A stretch of 64,000 bases of DNA, taken from Euglena gracilis (Eukaryota). Positions 1 to 64,000 of the stretch are shown piece after piece. Both the position numbers and the translations under genes were made by a program. The stretch is from the NCBI GenBank assembly GCA_039621445.1, contig CP154954.1, positions 14,743,667-14,807,666 on the forward strand, given 5' to 3'. How positions within the stretch are numbered: position 1 is the first letter of the stretch; each line of letters begins with the position of its first letter. Under the pieces are notes generated by a model. The model was not told where the DNA came from, searched no databases, and saw only the letters and a program-made list of their open reading frames with translations.

Positions 1-1659
1 TTTTTGCAAGTAAAAAGTACACAAGTGGTCGATGTGTGCAAATGCAAACATCGACCATTTGGCAAAAATATTCAGGTAGTCGGTGTGTGCAAATGCACGA
101 ACTGACCATTTTGCACAGATCCACAAATGGTTGGCGTATGCAAATATGCACGTGTTCAGTGTACCGCAATCCATCTCTTCAGCTGAAGTTGTGGAAAAGA
201 TCTTTTTTTTTGCCTCATAAAAAGTTAAAAGCTGCCTTTTTTGTTTTCAGCTGGTCAAATTGTTTAAGGTTTGTGAATGGGAACAGTGTGCAATGTGCGA
301 CGAAGAACGGTTGCAAACGTCCCTCTGTTTTTTTTTAGCATTTTGACGGTTTATGTAAACCGACATGAAAACGATTGGAGGTAGGAGATAAGACATTCAT
401 TGCCCATGGAGCGGAGGCAATCGTTTTGTCACAGAACGTGACCTACCGAACAGGATGCACTGCCAGAGACCGGAATTTCTTCCCCGTGTAATCATTCAGC
501 ATCCACAATGGTTGTTCACCAAAAAAAACAAGTTCCAGAATTCAAAGTGTGCATCTATAATCTTCTGGTTACCTGGGTCTGGAGCCGGTTTCCCATTTTT
601 TACACCGTGCTGTTTCAAATCAAATCTCAAATATCTGTATCCAAAACACCACCTTTTTGTTGCTCTTGTGGCTACACTTGTGATGATGCCAGTTTTCTAT
701 GGACCTGAAGCATGTCCCCCCCCCAATTCTGATTACCCGGTCGTAGAGGATAACGTACCAGCCTCGGTGGTGGTTGTTGACAGCCTGGTGGCTGCCAGAA
801 CGCCATAACCTGCAATCATGTAATGTGACGGCTGCGGCCAAACGAAATCAATGGGACGAACGGCAAGGGCTTTTGAGGATTAACCATCGACCCATTGGCG
901 CGGGTGAGCGTGAGGCGCGACGTGCTCTTGGTTAACCGCATACCAGAGGTCTTTGTCTCCATTTTGACCTTTAGAGCAGAGGATGTGGCAGCTGGACTCG
1001 TGCAAACCCGAAGATACCAATGCCGGTGGTGGTTGGGGCGGCATACGATGTGGTCTGTTTGAACAAACACATCCCCATTATGGACCATTTCCCCTGCGGC
1101 CTGCACACAACTTGACAAACACCCCAGACACGCCCTCTTTCCCTCTCCTAAACCCCCCATCATTTTTAAATAAGATGTTTATCACCCCTGATCCCACTAT
1201 GGGTATGAAAACCGAATTGCACAAAAAAAAAAGCTTTTTTCCCGTTTTCATCCCCAAACAAAAATAACAAAATAAATTATTTCACCCCCACACCCCCCCC
1301 CAATGCTCCTTCAGAAAGAAAGTTGTTTTTACCCCACAACCCGTGAGGGAAAATTATTTGTGGGGGTGTTGAAGACGTATTTTTGGGATCATTTTTTTTC
1401 ATTATCGTTCGCGACAATTAATTTTCTGTAACATTTTTTGATGAATAAAATACAATTCTACTGCAGCTCAATTGGCAGAGTGTCTATTTTGTGTGATTTT
1501 CAGATTATATGAGGCACCTGGCTCCTCACTCGAGCCTCCTGGAGCCTCCTTCAGGTGACCTCCTCGGCCGGGTTCCATTTTTTTGGAGACCCCAAGGCAG
1601 GAAAAAACAAAAATGTCTATCAAAATTCCGAGGAGAAGCGGAGAGAAAAACCGGGTGTT

Positions 1660-1661
<2 letters not shown>

Positions 1662-1692
<31 letters not shown>

Positions 1693-1888
1693 CCAAGCCT
1701 GCCGTGCATGCCGGGGATTTTGTGCCATCCAGAAATAAAAAACAGCTCGAAAAAAAACAAGAAATCAGTCAAAGCAGGATTGACAGCCCCCAAAGAAGAG
1801 AATTCGCTTGGATCTGTCACACTCGTACTCCCCATCGATCCAAGTCCTCGGAGTCCTGGAAGTGCTGTCGAAGAAATCAAATTCCAGA

Positions 1889-1918
<30 letters not shown>
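1662..1918. repeat. Two (GT)n microsatellites (~1662-1691 and ~1894-1918)
   Basis: Direct observation. Other short (GT)/(CT) runs are at ~28784-28841 and ~48842-48882. Confidence 0.95.
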
Positions 1919-1923
<5 letters not shown>

Positions 1924-3100
1924 CCACACCAACCAAAAGAAGTCTATGTGCGAGTTACACCACCCAACCACCCAAGTCAGTAAAAAATGTGTCGTCGTGG
2001 CATTTCAAGTCAGTTTGGCACCCCGCCACCCACCCACCCACTGCTGGAAAGGGCTGTTGTGTCCAATGTGGCTTTGGCCTTTAGTCTTTGGCCTTTAATG
2101 GCCATTCCAGTGTCGGCCATTCCCATGTTCTCACTCCCACATCACAGCCATATAGCCACTGTGTGGGCCATGTTTGCCGCATTCTTTTTAGTTTACACCT
2201 CCTGCTACAAGTTCATATGTGCTGCTGCTCTTTTCCAGATATTTTCATTTTCATTCACCCTTTCTCAACTCACCCCATTCTCTTTTTGATTTCTGATTCT
2301 GATTCTTTATATATTTTTTTTATTGAACTTGAACACCAGAAAAATGGACAACCTCAGTGAGATGTGAAGAAACCACGACTCTTTTTGGAAGGGTATTTGG
2401 AAGGGCAACTCACATACACACATCAAAAATCTCTCTGAAATGATACGGATGAATCTGGGGTTGTTCCATTGGAACTGGTTGCTCCAGCATAGCAAGTGTG
2501 TTGCAAGTATGTTGCTGAGATAGACAGACCGGTAGGCACCCAAATAATGCGAAACACAAAGAATGAGAGGAAGGGGCAGGGTTGGAGTGTCTACCCAGGG
2601 ATTTCGGGAACCTTCAAAACCCAATGTGTGATGTGTGATGGGTGGTGTGCGGAGTGGTTGACTCCCCACCCCCCAGCCAGGCCATATTACTGGGGCTGGC
2701 AGTGGGGTTGCCGGTTTTTAGATCGGAATTCCCACCAGTCTTCCCGTGCGCCCTTCCCCCCCCCTCTTAGGGGGCACCCACAAGACTCTTGGGGTCCCCT
2801 GCTGGAGGCGGGGTTTTGGCTATTTTTGGCACGAGGCACCGACTTTTTTTTACCCTCCAAATTACCTCCCAAAAGTGGGTCCCCAGACCTGTCTCTCCCC
2901 AGAGTGGTGGGGGTGGACCCCTGTGCTGGTATCCCTGGCTGGGGGCTGGGGGGGAACCGGGACCCCCCCCTAGTCTTTCAAGAAAAACCCTGATTTATAT
3001 GCAAGAGAGAGAGGCAGATATTAGCGATTCCGGAGAGGCAGATATTGGTTGTTATGTACATTGCATTACATTTTGTAATTCCATTTTTGTCATCCTCTGA

Positions 3101-5894
3101 GGGTCCCAGAAAATTTGGAATCCTCACTTTTGGTTACCTGGAGCCTCCAGGGAGGCTCCAGGGAGGCTGGTTACCTGAGCCTCCCTGGAGCCTCCCTGGA
3201 GCCTCCTGGACGCTCCCTAAAAAGGGAGCCTCCCTGGAGGCTGGTTACCTGAGCCTCCCTGGAGCCTCCCTGGAGCCTCCTGGAGGCTCCCTAAAAAGGA
3301 GGCTCCAGGGAGGCTGGTTACCTGAGGAGCCTCCTGGAGCCTCCCTGGAGCCTCCTGGAGCCTCCGGCAGGTAACCAATTTTGTACACAGGCCATGTTCA
3401 ACCCTCCATCTTTGCATCCGTTATATATTTACACACACAAATGACGTTTGTTTGTTTGCTATTTATGCCATGCCCCGCCAATTGCAGAAAGAATTGAAAA
3501 CCATTTATCTATTTGCCACAAAGACGCCATGTCCGCCTGATTTTGCTTTTACGGTTTTCCCGTACGCTGTGTCTGCCGATTTGTTGAAAACCATTTGTCC
3601 ATTTGCCACAAAGACGCCATGTCCTCCTGAATTTGCTTTCACCGTTTACCCGTTTGCTATTTACGCTTTGTCCGCCAAATTTTGTCCACACAAAAGGATG
3701 TTGTTATTAGGGAGCAGGGGAGGGGGGAGGGGGGTAGGGGGGAGAGGGGAAGGGGGTGGGGGGAGGGGTGGTCCGGGGGGGAGGGGGGCGGGGGGAGGGG
3801 GGAGGGGGGAGGGGGGCGGGGGGGAGGGGGCCGCAGGCCCCCTCCCCCCGCCCCCCCTCCCCCTCCCCCCTCCCCCTCCCCCCGCCCCCTCCCCCCCGGG
3901 CACAGCCAAACAAACACCACTTTGGATTTCACATGACCCTTTTTTTTTGCACGGCAAATAATTAGGTACAATTCTGGCCAAATAAAGGCATTTTTGGCTT
4001 CAATTAAGCTCTATGTTGCCTCCCAGCCTCCCATTTCACCCATCTTGGCTTTTTTGCAAAATGGTTTTGTTTTGTTTGCTAATTTCGGCTAATTTGCATT
4101 GATTTGGGCAAATAATGGGCTAATTTGGGTCAAAATACAGACGCTGTACAAGATACAGATGCAGGACAAGATGTCGTGGACGTAGATCCTAGACGAGATG
4201 CAGATGCTAGACAAAATGCAAACGCTGCACAAGATGCAGATGCTGGACAAGATGTCGTGGATGCAGATGCTGGACAAGATGCAGATGTTGGACAAAATGC
4301 AGTGGACGGAGATGCTAGACAAGATTCAGATGCTCGACAAAATGCAGTGGACGGAGATACTGGACGAGATGCAGATGCTGGGCAAAATGCAGACACTGGA
4401 CAGGATGCAGCTGGACAAGATGTCGTGCACGTAGATGCTGGACAAGATGCAGATGCTGGACGAAATGCAGACGCTGGACAAGATGCAAACGCCGGACAAG
4501 ATGCAGTGGTTGCAGATGCTGGACGAGATGCAGATGCTGGACAAAATGCAGACGCCGGACAAGATGCAGATGCAGGACAACATGTCGTGGACGCAGATGC
4601 TGGACAAGATGCAGATGCTGGACAAAATGCAGTGGACGCAGGCACTGGACGAGATGCAGATGCTGGACAAAATGCAGACGCTGGACAAGATGCAGATGCA
4701 GGACAAGATGTCGTGGACGCAGATACTAGATGAGATGCAGATGCTAGACAAAATGCAAATGTTGCACAAGATGCAGATGCTGGACAAGATGTCATGGATG
4801 CAGATGCTGGACAAGATGCAGATGCTGGACAAAATGCAGTGGACGGAGATGCTGGACAAGATGCAGATGCTGGACAAAATGCAGATGTTGGACAAGATGC
4901 AGATGATGGACAAGATGCAGTGGTTGCAGATGCTGGACGAGATGCAGATGCTGGACAAAATGTGGACACTGGACAAGATGCAGATGCTGGACAAGATGTC
5001 GTGGACGCAGATGCTGGACAAGATGCAGATGTTGAAATTAGCCAAAAGCAAATCTCAGAACTCCAGAACAACAAAACCAGAAATGTTCCTGCTGCAGACC
5101 AGTTCGCAGTGCTTCAATCGCAGTTCCTTGGACAACATGCAAATGCTAGACATGATGTATTGGTTGTAGATGTTGGAAAAGATGCAGATGCTGGACAACA
5201 TGCAGTGGTTGCAGATGCTGGACAAGATGCGGATGCTGGACAAGATGCATATGCTGGACAAGATGCAGTGGATGCACATATTGGACGAGATGCAGATGTT
5301 GGACAAGATGTACATGCTGGACAAGGTGCAGAGACCACACAATATGCAAATACTGGACAAGACGTTGACATTGGACAAGATTCAGACACCGGACAAGATT
5401 GAATGCTATTCAAGATGCAGACGTTGTCCAGATGTTTCACGTCTCTTCTTCTTGTGCCTTCTCGCTTCTTGTGCCTGCAATATCCCATGTCACATCCCCG
5501 GCGAGTAACTGCTGATTCATGCATTTCGAGTCTACAACACCACCGATTGCATCACGGCCCACGACTTCTCCCATTGTCGGCCTGTGTACACAAAACCGGT
5601 AACCCGAGCCTCCCTGGAGCCTCCAGGGAGGCTGGTTACCTGAGCCTCCCTGGAGCCTCCCTGGAGCCTCCTGGAGGCTCCCTAAAAGGGAGCCTCCCTG
5701 GAGGCTGGTTACCTGAGCCTCCCTGGAGCCTCCCTGGAGCCTCCTGGAGGCTCCCTAAAAAGGAGGCTCCAGGGAGGCTGGTTACCTAAGCCTCCATGGA
5801 GCCTCCCTGGAGCCTCCCTGGAGCCTCCCTGGAGCCTCCATGGAGCCTCCGGCAGGTAACCTCCAGTGCAGGATTCCATTTTTGCGGTAGACCC
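3101..5894. mobile_element. Non-autonomous cargo-carrying foldback/MULE-like DNA transposon with 9-bp TSD
   Basis: Perfect TSD ATCCTCTGA at 3092-3100 and 5895-5903; single empty site ATCCTCTGA at 41532-41540 in copy B. Imperfect TIRs GGGTC..AAAA.TGGAATCCT.CACT..GGTTACCTG; GGAGCCTCC arrays at ~3132-3377 and ~5598-5862; no transposase ORF. Superfamily assignment is inferred from the TSD length and modular ends. Confidence 0.9.
4135..5400. repeat. 18-bp minisatellite (GATGCAGATGCTGGACAA) with 27-bp variants, carried as transposon cargo
   Basis: Visible tandem array, interrupted by a non-repetitive insert at ~5034-5128. Confidence 0.95.
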
Positions 5895-6752
5895 ATCCTC
5901 TGACACGAATCAACCAAATATTCCTAGGGCATGTCATTTTGCAACTCACAGCTCCCAATTCTCCCAATATATAGTTTGCTTGTTATTCGGTTCTGAGTTA
6001 GGAACAAAATATGATTTCTTCCATTTTCCATCCTTGTCCGTTGCCTGTCAACAGAACCTTTATTTGTGCCGTTGCTGCTGCAGCAGGTCATTTTTTTTTT
6101 CCACTCAGTCCATCGCCGTGGAATACTGATGCAACTGAGTAATTGCGAAGTCCGCTGGGTGAGAGGGAGGGAGGAACGTTTGCCCTGCCCTGTTGTTGCC
6201 AGTCAGCCTTTGTCACAAACAGCCCAGACGCTGCAGAACGAGGGGGCCACACAGTAATGTTCACCTCACGTTTCCAAACAAAGGCCATCCTGAAGCAATA
6301 ATTTCCCCGGATTGTCGCTGTTTTTAATTTGAAATTAACCCAAGCGAACCAGCGCCTCTTTTCACCGTTTTTGTATGCATACCTCGCACACAAAAGTACA
6401 TTCATAGAACACAGGAGCAGTCGACGTGGCGATATTTGTGAATGTTGAAAGTTGATAATTGGACAAAGGTCCCCCCTGAAATTATAATACCAGAGATTTT
6501 CAATCCAGAGGAGAGTGGAGAAGAACGGAAGTCCAGATAACTCCGTGTACCACGGTGTTTATTTGATATATGTTCCAAGAATGAGACCGGTGAAATGGAG
6601 CAGGAGCACACCACGCTGCGGACCAGTTCCTTGGAGCCTTTTTGCTCCAAGGTTGTAGTAGAACCTCCCCCCTCGTGATAGCTGACCTTCAACCTCAGCC
6701 ACAAGACAAGGAGCCTGGCTTCTGGTTCTGTAACATATGATTCATATATAAT

Positions 6753-7771
6753 GGGGATGCCCACCCCGCAGTGCCGGCACTGCGTGGCACTGCATGGCAC
6801 CGCGTGGCACTGCGTGGCACTGCGGGCCGTTTACAGGGAGGGGCAAAATATGCACCGTGCAGTTTTTGCAGTTTTTTGCAGTTTTCACATTTTGGGTTTT
6901 TTGCAGTTTTTTGCAGTTTTTTTGCAGTTTTTTGCAGCTTTTTTTTTCTGAAAAAAAACTACACACGTGCAGTTTTTTGCAGTTTTTTTTGATTTCAGTT
7001 TTGAGGAAACCTGAGGTGCTCATTTTTTGGTGCTCTGCGCCTTGTTACGCTGTATATATTGTTTGAAGGGTGTTTCTCAAGAAAAAGTCTCTCAAGAAAT
7101 CTCTTCATGAGTTGTGATGTGTACAGTAATCCCGCCAGTTGTCTTGATCCAACTGTTTGCGAGATTCGTGGAGACGCAAAGGAGCACGAGCTTTGCAGAA
7201 GATTGGGCCTTGTCCCAAGCATTTTGGCCAAATATCACACAAGCCAAATGCTTCAAAGAAGTCATCCTTATTTGCAAGAAATTCCCAGACCATTCGGCAA
7301 TCCCCTAAAGACAGTATTCAAAGTTTGTGATGGTTGTTGTAGATTTTTTTTTAGTTTCGTAGATTTTTCTGCATCGTGACATGGGTGAAGTTCACCAGGT
7401 GATGGACCAAATGTTCCAAAACTGAACATCCCATTCATGAATTAAAAGCATAGAAACTTTCTGCATATGGGTATGTGCATTTTATTATGTGAACCAGCAT
7501 CCAAACCAAACACATGACGTGTGTTCGACATTTCTAGCCAGATGTGGCAAATTGGCCCAAAAAGGCAAAAAGTTGCACAAAACAACCACAATTGCCCTTG
7601 ATGGCCCTAAAGTTCCAATGATGCAAAAACTAGTTTTAAGGGCCCGCAGTGCCACGCAGTGTGACGCAGTGCCACGCAGTGCCACGCAGTGCCCACGCAG
7701 TGCCACGCAGTGCCACACGCAGTGCCACACGCAGTGCCACGCAGTGCCGGCACTGCCGGGTGGGCATCCCC
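6753..7771. mobile_element. Foldback-like non-autonomous element with modular TIRs built from 10-bp GCAGTGCCAC repeats
   Basis: Left end GGGGATGCCCACCCCGCAGTGCCGGCACTGCGTGG is inverted relative to right end CCACGCAGTGCCGGCACTGCCGGGTGGGCATCCCC. The paralogous site at ~42399-42423 lacks the insert. No clean TSD (AAT/AAA). Confidence 0.8.
6834..7030 (+). mobile_element. One-ended CAGGG-start MITE fragment with (TTTTTTGCAG)n array
   Basis: Highly similar to 25820-26000 in a different flanking context. Confidence 0.65.
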
Positions 7772-10700
7772 AAAGTCAATTTCCCACACAGGGGATTTCT
7801 TAAGGACCCCGGGGGGGTCCAGCCTCTGGCTGGAAAAAAGGCCGCTCACAGCCATTTTTGTGATTGTCATTCAGCCATTTGGCTATTTTTTTTACTTGGT
7901 TTAGTGTTTTGTGCATCTTTTTTTTTGGCTGCTTTGTTACTTCTGCCATTACTTTCTGGCTGATTCTGGCTGACTCGGTCATTTTTCAGTGACATTTTCC
8001 TTGTTGTTGGCATTTCTGAAGCGATATTACGATCAATCTTTCTGTTTTCATTGGTTGCAGCAATTTCTGGGTGGATCTCCCCAGTCGGCGCAGTCACTGT
8101 TGCAATTCCAAATAATTACGGATAATTATGGATCGCAACAAATGGTGCCCCATGCTCTGATTGTTGTCTTATTGACCACCTCTCAATAGCGATGCGAGGC
8201 TTGCAGCTGTCATTCAGTCTCCGCCTAAGACCCCGTGACCTGGTTGCTGTTGCCGTGCCCACGCCTGACGTAAACACCCCATCTCCTCACCCGTGACCCA
8301 TGACCCATATCTATTCACTCCGTACTTTGTTTGACGAGGTGTTCTCTCGCATTCCAAGCAGGGAGCCGCTTAAGCCGAAGGGCGCCTCATCCCCAGGCCC
8401 ACCAAATTTCTAAACGTACAAAGTTGGCCCCCTAAGGTTGCCCCCCACCTTTCATTCAATCATGACGTGGTTCACATGTGTCGAAGTTTTCGCCGTTCCG
8501 GGTTCCCCACTTGTCTGTGGACCCCGGGGTATTAACCAGGTTTTGTGCAGTGCTGAGCCCCTGACGTTGCCATTGCTGCAGCAAATGTTTGAGGATTGTG
8601 GCCAGGCCCAGCAGCCCGGCCCGGTCTGGTGGAACGGCCGTTAGCCCAGCCTGGCAGCCCACCGCTTTCCCGGCCTGGAAGCCCGGCGGCCGGCCCGTTC
8701 GGCAACCTGGCAGCCCGGCAGCCCGGCCCTGCCCGGCTGGCACCCGGCGGCCGGACTGGCAGCCCGGCTGGCCTGGGTCCGGGAGACCCAAAAATATGTT
8801 TTGGGCATTTTTTTTCGATTCTTTTCGACATTTTGGACCCGGAGTTTTATTCGACTTTTTTGACCCGGAAATGACCCAAGGTGCTGGGAAGCTGGCGGGT
8901 CGAAAAGCGTTCATTTACCCCTGGAAAACAGCTTTTTGGCCAATAACATGGTTCTGCGGCAAAAAGAATTTTCCGCTCGCTGCTTTTTTTTAAGCCCCGA
9001 AATGGCCGAAAACGAAGGAACCCCACGCTGTTTTGGGCAGTAAATTGGTCATATCTCGCGCTAGGTGGGGATTTATGGGGAAGTCAAAATATCATTAGAT
9101 AAAGCGTTCCAAGGGCTTCAATTTAGGTCTCCGGATATTTCCTTTGATTTTGCTTCATTTCCAAGATATTTTTGAAACCTCGATATTTCGGCCCCGAAAA
9201 CAGCCCAAGATGGCCCCAGAAACAGGCAAAATTGGCCGGAAAATGGCTGTAATTTGGGCTGCACGAAGAGTTTGGGTTCAGTAAAACATTGTTGGATATT
9301 TCATTCTTGGGCTTTTTTTCTGTACTGTGTACTGTTTCTTTTTTTTTTCTTGATGTATTTCGAAGTAAAATCGGGTTTTTTGATTGAAAATCGACCCAAA
9401 AAAAAAACTCAGGCGGGACATCTCGCATTTGAGATTTTTTTCTTTGTTGATGTGCACAATTGCACACATTGACATCTTTCAGACATCTTTTATGAAAATG
9501 ACATGATATAACCCCTAAAAAACCGAAAATGTGAACAAGATGTGATGGGGTGCCCCAAGACGCGGAGGTGAAAACAGGGATTTTAGTCGAGAGGATGCCC
9601 AGGAACAGGCATCACTGTGATCCCCAGGTGAAAATGGTCATTTTGTTCTTTGCCTAGTTTTGTTCCATTAAAAAGTTCCAAATATATGCAAAACGGGCAG
9701 TTTTGGCAGGTTTTGGGGGGGGGTCAAATAAAAAAATTCCGGTGCTTCGAGCCGGTCACTTGTAACAAAACCACCACCAACCTGCAAGCGGACCCCCCTG
9801 GGCCCAAGCGAAATTTGGTTTCTGGTGGCTTGCAAAATGGCTAGCTAGTGGATCCAGCAGGGATAGATGGGAAGTCCTTCAGCTTTGAGTAGGTGGTGGG
9901 AGGGTCCAGACCTTCCTGGGGGTGAGGTGCGAGGCCCCAGATGTAGGGAGGGAGTGGCCAGACCTCCACCCCCCATCCTGGGCTGGTTTCAAAAGTAGCG
10001 AAAAATTTTCCTCCGGTGCTGCGCCCAAAGACAGCCCAGCAAGACATGAGGGCCAGTTGGGGGAGATTGGGGGACCCGCACCTCGGACCTCCCAGGGGTC
10101 CAGTTAGTAGCTTTTCCAGTGGCGATTTTTCAGACCGCCCGATTATTACAGTTCCTCATTTTTCATTACAAATCGTCCCATCATGCTGTTTTTTTTTGGT
10201 ACTGGCACTCGATTAGCCGCCCCTGGTTCTGAACCTTTGCAATCTGACCAAGTTTTACAATAATCATTTTTTGTTCTGTCCTAGTTAGTTTGTATGTTAT
10301 AGTAAGACAATATTTTCCTTCCCACCTCACTCGTTGCACTGCAACCACTTTGACGATGCCGTGTCTTTGCCTGTGGTGACAGAAGGTGCTTTGTTTGCAG
10401 CTGTCTGTGCAGTGTCCACTGAACTGCACTGCAAGAGTGTGATATTTGTTGTTGTTTTTTTACTTTTTTTTCTTGTTTGGCTCCCTGTTTGTGTTTTGAG
10501 GCACTTCCCCCCCCCCCCATGTGTTATGAACCCCTGAACAGGGGGGGTCCGAACCTTCCAGTTTGTCAGCTTTCATAGCACAGAAAAAGCCCATACACCC
10601 GCGCTCAAAGAATTTACCCAATTCGGACTCTCCAGATTTCATTTTGGTGTCTAATCTATACATCTCTCTAAGCTTTTGCGCAACCCCCCGGGGGCGGGGG

Positions 10701-11989
10701 GGGGCGGCTGCAGCCAGCCCCGATTTGGGCCCAGCCCAGCCGCAGCAGCACCCCGGGGGGGGTGCTGCTAGTCCAGCTAGCCAGCCCCTTTTTGGGGGTC
10801 CAGCCCAAAATTTTTCGGCGCAAAGCGCCGAAATTTTTTGAAAAACTGTGTTCAAAAGTGGCCAAAAATGGGGTTTTGGGGGCGTTTGGGGCATTTTTGG
10901 GGGGTTTCAGATGCATCATTTTTTCAAAACTGTGTTCTGCAGGTCATTTTTGGGCATTTTTCCGATTTCAGTCCAGCTCGCCCCGGGGGGCCGGGTCCAG
11001 CCCCCCCCCCCCCCGGGGGGGGGGCTGGGCTAGCCAGTGCAAGATTTGCTAGCCCCAGCCCAGCACCCCCCCCCCCGTTTTCCTTATAATGTGCATTTTT
11101 CTGTCGGAAACAGACGTTCTCTGATGAAAATGGTGTATCCACCCGAAATTTTTTCAACTTTCTTCTGGAGGACTCCCTTGAGGGGCTTCGTGTTTTTTTT
11201 GGGCTGTTTTGGGAGTTTAGCAATCTTTTTGTGTGCGACTTCCGGAATTTCTGGGACAAAGAGGGGGTTGGCTTTCAGAATTTGAAAGTAGCAAGTTTGA
11301 CTGATTCAGCCTGCGTCCATCAACCAATCGCACCGCTGACAACTAATTGTACAGCTTCCCACGCTTTCCCGTGCTTCGAGCCCAGGCTTCTGCAGTTGCG
11401 CTGAAATGCTAAATTGGTGTAAGGAGAGAATGGGGGGCAAGCGCCTGGGGGTGGTGGGGAGCTCCCCTCACCATGTTCAAAAACTACGACATGTGCGCAG
11501 AATCGGCACATTACCCACGCCGGGGGGGGGGGGGGGGCGCAAGCGCCGGGGTGAGTGGAATCCAGACCAAAGCTCGGTGTGCTTCGGAGAAAAGAACCGG
11601 AAGCCTTTTTTTCCGCAGAAGTCTCTCCCCATTCCTTTTGGTAGTCGCTTCATGGAAGACGTTCGGCAAGCTTGGCAACATTGAGGTGGTGAAGTGGCGC
11701 AAGTCGAGCCCCGCTTCATCTTGCAGCCCCGAAGCTGGTTGTTGCTGGCCCAGGGTGAGGTCCCCTGGGCCCAAGAAAACGTTTGGTGGTGCTTTGCTGA
11801 TTCTTTGGCACAATGCAGTCACCCTCGCCTACGCACCCAATGACCAAGCTACCTCTCTGCATTTGAGCATTGAAATGGTAACCGATACCGCTGACGTTAT
11901 TGTTTGCTTCGGGGGGCACACCTCTTGCAATCTGAAGTGTGCCACTGGCTGAATGACTCTCCTTCCCAGCCTGCCATAGGGTGGACTCT

Positions 11990-14510
11990 GGCCTGAATCG
12001 CCCCTGACCGCCTTTAATTTGACCTCCCTGAACCATCAAATGTGCTGATGAGCTACCGCGGGTAGGAGGTTTCGCAGGCGAATTTCCGTGATTCCAGCAA
12101 TGATTGTTTTGATTGTTTTGTTCTTGTTCCAATTATCGGGAAGTCGTCAGCTGAATATGAAACAAACATTTCCGCCTGGCCATGCAAAAGATAACTGCAA
12201 GCAAAAGAGCGATATAAAGAAAATCTCAGTAATTCAAACAGAGCCGCCATGGATGCCTTTCAAACCGACGGGGAAAATGAAAATGTGTGTGAGTATTAAG
12301 TGTTTTCTTGAGGACCGCAAAGTCCGGCTGCCAAGGTGCTGGCTGGACCCCCTTTTTCAGCTGAAAAGTTAAGGTAATAACACCCGCCCTCAAAACACCC
12401 GCTCTTCACCGACTTTTTTATATATACCAAATTTCATTTATTTGCATCCAAAACAGATCCCCCAGCCCACCTTCGCCCTGGGACCTCTCCCACCCTCTCC
12501 CACCCCCCCCCCGTCACCCTCACTCTCCGCCTGTTTTTTGATTGCATTTGCATTTGGATCTTTTGTTTCCCACCTGAGTTGGTCTGAAATGTCTGCTTGT
12601 CTTCCCTTCTCCTCCGTCCGCCATGGGGCCCACACAGTCAGACGCCCCCCAGTCTAGTGCGGTGCCCCGAGGCGCCGTCCCCTCACTCGCCACCGCACGT
12701 GTGCCGCATTCTGCCTCGGTCGCCTCCATCCCCAGGGTGGGATGGGCAGCTGGTTTGCCCAGGCGTGGGGATGCCATTTTCCAGAAAGGGACCATGGAAG
12801 CTGAGGATGGGGGAGCACCGGAGCTCCCCCAGGTTTTCACCTCGCATTTTGCTTTTTGACACCAAGATCAGGCTGTATTGTCGGGTGACGACCCCACCCG
12901 GGGGGGCGGTGCCTGTCTGGGCACTCCAAGGCCCCCCAAATCTGACCTGAGTTTTGAAGGCTTTTCCAAAGTTTCCAATGCCCCCCACCGGGATCTGTGA
13001 AAACTGTCGGGGCGCCAGCAAAATTTTGTTGTGTTTCATTTTTTATATAAAAATGTTTAAGCCGTTCGCTTTTGGCGTCCCATGCTTTGCCGGAGCTGCC
13101 GGCCCACCCTGGCGGTCTCTTCCTCCCGCCGTTGTGCCTCTGCCACTTGGCCGGGACGCTCCCCCCTCCGGTCTGCACCGCCAGCAAGCTCCTACAGTAA
13201 AAATGGCCGAAAATGAAAAAAAAAGTTTCTTTGGTGGATTCCGGTTGAAGTTGCTCGACTCCCAGAAAAAAGAAGCCTATTCCCAAAAACCTTGCATTTG
13301 CATATTGTAACAAAAACTCTTTGAATCTTTAATCCCTGAGCACCAAACGTGCTTGGATGTGTTTACATGAATGATCAAATGCGTTGTTGGCATGCAGGGA
13401 TTTAAAGGTAATTTTACCCCCACCGATAGGAAAAAAATCGCCGAAAATGGCCGAAAATGGCAAAATTCTGGGGTCAACTGTAGGTGCTTGACCTGACTGC
13501 ACCTCCAGCGTGCCGGGCCTTCCACGCGCGCTCAGCCACCGCGAGGTGCTCACTCTCAGGTGGCAAAAGGACCTTTCCTCCCCTGTGGAGAGCCACACAA
13601 GACAACAACAAGAAGTGGGTGGTTGGTGTGTGCAATTGCACACGTCAACCATTCAAATGTTCAGAAATGTTGACTGTTCCACGATTTCAGGACTGAAGAA
13701 CTGCATTTTTATACTCAGTTCTTCAGGATGAAACCTGGAAATGTTGTGTATTTGTTGTTCCAGGGGCTAAGAAATGGTTTTTCACAGCTTCGATTGCTGT
13801 TGTTCAAATTTAGGCGTGCAGGCTGGTCCTTTATATGTATTTAAATTCTGCAAATACCTCTGAATATGCATACATTTGTAACAATCACATAACCATTTGT
13901 GCAATGTACAAACTCATCATTTTTGGCTGGCATCCACTGTTCACAATTGCACAAACGGTTGGTGTGCTCATTTGCGTTCACCAAATCGTTCAGTCAATAT
14001 CCCAGGTTAATGAGACAACCATTGCAGGTTTCTAAACACACCTGCTGGATGATGCTGCTGGATGCCGCACATTGATTTTTTCCCCCAGGAGCATTTTTGC
14101 CCCCAGGAGGGAATCCAACCTCCCCCTCTTGAGGTGTCCAAACCACCCCTCCTACTAATTTCATAACCTTGTCGGACCCCCCCCCCTGGTCAGAAACAAA
14201 AATAAATGTTTCTGCGACCGCCTCCCTGGTCACAGACGAACATTCATGGTCCTTGAACAGGACGGAGGGGAAGTTGTTGCGGGTTGATAAAACGTCGTGA
14301 TCTGGACGATGATGAACAATGTATCCAATTCCTAGTGATCACGCTTCTTCATGAGTTTTCACAGTTCAACCCTGGGGGGGGGGGACTGAAGCTTGTCCAA
14401 ATTTCCCACGAGGGTGGTCCGCGGGTGGGTGGGGGTTTTGACACAAAACTGAAGAAAATTTTTATTTGACCCCCCAAAATCAAAATTTGCCAAAAATGAC
14501 CGTTTTGCAA
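11990..14510. repeat. Recent ~2.5-kb direct duplication, copy 1
   Basis: Near-identical to 15395-17925; ORF-track peptides are identical (e.g. 12520..12840 and 15888..16208). Confidence 0.9.
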
Positions 14511-15394
14511 TTGAATGGTAATCGATACCGCTGACGTTATGTTGCTGCGGGGGGCACACCACCACTTTGCAATCTGAAGTGTGCCACTGGCTGAAGCTCT
14601 CCTTCCCGCTGCCATGGGAGGACTGAACGCCCTGACAGCCCAATTGCCTTTCCCTACTGTGTCCTTGGTGATGTTGGAGGTTTAGAAGGGAATTTCCATT
14701 GTTGACTGGTAGATTGTTTGTCTTTATTCGGGAATCTGGTCACGTGCTTGTTTTCCCTCCATGCTCGGGTTTGGTCACTGGGTGTACTCTTTTCGTAGTT
14801 GGTTATGGATGTTTGAATTACCCATTTGTTGCAATGTGTGTTCAAGTTGTTTTTTTGTATTCGTCACTGCTTTTCCCCGGCTTGCTTGAATTTTATGTGT
14901 GTGGTGAATCAACGCTCACATCTCGTTCGTGTTTGACACCTGTTATTTTTATTTGGTTTGTTATGATCTCCTCATTTTGGCCTTTTGTTTTTTGTTCTTA
15001 CCTTGTTGGATGACTTTTTTTTCCTTCGGTCAGTTTTCTTTGATGTTTTGGGGGGGGTATCGGATTTTGGCGGGTGTCTGTTCCGTACCAGGCACCGATT
15101 GGACTTATAAGGGTGCTGCGCTGTTGGTTTTCATTTATTTGAAAATTGTTCGATTTTTTGTTGCGTGCTTGGTGCACCCTTGGGGGGGTGGGGGGGTGGG
15201 TTGGTGGGGGTGGCGGGGTTCGGGGTGTGTGGGGTGTTTTGGTGGTTTGGTGAAGTTGTGGAGTTTGGGCTATAGTTTGGTGGGGTTGGATCTGTGTGTG
15301 GCGAAAGTGCGGGGGTTAGATTTGTGTGGTGTTTGTGTGAAGTTGTTTAACTGGTGTGTTTTTGCTTGGGAGCTGGGTCCCGCACGTGTCCATG

Positions 15395-17925
15395 CCCCTG
15401 AACCATCAAGCTGCTTGGTGTACCGCGGGTGGAGGTTTCGCAGGCGAATTTCCATGATTCCAGCAATGATTGTTTTGATTGTTTTGTTCTTGTTCCAATT
15501 ATCGGGAAGTCGTCAGCTGAATATGAAACAAACATTTCCGCCTGGCCATGCAAATATAAACTGCAAGCAAAAGAAGCGATATAAAGAAATCTCAGTAATT
15601 CAAACAGAGCCGCCATGGATGCCTTTCAAACCGACGGGGAAAATGAAAATGTGTGTGAGTATTAAGTGTTTTCTTGAGGACCCCAAAGTCCGGCTGCCAA
15701 GGTGCTGGCTGGACCCCCTTTTTCAGCTGAAAAGTTAAGGTAATAACACCCGCCCTCAAAACACCCGCTCTTCACCGACTTTTTTATATATACCAAATTT
15801 CATTTATTTGCATCCAAAACAGATCCCCCAGCCCACCTTCGCCCTGGGACCTCTCCCACCCCCCCCCACCCCCCCCCCCCGTCACCCTCACTCTCCGCCT
15901 GTTTTTTGATTGCATTTGCATTTGGATCTTTTGTTTCCCACCTGAGTTGGTCTGAAATGTCTGCTTGTCTTCCCTTCTCCTCCGTCCGCCATGGGGCCCA
16001 CACAGTCAGACGCCCCCCAGTCTAGTGCGGTGCCCCGAGGCGCCGTCCCCTCACTCGCCACCGCACGTGTGCCGCATTCTGCCTCGGTCGCCTCCATCCC
16101 CAGGGTGGGATGGGCAGCTGGTTTGCCCAGGCGTGGGGATGCCATTTTCCAGAAAGGGACCATGGAAGCTGAGGATGGGGGAGCACCGGAGCTCCCCCAG
16201 GTTTTCACCTCGCATTTTGCTTTTTGACACCAAGATCAGGCTGTATTGTCGGGTGACGACCCCACCCGGGGGGGGTGCCTGTCTGGGCACTCCCAGGCAC
16301 CCCAAATCTGACCTGACTTTCGAAGGCTTTTCCAAAGTTTCCAATGCCCCCCACCGGGATCTGTGAAAACTGTCGGGGCGCCAGCAAAATTTTGTTGTGT
16401 TTCATTTTTTTTATATAAAAATGTTTAAGCCGTTCGCTTTTGGCGTCCCATGCTTTGCCGGCGCTGCCGGCCCACCCTGGCGGTCTCTTCCTCCCGCCGT
16501 TGTGCCTCTGCCACTTGGCCGGGACGCTCCCCCCTCCGGTCTGCACCGCCAGCAAGCTCCTACAGTAAAAATGGCCGAAAATGAAAAAAAGTTTCTTTGG
16601 TGGATTCCGGTTGAAGTTGATCTACTCTCAGAAAAAGAGAGCCTATTCCCAAAACCTTGCATTTGCATATTGTAACAAAAACTCTTTGAATCTTTTTAAT
16701 CCCTGAGCACCAAACGTGCTTGGATGTGTTTACATGATTGATCAAATGCATTGTTGGCATGCAGGGATTTAAAGGTAACTTTACCCCCACCTATAGGAAA
16801 AAATCGCCGAAAATGGCCGAAAATGGCAAAATTCTGGGGTCAACTGTAGGTGCTTTACCTGACTGCACCTCCAGCGTGCCGGGCCTTCCACGCGCTCAGC
16901 CACCGCGAGGTGCTCACTCTCAGGTGGCAAAAGGACCTTTCCTCCCCTGTTGAGAGCCACAAGACAACAACAAGAAGTGGGTGGTTGGTGTGTGCAATTG
17001 CACACGTCAACCATTCAAATGTTCAGAAATGTTGACTGTTCCACAATTTCAGGACTGAAGAACTGCATTTTTATACTCAGTTCTTCAGGATGAAACCTGG
17101 AAATGTTGTGTATTTGTTGTTCCAGGGGCTAAGAAATGGTTTTTCACAGCTTCGATTGCTGTTGTTCAAATTTAGGCGTGCAGGCTGGTCCTTTATATCT
17201 ATTTAAATTCTGCAAATACCTCTGAATATGCATACATTTGTAACAATCACATAACCATTTGTACAATGTACAAACTCATCATTTTTGGCTGGCGCATCCA
17301 CTGTTCATCATTGCACAAACGGTTGGTGAGCACATTTGCGTTCACCAAATCGTTCAGTCAATATCCCAGGTTAATGAGACAACCATTGCAGGTTTCTAAA
17401 CACACCTGCTGGATGTTGGTGTACGTTTTGACTAAAAATATAGGAAAACGCGATTTTTGGGCCTTTTTCAAGTCCCAAAATTTTCCCGCACATTTTTTCC
17501 CCCAGGAGCATTTTTGCCCCCAGGAGAGAATCCAACCTCCCCCCTCTGGAGGTGTACAAACCACCCTGCCTACTAATTTCATAACCTGGTCGACCCCCCC
17601 CCCGGTCAGAAACAAAAAAATGTTTCTGCGACCGCCTCCCTGGTCACAGACGAACATTCATGGTCGTTGAACAGGAGGGATGGGAAGTTGTTGCGGGTTG
17701 AGAAAACGTCGAGGTCTGGACGATGATGAACAATGCAACCAATTCCTAATGATCACGCTTCTTCATGAGTTTTCACAGTTCAACCCGGGGGGGGGGGACT
17801 GCAGCTAGTCCAAATTTCCCACGAGGGCGGTCCGCAGGTGGGTGGTGGTTTTGATACAAAACTGAAGAAAATTTTTATTTGACCCCCCAAAATCAAAATT
17901 TGCCAAAAATGACCGGTTTGCAATT
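15395..17925. repeat. Recent ~2.5-kb direct duplication, copy 2
   Basis: Near-identical to 11990-14510. Confidence 0.9.
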
Positions 17926-18024
17926 TTTGGAATATTTCTTAAAAGAAAACCAGCCAAGAAACGAACTCACCAAAAACCCATTTCCATTGTGTGTGTGTGT
18001 GCGCACGTGTTTATGGTTGTGTGC

Positions 18025-20125
18025 AAATTGTCCCATCATGCTGACTTTTCATATTGGCATTCGAATTCACTCCACCGGTCCTGGACTTTTTCACCTGCAC
18101 TTCTGACCCAGGTTTTCAGAAAACATTTTGTTCCACCCTACTTGTTATATGTGTTATAGAAGGAGAACGCTTCCTTCCTTCGCACCTCATTCGTTGCACT
18201 GCAGCCACTTTCACCGTGCCATGCCTTTGCCTGTGGTCACGGAGGGTGCGTTGTTTGTGGATGTCTGTGCAGTGTCAACTGAACTGCACTCCAACCCTCT
18301 CCACTGGTGAGAGTGTATTCAAAACGTGGCTTTTGCTTTTGTCGTTTGTTTGACTGTTGTTGTTTTGTTTGACCCTCTGTTTGTGCGTTGCTTACCCCCC
18401 CCCATGTGTAATGAACCCCCTTACCGAGTGAACAGGGGGTCCGAACCTTCCAGGTTCAGGCATGTGCCGTCACTGCTTGACGGGGCAACTTATCGGAAGT
18501 TTTGGCACAATGCTGCTTTCGGCATGGCCCCATTCCAACCCGTCATGGAACCACGCAACCTGCTGAAGAGTCCCCCACTGTCTGAATCTTTTGTTGAACA
18601 CTTGTTGCATTTTTCTCCACATCAAAATGCATTACACGTCGTGTTTTAAGTTTTTGTCCCCCAAACATCCACTCCTATCGACAGAAGTGATTCTTTTGCA
18701 TTTCCAACTCAGGCAAATTATTTTTGATGTGAAGTGAAGTGGGATCGGCTTCCCCCTCAGGTCTCCCAATCTCCCCTCGGGTTTCCAGTCCCCCCCCCAC
18801 ACTGTCTGTGGAAACTGATGGGGCGACACCAAATTTTGTGGTGTTTGGAAATGAAATGTCGAAGTTTTCAAGTCCCAAAATTTTCCTGCACATTTTTTTC
18901 CCCCAGGTGCATTTTTGCCCCCAGGAGAGAATCCAACCTCCCCCCTGAACAGGGGGGGTCCGAACCTTCCAGTTTGTCAGCTTTCATAGCATAGAAAATT
19001 CCCTGACACCCGCGCTCAAAGAATTTACCCAATTCGGACTCTCCAGATTTTACTTTGGTGTCTAATCAGCTTGGGGAGGGGGGAAAATACATGAAATAAA
19101 AATTAACCTGCGTTTTATGGATTCCAGACCATTTCACATTCCCTCATTGGAAAGTGGTCAACCAACGATGGTGGGTCATAAATTGTCACTGCGTGACAGG
19201 ACAAGGCATCGGAATATTGGCACAAGGCTGGCCCCTTTCCAACCCATTTGGAACCATGCAACGTGCTGTAGCGTCCCCAATGGCTGCATCATTCGTTGAA
19301 CATTATTATGCTCCTGCAACTTTGTATTTTGGTGGGATTTCAAGACCCTCAAGGGGGGGGGACTTTACAGAATTTACAAGTTTCGGGGGGGGGGGAGTCA
19401 AGCTTACCTGGGTGACCCATGCAAGATTTGCTGTGTATTCCTATTTTCCTCAATAATGTGCATTTTTTCGGAAACGGACGTTCTCTGATGAAAATGGTGT
19501 ATCCACCCGAAATTTTTTCAACTTTCTTCTGGGGCACTCCATTGAGGGGCTTCGTGTTTTTTGGGGTATTTTGGGGGTTTTGCAATATTTTTGTGTACGA
19601 CTTCCTGAATTTCTGGGACAAAGAGGGGGTTGGCTTTCAGAATTTGAAAGTAGCAAGTTTGACTGATTCAGCCTGCGTCCATCAACCAATCGCCCCGCTG
19701 GCACCTAATTGTACAGCTTCCCACGCTATCCCCTGCTTCGAGCCCAGGCTTCTGCAGTTGCGCTGAAATGCTTTATTGGTGAGAAGGGAAGGAATGGGGG
19801 ACAAGCGCCTGGGGGTGGTGGGGAGCTCCCCTCACCATGTTCAAAAACTACGACATGTGCGCAGAATCGGCACATTACCCACGCCGGGAGGGGGGGGGGG
19901 GCGCAAGCGCCGGGGTGAGTGGAATCCAGACCAAAGCTCGGTGTGCTTCGGAGAAAAGAAACGGAAGCCTTTTTTTCCGCAGAAGTCTCTCCCCATTCCT
20001 TTTGGAGTCGCTCCATGGAAGCCGTGCGGCAAGCTTGCCACCATTGAGGTGTTGAAGTGGCGCAAGTCGAGCCCCGCTTCATCTTGCAGCCCCGAAGCTG
20101 GTTGTTGCTGGCCCAGGGTGAGGGT
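18025..20125. repeat. Additional internal duplicate of block 10170-11760 (also ~48950-50440)
   Basis: For example AAGTTTGACTGATTCAGCCTGCGTCCATCAACCAA occurs at ~11293, ~19654 and ~50361. Confidence 0.85.
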
Positions 20126-20194
20126 GAGGTAATGCGGACTGCCCTGAACCTGAGGTCTCGGTGTTTGAAGGCAGAACTTTTTGCAAAATGATTT

Positions 20195-22177
20195 GGGTCC
20201 CAGAAAATCCTCTTCTTTCGGTACCTGGAGCCTACAGGGCCGCTTCGCGGCGCCTGGTTACCTGAGCCTTCCTGGAGCCTCCCTGAGCCTCCCTGGAGCC
20301 TCCGGCAGGTAAGTTATTTTGTACATAGGCCATGTTCGACCCTCAACCCCTCTGCATCCGCACACAACTCACGTTTGCCCATTTGCTATTTACACCATGA
20401 CCGCCGATGGCAGAATTGGTTGAAACATTTATCCATTCGCCACAAAGACGCCATGTCCGCGTAATTTTGCTTTTACCGTTTTACCCGTTTGCTATTTACG
20501 CCTTGTCCGCCAAATTTTGTCCACACAAAAGGATGTTGTTATTGGGGAGCTGGGGAGGGGGGAGTGGGGTAGGGGAGAGAGGGGAAGGGGGAGGGGGGGG
20601 GAGGGAGGTCCGGGGGGTGGGGGGCGGGGGGAGGGGGCCTGTGGCCCCCTCCCCCCGCCCCCTTTTTTCGCCTCCCCCCGCCCCCCTCCCCCCCGGGCAC
20701 AGCCAAATGAACACCATTTTGGATTTCACGTGACCCTTTTTTTGCACGGCAAATAATTTAGGTACAATTCTGGCCGGATAAATTCATTTTCGGTTTCAAT
20801 TAAGCTCTATGTTGCGTCCCAGCCTCCCATTACACCCATTTTTGCTTTTTTGGCAAACGGTTTATTTTTTTTTTTTGCTAATTTGGGCTATTTTGCATTG
20901 ATTTGGGCAAATATTGGGCCAATTTGGGTCAATATGAACAATGTTATGGCATTTTTGGTCATTTTGTGCCATTTTGGTGATTTTGGGTATTTTTTTTTGG
21001 ATTTTTGTAAAAATTTTGTGGATATTGTTGGCATTTTTGGGCTATTTGGGTTATTTGAAGCTATTTTAGGTCGTTTGGTTGCTCTTTGGGGCTTTTGTGG
21101 TCATTTTGGCTCGGTTGTGAGCCAGTGGATGCAGGCATCAGGCAAGATGCAGACATGGACAAGGTGCAGATGCTGGACAAGATGCAGACACTGGACAAGA
21201 TGCCGTGGATGCAGATGCTGGACAAGATGCAGACGATGGACAAAATGCAGACGCTGGACAAGATGCAGTGGTTGCAGATGCTGGACAAGATGCAGACGCT
21301 GGACAAGATGCAGACGCTGGACAAGATGCAGATGCTGGACAAGATGCAGATGCTGGAAAAGATGCAGTGGTTGCAGATGCTGGACAAGATGCAGATGCTG
21401 AACAAAATGAAGACGCTGGACAAGATGCAGATGCTGGACAAGATGCAGTGGCTGCAGATGATGAACAGGATGCAAATTCCAGACAAGATGCAGTGGACAC
21501 AGATACTGGACGAGATGCAGATGTTGGACAAGATGTAGATGCTGGACAAGTTGTAGATGTTGGACAAAAGAGGACAATATTGGACAACATGCAATGGTTG
21601 AAGATATTGGACAACATGCAATGGATGCAGGTACTGGACAAGGTGTAGATACTGGACAAGGTGCAGAGACCACACAACATGCAAATACTGGACAAGATGT
21701 TGACATTTGACAAGATTCAGACAACGGACAAGATTCAAATGCTAGTCAAGATGCAGATGTTGTCCAGATGTTTCACATCTCTTCTTCTTGTGCCTCGCTG
21801 TGCCTGCATTATCCCATTATCCTTGTCACATCTCCGGCGAGCAACTGCTGATTCATGCATTCTGAGTCTACAACACCACAGATTGCATCACGGCACACCA
21901 CCTGTCCCACTGTCGTCCGGTGCACAAAACTGGTTACCCGAACCTCCCTGGAGCCTCTATGGAGGCTCCCTGGAGGCTGGTTATCTGAGCCGCCCTGGAG
22001 CCTCCCGGAGGCTCCCTAAAAGGGAGCCTCCCTGGAGGCTGGTTATCTGAGCCTCCCTGGAGCCTCCCTGGAGCCTCCATGGAGCCTCCCTGGAGCCTCC
22101 CCGGAGCCTCCCTGGAGCCTCCCTGGAGCCTCCGGCAGGTAACCTCCAGGGCAGGATTCTATTTTTGCGGTAGACCC
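20195..22177. mobile_element. Second, more decayed copy of the 3101-5894 element
   Basis: Same termini (GGGTCCCAGAAAAT ... TTTTTGCGGTAGACCC) and same cargo order (unique part, G/C tract, 18-bp minisatellite). Flanks AAATGATTT / AAATGAACG match 6 of 9. Confidence 0.85.
21125..21760. repeat. 18-bp minisatellite, shorter paralog inside the second element copy
   Basis: Same GATGCAGATGCTGGACAA unit. Confidence 0.95.
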
Positions 22178-22516
22178 AAATGAACGCAAAGTTACAATCA
22201 TTTTCAAAGCCATGTGCGAGTTAGGCGGCCTAAGACAGCGAAACCTTGTGTTTGATTCTTTTCCAACAAAAATGGTGATACTGCGGCTCGTTGTTTCATC
22301 CTATTCGGGGCTGGTGCCGCCAGCCCACCCTGGCAGTCTCTTCCGTCCACCGGCGTGCCTCTGCCATTGGCCGATACGCTGCCCCCTCCGGTCTGCACCG
22401 CCAGCGCTGATTGCACCTCCAGCGCGCCGGGCCTTCCCTCCCCTGGACTGACCCCGTGTGGAAAGCCGTGCAAGACAACCGTTCGCACGTCGCTTTCTTT
22501 TGCTCTTTGCCATGAG

Positions 22517-22934
22517 CAGGTATTATTATTATTGTGTATTTTTTTCGAAATTTTGAGGCATTTTAAGACATTTTTTTGAAGACTTTTTATGGCATTTTAA
22601 GGTGTTGTTTTCCAGGGTGGTCCAAGGGTTATCGAACCAATGTTTTTGATTTTGAATGTTCCCCAAAATCAAAACGTCAAAAAACACTTTTTTTGAGTTT
22701 AGGACAGTAATGTTCCAGCGATGCCAGAAATATTTTTTTATTCCAGGGTTTGGCTCGTTTTTGGCGAGATTTTGCGCTTTGATACTTGTTTGGTTGGAGA
22801 AAATCCTGCCAGTCCAAACTGTTTAAGGCATTTTCAGACATTTTCAAGATTTTAAAGGTATTTTGGCAACATATTTTCAGCCGCCTTTTAAGGCATGTTA
22901 GGTTTTTAAGGCGCCTTAAAAATAATAATGTCTG
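22517..22934. mobile_element. hAT-like MITE with 8-bp TSD
   Basis: Ends CAGGTATTATTATT ... AATAATAATGTCTG; flanks GCCATGAG / GCCAGGAG (7 of 8); TTTTAAGG subterminal repeats. The same insertion is present, split, in copy B at 59293 and ~60765. Confidence 0.8.
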
Positions 22935-24072
22935 GCCAGGAGGGAGGGGGCTGCAGGTGGACAGGGCCAGCTAGACGAGATCAATTAGACAGGAAACACC
23001 ACAGCAAGCCCCATGAAAAAAAATAGCCACCCAATGTAATCAACCATTTTGTGAGTAACCCCCAAGTTTCAGCAACATTTCGAACTATATTTTGGCCAAA
23101 TCCAAGCAAACCCAAACAGAAGGAACCCCTGGCCTGATGCTATGAAGATAATTTTCATGAAAATTGCATTGGAACGGCTGAAAGAAGCATTCTTTAAATC
23201 TGGGCAACCCCCAAATTTAAATCACCCTAAGCCTTTTTTCGGAACAAAATATAGGTGACTGAACTGCTTATATTTTTGGAGATTTTGCAATCACAGCAGG
23301 TATTTTCCAAGGGACAGGCATTCCTTTCTAAGACACAACGTGTCATTGGTTGCCCCTGTCAGGAACACCCAAAACCTTGCTGTGTTTTGAACAGGGAGGT
23401 GTTTTTGTGTTGGTTCAAGTGAGGTGTCTCTCCTTTGATTAACCACCCTAGGCTTTTTGTCCGCCACCTCCTTACATGCATGTGCGGTTCCCCTGTCCCC
23501 CTAAAGTGGACCAGCGGCCATAACTTGTCACCTTGGACCCGTGTTTTAACATTCTAGCTTATTTTGTGCAAGGCCCAACAAAATCCTTAACAATACAGAT
23601 TAAGATTAAGCCGCTTAAGATTGACCCTGGCCCTCCCTTCATTTGTGCCCAGGCAAAGCGCCGGGTGGGGGGGGGTTATGTGCAGAAAACACTGCAATTT
23701 TGACAAGGGGGAATGCAAATTTTTAAACTGCGATGGTTAACATTTTTTTTTGCAGAGTCCAAAATCATAATAATTTATTTTTTGCATCCTTTTTCGACTT
23801 TTTTTTGTGCTCGCGACAAAATGAAGTTGCATAAAACATATTTTTAGACCAATTCCATCGGCAGTAATTGCATAAGAATGCAATTGGGCAAACCAACAAT
23901 ATCATTTTTCAAATTCGCGTCACGTGTTCTTTTGTTGCAGCATTTTTGGTGTTTATTTGATTGCTTTTTTTGAAGAAAAAAAATTGCAAAAGAATGTCTT
24001 TGTTTTTTTTTTTGTGTCCTTGAAGAGAAAAGTGCAAATCATTGTCCGAAAATGCACCGTGTTCGCATATGG

Positions 24073-24334
24073 TACCCCCCCCCTAGTCGCACGACCACCC
24101 CTCATTTACGACCACCCCCTGGTCACAGGTTGCAGGTCATGGGGTGTTATGACCACCCTCCCCCGGTCACAGGTTGCAGGTTACAAAAATTTTAACACCA
24201 CTTCACCTATGACCGCCCCCGCATTTACGACCACCCCCCGGTCACAGGTTGCAGGTTATGGGGGTGTTACGACCACCCCCCCCCCCCCGGTCACAGGTTG
24301 CAGGAACCCAGTCGTACTACTAGGGGGGGGGGTA
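24073..24334. mobile_element. MITE with TACCCCCCCCCTAGT.G.ACGAC TIRs and four GGTCACAGGTTGCAGG repeats
   Basis: ~22-bp TIRs flanked by ATGG on both sides (24069-24072, 24335-24338). A TA TSD reading is also possible. Confidence 0.8.
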
Positions 24335-25819
24335 ATGGCTGGTTTGCAGCATTTACACACACCAATCACCCAAAGACACCAGCAATATTTGCGTCCTGTC
24401 CCTGAGACTTTTTACGTCCGAATGGGAACAGGGGGATGAGCAGCTCAGGGGGGGGGGCTGCCCCCCCAAGCTGTCACCATCTCTGATGCAAGAAAGCCCA
24501 AAAGGGGTTATTTTTGTCAACTTTTTTGGATTTTCGCAAAAAAAAAGGTCAATTTCAAGCACATTTGCCAAAAAGTGATGTTTGAAACTTTCCAAAAAGG
24601 TCAATTTTGAACACTGTTCCAGCCTCTTGGCTGAACCCCCCGGGTGTTCATTTATCATCCCCTGATTCAGTTGTTTTGCCATTAGCTTTGCTTTTTTTTT
24701 TTGCTATTTTCATTTAGGTGGCTCGTTGGCCCCCTAAAGACCATGGCGTCTACATCGCTGTCCTGAAGTTTGCCCCTTGGTCTATTGTGGCCAACACGAA
24801 CACAAGAAGAGAGCATTTAACCTCAACCCACACTTGGACGGCATTTGCAACATTCCATCCGCCCCCACCCCCTGCTTTTCCCAGGTTAGCCATACTTTCA
24901 ACAAAATGCTCTCCTCTCTGTCGCTGCCCTGCGGTGCCGATGTGCGGGTTGAGTGGACGGGCTCCAGAGCGGCTCGGGCGGCGTGCAGGCGATTGCTGTG
25001 TTTAACCGATGGTTGGAGTGGTATTAATCTTCCCTGGATGGGTATGCTTTTTATGGTTGCATTGGATTGCATACAATTTGGTAATATATGGCAAAATAGT
25101 ACGCAGACTCGGCGACCGTGTTTTTGCATGGATCTGCTGCACGCCATTGTCAAGTGCTTCCACCAGAGAGTGCTTTGCAGAAATGCATACAGACACTCAG
25201 GTCAACAATAAGCAATTTTTTTTTCAGTTTCATGTCTTTTTTTACCCTGGAAATTTTATCTTCTTGAAAAGTGCTATAACAGTGAGCTATTCCCGACCCC
25301 ACTGTGGGAATAGCTCGGACGGGGGGGGGGGCTGCTCGGGAGGAGCTCCTGTTGGGGGAGCATTGTTGTTGCTTCAAAAGCATTTTTTTGATTTGTGTAT
25401 TCTGGCTTTTCAATTTTTCGAATTCTGTTTTTGGTAATATGATAAATTTTAATTATTTTGGCAGTTGTGTTTCATTACAATTCAGTTCAGGGCGTTGCTT
25501 AATAAAGTTTGACCCCTCGAAGGGTCCAGCCAGCCAGCAGCCTTTTCCTTGCAGCCTTTTTCCAGCCCCGGACCTCGTTTCCCCCATCAATGAAACGTTA
25601 ACAGATTTTGGCTTTTAGATGTACGGAAGTAGGCTAAAATGGGTCGGAAAAAAGTTGTCCAGGCTCAGCTCCAGCCCAGGACCGTCAGCCTGCAGCCTTT
25701 TTCCAGCCAGCCCAAATTGTTGTTGTCGTTTGGGTGAAGCTGTTTGGGGGCACCATTGGCCTAGTCGGCCCGACCAGGGCAGACTGAAGTCAACCAGGGC
25801 AGGGCGGGGGGAGACGCTG

Positions 25820-26000
25820 CAGGGGGGTGTAAAATATGCACCGTGCAGTTTTTGCAGTTTTTTGCAGTTTTCACGTTTTGGGTTTTTTGCAGTTTTTTGC
25901 AGTTTTTTGCAGTTTTTTTTTTCTGAAAAAACTGCACACGTGCAGTTTTTTTGCTTTTTTTTTTGATCCAGTTTTGAAGCAACCTGAGATGTTTATTTTG
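25820..26000 (+). mobile_element. Second copy of the (TTTTTTGCAG)n MITE fragment
   Basis: Shares AAAATATGCACCGTGCAGTTTTTGCAG... with 6834-7030. Confidence 0.65.
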
Positions 26001-28888
26001 TTGTTTTGGTGACAAGTCCACAATTAAACCCCACCCACTTATGGACCCCCCAGGGTTTATAGGATCCGTCCCCTTCCTCGGCGGACGTGGACGTCCTGTC
26101 CGATGGCAGCGATGATGAGCTGGTGGATGGGGTGTCAAAGACTGAGGAGAGAGGGTGACAAAATTGCGCCTCATCCAAAAGACATCTCAATTTGCTGGAC
26201 AGCACGCTCTGCCGTCGTCATTCGAGGTGCATGAGTGGGTGGACCGATGGATGAAAGCAGGTTGGCTTTTTTGCTTTTTTGAACCATTTATGATGCTACT
26301 GTTGGTCACTGTTGGTCATTTTTTTGGGCATTGTTTTGCAATTTCAACAATATTTCAAATTTGAACCTTTTTTTTCAGCCATTTCTTTTGACCTTTTTTT
26401 GATTTTTGCTTGCGGTGGTTGCAGTATGGTGGCATGGAGTGCCGCTCGTGGTGCATTTGCGGCACCATGCGGTGCACGAAACATGTGTCACACGCATTGC
26501 TGAAGCGTCCCCACCGCCAAATATGAAAAAATTCATCTAATTTGTTGTTAGTGAGTGTGAAGCTTTTCTGCCCTGTTCCTTATCCCACTCACCATTCTCT
26601 GATTTCTTGTTGACACTGCAAGTGAATCTTGTGAAGGGAATAAGCCTGCTGGTGTTTGAAACAGTAGTGCTGTATATCTAAAAAGTATTGCTGAATATCG
26701 ATGAATTTAAAATGATGGCATTGTTGATCAGGAAGAGCCTCTGTTACAGGGCGGTGCAGAAAATGTGTCAAGTGTCAAGAAGATGCTGTGAGGAGAATGC
26801 AAAGATAAAAACATGATTGAAAAAAAATGCAGCTATTTGGGTCTCTGTTTTCTTCCATTCTGACGTTCAGAAAGCCAAAAAAAGGAGATGTGGCCAACAA
26901 AACTGAATTTGTCTCACGGTCATGTAGAAAAGCATTTGTTTTGTGCTTGAAGCAGGGATTGTCTTACATACAATATGCCTGTGATTTGTAAACCATCAAG
27001 ACAGTGCTGGTTGAAGCCATTTCTTGGTGGTAATAGAGTGGTAATAGAGTGGGAACACACGGACACCAAGATGGCTTGCTCAGATGGACCAAAAAAACAA
27101 CAAGTTTTGAAGGATGGGTTAATTTGTTTTCAAATTCAATTTGCCAAAATTCTTTGAAAGTTGTTGGAAAAAATGACTCACCGTGGTAAAATGGCAAATT
27201 GGCAAAATGGGCTAAAATTGAACTCTGGGGATAAATCCTTCCTTCAAATCTTTTTTCCAGAAATTATATTCATGAAAATTTGACAGTTGGGTTTGTTGTT
27301 CTTGAAGCTGGAAAAACAGTGCTGGCTGGACTCCCTGGAGGGTGGGGGTCCAGGGCGGTGGGTCTAAATCAGATGCCGGTCTGGACCGGTCTGCACCCGA
27401 AAGGAGACAAAAAAGCCCAAAGCCATCTGCCTTGGGTTTTTTTCCAGCCAGTTTATGGATTTCGGCGGCTGATATTGCCCAAAATTTCTGACGCTCTGTA
27501 AACAGCAGAGGAAGCGGAAATCCGCTTCCAAAAAGGGGCCGTTTTTTTTAAGTTTTTTAAAGGTCCCGATTTCGGCCAATTTCAATGAACGTTTGGTTTG
27601 CAGTAACAAAGTCCTATAAAGTCGAAAATGCACCGGAAATGACCCATTTTTTTTCAAATTGTATGAAAATGAACGAAATCGGTAGGGAAAATACAAAAAC
27701 AAAAGGAGAGTTCAGATCCACACCTGGTTTCTGCTGTCGTCGGCGTGGAAAGAACGCAAAGCCCCCTGCAAAGAGGGGAAAACAGAAAAACTCAGAAACA
27801 GGAAGCGGTAAATATCGCATTGCACTTCAAAAGCTGGAGATGTGCAACGGAAAGTGAACACAAGCAATAATATGTGATGTAATGTGGACAAAACAGATGC
27901 ATATTTTTCGCAAAACAAAAACCACTTTGAAAAACATCTGAAAATTCTAGTGTAAAATGGAACATTGATGTATGACTCCAACCAAACAATATTATTATTA
28001 TTCAAAATATTCTGTGCTTAAAAAGTAGATAGCATGGTACATTCTCATTCTCAGACAAATTCCAAGGCTCTGATGGCCAAAAAATGAACGAGAATGTCAC
28101 AAGCATCATTGTGTGGTTTTAAAGCATGATTGTTTTGTGTTGGCATACCCTCCTTGATTATTTGTTGGCTAGCGCCGACCATGGCTGGAGCACCAAATTC
28201 AGAATGAACAATGGAACTATCAGGAGCCATGTAAGAAACCACATGCACAGTGGCCTGGGGCTGCTGAAGCTATTGCAATCCCATCACCACCAGTTGGCCG
28301 TCCAAGTCGGCAGAACTTTTGCAGATAGTTGGTACGGTGTATTTAGGTGCATTTAATTACATTCGTTTTTTTTTTTATTTTTTATGCCATACAGGGCTCC
28401 TGGTTTGACCCAGTTCGATTGAACCCAATGTGTGTGATTGAGCATTTATGCAACTTTTTGATATGCCGCCGTTGTGTGACGAAAAAAAATGCCTTCCCCC
28501 CTATTTTTGGGTGGTCCTAATAACGTGTCTCGTTCTTGGTTTCTTTGTGTATTTTTGTAGCATTTGGCCGGGCAAGAATTCATTACAACAAAGTGTGAAA
28601 CGTTCCATGAGTCATCCCCATTTTATTGTTCCAAAAAAGCAAGGGCTCTTCAAGGACAATGGGACATCCCCACCGACAGCTGTTTTCATGTCCGTCAGCC
28701 CCGGGCTTCATTCCCTGCCTGATGTTTCCCATTGCAGTGCAGGGTTCTCCTGTAATGTAACAGAGTGGTTATGAGGATATCCCTCTCTCCCTCTCTCTCT
28801 CTCTCTCTTTCTCCCTCCTTTCTCGTTGTGTGTGTGTGTGTGGTATATGTGTGAACAATAAATAGTTTGGGCGTCCAAAGTCGGGGGA

Positions 28889-29108
28889 CAGGGGGCGCAC
28901 ACTTTGGGAGGTTCATTATTTGATCAAAAAAAAGTCGAAAATATTGATTATCCGCACCTTTTGATATTAATTTCATTTTTTTCGATATTTCCGCATATTT
29001 GTTGGTCCAGTAAAATTTTCCAAAATATGTTTGTTGTCTTATATGTTTTTTTGTTTTTTTTGAAGAAGGTTGATGTTTTCCCCGTTTTTTTTTTGTTTTG
29101 CTTCCCTG
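28889..29108. mobile_element. Decayed hAT-like MITE
   Basis: CAGGG...CCCTG ends; flanks TCGGGGGA / TCAGGGGT (6 of 8). Confidence 0.5.
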
Positions 29109-30789
29109 TCAGGGGTGTGGGGGAATAAAATTTGGCAAACAAAGTCCCTGGCCAGGGTCCATTATTTGGGGATATTTGGAAGGGGCGGGCATGGTGGTGA
29201 TGAATGGTGAAGTTAATTCATAATTATGTGGCAGGGTGAAGTTTGTGCCCCCCAAGGTGGTCTCAGGTTTATTGAAGGATAGTGTTACGGTTGCAATTTT
29301 CAGGTCTAAGAGTTCTTTGTATATTTCTGGACAGCAGCCTTTTATAACAGTTCTGTATGAATTGCACAGAATGTTTATTCTCGAAAGGGCAGGGGATTGG
29401 TTAGGAACAGGTTTAGGGTCCCCCCCCCCCGTTGGCATTCTTCCCTCCTAGATTTGCTCGATGTCAGACTGTTTGAGTTCTTGCCAAGAGTGTTGGGACA
29501 ATAATACTTCATAATATTAATAGCAATTGTCTTGTGTCAGAAGCAGGCGGTTATTCCAGACAGTGGGAGCAGAATGACCCTGTCCTCGCCTTGCACACCC
29601 CACTCCCTCCAGCCCCGCAAGCTCAGACAGCAGTGTTGGGACCCACGGTCCATTCGGCAGGAGCCCTCCACTCACCCCAGTGGTGACCGCACCACCCATG
29701 CCTCCACGGTGGTCGTGCCGCTCCATCGATTGCCTCCGACTCCGCCATATCATGAAAACCACACAACTGCCGATACTGGAATTGTTGAAGAAATGGAAGT
29801 GAATCTTAATTTGAGAAATAGAAAGGCAATGGAGAAATAACTGGTTTTCTCTTACGCTTCCGGGAGCATACAGTAATGTGTAGTGCGCAGATGTTTTATA
29901 TTAAAATTTTTATAATAATATTTTCATATCAATTAGTTATTTACAATATTGTTGGAGGAGTGAATTTGTCAAGGACCGTTTTCAGTCAAGGTCAAACCTT
30001 GCCTTCTTTGCTTGCGTACTGACAAGTTTTTTTCAGCTTTTTTTGAATATTTTTTTCAGGCTCTCAATCAGGTCTCAGGCTTTGTTACGACAGTGCAATT
30101 GTGTGTGCCAAACAGATGCGACTGCCGAATTGTATGCCACGCCACAGATAGCCCCCCTTCTGGAGATTCCCCCCCATTTCACAGCAGAACCCTCTGACGA
30201 GGGCTGCCCCACGGAATTACAAAAACACCAGGTTTGCTTCTGCAGCAATGGTGTCCTGAATCGTACAGTGTCCCCTGGGAATCTATCCGGCCCCCCCCCC
30301 CTCTCTCTCTCTCTCTATGTGTGTGTGTGCCTGCGCGCAGAAGTATTTCTTTCATTTGTTGGGATTCCCAAAGTTATCCTTAGGCAGCCCTGAATTAAAG
30401 ATGTTATTTTATTGCTGCCCTGAAACGCTTTTTCGATCTCTTTGTGTCACGTTGCTGAATTTCTTTTCATATTTGACGGTGGGTGGAAAACCCACACTCA
30501 AATGGTGTCTTTTGTTGTCATTGCTTTCATTCTCTCGCATATTCCGTTAGCAGAGTATATTCAACACTAGCATTTCATTCCCCCCCTCTGTCACCCGCAT
30601 GTCGTACGACCCTGGACTTTGGACTGCAAACCACTGTCGTTAACGTTGGATGTGGTGGTGGGAAGGATTTGAACCGCCTTTTGTGCAAATAAGAAGTTGA
30701 AGTTTTTTTGTTTCTTTCAAATTGATTATTTTTTTTAAAGGATGATGGGATGCAGACTGTCGGATAACAAGGTGTGAATGGAGCAATTG

Positions 30790-32654
30790 CAGGATGGACA
30801 AGCGAAGCGGCCTGCCGCTGATAGCCAGTCTCCACCTGCTCCCCATGGCCTCGGTACCCATGCCAGGCTTCTGCCAACCACAACCCTTTCTTTCGTTCAT
30901 GACCCCTATTCTTTCAACTGTCCCTGGTTTGATGCCAAGGAAATTCTTCAATAAGAAAATTATTAATGCCAAGTAACTGTCAATATTTCTTGCATTTGAG
31001 GAAATAATGAGAATCATGTTTGTAAACTCGGTTCTATTGTGGCCCAGCCACCCACAACCCCCACCCCAAAAGAAGTTTGGCCAGCTCTTTTCCATTCTTT
31101 TCCATTTTTTTTTACCCCCAGTTGCATGGTCGTCAGGACGTTTGTTCTTTTAATGTATGTTGAAATTGGTATGCCGTTATGCACGTTCCTTTGCCTGCTG
31201 TTTAGCGACAGCTCTTCGCAGTTTTTTTTTGTTTTTTTTCTCAAACAGGAAGTCGATTCATTCAGTATTATTTTCAGGCTTGCTAGGAAAACAATTTTCA
31301 AAAAATTTATCACATTGATTCCAGGGACTGCGCCAACGGACCCCGTGCCATATGCTGACGACACATCCCAGCATCTTCCTCTCGGCCTGAGAATGGAACG
31401 CGAAGTGAAATTTCTGTGTTATCCGAAAGTTTTGTCGCGAAAGACATTGGCTGGGTGATGTATAATTCAATAAGGGATGATCAAAAAAATCGGATAATAA
31501 TGTGCCACTAAAGTTGTGATTGTACACTTGACCCACAACCGCCTTGGGCAACATTTCGACCTCATTGTGCAATGTGACCCCCAAGGATGTGTATTTGGTT
31601 TTTGGCCCAAAGGTTTTGGGGTTCAGCAAAAGGCGTTAAAATGATCCGGTAAAAATTTGGCCATTTTTTTCGTTTTTTTTTTATATTTAATTAATTGGAG
31701 TGCTTAGACCCAGAGTGACCGACCCCCTGGAGGGATGACTGATTCCTTTCTCTAAAACACAAGTGACAGACTCGTTGTTGAAAAAAGAGGACGTAACACC
31801 CCCAGGTCCGGTCTTAGGCGGCGCAACGGAATTTTATTTTGCAGTTATGTGCAAACGTTCACAGCGTTTTTCTGCTAAAATCACTTCCCGCATCTGGGAA
31901 AACGCGATACCCGCTTTAACACTGCAAAAACTGACGCCCCCACTAGCCTTAGTGGGGGCGGGGGTGTGGGGGGGGGTTGTTGGGAGGAGTTGGGGGGGGG
32001 GAGGCGGATGTGGTGAGAAACCCGAAATAAATTTTCTCTGTTCCTGTGTGTTTTTTCGGAATCGCTGTGAAATGTGCTTTTTTGGGGTGGTCATTTTTGG
32101 GGTCAAAAAACAATAAAAAAATATTTGCACATCAGAGTCCAAAATTGGCATTTTGACTGTTCTGCTGGTCAACTTGTTTCAGGTTTGTGAATGGGAACAG
32201 TGTGCAATGTGCGACGAGGAACGGTTGTATGCAAATGCAATACTGATTTTTTCATCATTTTCACAGTTTATGTAAACCGACATGAAAATGATCGGCCTTC
32301 AGAGATTATGTTCCCACCCGTATGTGTTTCATTTCGGCTTTTCGGCTTTTTGCCATGTTTCTCACATTTTGCTTTTTCGCCGTTTTTCCGAAAGAAAAAA
32401 AAAGATGTTTCGCCGTTTTCACCGATGGCGAAGTGAATTTTTCGCCGTTTTGACGAATAGCCATTCTGAAAAAAATCGGATTCTGATGGGTGGGAATTCA
32501 AGTCATACAAAATTGCGCATGGTGTGGAGACAAATTTTTTGTCACAGTACGTAACCTACCGAACAGGATGCATTATCTGAGACCAGAATTTCTTCATTAT
32601 GCAATAGTTTGCAATAATCCAGCATTCACAGTGGTTGGTGTGCAAATGTGCGCG
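30790..32654. repeat. Start of a third copy of the giant unit, cut by the assembly gap
   Basis: 30790-32110 matches 37540-38700, and 32165-32640 matches 250-520 in direct orientation (e.g. GTTTATGTAAACCGACATGAAAA and ACCTACCGAACAGGATGCA). Confidence 0.75.
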
Positions 32655-32667
32655 NNNNNNNNNNNNN
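32655..32667. other. Assembly gap (13 N)
   Basis: Run of N directly followed by (CT)n. Confidence 1.
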
Positions 32668-32683
32668 CTCTCTCTCTCTCTCT

Positions 32684-35314
<2,631 letters not shown>

Positions 35315-36039
35315 TTTATGGGGGAACTCCTTTGGGGGGAACTCCTTGACGGCCCGAGAGTGTGTGCTTGTGGGGGGAAGTGTGTTGTCAGTCGGTGTGG
35401 GCGCGTGTGTTGTCAGTCTGTGTTGCGGTTTCGCCCCACGCTGGCGGGTGTGGCATCGTTAAAGGTGACGACCCTGCCAAACCTCGTCCCCGACCGCTCT
35501 TGTCTGTGTGGAACGCTAAAAACGAGCTCTCCCAGTCACCCTCCCGGTGGGGGGGGGGGCTAAAAAAATCCGAAAACAAGGCAGCATGGGACGGGAAAAT
35601 GTCTCCACTACCTGTGGGGCACCCTCCGGGACAGCACCCGGGAAAGCCAGTCAAGGCCCTTTCGGCGCGGAGAAAGGCAAAAATTGCCGAAAAATACGGA
35701 TGGCACCTGAAGGCCTGCGGCGCAAGTACCCAATTCTAAGCCGCTGATACTGGGGTCGCAGCACTGGGAGAGGGGGTGGCCTGAGCCGCAGTTGCTCAGC
35801 GGAATTGCCGAGGGTTTAACCCACAAAATGGGGCGCTGGGGCGAGGCATAGGGGTGCGAAAAAGCAACCACGCCATATGCAATTATGGGGAAAATGCCGT
35901 TAATATTTCTATTTATATATATATATCTCTCTCTGCGTGTGTGTGTGCGCGCGCGTGCGGGTGTATTTTGGACCCATTTTGGGACCCATGTAGGAGGTCC
36001 CCCCCCCCAAAAAAACCCCATTTTTTCACCCCTTCCAAG

Positions 36040-36994
36040 CAGGGGTTTTCTCAAGACGGAGGACACCTATCCCCTGGGGGGGTCAAGCCAGCCAGCAGCA
36101 AAAATTCGGGCTGGGAGCCCCCTCCCGGGGGGTTGAGTGAAATTAAGTCAGGTCCAGCTCCAACTCCCCAGCCCAGGGTTTGATATAAGGAGGGCGTACA
36201 TGGTTTAGGTGGGGAGGGTGTCCCCCCCCCCCCCCCCCCCTCCTGGCCCGCAGGGGGGGTCCGGACCCCCCCCACCTGCCAGGGGGGTCCGGACCGACCC
36301 CGGGACCCCCCCCAAAAAGGGTCAATTTTTTCCTCCGGCGCTTTGCGCCGAAAATTTTTTGCATTTTTCGCACATTTTTGCCCAAAAAGTGCGCAAAATG
36401 GCACTTTTGGTCGTTTTGGGGGGTCAAAAATTTTCGGTAACCCAGACCGCGCAACTGTTTAGGTGGGGGGGGTGTCCCCCCACCCCCCCCCTCCTGGCCC
36501 GCAGGGGGGGGGGTCCGGACCCCCCCCCACCTGCCCTTATGTCGAACCCTGCCCCAGCCTTGATCTCGCTCCATCCACCAAAATGTCGAAAATTGCAAAA
36601 AAATTTTAGAAAATTTTTGTTTTTCACCGATCCAGCCCAGCCCAGTCCCCTCCAGCCCCGGACCCTCCCCTCTCCCCCGGGCCAGCCGGCCGAAGGCCGG
36701 CCAGCCGGTCGCAGGGTGTCCAGGCAACTGGGCTGTCCAGCCCACCTTTCCCTGCATTTTTCCCCCTCATTGCAGCTTCCTCCATCACAGCCCCCAGCCT
36801 TGACCTAGCTCCATCCATCAAAATGTCGAGAAGGCGAAAATGTCTTGGAAAATTTTGTTTTTCACCGACCCAGCCCAGCCCAGCCCCCTCCAGCCCCGGA
36901 CCCTCCCCCTATACCCCCGGGGGGGTCCAGCCAGCAGCTCATTTCCAGCCGCAGGCTGGACCCCCGGGGGGGGGGGTCTTTAAGAAAACCCCTG
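36040..36994. mobile_element. hAT-like MITE with perfect 8-bp TSD CTTCCAAG
   Basis: TIRs CAGGGGTTTTCTCAAGAC / GTCTTTAAGAAAACCCCTG; TSD at 36032-36039 and 36995-37002; empty site CTTCCAAA at ~46048. A solo end of this family is at ~7789-7840. Confidence 0.93.
36174..36551. mobile_element. Nested hAT-like MITE with perfect 8-bp TSD CCCCAGCC
   Basis: TIRs CAGGGTTTGATATAAGG / CCTTATGTCGAACCCTG; TSD at 36166-36173 and 36552-36559. Confidence 0.93.
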
Positions 36995-39900
36995 CTTCCA
37001 AGTTTTTAACATTTTACAAAATTTCCAAGAGAAAAGAATCTCAGTAAAGTTTTATTGTGCCAAAACTTGGTCCAATTTTCTTTGACCTTCGTTTTTTTTT
37101 TTACCCCCTCCTAAAAACTACCAATTTTTAGTCATCAAAATTTTGAGATTATTTTATACAAAAAATGTGGTTTTCCATCAAAAAAATTATGTATTTTGGG
37201 TTCATTTTTCAGAAAAAAGTTTTCAAGAATTTTCCCCGGCTAAAACCCCCGTTTTCCCAAAATTGGTGAAAATGCTGTTGTGGGTTGGTGGGCGGTCGAC
37301 CCCCCCCCACCTCCCGGGTGGGGGTGGTCGATCCCCCCGACCAGGCCTTCCTGTTCTGCCCTGCACCTGAGGAGGGCTGGTTGCTGGTTAGCTGGCTGGA
37401 CCCCCCCCCCCCCCCCCAGAGCAACGGCCTCTCCGGCTTAAGAAAACCCTTGCATATGGCACTGCTCGTATGGCGCTGCATTCGTTTTGTTTGACCAGTT
37501 GTAGTTGGTCCGTTTACAATTTCGGTGCCGTTCCACCCAGCAGGATGGACAGCGAAGCGGCTTGCTGCTGATAGCCAGACTCCCTATGCCATGCCTCTCG
37601 CGACTCTTTCCTTTGTTCATGACCCCTTTTCTTTCGAGTGTCCTTGGTTTTATGCCAAGAAAACTCTCTAATTTCTTTACAGAGGAGTCTTGGAATCACG
37701 GTCCGCTCGTTGTTTTTCTGTTTTGCGCTTTGGATTTGCCGTCTTCCAGCATCCCCCCCAACCAGCAGTTTCTTATTTTTGGCTTGCTGGACCCCCTGGG
37801 TCTGAAACAGCTGGAGAATTAGCGCCGGGTTCTGTAACGTCTTGGTGTATTTGACAAAACAATGAGAAATATGTTTGTAAAAGCGGTTTCATTGTGGCAC
37901 ACCCGTCCATGACCCCCACTCAAGAGAAGTTTGGCCAGCTCTTTTGCATTTCTAAGATTTTTTTTTACAGCCAGTTGCATGTTAGGGCATTTCTTCTGTA
38001 TGCATATGTTGTAAATGTTATGCCGTTGTGTACGTCATTCCTTTGCAAGCTGTTTAGCATCTGCTCTTTGCAGTTTCCTTTACTTTTTCTCAAATAAAAA
38101 TGAGTTTGAATTTAATGTCTTCAATGTATAATTTTTCGGTTCGCTAGGAGACCAATTTGCAAAAAAAATTTCATATTGATCCCAGGGACTGCGCCAACGG
38201 ACCTCGTGCCATATGCTGACGACACATCCCAGCATCTTCCTCTCGGCCTGAGGATGGTACGCAAAGTAAAAACCCTTGTTTTGTCAGAAAGCTTTTGTCA
38301 CCAAAGACATAACGTATCATTTAATAATACGTAATCAAAAGAGATTGGGCTATGGATAATTTGAGGTTGTACATATACACCTACATATACACCGGGGTCT
38401 GTCTCGGTCTTGGGTGACGCAACTCGCAGATAAGGAATTTCCTTTTGTCGGTTCGAATGCTCGCAACATTTTTTTCCACAAAAGTCGGACCCCGCATCTG
38501 GGAAAAGCTGAAAAACTGCTTGTTTCGCGCCTCACGAACCCGTAGCAATTGCAAAAATTGGCGCACTCACTAGCCTTAGTGGGGGGGGGGGGGGGGGGGG
38601 GCGTAAACCGAAAAACATTTTCCTTGTTCCTGTGGGTATTTTCGGAATCGCTGTGAAATGTTCTTTCTGTATTTGGGTCATTTATAGAGTCAAAAAAAGC
38701 GGCAAAAAATTCTTGGCAGCCCCCTGGCACGTTGTCCTCTACGACCGGGTCGTCAGAGTTGGGGGGGCAGACATGCTTCTGGTCCATGGAAAACTAGCAT
38801 CATCACAAATGTAATCACAAGAGCAACAAAGGCTGGTAATTTGGACACAGAGAATGTTTAATTGAAAGAACATCTGGCTTTCGTTGTTTTTTTGGAGAAA
38901 CAAATCATCAACCATTGTGAATTATTACAAGCTGTTGCAAAATGAAGAAATTTCTTTCTCATGTAGTGCATCCTGTTCGGTAGGTTACGTCTTGTGACAG
39001 AAAGTTTGTCTCCGCTCCATGTGCAGTCTTATATGTTTTATTTCCTACCGCAAATTGTTTTCATGTTGGTTTACATAAACTGTGAAAATGATGTAAAAAC
39101 AGAAGTGTATTTTCATGCAACCGTTGTTTGTCGCACATTGCACACAAGGTTGCTGTGACATTTCATGAGGAGAACAAAAAAAAACAGGCAGGATATTTTC
39201 CACAGCTTTCAGCTGAAGGGATGTGTTGTGCGTTACACTGACTATGTGCACATTTGCGCACACCAACCATTTGTGTTTTTTGTGCAAAATGTTCGGTGTG
39301 TGCATTGGCGCACATCGATCACCTGTGCATTTATGCCAAATGATATGTGTGTGCATTTGCACACATCGACAAATTTGTGTATTTTTTACTTGCAAAATAC
39401 ACAAAATGGTCGATGTGCCCAATTTTGCACGCCAACCTTCAGTTCACAAGTAAGACCTGAAAATTTGACATACGCACATTTCGGTCCATTAAAAGCGGAT
39501 ATGTATTTTTCATGCCACAACCATTAATGTATTCCAGCTGCACATCACGACGTCCAACTCATGCGAACCCATCGGCATGAAACCTGTGTGCACCGCCTGG
39601 GCGGTGTGGCAGGGGTGTGGGGGGGTGTGGGGAGTGGTGTGGGGGGGGTTTGGGGGTGTGGGGGCTATTTGCTACCGGGGGCGCCAATTTTTGCAGTACC
39701 TCCGTTTTGCATCACGGAGGTTTCTGATTGTCCTGCGAAATACGTGCGGAGCAGTTCATTCGTGTCCTTGTCTGTGAAACGGGCAGTTAGCACATACCGG
39801 CTGGTATCACCTTTGGGGTCCACCCCCTCCCTTCCACTGACGCGCATGCGCCATTTCCCTCAAGGGTGATGGCAAAAATGGGTGAAATTTTGTCGGAGTC

Positions 39901-42900
39901 CAGGGGAAGATGGGTGCTGCACCTTCCCCCCCCCCCCCCCCCGGACTCCCCCCCCCCCGCTGGCCCTCACTCACCCCCTCTCCCTATTTTGAAAAAAATT
40001 CATTCTTCGATTTTTTTTCAAGAAAAACAGTCTTAAAGTATGAAAAATTTGGCTGGTTACCTGGCGCCTCCCCGGAGCGTGGGGAATGTTTGTTTGTGTG
40101 GGCTCCGGGCCTGCCATGCATTATCTTTTTTGGGGCTGTCACTCCCCTTCTTTGGCAGAATTTCTTGTTTTTTCGGCTTTTTTTTTTTTTATTTCTGGAT
40201 TTTGTTCCGTGCAGAAATAAAAAAAAAAGCCGAAAAAACAAGAAATTCTGCCAAAATCCCCGGCATGCATGCAATTTGCTCGGATCTGTCGCAATCGAGC
40301 TCCCCATCGATCCAAATTCTCAAAGTTCTGGAATCGCTGGCGAAGAGATCAAATTCCATGCATGTTTTCCGTGCATGGAATTCCACGCATTCCATGCATT
40401 CCGTGCATGTGTTTGCGCACACCAACCAAAAGAAGTCTATGTGCGAGTTTCACCACCCAACCACCCAAGTCAGTAAAAATGTGTCGTCGTGGCATTTCAA
40501 GTCAGTTTGGCACCCACCCACCCACTGCTGGAAAGGGCTGTTAGGGGGGCCAATATGGCTTCAGCTTTTATATTCCAGTGATCGGCCATTCCCATGTTCT
40601 CCCTCAAATTCCCTTCCAGAAAGAATCACGGGGTTCCCACATCCCACTGAGGTGGTTCTATTTTCTGGTATTCAAATAATTCAGTAAATAATACAAAGGA
40701 ACAGAGAATCAAAGTCAGAAATGAGAAAGAGAATGGTGGGAGAAAAGAAAAGGCGATGGAAAATGAGAATGACTGGAAATAAGAAGCAACATGCGTGAAT
40801 CTGTGGCAGGAGGAACTAAAAAGAATGCGACAAAAATAGCCCACTCGGTGGCTATATATGGCTACCGAGAGTCAGGCGCCCACACCCAAGCTTCCATCAA
40901 AGGTCCCAGATGGTTCTGGGTGTGTTCCGTTGGAGCTGGCTGCTCCAGCATAGCGGGTGTGTGTGTTGCAAGTGTGTTACTGAGGCAGACAGACCGGCAG
41001 GCAGACAGGCAGACAAAGAATGCGAGACACAAAGAATGAGAGGGAGGGGTATTGCCCCGGGCTTTTGGGAACCCCTGGAATCCAGCGGGTGATGGAATGG
41101 GTGGTGGATGGGGTGGTCGACCTCCCCCCCCCCCCCCACCAGCGAGCCTTCCCACATTACTGGTGGCGCCGATTTTTCGGTCAAATTTTTCTTTGTGGGC
41201 TTGGATGGGTGGCGGGTCGACCCTCTGGGGTCAACCCCCTATCAGGTCCCGCAAGGCCCTTTGGGGTCCCCTGTTGGAGGTGGAGTTTTGGCTATTTTTG
41301 TTTTACCAAACAAAGGATGGACTTTTTCATACCCCAAAATTATCCCCAGAAATTGGGTCCCCAGACCTCTCCCCCCCGGGGGGGGAACCCCTGTACCTGT
41401 CCCTGGCTGGGATACCGGTACCTCCCCCAGTCTTTAAAAGAAAAATTGATGCCTATACAAGGCAGAGAGGCAGACAGAGGCACAGATATTGGTTGTTATG
41501 TGCATTCATTTCAGTTTATGCTAATTTTGTTATCCTCTGACACAAATCAATCAACATCCCCGTACCTGGGGCATGTCATTTTGCAATTTCATTTCACAAT
41601 GCTTGCCTGTTATGCGGTTCTGAGTTAGATGGTTCGTCCATTTTCCATCTGTGTCTGCTGCCTGTCAACGGCAAACTTTTTGTTTGCACCGTTGCTGCTG
41701 CGGAAGGTTATTTTTTTTCCATTCAGGCAACGCCGTGGAGTGCTGATGCGACTGCGTCCGAAGTCTGCTGGGTGAGAGGGAGGGAGGCAGGCCGCCCCAG
41801 GCAGGCCGCCCCATCCTGTGGCCATCAGTCCTTTTTCACAAACAGTCCAGACGCTGCAGAACGACCGGGGACACACAGCAATGTTCACTCATGTTTCCAA
41901 AGACGGGCCTTCCAGAAGAGGTGATGTCTGGATTGTGGCTTTTTTTTATTTGAAATAAATCCAAGCGAAACCAGCGCCTATTTACACCATTTTTAGATTC
42001 ATACCTCGCACGCAAAAGCACATTCATGGAACAAAGACAGAATCGATGTGCTGATTTTTAGTAAATGTTGAGTGTTGAAAGCCGGTCAAAAGTCTCCCCT
42101 GAAATAGCAAGTCCATTTTCAGTTTTCAATTTTCCAGAGGAGAGTTGAGAAGAATGGATAGCTCCGGTTTGCCACGATGTATTTGGTATATGTTCCAAGG
42201 ATGAAGATAGGTGTAATGAACCTGATGGGTGCAATGGAGCAGGAGCACACCACGCTGCGGACCAGTTGCTTGGAGCCGTTTTGAACCCACCCCAAGTTAT
42301 AGTAGAATCCCCTCCTCGTGATAACTGACCTTCAACCTACCCACCATTATCAGCCCACAAGACAAAGAGCCTGGCTTCTGGTTCTGTAACGTTTTATTCA
42401 TATTTTTACATCAATCTCCCACATTCAATTTGGAGTGGTTGTTTCTTAGACATGAATGAGTTGAAGCACAGACCAGTGTTTGAGCAAATAATTTTTTGCC
42501 TCCTTCTTCGAATTCTTCGAATACAAAAATTTTCAGCGGTGTGTGTCAGGGATTGGTGTTCATATTGAAACAGATAACTACGGATGATTCTGGCTGCTTT
42601 TTGGGCAATTTTAGCCTCCTTTGGCCCACTTTTTTTTTGTCACTTTTGGCGATTTCTGACTGTTTTTTGTTTTGAATTTTGTCATTTTTGGCTGTTTCTG
42701 GCCGATTCCAACCGTTTTGTGGCCATCTGCATATTTTTTTTCTTTCAATTTGCTTTAGCCTTTTGTGACTCTTTTTTTTTTTCAGGCGGCTTTGCTGCTT
42801 CTGGGCGTTCCTAGCTGCTTCTGGCCGACTTAGTCATTTTTCAGTGACATTTTCCTCGTTGTAGGCATTTCTGAGGCGATATGACGATCAATCTTTATGT

Positions 42901-45876
42901 TCTCATTGGTTGCAGCAATTTCTGGGTGGATGTCCTCAGCCAGTACAGGCATTGTCGCAATAACGGATAATTATGGACAATTATGGATCGCAACAAATGA
43001 TGCCCCATGCTCTGATTGTCATCCTAATTCACCACCTCTCAATAGCGATGCGAGGCTTGCAGCTGTCATTCAGTCTCCACTAAGACCCCGTGCCCTGGTT
43101 GCTATTGCCGTGCTCACGCCAGGTGTAAACACCCCATCCGCTGATGACCCATATCTCCCCACTTTGTTTGGGGTGCCTTTCGCATTCCAGGTCGGGCGTC
43201 ACTTAAGCCGAAGGGCACCTCATCCCTGGGTTGGAGGGTCCACCAGCCAGCTGCTTTTTTCCAGCCTCGGACAGCCCCCTATCGACGAGTTTTGATTTAT
43301 TTTGCAGTCCTAGAAGGAAGGCTGGATGGTAACAGATTCTTTTTTTGCTTTTGAGGGGCACATCCGGACAAAAAATAAAACACGCAAAATGCCAGAAAAA
43401 GTGCTGGCTAGCGGAATATTTGGTCGAAGAATCTTTTTTTTTTCGCAGGTATTTTTTCAGTTTCGATTTTCTTCTACGTAGTTTGACCCCAGCAGCTTTT
43501 GCCCAGCCTGCCCAAAATTTTCCATCCGCACCCCCCGGGGGGGTCCTCAGGCGACGCCCTGTTTCCAAATGTCTGTTCTTGTAAGCTTCAGCTGCTTTGC
43601 CAATGCTTAGGTCTTCTTCATGGCAGCTGTTGGAATGTGTCCAACTCTCTGATGGGGGGTGGAAGGGGCCACCAGACTCATCCCAGGGATCGAAATATGT
43701 GTGGTATATATGATGTGTATGTATTCGGTCAATGTTCGATTTCCAACCAGCTTTTTTTTGATCCAATCATTTTTGGTCATTTTTAAACACTTTCCTTCGC
43801 CTTTTCTTCTGGCCATTTTCAAGCCTTTCTGTGATGATTAAGAACTCCTGACGCCTTTTTTTTTCCCTCTGCCCAGGTTCTTGGGAGGGCAGACGACTGG
43901 TGATTGGCTGGTTTGATATCAGATTTCTTTGGGGACGTTTTTACTCTTGCCACCATCATGGCAATATATCTTGTGATATTTCTCAGCAGTGAAAATATGC
44001 ACACATCCGGAATAACCCCAAATTAACAAAACACGAAAAAAATTATTATGCATTTAAAATATATTGTCGGAATAAAATTCTGATCACAGAATTGTGTCAG
44101 ATAATTGAAGAAACAACTCGTTGATTTTTTTTATTCCTCTGATTTGTGTTTGCCACAGCCCGTTTTGCGGGGGTCCTGATTAGTGTTTAATATCCTTGTT
44201 CTTTTGCGCCTCGCCGATACATCGTCACGCCACAGTTTAGGGGAGGGGGGCACTCCCCGCCTCCTTAAACCACAAGGGTTAGTTGGACCACCTGCCTGGC
44301 CTAGTGTCCAACATTGGGTTGGCTGCCTTGGAAACCCCCTCAAACAGTCAGATGCACTCGCCGCTGCCGTCCCAGCGCAGGCGGTTGTCTTGTGTGAACA
44401 ACCCGTTAGTTCCTGTTGTGCTGCTGTTGGCCGTTTTCTGGATGCACCCCGACCCAAGCCCCCATCGTCAGAAGCGCATTAATGGGGCACTGGACCACTC
44501 TCTGCACAAACACCCTTGCCGAAAAAAAAACAGCTTTTCCTGATTGGCAGAATGTGGCTTCGGTGACGTGTGTGTTTCTGTGGTCGCTTCGTCAATTCAC
44601 AAATCAGGTGAGTTGAGAACATTTTGAAAATGAAGATTTGCTGAAATGGATTCAAGAGGGTCGGCAGGGTTATGTGCAACGACCTCCCCTCTTCTGGTCC
44701 GATGCGATCATTCTGGATACATTGGGTCCATAAATATATGTTTTTTTGTTGTTGTTTTTTGCTAATAAAAGTACATAAATAAGCAAATAAAAATACACAG
44801 TGAAATGAAAGAAATAAATGAAACATGGTGAAATGACCAAACATGGAAAATATTACAATAAACTGCTGAAAATTTTAATATGACTCGGAAAAAGGGCGAC
44901 TCAAGATGTCAAAGTTGACGTGAATTTTTAAAAGCGGCTTGCCATTGTGCAAGCTTGCAATAAAATGACCAACAATGACTAAAAGTGGCCAGAAACGGCA
45001 AACTGGCCAAAAATGACGCTCAGACGGTCAAAAATGGCCAAAGAAATGAAATCAGTCAAAAAAAAAAAACGGACAAAAAATCCCAGGCACCTGCCCCCCC
45101 CCCAACCCTCTCCCTGCATGCAAATTTGGCACCCCTGAAGCGTGCCCCCCTATTTTTTAACGTTTTTGGCTCACGTTGCAACTGGCCCGCTCGTTACCAG
45201 ATTCCAAAACCAGAACCACAGAACCAGAACACTGATTGGGACTGGTGGTCAAACTTTTCGTGCGAAACTGGACAGCTGACTCAGGAATTTCAACAGTGCA
45301 GACACAAAACTGAAAGACGAACCAGCAAACAGCAGAAACACACTGCAGCAGCAACAAGCAGCAGTCATTCTTTGGTGCTCCCAATGATCTCCCAAGGAAG
45401 GTGTGAGAGAGAGTGTGAGAGCTGCCAACCCGCCCCTTTTCACTCAAAAACTCCCTAAAAATAAAAATAAAATGCAATTTTTGAAACAAGCCGCGAGGGG
45501 GATCGAACACACCCTGGGCAGGGTGAAAGATCCGACGCAAAGGGGTGCCAGCCACGGAAAAACGGAAATTGGGGTTCCAGGTACACCGATACAACATGGT
45601 TGCAGAGGTAGACTGCCCAATTTTGACTCCCCTCCAACGTGCGGTTGCGAACAACGCCAGAGGCTGTAAAAACTGACGCTGACATGCCAGCTGCCCCAAC
45701 CGCCATCACTGGGGTGGTGGAGCCAGCGGATGGCTGCTCAGCCATGTACCAACCACTGGAGACGCCAGCTGCCTTAACCACCATCGCCTCACCGACATTA
45801 CAGTGCCAAAGACATGCAATGACAGCCCACTTCTAAATTTCTAAACACACAAATTTGCCCCCTGGGGTTGCCCCCC

Positions 45877-46469
45877 CAGGGCAGAACGGGAATCGGCCGA
45901 ACAGCCAGGGTGGGTGCCCCCCCCCCACCATCTCTTCCCGTTTTTCCGGGAGCACCAATTTTTGGACCCGAAAAAAAATTTTACCCATTTTGGGACCCAT
46001 GTAGGGGGTCCCCCCAAAAACCACCCAAAACCCCATTTTTTTCACAGCTTCCAAAAATTCAACATTTTCTCAAAGTTTTGATTTTGAGAGGTTTATGAAG
46101 CAAAAAAATGCCATTGAAAGTCCAAAAAAATTCAACAAGAAAAAAAATGTCAGTAAAATTTGACTGTGCCAATATTTGGTCCACTTTTTTTTGACCTGAG
46201 TTTTTTTCAAACCCCCCCTAAAAAGTACCAATTTTTTAGCCCTGATTTTTTTTGAGATTTTTTTTCTGAAAAAAATGTGGTTTTCCATCAAAAAATCATG
46301 TGTATTAGGTTCATTTTTTAAAAAAGATTTCAAATTTTTTCTGGCCAAAATCCCCGTTTTTCCGAAATCGATGAAACTGCTGTGATGGGTGGGGGCGGTC
46401 GACCCACCCCCCACCTCCCGGGGGGGGGGGGGGGGGTGACCCCCCACCAGGCCTTCTCGTTCTGCCCTG
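45877..46469. mobile_element. Full-length CAGGGCAGAAC-family MITE
   Basis: TIRs CAGGGCAGAACGGGAA / TTCTCGTTCTGCCCTG; TSD decayed (TGCCCCCC / CCTCCCCC). Confidence 0.8.
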
Positions 46470-48473
46470 CCTCCCCCGGTGCTGGCCTTCAATCATGGCC
46501 TGGGAGGAGAGGAAGATCACACGCGGCGATGTTTTCGCCGATCTGTGCTTTCTTCCCTCCACTTGTCTGTGGACCCCGGAATATTAACCCTTCCAAAAAT
46601 GAGACCCCACAAAAAATAAGACTTATCGTGGGCCGTTCAACAGGCGGGGGGAACCGATATGTGCAATTTTCATACAATTTACGTAATCTTTCGCAGTTTT
46701 CCCGCAATCTTCGCAATTTTTCCGCAACTGTTCCGTATTTTTTCATGTTCCACAATGAGTTCTGGCCATTCCCTGAACGTTCCAAAAGAGAACCAAGGTT
46801 ATTTTTTTTTATTTGTTGCAAATTTGCCAAGATTTGTCAAAGTTTATAAATTTTGACAAAATTTGGCGATTTCTGGGCATTTTTAGGCTTTCCCCAATTT
46901 CTGCTGAGAATGATGAAAAAGGTTTGACTGAAAAAATCTGCATCCTGGATTAGTTTTCACCTGAGACCAAATTTTTAGACAATTTTTTGCCGTTTTTGAC
47001 TTCTTTACCAAATAAATGCCATATTTCCAGAAGTTCCAAAAGTTGTGTTTTTGGACCTTTTTTGGTGGAAAGAGGTGAATTATGGCTCAAAATTTCCATC
47101 GATGTTGAAAACTGACCAAATTTGAGAAACCTCCAGCAGAAGTGTGTTTATTCCCAAAACCGCAATTTGTGCATTTTTTTTGCCAATTTTTCTGCAATTC
47201 CCACAATTTTTCAGCAATTTTTCTGCAATTGGTCCACCCCCCCCCCCTGCGACTGATAAAAACTTCAAAAATAAGATCCCGCAACAAGACCTCCTGGTGC
47301 AAAGCGTCGGGGAGGGCCCGCTTTTTCTTTTTCCTCCTCTTGAAAATTTTGGTGGTTTACCCCAACAATCTATCATGTCTTGCTCTGGGGGGGGGGGCTG
47401 CCTAGGGTCCATTAGCTGGCAATTTTGCTGGTCACTAGGTTCCCCAGACCGTGAATCCCGCTCAATCCTTGACACAAAAATGATGAAGTTCTAGGGTTTT
47501 TTGAAGTGCAAAAAAAATGTGGTAAAATTACACCAATTTCCACATTGCGCACCGAAGGAATTTTTTTAGTGCTTTTGGGAACCTGAAAAATAATGATTAT
47601 TCTGGGCCCCGGTTGGTCAAGGAAAAATGCAAATATAGGATCTTCCCGGAACAAGACCCTGGAGGTTTCCAGCAATGGACCCAAAGTTAGACTCAGGTCA
47701 TATTTTGGGCGGGGATCACGTGAGCGTTGGTCCAGACAAACCTCCACCCCCCTTCAGACTGATGGAGGATCCGGGACCCCCCAGAAACCCAAAAAAGAAG
47801 ACAACTTTTTTTTTCTCCGGTGCATTGCACCAGAATTTTTTTTCGTGTCTATTTTGGCCTATTTTTCAAGAAGAATTTGGAAAACGCGATTTTTGGGGTT
47901 TTTCAAGTCCCAAAAAATTTCCGCCTTTTTTTTCCCCGGGAGGGAGTCCAACCCTCCCTTTCGGTGGTGTCCAGACCACTCCCTTCTTGCCTGCTCATTT
48001 CGTAACCTGGTCGACCTCCTTCCTGGTCAGAGACAGAAAAATGTTTTAGCGGCTGCCTCCCTGGTGAGAGACAAACATTCATGGTTGTTGAACAGGGATG
48101 GGAGGTTGTTGGGTGGAAAAGGACCAGCCTGGACGCAAATGAACAATGCAACCCCAGTCCTGGTGGTCAGGCTTCTTCATAAGGGTTCGCATTCCAACCC
48201 TGGGGGGGTCGACTGAAGCTAGTCCGAGTTGGGCTTGGACCCCGGGGGGGGGGGTCCACTTGCAGGCTAGGTGGTGGTTTTTTTTTAACAAGTCACCGGC
48301 GCCAAGCGAGAAATTTTTACTTGAACCCCAAACCTTCCAAAAGTGCCCGTCTTTTTTTTTGGAACTTTTTTGGAACAAGCCGAAAAAAACACCCACCAAA
48401 AACCCCACTCGGCGCAGCCAGTTGGTGTGTGTTTTCCAGTGGATTTCCAGTGGGGGATTTTAGGGACCCGGAC

Positions 48474-48729
48474 CAGGCTTCTTTTTAAGTAAGAAGCCCC
48501 CCCCCCCTGGGGGGGAGGGGGTGGGTGGGTGGGTCCGGGCCGCCCCCCCCCCCGGGTTGGGGGTCCTGCGCCGGAGGCGCCGGGTATACCTTTTCGGCGC
48601 AAAGCGCCAAATTTTTTTGAAAATTGCCTTTAACGGGCCCGATTTTGGGGGTCCCCGCCCCCCCAGGGGGGTCCCGCGCCACCCTGGGTGGGTGGGGGGA
48701 CCCCCCCGGGGGTCTTGAAAAGAAGCCTG
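48474..48729. mobile_element. hAT-like MITE with perfect 8-bp TSD ACCCGGAC
   Basis: TIRs CAGGCTTCTTTTTAAG / CTTGAAAAGAAGCCTG (15 of 16); TSD at 48466-48473 and 48730-48737. Confidence 0.93.
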
Positions 48730-49298
48730 ACCCGGACTCCGGACCTCCCAGCAGAGAGTGGCCCAGTAAGTGGCTTTTCTAGTGGCAAGTTTCAGAACCC
48801 CCGGGATCTCAAGGGAAAGCCTGGCTCTGATAATGCAATAGGTGTGTGTGTGTGTGTGGTGTGTGTGTGTGTGTGTGTGTGTTTATGCTTGTGTGCAGTT
48901 GTGTGTTTGTTTTTTTTAAATTAAATTACAGGTCCTGGTTTTCCATTGGAAATTGTCCAATCATGCTGGTTTTTCGCATCGGCACTCGATTCGGCTGCAC
49001 TGGTCCTGAACCTGTACACCTGCAATCTGACCAAGTTTTTCAAAATTCACTCTCGTTCCGCCCTGCTCACTGGAGTATGGTGAGAGAACGCTTTCTTCCT
49101 ACCCACCTCATTCGTTGCACTGCAACTGCTTTGACCGTGCCACGTCTTTGCCTGTGGTAACAGAGGATGCTTTGTTTATGGGTGTCTGTGCAGTGTCAAC
49201 TGAAATGCATTCCAAACCTCCACTCCACTGGTGAATGTGTAATCAAAAAAATGCTTTTTTGCGTTTTTTCTTGTTTGACCCCCTGTTTGTGTTTTGAG

Positions 49299-49632
49299 CA
49301 GGCTGAAGCACTGACCGGGGGGTGGTTGACTGGTTTTTTCAGAGTGATTGACTGGTTTTTGGCCTGGACCCCCTCCCCCCCCCCAGGGGGGTGGTCGGCC
49401 AGGAGTGGGCAAAAGTGGCTTGAGTGACCCCGGCGCCGAAGGCGCTGGATAATTTTTTTTGGCCTAAAATGGCCGTTTTTCTGGAAAATGGAAAGTGGCC
49501 GTTTTTCTGAGTGGCCGACCCCCCCCCCCCCGGGGGGGGGTAGTGGCTGGCTGGTTTTTGAAAATGAGTGACTGACTGGTTTTTAAAAAAGTGGAGTGAC
49601 CCCCCCCCCGGGGGTCGGTAAAAAATTGTGTG
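49299..49632. mobile_element. Insertion with perfect 8-bp TSD GTTTTGAG and CA...TG ends
   Basis: TSD at 49291-49298 and 49633-49640; empty site GTTTTGAG at 10493-10500. TIR is poor beyond CA/TG. Confidence 0.75.
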
Positions 49633-52600
49633 GTTTTGAGGTGGCTACCCCCCATGTGTGATGAACCCCCTGGCCCAATGAACAGGGGGTCCGGACTTTC
49701 CAACTTTTCATCTTTTACAGCAATGCAAATGCCCATACACTCATGCTCAAAAATTTTGCCCGATTCGGAATCTCTTGATTTTATTTTGGTGTTCATTCGG
49801 CTTGGGGGGGGTGTGGTACATGAAACATTGCTGCACAATAAAAGTTAAGCTCATGTGTATGTTTTCCTGATTATTTCACATTCTCCTTTGGAGAGTGGTC
49901 AACCAACGATGGTGGGTTAGGCGTGAACCGTCATTGCTTGATGGAACAAGATATCGGAAGACTTGGCACAATGCAGCTTTCATGGCATGGCCTCTTTCCA
50001 ACCCATGGCAACCTGCTGAAGCGTCCCCCACTGGCTGCATCATTTGTTGACCACTGGTTAACATTTGGGGGGGGTTAGCTGCAGGTGAGATTCTCATTCA
50101 GACGGACCAATGCAATGTCCAATGTAACTCAAGCAGCTCCCCCAATTTTATATTTTGGTGGAATTTCAAGGTCCTCATCTTCCCCAATAATGTGCATTTT
50201 CTTGTCCAAAATGGACGATTTCTGGGGAAAAAAATTCTGGTTTATCCTGCATGCCACCCTGGGTTTATGTTTTATGTTTGGGGGTTTTGCACTATTTTTA
50301 TGTACTACTCCTGAATACCTGGGACAAGGAGGGCGTTGTCTTTCAGAAGTTGAAAGTAGGAAGTTTGACTGATTCAGCCTGCGTCCATCAACCAACCGCT
50401 CCTGCCGACACCTGATCGTACAGCTTCCCACGCTTTCCACGGCCCATGCTTTTTCTGTTGTTCTGAAAAAAAACTGAATTTGTGAGTTAATTCTGACGTC
50501 AAACCCACTGGGTCACGAGGGTTACCTTGGCCCCCTATTACTTACATGCAAGCTTGGCCCCCCAAAGTTGGCCTTTTCTGCAAATTTGCAATCTTGGCCT
50601 TTAGTAAAGTTTTTTTTTCCACAGATCTTGCAGAATACTCACCGAAATCTCAAGGATTCCAATTTCGCGCTATGGTTTTTCCAGGCAAGAGGAAATGCTA
50701 TCTGGACCTGTTTTCCTTCCCAAGTCTGTGATGACCAAGGTGTCTGCTTTTGGGGAGGGTGTTACACAGAGTCTGGACAGAAATACATGGGAACCAAAAA
50801 TGATGAAGAATCGACAACATTGTGAGATCATCCACGTGAAAAGACAAAAAAGTAGCAAAATTTGATCTTCCTCGTGCTCGTGGGATAAGCACAAAATATA
50901 AAACTAAAACAAAGATTTATTTCAAAGCAGTGGGTGGGAACTCTGTGGTGCAGACATTTTTTCGCTGGCTCTGCTTTCTTCTTTACGTGGAAACAGCATG
51001 CCAGGTTGAAACAACGGGTTTTTGGCGCGCACGGGGATCCTGGACCCCCCCTCCCTGCGATGAACATTCACCGGGGAAAGGGGGGGTACCGGGCGGTGAA
51101 TGTCACCATTTTGAGCGTTTGGGTGTTTTTTTTTTTTGCTTTGTCATATTTTGTTCTTTTTCCTCTAAAAATGACTATTTTGATGCCATTTGGTCGGAAA
51201 TTTTGATAAAAGCTTCACCGGTGAAGTTCACCATTGGTTTATGCGAGGGAGGGAAGGTGTCCAGGACCCCCCAGTGAAGTTTCAAACGGTGAGCCTCACC
51301 ACAGGGGGGAGGTCCAAGATGACCAATACTGCCGGATCTCCAAGGCTGATGGCGGCCGGGAGTCCAAGATTCAACAGACAAAATTCTTCCCAATGCGAAA
51401 AAACCTTCTGGTCGCCTTCGGTGGCCGGCTTTTTGCAAAAAAAATTGGGGGTTGTTGCATTATGGTGGGCTTCCTACTCATGACGGCGACAGGCACCGTA
51501 CGCTTGGCCCGTGCGTCTTCTGGAGTAGTGGCTCGCATCCACTCTTAAAACAAATTGTTTGTCTGGATTAACGTGTTTTAGAATTAATTCATTGCACAAC
51601 AGTGATTTCATTTTTTAAAATGTCACCATGTCGGATGGGTCCCAAGCAGGGGTTTTTTTAGTCTTGGACCCCCTCCCCCGGGGGGGAGGGGGGGTAGGGT
51701 GGGTGGGTCCCTTGGACCCCCTCACCGGAGGCAGAGGGTGACAATCCAGCCCCCGGTGACACATCTCAAAACAGGAAAGGGCTCGCCCAGTCCAGGGATG
51801 CAATTCCACCCAGGGTTTCACCATCCATAGGCCAGAGACGCCGATACCGCGGACGTTATTGTGTCCTTGGGGGGCACACCTCTTGCAATCTGAAGTGTGC
51901 CACTGAGTCCGGGTTATATCGGACCTTCTTTCATCCCCCAACCTTGACCGCTTTGCGGGGTAGCAGTGTGCTGGCTTGACCTCGCTGAACCATCAAATGT
52001 GCTGGAGGGAGCTACCCGTGGGACACTTCACAGGCAATTTTCCGCGACACCTGTTATTTGGTTTGCGAGAATGACAAACATTGTGTGTTGCTCCGATTTT
52101 TTCCCTTCCGATTTTAGTGGTGTATGGACCGGACATTTCCCCCTGACTATGGACAAAGAAATTGCAAGCAAAAAAGCAACGTTATGAAAGTCTCGGAAAT
52201 TCAAACAGAGCCGCCATGGAGGCTTTCAAACCCACGGGGACATGCCCCACAACGTGGGAACGTGCCTTCGACCATGGCGCCTGCCATTGCAGAAGCAGAG
52301 AAGCTTTCAGAGAGATTGCATCTTGTCCACCCCCGGAACTGTCTGTGTCGGGTGTGCCGCCCCATACCCCTGTGACATGCCCCCCCCCCCCCCCGGCGAA
52401 GGGCAGTGCTCGGCGAGGGGGACCTGATTTTTTAAACTATCTGACACGCATTTTCGAATAATTTCTGTTTTTTAATATTGTTTTCTATTTTCTGCTTTTT
52501 TCAATCTGGCAACTCCGTAGTTGGCAAAGTACAAGAACCCTAGAGCGGCTCGTGCATTGAAAATGAACAAAGAAGCAAAGTTACTGGAATACAACAGAAC

Positions 52601-53665
52601 AGTCAACAAAAAAATAACAACAACAACAAAAAACACAAACAAATTGTATTATGAGAAAGGGCTCAAGAAACCATGTAAATGTGACATAAATTGAAACAAT
52701 CAAACAAGGTAAAGCAGAATAGAAATAAACAGAGCAGCATCTGGGAGCATAATTTGCGTGCATCTTCTTTGAATTTCTTCGCATACCCCAGTTTGTGGCC
52801 TGTCGGATGGTTCCACTTTCCGCTTTCAGGAATACCTCCAATTGTCTAGCACACTTGGAAATGTTTTGTGACTTCGAAGCAGTGTTTTCTTCAGGTGCTG
52901 GCTGGACCCACAGCCCTTTTCCAGCTAAAAATTAAGGTTATCAAAACCCAAACACCCACCCTCAAAACACCCACTTTTGACCATTTTTGGACCGAATTTC
53001 TCCAATTTGCATCCAAAAAAAATCCCCCAGCCCACCAGTACCACGGGACCTCTCCCACCCGCCCCCCCGTAACTCTCACTCTCCATTCATTGAGGGCATT
53101 GAATTTTTTCGACCTTTCCCCCCTGAATTGGTCAGAAATGCCCCCAAAGGAGTGGTGGGTTCTGCTTGTGTCTCCCCTTCTCAGGGTAGTATAGGAAGCT
53201 CCGCAGACATGAGGTAGATGGGGGACCCCTAGGGGGTCACCCCCCCTCCCCCATCCCCCTTTCTAGTTTTGGAAGTGGGTCCGCCACCCCCCCCTCCTCT
53301 GCGGGGGCAAAATAAAAAATCTTCCGGTGCTTCGCGCCGGGGGTGTATACTAGGACCCACTTGAGGCTCAAAGTAATAATATGCACTCGATGGCGAGAAT
53401 TTCCAGCTACCAAAACTGGAGATAGGAGGGGTGTTTGCCCCCCCTCCCCAGATTCCCAAACAAGCCTGCCCCTCCTTCTCCGGAAAATCGCCGCCGTGAG
53501 TTCACGCGGTCACACGCCTCCCAGTCACATCCCGTGCCCTGGGGCCCAGTGCCGGCCCCTCACTCGCCCCCACACGCGTGCTGCCTTCCGCCTCGGTCGC
53601 CTCCATCCCCAGGGTGGGACGCGCTGCCAGTTGCCCAGGCGCTGATGCCATTTTCCATGAAGAGA

Positions 53666-56600
53666 CCATGGAAGCTGAGGACCACCCTCGGTAAGTCTCG
53701 CGGATTTAGTCACCCCTTTTCACCCCAGGGTTTCACACTTTCTTTTTGACAATCAACAGAAAGATTCAGGGTCCTTTGGTAATGAAGGTGCCCATTGTTC
53801 TTTTTTCCCCATTGGGCCACAGAGACCCCCCGCCAGGCTTATGGTTGGGACAGTCCGTTGCGGTATATCATTTGCAGTTATAAGACGCTGTTCTTGAAAC
53901 TCTTTCTTTGTGTTGGATATTTTATTTTTGCGTCTCTTTGTTATGAGCATGTGTTGACTTTGAAAGTTTTGGTTAGAAATGATTCCGATTCAAATCTGAC
54001 TTTGGGGCCAAGGTTTGATATAAGGAGGGCGTACATGGTTTAGGTGGGGGGTGTCCCCCCCACCCCCCCCCCCCTCCTGGCCCGCAGGGGGTGTCCGGAC
54101 CCCCCCCACCTGCCAGGGGGTCCGGATCGACCCTGGGGGGGTACCCGGGACCCCCCAAAAGGGTCAATTTTTTCCTCCGGCGCTTCGCGCCGAATTTTTT
54201 TTGCATTTTTTGGCACATTTTAGCCCCAAAAGTGCCCAAAATGGCACTTTTGGTCGGTTTGGGGGGTCAAAAATTTTCGGCTGGTGCTTCGCGCTGGGCC
54301 GAAAATCGGTCACTCGGGCCGCACCCCTGTTTAGGTGGGGGGGGTGTCCCCCCCCACCCCCCCACCTCCTGGCCTGCAGGGGGGGGTCCGGACCACCCCC
54401 CCCACCTGTCCTTACATCGAACCCTGTTTGGGGCCCAATTTTCAGCTGAGACCTTTTTCATTAGAAACGTGAGAAAGGGAAAAAAATATTATTATATTAT
54501 TAATTGTATTTATGTCACAACAATACAAACGTTTGGAAGTCCATGGAAGCTGAGGACCACCCTCGGTAAGTCTCGCAGATTTAGTCACCCCTTTTCACCC
54601 CAGGGTTTCACACTTTCTTTTTGACAATCAACAGAAAGATTCAGGGTCCTTTGGTAATGAAGGTGCCCATTGTTCTTTTTTCCCCATTGGGCCACAGAGA
54701 CCCCCCGCCAGGCTTATGGTTGGGACAGTCCGTTGCGGTATATCATTTGCAGTTATAAGACGCTGTTCTTGAAACTCTTTCTTTGTGTTGGATATTTTAT
54801 TTTTGCGTCTCTTTGTTATGAGCATGTGTTGACTTTGAAAGTTTTGGTTAGAAATGATTCCGATTCAAATCTGACTTTGGGGCCAAGGTTTGATATAAGG
54901 AGGGCGTACATGGTTTAGGTGGGGGGTGTCCCCCCCACCCCCCCCCCCTCCTGGCCCGCAGGGGGGGTCCGGACCACCCCCCCCACCTGCCAGGGGGGTC
55001 CGGATCGACCCTGGGGGGGTACCCAGGACCCCCCAAAAAGGGTCAATTTTTTTGCATTTTTTGGCACGTTTTAGCCCCAAAAGTGCCCAAAATGGCACTC
55101 TTGGTCGTTTTGGGGGGTCAAAAATTTTCGGCTGGCGCTTCGCGCCGGGCCGAAAATCGGTCACTCGGGCCGCACCCCTGTTTAGGTGGGGGGGGGTGTC
55201 CCCCCCCCCCCCCCCCCCCTCCTGGCCTGCAGGGGGGGTCCGGACCACCCCCCCCCACCTGTCCTTACATCGAACCCTGTTTGGGGCCCAATTTTCAGCT
55301 GAGACCTTTTTCATTAGAAACGTGAGAAACGGAAAAAATATTATTATATTATTAATTGTATTTATGTCACAACAATACAAACGTTTGGAAGTCCATGAAA
55401 GCTGAGGACCACCCTCGGTAAGTCTCGCGGATTTAGTCACCCCTTTTCACCCCAGGGTTTCACACTTTCTTTTTGACAATCAACAGAAAGATTCAGGGTC
55501 CTTTGGTAATGAAGGTGCCCATTGTTCTTTTTTCCCCATTGGGCCACAGAGACCCCCCCGCCAGGCTTATGGTTGGGACAGTCCGTTGCGGTATATCATT
55601 TGCAGTTACAAGACGCTGTTCTTGAAACTCTTTCTTTGTGTTGGATATTTTATTTTTGAGTCTCTTTGTTATGAGCATGTGTTGACTTTGAAAGTTTTGG
55701 TTAGAAATGATTCCGATTCAAATCTGACTTTGGGGCCAAGGTTTGATATAAGGAGGGCGTACATGGTTGAGGTGGGGGGTGCCCCCCCCCCCCCCCCCCT
55801 CCTGGCCCGCAGGGGGGGTCCGGACCACCCCCCCCCACCTGCCAGGGGGGTCCGGATCGACCCTGGGGGGGTACCCAGGACCCTCCAAAAAGGGTCAATT
55901 TTTTTGCATTTTTTGGCACGTTTTAGCCCCAAAAGTGCCCAAAATGGCACTTTTGGTCGTTTTGGGGGGTCAAAAATTTTCGGCTGGCGCTTCGCGCCGG
56001 GCCGAAAATCGGTCACTCGGGCCGCACCCCTGTTTAGGTGGGGGGGGTGTCCCCCCCCCACCCCCCCACCTCCTGGCCTGCAGGGGGGGGTCCGGACCAC
56101 CCCCCCCCACCTGTCCTTACATCGAACCCTGTTTGGGGCCCAATTTTCAGCTGAGACCTTTTTCATTAGAAACGTGAGAAACGGAAAAAATATTATTATA
56201 TTATTAATTGTATTTATGTCACAACAATACAAACGTTTGGAAGTCCATGAAAGCTGAGGACCACCCTCGGTAAGTCTCGCGGATTTAGTCACCCCTTTTC
56301 ACCCCAGGGTTTCACACTTTCTTTTTGACAATTAACAGAAAGATTCAGGGTCCTTTGGTAATGAAGGTGCCCATTGTTCTTTTTTCCCCATTGGGCCACA
56401 GAGACCCCCCCCCCGCCAGGCTTATGGTTGGGACAGTCCGTTGCGGTATATCATTTGCAGTTATAAGACGCTGTTCTTGAAACTCTTTCTTTGTGTTGGA
56501 TATTTTATTTTTGCGTCTCTTTGTTATGAGCATGTGTTGACTTTGAAAGTTTTGGTTAGAAATGATTCCGATTCAAATCTGACTTTGGGGCCAAGGTTTG

Positions 56601-58005
56601 ATATAAGGAGGGCGTACATGGTTTAGGTGGGGGGTGTCCCCCCCACCCCCCCCCCTCCTGGCCCGCAGGGGGGGTCCGGACCACCCCCCCCCACCTGCCA
56701 GGGTGGTCCGGATCGACCCTGGGGGGGTACCCAGGACCCCCCAAAAAGGGTCATTTTTTTCCTCCGGCGCTTCGCAGCTATTTTTTTTTTTTTTTTTTTT
56801 TTTGCAAAAGTGCCCAAAATGGCACTTTTGGTCGTTTTGGGGGGTCAAAAATTTTCGGCTGGTGCTTCGAGCCTGGCCGAAAATAGGTCAGTGGGGCCGC
56901 ACTCCTGTTTATGTGGGGGGGGTGTCCCCGGCCCACCCCCCCCCCCACCTCCTGGCCGGCAGGGGGGGTCCGACCCACCCCCCCCCACCTGTCCTTACAT
57001 CGAACCCTGTTTGGGGCCCAATTTTCAGCTGAGACCTTTTTCATTAGAAACGTGAGAAAGGGAAAAAAATATTATTATATTATTAATTGTATTTATGTCA
57101 CAACAATACAAACGTTTGGAAGTCCATGGAAGCTGAGGACCACCCTCGGTAAGTCTCGCAGATTTAGTCACCCCTTTTCACCCCAGGGTTTCACACTTTC
57201 TTTTTGACAATCAACAGAAAGATTCAGGGTCCTTTGGTAATGAAGGTGCCCATTGTTCTTTTTTCCCCATTGGGCCACAGAGACCCCCCGCCAGGCTTAT
57301 GGTTGGGACAGTCCGTTGCGGTATATCATTTGCAGTTATAAGACGCTGTTCTTGAAACTCTTTCTTTGTGTTGGATATTTTATTTTTGCGTCTCTTTGTT
57401 ATGAGCATGTGTTGACTTTGAAAGTTTTGGTTAGAAATGATTCCGATTCAAATCTGACTTTGGGGCCAAGGTTTGATATAAGGAGGGCGTACATGGTTTA
57501 GGTGGGGGGTGCCCCCCCCACCCCCCCCCCCCTCCTGGCCCGCAGGGGGGGTCCGGACCACCCCCCCCCCCACCTGCCAGGGTGGTCCGGATCGACCCTG
57601 GGGGGGGGGGGTACCCAGGACCCCCCAAAAGGGTCAATTTTTTCCTCCGGCGCTTCGCGCCGAATTTTTTTTGCATTTTTGGCACATTTTAGCCCCAAAA
57701 GTGCCCAAAATGGCACTTTTGGTCGTTTTGGGGGGTCAATTAATTTTCGGCTGGTGCTTCGCGCTGGGCCGAAAATCGGTCACTCGGGCCGCACCCCTGT
57801 TTAGGTTGGGAGGGGGGGTGTCCCCAACCCACCCCCCCAACTCCAGGCCTGCAGGGGGGGTCCGGACCACCCCCCCCCACCTGTCCTTACATCGAACCCT
57901 GTTTGGGGCCCAATTTTCAGCTGAGACCTTTTTCATTAGAAACGTGAGAAACGGAAAAAAACATTATTATATTATTAATTGTATTTATGTCACAACAATA
58001 CAAAC
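53666..58005. repeat. Tandem array of five ~850-880-bp units, each containing one MITE
   Basis: Units start at 53666, 54541, 55393, 56245 and 57124 (CCATGRAAGCTGAGGACCACC) and are near-identical. Confidence 0.97.
54009..54426. mobile_element. hAT-like MITE of the 36174-36551 family, TSD TTTGGGGC, repeated in every array unit
   Basis: CAAGGTTTGATATAAGG ... CCTTACATCGAACCCTG flanked by TTTGGGGC at 54001-54008 and 54427-54434. Confidence 0.92.
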
Positions 58006-59541
58006 TTTTTTACAACAATCTTTTTCTCAAAGGGAAAGATAAAATTATGTTTCTTTTTTTAGAACATTTCAAACAAAATGAGTTTTAATGACTAATTTAA
58101 TATTTTCAAAATAGAATGAGTCACTACCCTAGTTTTTATTGGACAACTTTTTTTTTCTTTCAGAACAACATTCCAGGATTCTGCCAGAATTCTGCAAGTT
58201 CACGACCTTGACCAGAATACAACTCCGGAGGTCAAAGTGGGGGACTGAATTCCCTTTTCTCTGCCACGGCCCACAGATTTTTTTGGGGCCTCAACTTCTC
58301 AAAACCTCAATTTCTGCCGTTTTGGAGAAAAAAATTGTCAGAGTCGGAACATTTGGAATTTTGGGCCATTTTTGGGATCAGATTTTGACCAACAATCCCT
58401 GGACTCATTAACTCCCCATTTAGTTCATTCACCGTTTCATTGACCGATCCCAACCATGGTGTAATCACTCTTGGGCATTGTTTTTGCTCCATAGGGACAA
58501 CCCGCCTAAGAGAAAACCCAGACGAAGATGACGGAAGTACCCGCATCACCGTAGAGGCATTTGGAGTTTCAGAGACCTCCTCCATCAGAAAGGAGTATCC
58601 ACATGTGCAGGGACACCAGGGATTTCAGGGACCTCCTTGATTCGTCACTCCCTGGTGTTGACATCAAAAATATTTCGTCTGAGTTGGAAATGCAAAAGAA
58701 AGCACTTCTGTCGATCAGAAGGACGGTCCCTAACTTAAAAAAAACAATCCTGTCGCAATACACTTCAACCGAAAAATAAGGACTTTTTACATGCAGGCGT
58801 CACTCTCCGGAAAGTCCGCAATGGGAAGTGAGGATCCCGCCTTTGATAAAATCGCTCAGTCTTCCCGAGTTTCCAAGTACCCCTCGGGTTTCCAAGCTCC
58901 CCACGGCCAAGAGGATCTGTGAAAACGTACGAGGCGACAGCAATACTTTGTTGTGTTTGACTTTGACCTAATAATGATGGTGAAACCACGGCTCGTTTGT
59001 TTCGTCCCGTCCCCCACCGCCGCTGCCGGCCCACCCTGGCAGTCTCTTCCTTCCACTGTTGTGCCTCTGCCACTTGGCTGGGACGCTCCCCCCTCCGGTC
59101 TGCACCGCCAGCGCTGACGCACCGCCAGCGCGCCGGGCCTTCCACACACGCACTCAGCCGCTGCGAGTCGCACACTCTCGGGTGACAAAGAGACCTTTCC
59201 ACCCCTGGAACGACCCCGTGTGGAAAGCCATGCAAGACAACCGTTCACAAGTCTCTCTCTTTTTGCTCTCTGTTCCTGCTCTTTTCCAGGAGCAGGCATG
59301 ATTATTTTTAATGCACCTTTCCCCCGAAATTTTAAGCATTTTAAGGCCTTTTTAAGACCTTTTTAGGCTTTTTAAGCCTTTTTAAGGCACTATTTTGGTC
59401 CAAGGGCTGTTGACCCTTAAAAGCGAGTAATCCGTCAGCGTCCAGCCGCCCTTCGGGCGGCGGGAAATAAACACATCTCATTGATGGGGGGGAGGGGGGG
59501 TCCAGGGCTGCAAAAAGTTGCGCCCCCCCCCCCCCCCGGAC

Positions 59542-59826
59542 GGGTCCCAGAAAATTTGGAATCCTCACTTTTGGTTACCTGGAGCCTCCAGGGAGGCTCC
59601 AGGGAGGCTGGTTACCTGAGCCTCCCTGGAGCCTCCCTGGAGCCTCCTGGAGGCTCCCTAAAAAGGAGCCTCCCTGGAGGCTGGTTACCTGAGCCTCCCT
59701 GGAGCCTCCCTGGAGCCTCCTGGAGGCTCCCTAAAAAGGAGGCTCCAGGGAGGCTGGTTACCTAAGCCTCCCTGGAGCCTCCCTGGAGCCTCCCTGGAGC
59801 CTCCGGCAGGTAACCAATTTTGTACA
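59542..59826. mobile_element. Solo left arm of the GGAGCCTCC-array element
   Basis: Near-identical to 3101-3386; no cargo or right arm follows. Confidence 0.85.
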
Positions 59827-61080
59827 ATTTTGTTAAACAAGAAAACCCAAGCAAATATGATAAAACAAAAAAATTGCTTTCTGAAGCACACAACAAGTCA
59901 GTGACTACACAGGGAGGAGAAATCCCTAAAATCCCTAAAGACAGGACAGCGGGAACAGAGGGGAGAGTACAGTTTCCCGGGCAGGTCTGGGTCAGAAGGG
60001 AAAAGAGCTGACATTTTCGTCCCTGGGGGAAAGTGCCTCACCTTCCGAAACAGCAGGGGGAGACAGCAGACAGAGCATTGACGAAGGGAAGGCTGGGGGA
60101 AGAATATCAAGGGGCCAAGTTTGGATGCTAAGAATTTTGTTGGGCCATGAGCAAAATAACCCAAACTGTAAAAAGGTCCAAGATAACAAGTAATGCCGAG
60201 GGTTCACTTTTGGGGCAAGCCTGCATGCAACGAGGAGGGGGCAAAACGCCCGAGGAAGGGTGTTCAGGGAAGAGATACCCCCCAAACCAGCAAAGGAAAC
60301 AATCCCCCTGCTCAAAACACGGCAAGGTTTTGGGTTTGTTCTTGACACGGGCAATCAATGACACAGTGTGTGAAATAAAAGGGGGCCAAGGTATGTCTGT
60401 CCCTTGGGAAACACCTGCTTCGATTGCTAAATCCCCCGAATAAGCAATTGGTCGCCTATATTTATGTTTCTGAAAAGGGGCTGAAGGTGATTTGAATTTG
60501 GGGGTGAATGTTTCTTTCAAGCTCTCCAATGCCATTTTCATGAATAGTTTCTTCACAGCACCAGGCTCGGAATGTCTTTTGTTTGGGGTTTGCTTGCATT
60601 CAGGTGTCGGCCAAAATAGTCCAAAGGGCTGCTGAAATTTGGGGGTTACTCACAAAGGGGTTGCTAACATTGGGTGGTTTTTTCACGGTCCTTGCTATGG
60701 TGTTTCCAGTCTAATTCATCCCGTCAGGCTGGCCCTGTCCACCCCCAGGTCTCTCCCTCCTGGCCAGGCATTGTTATTTTTAAGGCGGCTAGAAAAACTT
60801 TAAAATCCCTTAAAATCCTTAAAATGGACTGGCGGAATTTTCTCTGACCGATCAAGAATCAAAGATCAAAATCTCTCCAAAACAAGCCAACTTCCGGAAG
60901 AAAAAATGATGTCTGGCATTGCTGGAACATTATCTATCCAACCAGAACTCAAAAAATGTGTTTTCCCCTAATTCAGTTGTTTCGTCATTAGTCTTGCTTT
61001 TTTGTGGTTAAACCCCCCCATGGGTTGCTGGCTTACAACAACTGGTATTTTCATCTGGGTGGCTCGTTTGCACCCTAAAG

Positions 61081-61465
61081 CAGGGGGTGCAAACACATTT
61101 TTTTCGCATTTTTTGCGCATTTTTTCAAATTTTCCAAAAATGCGCATTTTTGCGCATTTTTTCGCATTTTTTGCGCATTTTTTTTTCATTTTTTTCAGCG
61201 CATTTTTTTTTTTTTGCTTTTCAGCACATTTTTTCGTGATTTTCCAAAATTTTCGCATTTTTTGACCATTTTTGCAATTTTCGACTTTTTTTGAAACTTA
61301 CATTTTCCTCATTATTCTACATAATTTCTTCAAATTTGGTGCCATTTTTGCATGTTTTTGGTTTTTTTTTAATTTTTCGCATTTTCGTGATTTTGCGCAT
61401 TTTTTTCTGCACATTTTGCGCATTTTTTGCACATTTTTGCGCTTTTTTTTTTTTTTTCGTGCGAG
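61081..61465 (+). mobile_element. One-ended CAGGGGG-start MITE with TTTTGCGCA/TTTTCGCA repeats
   Basis: Absent from the paralogous site at ~24730-24760; right TIR not seen. Confidence 0.6.
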
Positions 61466-63004
61466 ACATTGGGATCTTAATAACTGTCCTGAATTAGTTT
61501 GCCCCTTGGTCTGTTGTGGCCAACACGAACACAACGGGGGGGGGAGCATTTAACCTCAACCCAGATTTGGACGGCATTTGCAACGTTCTATCCGCCCCCA
61601 CCCCCTCCTTTTCCCAGGTTAGCCATATTTTCAACAAAATGCTCTCCTCTCTGTCGCTGCCCTGCGGTGCCGATGTGCGGGTTGAGTGGACGGGCTCCAG
61701 AGCGGCTAAGGCGGCGTGCAGGCGATTGATTGCTGCGTTTAGCCGAAGGTTGGGGTGGTAACTACCTTCCCTGGATGGGTATGCTTTTTATGGTTGCATG
61801 GGATTGTATGGAAAATATGAAAAAGGAGTACGCGGGCTCGGCGACCTTGTTTTTGCATAGGTCTCCCACACGTCATCGTCAAGTGCTTCCAACAGAGAGT
61901 GATTTCCAGCAACAGGCCAATGATCAGCAGTTCTTTTTCCAGTTTCTTGTCTTTTTTTACCCTGCAAGTTTTATTCCTGAAGTTTAGTTGTTGTAATTGT
62001 TTGGCTGTTTGGAGGCACCATTGGCCGAGTCGGCCCAGCCAGGGCAGACTGGGGCCAACCATGGCGGATTTCTCAGGTGGGGTTGAGACCAGGGCCAGCC
62101 GGGGGGGGGGGGGGGCCGCCGCCAACCACGTGCACCACGTGTGGCACCGTGTGCACCGCGTGACGCAGTGTGCACCATGTGGGAAATTTCACTCATTTCC
62201 AACATCGCTCAAACTTTTTTCCCACTTTGGCCACCTTTGGCTGCTTTTAACCTCCTTTTTCATTCTTCGGCTACTTGTTGCCAATTTTTTTTCCTTTTTT
62301 TGTTTTGTTTCCCATTTGAACCATTTTTGATGCTGTTGTTGGTCATTTTTGGCCGCTGATTTGCAATTTTGACAATGTCTCAATTTTGAGTCTTTTTAGC
62401 CATTGCTTTGCCTGTTGTGGTGGTTGCAGATCTGGTGGGGCGTCGTGGTGCAGCACCATGCATTCCACGCGGTGCCGCGAAACATGTGATGCACGCGTTG
62501 CGGAAGCATCCCCAGCGCCGAATGAAATTTGAATTTGAAATTTGAAAAATGAAATTTGTCGACCAACTTATTGGAAGTGAGTGCAAAGCATTCTGCCCTG
62601 TTCCCTCTCCCTCTCCTCATTCTCTGGTTTGTAATCAGGAAGAGCCACAGGGCGATGCAATTTCCACAGACAATTTGTCCGGTGTCAAGAAGATGTGACG
62701 AGGAAAATGCATCATGATGTAAAAAAGGCAGCTTTTTGGGACTTCGCCTACTTCCATTCTGACCAATTTCTTTCAGCAACCAAAAAAAAGGAAGTATGGC
62801 CAACGAAACTGAATTTATCTGAGTGTCATGCAGAGAGCATATTTTTTTTTGCGCTTTGAAGCAGGGGTTATCTTTAAGCCGAACCAATTCGAATCTATTC
62901 GTGGGGGGTCCAGCATCCTTTCCACAGCCTTTCTACATTTGCCCCTCCCCGGCTGGGCAGCAGACCTCCCTTTTGTTTGGAGCTTTGGTTGTTATTTGAT
63001 TGAA

Positions 63005-63077
63005 ATGGTGCAATTTGCATGTGATTTGATGGTCCAATTTGCATGTGGTTTGATGGTGCAATTTGCATGTGATTTGT
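63005..63077. repeat. 24-bp tandem repeat x3 (ATGGTGCAATTTGCATGTGATTTG)
   Basis: Three adjacent copies; one diverged copy at the paralogous site ~26970. Confidence 0.85.
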
Positions 63078-64000
63078 GAACCATGAAGGTAGTGCCGGAA
63101 GCCATTGTTGGTGGTAAAAGAGTGTTAATGGAGTGGGAGCACAAGAGCTCCAAGATTGGAATTGCGTGTGATTGCTCAGACGGATCAAGTTGCGAAGGAT
63201 AGTGAAGGAAAATAGTGAAATTGTTTTCAAATTGAAATGGATAAATTCCTTGAAAGTTGGAAAAAAATGGCTCACCGTGGCAAAACGGCAAAGTGACTAA
63301 AACTGGGCTTGGGGATGCATTGGCTGTTGAAGAGAAGAAAGCTTTCGAAGGCAATGTAGCTGCTTAATTGAATGAAATGCATCTTCTTTGCTTTAAATAT
63401 TTTTTCCAGAGATTCTCACATGAAAATATTACAGTTGAGATTGCTGTTATTGAAGCTCCAGAGGGGTGGGTCCTAATCAGCTGTTGGATTGAACCGGCTT
63501 GGCACCCGAAAGCGGCAAAAAAATGCCCAAACCCACCTGCCTTGGGTTTTTTTTTCAGCCAGTTTATTGAGGTGAAAACCCCAAAAACTATCAAATTTTG
63601 GAAAATGGCCATTTTTGACCATTTTGGACCCCTTGTCATCAACCTTTTTTTCGGTCCAGGCTGGTTTCACTGTCCTGCTGAGATTTTATTGTCACTCACC
63701 GGCTGGCAGGTGTTAGTTGGCAATTTGTTCAACCCAAGACAACCGATCCCACAAGAATACCTCCCTCTTCGACCTGAATGAGACGAAGACGGAAAACGGA
63801 AATACGTGAAGCGCCTGTTCGGCAAAACCCTCCGAAGAGAGATCTTTGCCTCATTATTCAAGGGCAAACGTGCAAATAAGGATGTGTTAGCCATCCCGAT
63901 ACTGGACTGACTTCCTGGTGGATCGGGAGGAAACAAATTTATCGGATGGCAAAACTTTCGCCTAGGACCCCGTACAAAATTTCCTGAACTTAAACCGGTG

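Follow-up and report, generated by a model that had tools for sequence, protein, structure and literature searches.

A 2794-bp insertion (copy 1, 3101-5894) in the Euglena gracilis DNA analysed here, a stretch of 64,000 nucleotides of contig CP154954.1 that we call the window, is reasonably likely to be a non-autonomous cut-and-paste DNA transposon of the foldback type, most likely belonging to the Mutator superfamily sensu lato and with Rehavkus-like elements as its closest described architecture. The superfamily placement is suggested by the length of the target site duplication (TSD) together with the architecture of the element, and the foldback/Mutator-like affinity put forward in a preliminary description of this DNA is the best structural match.

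Insertion of copy 1 and the related loci

Copy 1 is bordered by two identical 9-mers (a 9/9 match, for which the chance at a fixed register is about 4e-6 by arithmetic), and both of its flanks align to a paralogous region that carries the same 9-mer once and has no insert (Table 1). The left flank (2448-3100) is 66% identical to the paralog (40909-41540) and the right flank (5895-6747) is 74% identical to it (41532-42403), and what the paralog is missing is exactly the stretch between the two 9-mers, one of which it retains. This pair of a filled and an empty site proves the insertion of a mobile DNA element. Copy 1 inserted with a 9-bp duplication, later than the old segmental duplication, and provides a clean case of a dated insertion in which a filled site, an empty paralog and a perfect duplication are found together. 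The preliminary description had claimed a 2.8-kb element with a perfect 9-bp TSD, an empty site in the paralog, a second copy at an unrelated site and a solo arm at 59542, and each of these was confirmed by our analysis.

Table 1. Coordinates of the element family and its target sites within the window.
Feature	Position	Strand	Remarks
Degenerate relic of right terminus, same family	1527-1591	+	51/65 matches to 5830-5894
Left TSD copy, ATCCTCTGA	3092-3100	+	Identical to 5895-5903; single in paralog
Copy 1 left outer terminal domain, starts GGGTCCCAGAAAA	3101-3131	+	Exact in copy 1, copy 2 and solo arm
Copy 1 left-arm array, GGTTACC-delimited near-palindromic units of 37 + 74 + 73 + 61 bp	3132-3376	+	
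Left inner domain, contains TTTTGTACACAGGCC	3377-3393	+	Inverted partner of 5579-5593
Unique interior segment 1	3394-3715	+	Homologous to 20318-20550 of copy 2
G-run tract then C-run tract, hairpin	3716-3900	+	Inverted repeats I9-I14
Unique interior segment 2	3901-4130	+	87.7% identity to 20697-20929, 235 columns
18-bp minisatellite, consensus CAAGATGCAGATGCTGGA	4131-5421 (1291 bp)	+	TRF, repeat families D1 and D2, k-mers
Unique interior segment 3, satellite to right arm	5422-5578	+	5400-5600 vs 21738-21934: 84% identity
Right inner domain	5579-5597	+	Inverted partner of 3377-3393
Copy 1 right-arm array	5598-5861	+	Polarity same as left-arm array
Copy 1 right outer terminal domain, ends GCGGTAGACCC	5862-5894	+	
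Right TSD copy, ATCCTCTGA	5895-5903	+	Identical to 3092-3100
Copy 2, older or divergent, full-length	20195-22177 (1983 bp)	+	Both termini; whole interior in the order of copy 1
Unoccupied target site, single ATCCTCTGA	41532-41540	+	Both copy 1 flanks align here
Solo left arm, outer terminus to inner domain, then broken	59542-59828	+	97.2% identity to 3101-3387

Copy 2 is identical to copy 1 at 627 of 761 aligned ungapped columns (82%). The 9-mers that flank it (20186-20194, AAATGATTT; 22178-22186, AAATGAACG) match at 6 of 9 positions, for which the chance is about 0.01 by arithmetic, and a perfect TSD is found in copy 1 only. The duplication of copy 1, confirmed by the empty site, agrees with the TSD of 8-11 bp, typically 9 bp, of Mutator elements including Rehavkus. 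We found no empty site for copy 2 among the paralogs in the window; at a paralog at 11.7-11.9 kb the left flank of copy 2 aligns up to the insertion point and the right flank does not continue.

Two further loci are partial. The solo arm aligns to the left arm of copy 1 over 289 columns and is part of a 709-bp block that only one paralog has, located at an inversion breakpoint. The 9-mers on its two sides differ from each other and the arm is broken within the inner domain, which points to truncation or rearrangement rather than to an insertion of its own. The inversion concerns a segment of ~0.9 kb that differs in orientation between two paralogs, with the solo arm exactly at one breakpoint, and no element remnant was found at the other. 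The relic end was recovered both by nhmmer with a right-terminus profile (E = 0.0032) and by BLAST of the arm core (E = 1.6e-8). For annotation, there are four loci in 64 kb to be masked as one repeat family.

Arms, interior and coding capacity

In each arm, short inverted domains at the outer and inner ends enclose an array of 73-bp near-palindromic units, variable in number (~1 to 4 across the arms by unit decomposition). The two 70-nt ends of copy 1 share 55 inverted matches when aligned, the right-terminal 24-mer is present only at 5871-5894 and 22154-22177 (0 in 100 shuffles), and the inner-domain 15-mer occurs three times in the window against a shuffle mean of 0.26; overall, the termini are conserved at three or four loci in the window, well above chance. 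The left-arm array has a period of 73-74 (TRF) and folds alone with −103.9 kcal/mol (z = −12.4), and the right-arm array folds with −104.3 kcal/mol (z = −10.7). Cofolding of left and right arms yields −230.9 kcal/mol versus −208.2 for two separate hairpins, with −210.2 kcal/mol for the left-right duplex, and these models predict that pairing between the arms is about as favourable as pairing within each arm. The arm arrays match each other directly (95.2%, 3141-3365 versus 5606-5828) and at only 72.4% in inverted orientation, and the truly inverted sequence between the arms amounts to only ~41 bp (outer end) and ~17 bp (inner end). The long modular terminal inverted repeats (TIRs) of the preliminary description are modular, as it had stated, and hairpin-forming, but they are not simple long inverted repeats, as the 73-bp arrays are direct between the arms. 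With flanking, tandem and inner arm domains, a non-coding middle and the ability to fold back, the element has the features of the foldback class, whereas its full copies of 2794 and 1983 bp set it apart from MITEs, which are a few hundred bp long and high in copy number.

The interior order is common to two copies at different sites, in keeping with the earlier proposal that the cargo moves as a unit, although the ~90-bp duplication then listed as part of that unit (3494-3563 and 3584-3653, in segment 1) is present in copy 1 only. Copy 2 has a short left arm (~1 unit), followed by the G/C tract, a T/G-rich block, the satellite and the right arm (21915-22177). The G/C tract, which in copy 1 folds with −86.2 kcal/mol (z = −4.35), is shorter in copy 2 (20544-20700), and the T/G-rich block of ~190 bp (20936-21125) that precedes the satellite is extra to copy 2. 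The minisatellite shows higher-order periods that are multiples of 9 and in copy 1 is broken by a 98-bp non-repeat interruption (5031-5128). Its length, as the preliminary description had noted, differs between the copies, at 1291 bp in copy 1 (interruption included) versus 640 bp in copy 2 (21123-21762), and k-mer comparison identified copy-specific variants, GATGTCGTGGA (four in copy 1, none in copy 2) and CAAAATGCAG (eight in copy 1 versus one in copy 2). The arrays have undergone turnover specific to each copy. Between the end of the satellite and the right arm lie 163 bp of unique sequence in copy 1 and 153 bp in copy 2, so the minisatellite sits just inside one terminal repeat, as it does at the 3' repeat of Rehavkus, with the orientation of the present element left unfixed by its lack of a reading frame.

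We searched 470 reading frames in the window: 80 of the 105 that reach 130 aa or more, every one of the 373 selected in the range 70-129 aa, and a further 17 in or overlapping the two copies. No Pfam family, transposase domains included, scored above cut-off, and the only two matches, both sub-threshold, are attributable to chance. None of the 17 frames in or overlapping copies 1 and 2 has a Pfam family, and two interior frames, one in the satellite and one spanning segment 3 and the right arm, have no protein relatives. The element is without coding capacity and, as neither the copies nor the rest of the window gave a Pfam match, it is non-autonomous. The minisatellite was also considered as coding sequence and rejected: all six frames are open merely because the unit contains no stops, and the D-A-D-A-G-Q frame, with one internal stop in 1287 bp, has no third-position bias, relatives or Pfam match. 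The surroundings of the element look non-coding as well, since none of 16 pairs of paralogous patches has a period-3 mismatch pattern. Across the whole window, Rfam gave no matches at gathering thresholds, and a tRNA scan returned one doubtful 96-nt tRNA-Gly (37278-37373), which has no connection with the element. A spliced-leader motif, searched for as a mark of dinoflagellate origin, had no match, and that origin was set aside. In a prokaryote genome collection neither the arm core nor the right terminus was matched, as expected for eukaryotic DNA, and three element-specific strings had none in the full-text literature.

Proposed mobilisation and alternative readings

As a Rehavkus-like foldback element that encodes nothing, the family would depend for its movement on a transposase encoded elsewhere in the genome. 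This transposase would recognise the outer terminal domains, ~30-40 bp in length, and probably also words of the GGAGCCTCC type, which recur in the subterminal arrays. Both ends would be cut, insertion would take place at a 9-bp staggered break, and repair would yield the 9-bp duplication. The interior would be the family's own middle domain rather than captured host DNA, composed of unique segments, the G/C hairpin tract and, ~160 bp in from one arm, the 18-bp minisatellite, and the minisatellite would travel with each copy and then expand or contract in place by unequal exchange or slippage.

The leading alternative, which we consider unlikely but the least so of those weighed here, is that the element is a non-autonomous member of another superfamily with 8-9-bp duplications, or of an undescribed one, and that its foldback architecture is convergent. 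The Merlin superfamily also gives 8-9-bp duplications, and TSDs are 8 bp in hAT and 7 bp in Galileo elements. The 9-bp duplication found here agrees with neither hAT nor the P-type, foldback-like Galileo, whose 7-bp duplications do not fit. It is in favour of another superfamily that no transposase was seen in the window and that foldback-like arms arose in unrelated superfamilies, with Galileo of the P superfamily as an example in the available text of PMC3573991, but a 9-bp duplication combined with subterminal tandem repeats and a minisatellite near one end fits Mutator/Rehavkus best.

Slightly less likely still is that the element represents a distinct foldback architecture, in which both arms carry near-palindromic arrays of one polarity, set between short outer and inner domains that are inverted. 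If so, each arm would form a cruciform by itself and could also pair with its counterpart, and the arms would be hot spots of breakage and recombination, shedding solo arms and seeding local inversions. The position of the solo arm exactly at a breakpoint of the ~0.9-kb inversion hints at an inversion seeded by an arm. On this reading the family might, in addition, extend Rehavkus-like elements to a host lineage from which none have been described.

The preliminary description had favoured a Pack-type origin, in which a Mutator-like element captured host DNA containing the minisatellite and now spreads it. The ~2.2-kb interior indeed has no relation to the arms and is moved as a single unit in two copies, and non-autonomous Mutator-like elements often have heterogeneous interiors that include host fragments, according to the available part of PMC5225508. 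However, the interior was not found to be gene-like: the 17 frames in or overlapping the copies have no Pfam match and two interior frames no protein relative, there is no sign of past coding constraint, the satellite frame is without codon-position bias, and neither a donor locus nor any homolog of the interior was found outside the elements in the window. Further, published work lists a minisatellite adjoining one of the terminal repeats as characteristic of Rehavkus and some Phantom elements (PMC6446971, available text), so no capture event is needed. We regard capture as improbable; on the Rehavkus-like reading, the satellite would descend from an autonomous parent.

Equally hard to sustain is a composite origin, in which the arms are small hairpin elements mobile in their own right, and two that happen to lie in like orientation bracket the intervening DNA and carry it along. 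Such an origin would be consistent with arms that each fold on their own, with arm cores that are direct repeats (95%) and with the finding of a left arm by itself and a relic of a right end. However, the outer and inner domains on the left are inverted partners of those on the right, which is expected for one symmetric element, and the solo arm has mismatched flanks and breaks off inside its inner domain. Finally, it is extremely implausible that no transposon is involved and that segmental duplication or recombination produced the shared blocks around a coincidental 9-bp repeat, for although old segmental duplications are abundant in the window, the paralog lacks exactly the sequence between the 9-mers and keeps one of them, and outside the borders of the element neither copy 2 nor the solo arm has anything in common with copy 1.

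Comparison with known foldback and Mutator elements

The type of element is itself ordinary and already described. It adds an example to the recognised association of DNA transposons with the seeding of tandem repeats, and its arms are likely to cause assembly or rearrangement trouble, but it opens no new question, as transposon-borne tandem repeats and foldback elements with 9-bp TSDs are already well described. The FB elements of Drosophila melanogaster have a 9-bp TSD, are frequently rearranged and carry long arms of short tandem repeats. Their two arms are genuine inverted repeats, whereas the arrays of the present element are direct repeats and each of its arms is complementary to itself.

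Plant Pack-MULEs resemble the element in having Mutator-type terminal repeats, TSDs of ~9 bp and an interior unrelated to transposase (general knowledge; PMC6446971, available text), but they are defined by recognisable fragments of host genes, and none was found in the present interior. In the non-autonomous derivatives of Muta1 (Aedes aegypti, type 2 foldback), the accessible part of PMC5225508 describes 8-9-bp TSDs, a terminal motif, variable subterminal tandem repeats and heterogeneous non-coding interiors, all of which have counterparts here. Unlike the present element, these derivatives have 12-bp units in truly inverted 145-bp arms and a known autonomous partner that is active in yeast. 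Tetris and DAIBAM, from Drosophila virilis and D. americana, are similar in their arms of three domains (flanking, tandem-repeat and inner), their non-coding middle, their variable repeat number and their 8-10-bp TSDs, and a further likeness is the occurrence of many rearranged copies, with a short derivative at inversion breakpoints (PMC4079207, as far as its available text goes). The tandem repeats of Tetris arms are ~220 bp long and seeded satellite arrays, whereas in the present element the long array is the 18-bp minisatellite of the middle and the arm units are 73-bp near-palindromes.

Rehavkus elements (Mutator sensu lato; in Repbase, for example, Rehavkus-1_TC) have a 9-bp TSD, TIRs of 26-400 bp and a minisatellite before the 3' TIR (PMC6446971, available text). 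They share with the present element the 9-bp TSD, the minisatellite just inside one terminal repeat and element-borne tandem repeats that vary in number between copies (PMC6446971, available text; PMC12581902; PMC10218199). Several points count against this affinity. Left and right arm arrays share one polarity and are direct, unlike the inverted termini of the published descriptions, and 153-163 bp of unique sequence separate the satellite from the arm. Only one TSD is perfect, copy 2 having a 6/9 match and no empty site. Rehavkus has a PHD-finger DDE transposase, whereas the present element has none and no transposase was found in the window; no reading frame orients the element, and the position "before the 3' TIR" is not strictly matchable. 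The published host range of Rehavkus is narrow, comprising arthropods and annelids in the available text of PMC6446971. The element probably represents a new family of a known kind, likened to Rehavkus by description rather than by comparison of terminal sequences.

An insertion with its empty site

Copy 1, a foldback-type element, and its paralogous site form a textbook filled/empty pair. Two stretches of the window, ~1-13.2 kb and 38.9-59.1 kb, are related by an old, collinear segmental duplication whose patches are 66-83% identical, some of them inverted. The target-site duplication (TSD) of copy 1, the 9-mer ATCCTCTGA, occurs once in the partner segment at 41532-41540, and both copy 1 flanks join there: 2448-3100 on the left side corresponds to 40909-41540, and 5895-6747 on the right side to 41532-42403. 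The insertion of copy 1 therefore postdates the segmental duplication and was accompanied by a 9-bp TSD. The preliminary description, which had claimed a 2.8-kb element with a perfect 9-bp TSD and an empty paralogous site, was correct on both counts; overall, its observations hold with small corrections and its interpretation is right in part only.

The 12 nt at 3078-3089 (ATTCCATTTTTG), to the left of the copy 1 TSD, are identical to 5873-5884 in the element's own right terminal domain, and the empty paralog has a related yet different sequence at the matching position. This identity could reflect a preferred target, a footprint of repair or coincidence; T-rich TTTTTGC-type words are frequent in the window.

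Members of the family in the window (window positions)
Feature	Position	Length	Relation to copy 1
Copy 1 element	3101-5894	2794 bp	
Copy 1 TSD, immediately upstream	3092-3100		
Copy 1 TSD, immediately downstream	5895-5903		
Copy 2	20195-22177	1983 bp	both termini and interior order the same
Solo left arm	59542-59828		97% identical to left arm
Relic right terminus, degenerate	1527-1591		51/65 matches to right end (5830-5894)

Both the second copy and the solo arm that had been proposed were confirmed. Copy 2 is 82% identical to copy 1 (627 of 761 aligned ungapped columns), and the 9-mers on either side of it, AAATGATTT and AAATGAACG, match at 6 of 9 positions, namely the first six, for which we calculate a chance probability of ~0.01; no paralog in the window supplies an empty site for it. 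The solo arm starts at the exact outer terminus and ends within the inner domain, and its flanking sequences do not match each other. The relic was recovered by profile search (E = 0.0032) and arm-core BLAST (E = 1.6e-8), with no left end detected upstream. All four loci have the same orientation. The family termini are beyond chance: the window has two instances of the right-terminal 24-mer, which none of 100 shuffles contains, and three of the inner-domain 15-mer, for which shuffles average 0.26; the combination of arm words is found nowhere else in the window. The solo arm lies within a 709-bp block (59417-60125) that is private to one paralog and sits exactly at one breakpoint of a ~0.9-kb segment inverted between paralogs (22681-23592 versus 60126-60964); the other breakpoint (60964) has no element remnant.

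Arms and interior of the element

Each arm begins with an outer terminal domain (~31-33 bp), continues as an array of ~73-bp units delimited by GGTTACC and composed of 11-bp GGAGCCTCCCT words and their complements, and closes with a short inner domain in which TTTTGTACACAGGCC lies. The outer domains of the left and right arms are inverted partners (55 positions match between the 70-nt ends), as are the inner domains, while the arrays have the same polarity on the plus strand in every arm. Thus GGAGCCTCC outnumbers GGAGGCTCC throughout (9-11 versus 2-4 in the four long arms, 2 versus 0 in copy 2's short left arm), the complement of CCCTAAAA is never present in the arms, and the two arm cores of copy 1 align at 95.2% identity as direct repeats and at 72.4% as inverted ones. 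Unit number varies by arm and copy, from ~1 in the copy 2 left arm to 3-4 in the remaining arms. Because the units are near-palindromic, each arm by itself forms a long hairpin (copy 1: -103.9 and -104.3 kcal/mol; z = -12.4 and -10.7). The left-right duplex has a computed energy of -210.2 kcal/mol and cofolding gives -230.9 kcal/mol versus -208.2 for two separate hairpins, so the arms are predicted to be able to pair with each other about as well as to fold alone.

The 2194-bp interior between the copy 1 arms runs from a unique segment through a hairpin tract of G-runs and C-runs (-86.2 kcal/mol, z = -4.35), a second unique segment and an 18-bp minisatellite to a third unique segment of ~160 bp. 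A ~90-bp duplication, previously said to move as part of the cargo, is present in the first unique segment of copy 1 and absent from copy 2. The claimed difference in satellite length stands: the copy 1 array measures 1291 bp, of which 98 bp are an interruption, and the copy 2 array, preceded by a T/G-rich block of ~190 bp, measures 640 bp. Higher-order periods are all multiples of 9. The two copies are collinear at the outer edges of their arrays, and the array bodies carry copy-specific variants (GATGTCGTGGA, 4 in copy 1 versus 0 in copy 2; CAAAATGCAG, 8 versus 1), and therefore the arrays turned over after the copies separated.

Coding capacity and surroundings

The element encodes nothing. 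The satellite unit has no stop codon, which leaves the satellite open in all six frames; the most protein-like of them has no third-position bias. Two interior frames had no relatives in a large protein collection, and no Pfam family was found in 17 frames within or overlapping copies 1 and 2. A first Pfam pass had omitted frames starting in satellites, containing X or overlapping within tandem repeats; the 17 take in most of the satellite frames that reach 130 aa, together with one skipped frame at copy 2's left edge. Another 453 window frames of at least 70 aa (80 of the 105 that reach 130 aa, plus each of the 373 selected among shorter frames) gave nothing above the curated cut-off and two sub-threshold chance hits. 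There was no Rfam match, and a period-3 substitution pattern was absent from all 16 pairs of paralogous patches. The neighbourhood therefore looks like repeat-rich, non-coding eukaryotic DNA.

A second foldback-like element of 1021 bp (6752-7772), unrelated to the copy 1 family, has exact 15-nt inverted termini (TGGGGATGCCCACCC) and arms made up of tandem 10-bp GGCACTGCGT repeats. The paralog lacks this element near 42400-42420, the element's TSD is unreadable because the flanks are too diverged, and an internal piece (6834-7026) recurs without termini at 25820-25999. Duplicates more recent than the old collinear duplication lie at 12026-14512 / 15396-17925 and 11078-11760 / 19444-20123 (94%). 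Five tandem units of ~852-892 bp (53663-58123; 93-96% identical), with G-run/C-run palindromes and no Pfam match, occur in only one of two paralogous segments, and a partial copy lies at 36173-36551. A GC-rich block (32400-36000; 59-63% GC), with a 13-N gap at 32655-32667, contains a ~640-bp duplication that is 99.5% identical (33661-34297 / 34556-35191; spacing 894-895 bp) and a (CT)58 microsatellite (35199-35313); no Pfam family matches the long open frames of the block. ARAGORN called a 96-nt tRNA-Gly(CCC) at 37278-37373, in a repeated segment (37018-37364 versus 46126-46470, 79%), which could be a false positive or a repeat related to tRNA. Window composition is unusual (CpG observed/expected 0.58, TpA 0.46), with 163 runs of G or C that are 7 nt or longer (the longest 21), a strong excess of homopolymer dinucleotides and a plus strand that is T-rich almost throughout.

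Identity and relatives

The element is a DNA transposon of the cut-and-paste type and is non-autonomous. Less probably than to Mutator, it may belong to another superfamily that makes 8-9-bp duplications. A composite of two independent hairpin elements bracketing the cargo is weakened, as the outer and inner borders of the two arms mirror each other and the solo arm has no duplication of its own. The Pack-type dispersal of a minisatellite put forward in the preliminary description requires captured host gene fragments; none were found and the proposal was not borne out. The minisatellite is more economically explained as a resident module of the family.

A prokaryote genome collection gave no matches, as expected, and three element-specific strings do not occur in the searchable full-text literature. 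The family is presumed to be new. It is well supported, yet an ordinary kind of mobile element, its sole unusual trait being the same-polarity, self-complementary arm arrays. In architecture, as judged from published descriptions, it resembles foldback-type members of the Mutator superfamily in its 9-bp duplication, its non-coding middle and a minisatellite just within one arm. Published accounts describe Tetris as having arms of three domains, a middle that is non-coding and TSDs of 8-10 bp, with its short derivative DAIBAM located at inversion breakpoints (PMC4079207), and Muta1 derivatives as having TSDs of 8-9 bp and variable subterminal repeats (PMC5225508). The three arm domains and the non-coding middle of our element are as in Tetris.

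Follow-up and report, generated by a model that had tools for sequence, protein, structure and literature searches.

Results

CAG/CTG-ended elements of the window

The window, by which we mean the whole stretch of 64,000 nucleotides analysed here, contains several MITEs, DNA transposons of the cut-and-paste type that are non-autonomous and here partly nested in one another. They belong to five families, A to E, which are unrelated in sequence but share their anatomy (Table 1). All five start with CAGG and end with CTG (CCTG in 4 of 5), and they have terminal inverted repeats (TIRs) of 12-17 bp and TSDs of 8 bp that abut CAG and CTG directly in all 6 copies. For each of A-E, the left and right ends joined by a linker folded into a stem starting at the CAG:CTG pair, with the TSD left unpaired. 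As is usual for MITEs, the elements combine terminal inverted repeats and a fixed 8-bp TSD having empty sites with small size (256-955 bp), lack of coding capacity (the ORF across A and B has no Pfam family) and multiple copies. The empty paralogous sites identified for A, C and D indicate that these three are true insertions.

Table 1 Positions of the MITEs, their target sites and the RNA contig pieces in the window
Feature	Position	Strand	Description
MITE A	36040-36994	.	955 bp, CAGGGG...CCCCTG, TIR 13/14
Left TSD of MITE A	36032-36039	.	CTTCCAAG, exact
Right TSD of MITE A	36995-37002	.	CTTCCAAG, exact, 8/8
Left part of C' (older family-C copy, target of A)	35965-36039	.	80% identity to 45978-46054 of C
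Right part of C'	37003-37363	.	Ends ...TTCTGCCCTG
Paralogous empty site for A	46030-46060	.	Inside element C, ...TTTTTCACAGCTTCCAAAAATTC...
MITE B	36174-36551	.	378 bp, nested in A, TIR 12/14
TSD of MITE B	36166-36173 + 36552-36559		CCCCAGCC, 8/8
B2, second family-B insertion	54009-54426	.	CAA start, TSD TTTGGGGC 8/8
MITE C	45877-46469	.	593 bp, CAGGGCAGAACG.../...CGTTCTGCCCTG, perfect inversion over the first 12 terminal bases; TSD 5/8 (decayed), TGCCCCCC / CCTCCCCC
Paralogous empty site for C	8404-8460	.	...GGTTGCCCCCC, right flank directly after
MITE D	48474-48729	.	256 bp, TIR 13/14
TSD of MITE D	48466-48473 + 48730-48737		ACCCGGAC, 8/8
Paralogous empty site for D	10053-10141	.	...GGGACCCGCAC|CTCGGACCTCCCAG..., target ACCCGCAC present once
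MITE E	22517-22934	.	418 bp, TIR 12/14, TSD GCCATGAG/GCCAGGAG 7/8
X15 record 9, letters 1-113	40883-40997	+	Next genomic bases CAGGCAG, not GT
X15 record 9, letters 177-280	42260-42363	+	Preceded by ...ACGCTGCG, not AG
X15 record 10, letters 1-82	43103-43184	+	Then TTC CAG GTC (CAG at +4..+6)
X15 record 10, letters 158-306	44324-44472	+	Preceded by ...CATTGGGTTGGC, no AG within 8 bases

This anatomy is rarely produced by chance. In 100 first-order Markov simulations of the window, the combination of CAG...CTG, an exact 8-bp TSD and a TIR of at least 9/14 was found 0.1 times on average and once at maximum; at a TIR of at least 12/14 the mean was 0.0. The real window contains 3. TIRs of at least 12/14 next to any exact TSD of 6-10 bp were also searched for, and the matches listed, the first 14 of the 9-42 found at each TSD length, otherwise comprise only tandem-repeat or poly-C artefacts.

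The initial annotation had named seven positions of such elements, and six of the seven are real, with TSDs of 8/8 in four, 7/8 in one and 5/8 in one. The insertions at 36174 and 48474 were recovered with exact duplications, and both the decayed TSD at 45877 and the mutated CAA start at 54009 were seen as described. The element at 22517 stands as well, but its duplication is not exact. Position 28889 had to be abandoned, given that its best end (29108) leaves a TSD of 6/8 and only ~5 Watson-Crick terminal pairs. A different element lies at 3101-5894; it has GGGTC termini and a 9-bp TSD and fits Merlin or Mutator.

Families A-E are high-copy in the host DNA reads. The summed word depth of the X1 DNA contigs, which is not a copy number, is 1.8e5-1.1e6 in the bins of B, A, C and D versus ~57-140 on single-copy contigs. 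Within the window, family C has 2 copies and family B has 6, five of them through tandem amplification: element B2 and its flank were later amplified five times as a unit of 853-875 bp (53663-58009). The right end and flank of E recur in a paralogue near 60600-60965, and E is thus older than that duplication. A search for family B in metagenome contigs gave 0 exact-pattern matches.

Comparison of sequences in the window resolved the order of nesting around A, with B inserted into A and A inserted into the older family-C copy, C'. The uninterrupted CCTTCCAAAA of the empty site for A also occurs in other genomic copies, as loose ends at 46041 show. The stretch 36032-37002 is, as annotated, a CAG...CTG element between two exact 8-bp TSDs. 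Its predicted excision also holds on the sequence: when 36037-36999 is cut out (first base A, last base C), CTTCC|AAG is rejoined. Besides carrying B, element A has a direct repeat of ~240 bp in its interior. The sole tRNA call of ARAGORN, a tRNA-Gly at 37278-37373, was rejected because it sits on the G/C-rich end of C'.

The elements had been called hAT-like, a putative label derived from TSD length and TIR start only. The ends of hAT TIRs typically read YARNG. All families have the 8-bp TSD of hAT elements, and CAGGG of A, B and C fits this consensus, with CAGGC (D) and CAGGT (E) missing its fifth base. A hAT-type transposase whose gene lies outside these elements probably mobilized them in trans. 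No transposase was detected in the 20 of 65 window ORFs of at least 150 aa that were scanned, which yielded 0 Pfam families; the remaining 45, judged by eye to be tandem-repeat or low-complexity frames, were left out of the scan.

Splice junctions in the window

Three kinds of data were mapped, namely X15 contigs, taken as RNA by guess, the declared RNA-Seq runs X21 and X22, and X1 DNA contigs. The X15 contigs of records 9 and 10 match the window with 0 other letters and skip 40998-42259 and 43185-44323 (1.1-1.3 kb). Both skipped stretches are bridged by X1, which covers all 30 bins, and the X15 depth is zero in the same seven unique bins where X21 and X22 have at most 0.07. The sample of junctions consists of four ends, with positions read from the table of contig pieces rather than from listed joints; most listed read joints link paralogous repeat copies or poly-C tracts and were left out. 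The middle exons of both contigs are unplaced, and so the boundaries may slide by a few bases. None of the four ends is GT or AG, and one donor has CAG at +4..+6. Hence, RNA contigs are spliced at non-GT-AG junctions within the window, which indicates that the host has nonconventional splicing. The initial annotation had made its reading conditional on such a pathway, for which the junctions give partial support.

Euglenid nonconventional introns have been described as 3 nt + CAG ... CTG + 5 nt (PMC12501133). When the 75-nt middle exon of record 10 was placed under this rule, a single solution was obtained (43428-43500, with introns 43185-43427 and 43501-44321), in which both downstream exons start with a purine; any solution appeared in 8/300 interior shuffles. 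For record 9, no exon model fitted the CAG/CTG rule, even with CGG/CCG variants. A 49-nt hairpin mini-intron at 43185-43233 of record 10 was rejected, as it fits the donor and the fold and fails for the next intron. The 243-nt model intron, the one intron folded, has no end-to-end stem (z = 0.33), and the donor 43184|T is purine followed by pyrimidine, opposite to the published preference. None of the RNA-defined introns in the window has a TSD. Translations of the RNA-defined pieces gave no convincing reading frame, and the period-3 signal across the window pointed to no exons, the sole features that stood out being tandem repeats and a single stretch rich in G+C (33051-33201). In Rfam, the window had 0 matches at gathering scores; with the cutoff relaxed to E <= 0.5, palindromes gave sub-threshold hairpin matches to miRNA models and nothing else.

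Relation of the copies to introns

Among the RNA contig pieces and joints listed, none has an end on a border of MITE A, B, C or D. The RNA-mapped stretch holds A-D (E and B2 lie beyond it), and no copy in it lies inside an exon or matches an intron that the RNA defines, in agreement with the earlier remark that the copies are not in evident genes. A nonconventional intron is present in the transcript and absent from the mature RNA, and this was not found for A, B, C or D. The window copies are probably intergenic or nested in other repeats, and would represent the source type rather than working introns. With the cut placed 3 nt and 5 nt outside the element, CAG at +4..+6, CTG at -8..-6 and paired ends follow by construction, B2 having CAA. 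At TSD position 6, where the downstream exon is predicted to begin, 5/6 of these few copies carry a purine and element C carries C; being intergenic, the copies are under no selection at this base.

Discussion

How euglenid nonconventional introns arise and how they are removed has been asked since the 1990s. In 2014, inverted repeats alone led to the proposal that they derive from MITEs, by authors who remarked that euglenid genomes had been only cursorily explored (PMC3935182), and the repeat annotation of E. gracilis has 32.7% unclassified (PMC11252322). Knock-in work has reported that splicing depends on CAG, CTG, terminal pairing and spacers of 3 nt and 5 nt, and that synthetic introns following that rule are spliced; in the same paper, 69.1% of nonconventional introns are 'slidable' owing to flanking direct repeats (PMC12501133). 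A newly gained nonconventional gapC intron is flanked by eight-nt direct repeats, and the introns described along with it have G/C at +7/-9 in 31/55; a purine opens the intron in 51/55 and the next exon in 55/55, and a pyrimidine precedes both cuts in 49/55 (2016, PMC4770533). TSD-like repeats are also mentioned in a review (PMC11282704). In the literature searched, supplementary tables apart, we found no paper that names the elements or assigns them to a superfamily, and none that links the 3-nt and 5-nt spacers to the hAT-type 8-bp duplication.

Under the published code, a CAG/CTG element with an 8-bp TSD is removed together with exactly one TSD, and the arithmetic of the initial annotation (3 nt + 5 nt = 8 nt) is right, given the knock-in code. 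The ends of the elements would correspond base for base to the cis code, with the CAG:CTG pair at the foot of the terminal stem. Transcribed in either orientation, an element would pair its terminal repeats in this stem. With cuts by the host machinery 3 nt 5' of CAG and 5 nt 3' of CTG, it would be lost together with 8 nt, that is, one TSD, and the pre-insertion RNA would be restored. Such scar-free removal implies that the elements could land in exons harmlessly and become nonconventional introns at once. The eight-nt repeats and the same pyrimidine-purine preference at both junctions (PMC4770533) are what a split TSD predicts. We judge it somewhat probable that MITE families A-E, whose ends match the euglenid splice code, are competent to become nonconventional introns. 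More tentatively, and just short of what we would call probable, euglenid nonconventional splicing may be an RNA-level 'precise excision' of hAT-like MITEs, with a 3-nt + 5-nt ruler because the sum is the 8-bp TSD and with A-E as living source elements. The earlier view of these families as intron generators is therefore upheld in part: the code arithmetic, the non-GT-AG junctions of the host and the published 8-nt repeats speak for it, but a spliced genic copy was not seen here.

The most serious competitor, which we nevertheless consider unlikely, is that these are ordinary hAT-type MITEs having no causal link to the introns, so that the CAG:CTG stem is needed for splicing's own reasons and 3 + 5 = 8 is a coincidence. 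CAG-ended hAT MITEs with 8-bp TSDs are common in many eukaryotes that are not known to have such introns, and a coincidence is thus conceivable. New nonconventional introns would then come from double-strand-break repair or from mutation of older introns, and break repair is the route proposed by the discoverers of the 8-nt repeat themselves (PMC4770533). The position of all six copies outside RNA-defined exons and introns (E and B2 being beyond the RNA-mapped stretch) suits this account, as do the window introns without TSD and the one folded without an end stem. Against it, several independent features match together, namely CAG, CTG, G/C at the next position, the terminal stem and a sum of exactly 8 nt. 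Moreover, direct repeats are reported to flank 69.1% of nonconventional introns (PMC12501133), and the shared pyrimidine-purine preference of the two junctions (PMC4770533) would follow from an identical cut in both copies of a duplicated target.

Two further readings concern the host and the superfamily. If the host, taken as a euglenid from its splicing alone, were not one, the X15 skips could be structural variants, paralogue chimeras or the non-canonical spliceosomal introns of another lineage. X15 is RNA by guess only, the window is full of diverged duplications, and non-canonical introns whose ends are inverted and G/C-rich occur in hemistasiid diplonemids too (PMC12621601). However, the perfect match of the X15 pieces to the locus, their zero depth in seven unique bins where the RNA-Seq runs are almost empty as well, and the X1 DNA across the skips make this very improbable; furthermore, no AG by acceptor 44324 and no GT by donor 40997 exclude GT/GC/GA-AG systems. 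It is also improbable, though somewhat less so, that the elements are intron-competent MITEs of a superfamily other than hAT, most obviously Merlin. From Euglena gracilis, two Merlin families having 8-bp TSDs have been described (PMC8101967), no hAT transposase was among the long window ORFs scanned, and the different element at 3101-5894 fits Merlin or Mutator. Yet all Merlin TIRs begin with GG according to the same source, whereas CAG and CTG adjoin the TSD in 6/6 copies here, and the ends of A, B and C match YARNG. We retain hAT-type MITEs with an intron-like code at their ends as the preferred reading.

In this reading, A-E are concrete candidates for the long-suspected source of nonconventional introns and make the MITE hypothesis directly testable. 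RNA-level excision of MITEs, if true, would explain why nonconventional introns number several hundred thousand, have direct repeats at their flanks and identical pyrimidine-purine junctions, and sit at strain-specific positions. No other example would then show so clearly how the splicing system of a host can be fitted to the geometry of a single type of transposon.

Comparison with known systems

The elements resemble hAT-superfamily MITEs (Ac/hobo/Tol2-type) in their 8-bp TSD, short CAG-starting TIRs, lack of coding capacity, size, nested insertions and many copies. They differ in that no transposase or autonomous partner was found among the window ORFs scanned, and in their host, a protist whose own excision code, which is non-spliceosomal, matches the element ends. 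With Merlin of Euglena gracilis they share 8-bp TSDs within a euglenid genome, but Merlin has GG-starting TIRs and encodes an IS1595-type DDE (PMC8101967). The likeness to euglenid nonconventional introns (Milanowski et al. 2014, 2016; PNAS 2025, PMC12501133) extends from CAG at +4..+6 and CTG at -8..-6 (counted from the predicted cut) to the next-position G/C, the terminal stem, the flanking direct repeats and a length of tens of bases to kilobases, and a cut by the published rule would leave the target intact for each element. In contrast to those introns, the copies here are outside genes and their splicing is only predicted; they are defined as DNA families of many copies, recognized by intact 8-bp TSDs and by empty sites. 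Introners (Micromonas, Aureococcus, dinoflagellates and others) are likewise DNA transposons with TIR and TSD that create introns on insertion, the element plus its duplication supplying what splicing needs. Whereas Introners are removed by the spliceosome at GT/AG that they carry or co-opt, the excision proposed for the present elements would be structural, directed by a stem and a 3/5-nt ruler, would work in either orientation and would remove exactly one TSD.

Nested insertions of CAG...CTG elements

The description of 36032-37002 in the initial annotation, as a MITE with an 8-bp target-site duplication (TSD), proved exact; its terminal inverted repeat (TIR) matches at 13 of 14 bases. As element A lies within C', an older copy of family C, and element B lies within A, the interval is a three-deep insertion nest. 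A is absent from the sister copy of C' at 45877-46469, where its target is unbroken (...CAGCTTCCAAAAATTC); C is absent at 8404-8460; and D is absent at 10053-10141, where ACCCGCAC is single between the same flanks. These empty sites, which derive from large internal duplications of the window, provide independent proof of insertion. The three large duplicated pairs range from 66 to 99.7% identity; one of them, the 634-bp pair in a G+C-rich block (59-63% G+C), is 99.7% identical. At the edge of this block, adjoining 78-bp tandem repeats, 13 N (32655-32667) mark an assembly gap or masked stretch.

Among 100 first-order Markov simulations of the window, none contained the combination of CAG...CTG, an exact 8-bp duplication and a TIR of ≥12/14, versus three cases in the window itself. 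Reads were placed on 35320-53600 in 30 bins, all of which were covered by the DNA run X1. Word depth was ~57-140 on single-copy contigs and rose to 1.8e5 to 1.1e6 where bins contained B, A, C and D; this depth is not a copy number, and it indicates that the families are very abundant. The elements are real, mobile and abundant. Six of the seven positions initially listed are real elements belonging to five sequence-unrelated families, including the decayed duplication at 45877 and the CAA start at 54009, while the duplication at 22517 is inexact. The seventh, 28889, was not confirmed, as its best right end (29108) gives a 6/8 duplication with just some five Watson-Crick pairs at the termini. 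A tandem array at 53663-58009 consists of five 853-875-bp units, and the family-B MITE in every unit shares one TTTGGGGC duplication and CAA start, indicating that the MITE and its flank were tandem-amplified after insertion.

Coordinates of elements, internal duplications and transcript junctions in the window
Feature	Position	Details
Left TSD of A	36032-36039	CTTCCAAG
MITE A	36040-36994	955 bp; start CAGGGGTTTTCT, end its reverse complement (13/14 terminal bases)
Right TSD of A	36995-37002	CTTCCAAG repeated
MITE B	36174-36551	378 bp; start CAGGGTTTGATA...; inside A, between two CCCCAGCC copies
C', split by A	35965-36039 + 37003-37363	
MITE C	45877-46469	first 12 terminal bases perfectly inverted; duplication decayed, 5/8
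MITE D	48474-48729	exact ACCCGGAC duplication; TIR 13/14
MITE E	22517-22934	TIR 12/14; duplication 7/8
Second copy of 378-bp family B	54009-54426	CAA start; exact TTTGGGGC duplication
2.8-kb element, other type	3101-5894	termini GGGTCCCAGAAAATTTGGAATCC... and inverse; exact 9-bp duplication ATCCTCTGA
Internal duplication	1-8450 vs 38700-45880	
Internal duplication	11078-14512 vs 15396-20123	
Internal duplication	33661-34294 vs 34556-35188	
X15 contig, record 9	40883-40997, 42260-42363	63 unplaced letters between
X15 contig, record 10	43103-43184, 44324-44472	75 unplaced letters between
Record 9 donor	after 40997	CAGGCAG; no GT nearby
Record 9 acceptor	before 42260	ACGCTGCG
Record 10 donor	after 43184	TTCCAGGTC; CAG exactly at +4..+6
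Record 10 acceptor	before 44324	CATTGGGTTGGC; no AG within eight bases

Eukaryotic and 48.8% G+C, the window holds many repeats and diverged internal duplications; it contains no convincing long reading frame and no Rfam match at gathering scores. A single ARAGORN call of a 96-nt tRNA-Gly(CCC) at 37278-37373 coincides with a palindromic, G/C-rich terminus of a family-C MITE and is most probably spurious. A near-perfect 100-nt hairpin (40151-40255, CAGAATTTCTTG...CAAGAAATTCTG; paralogue near 1715-1803) has sub-threshold scores against many miRNA models, and its palindrome continues into the flanks with no visible 8-bp duplication.

Superfamily assignment

Judged by duplication length and CAG start, A-E would be hAT elements. 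Merlin elements of E. gracilis also make 8-bp duplications, but their ends reportedly begin GG (PMC8101967), which disfavours this assignment. No transposase was recognized, the 20 of 65 long ORFs of the window that were scanned having no Pfam family, and family B had no match in metagenome contigs. The 2.8-kb element at 3101-5894 is absent from its paralogous site (empty site 41532-41540), and its interior is filled with palindromic repeats (11/74 bp) and a satellite (18/63/81 bp). Ends related to its own lie near 20254-22178 and 59542-59826. Its features are in keeping with Merlin or Mutator and not with hAT.

Fit to the euglenid splicing code

Of the 649,158 introns of Euglena agilis, 71.8% are reported to be nonconventional, with a 3-nt spacer then CAG at the donor and CTG then a 5-nt spacer at the acceptor. 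Within the knock-in experiments described there, mutation of CAG or CTG abolished splicing, the 5' spacer length was strict while the 3' spacer allowed +1, and synthetic 50-bp introns built on the same rules, with 12 complementary bases beside the motifs, were spliced (PMC12501133). Against these experimentally defined spacers, the earlier arithmetic that 3 + 5 nt equals one 8-bp duplication is correct. A CAG start, a CTG end, inverted-repeat ends and an 8-bp duplication supply everything that the code asks of an element, and the fit is exact. The predicted intron would comprise the element together with the final 3 nt of the duplication on its left and the initial 5 nt of that on its right. 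As the ends are inverted repeats, the geometry should also hold for an element transcribed in the opposite orientation. When the joined ends of A, B, C, D and E were folded, stems began at CAG:CTG and the duplicated bases were single-stranded.

Transcripts and splice junctions

The small run X15, assigned to RNA on a guess, behaves as RNA: its depth was zero in seven unique bins, where the declared RNA-Seq runs X21 and X22 had none or ≤0.07. Two X15 contigs had no mismatched letters against the window, yet omitted DNA spanned by X1 contigs. On neither strand do their four junction ends read GT or AG, and the lack of AG near 44324 and of GT near 40997 implies a minimum of two non-canonical introns, even allowing for boundary slides. 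The 75-nt unplaced exon of record 10 was searched for with CAG at +4..+6, YTG at -8..-6 and slides where letters allowed. A single solution was found (exon 43428-43500, introns 43185-43427 and 43501-44321), with a purine first in both downstream exons; just 8 of 300 interior shuffles gave any solution. Alternatively, the donor at 43184 could belong to a 49-nt hairpin mini-intron, and the 243-nt model intron has no end-to-end fold (z = 0.33). The same search under the published rule, CGG/CCG variants included, gave no solution for record 9. Hence the host pathway presupposed by the initial annotation is favoured by the non-GT-AG junctions and the CAG placement at 43184 but not by record 9 or the missing fold; on this modest evidence we conclude that the host has euglenid-type nonconventional splicing. 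Its splicing in turn suggests a euglenozoan host, most likely a euglenid.

The plus-strand transcript at 40883-44837 is weakly expressed and spliced; its exons are short and its junctions non-GT-AG. Convincing reading frames are missing from all of its pieces, and the indels that distinguish it from its paralogue (~2448-8393) have lengths not divisible by three. The transcript may be a non-coding one or an untranslated region. Hundreds of RNA-Seq reads end in C-/G-tracts (36221-36243, 39926-39943 and 46436-46438), with long, impure poly-C or poly-G loose ends, reflecting either an artefact of the library or transcripts in which such tracts abound. A joint 36240->39926, seen in RNA runs only, is false and produced by these read ends. 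As the initial annotation held, the elements sit outside evident genes: none of the window's A-E copies falls within an exon, or matches an intron, defined by the RNA placed on 35320-53600, and the RNA-defined introns show no recognisable duplication.

Relation to known nonconventional introns

A MITE origin of nonconventional introns is already a known idea, proposed in 2014 from inverted repeats (PMC3935182) and restated in a 2024 review mentioning TSD-like repeats (PMC11282704) and in a 2025 paper whose main text lacks the words hAT and TSD (PMC12501133). In the literature searched, we found no paper that brings together Euglena, introns and either hAT or an 8-bp duplication; supplementary repeat-length tables may already show the 8-nt signal. 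In the E. gracilis assembly paper (PMC11252322), 32.7% of repeats are unclassified and MITEs are not named.

A gapC intron, recent because it is confined to one E. agilis strain, carries direct repeats of eight nucleotides at its junctions, exceeding in length those of other introns, which its authors ascribed to double-strand-break repair (PMC4770533). In the same source, 31 of 55 introns have G/C at +7/-9, a purine is the first base of 51/55 introns and of the next exon in 55/55, and a pyrimidine precedes both cuts in 49/55. For comparison with the G/C at +7/-9, families A-E all start CAGG. The shared preferences at both junctions would be expected if both cuts split a duplicated target after its fifth position, and the 69.1% of nonconventional introns reported as 'slidable' via flanking direct repeats (PMC12501133) likewise fit cuts inside it. 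Whether A-E-type MITEs are intron generators, beyond being elements that could be spliced seamlessly, we regard as roughly an even call. Compared with the known proposal, what appears new is the set of concrete families, the link between 8-bp duplications and hAT, and the 3 + 5 = 8 explanation, and these make the question of intron origin directly testable.
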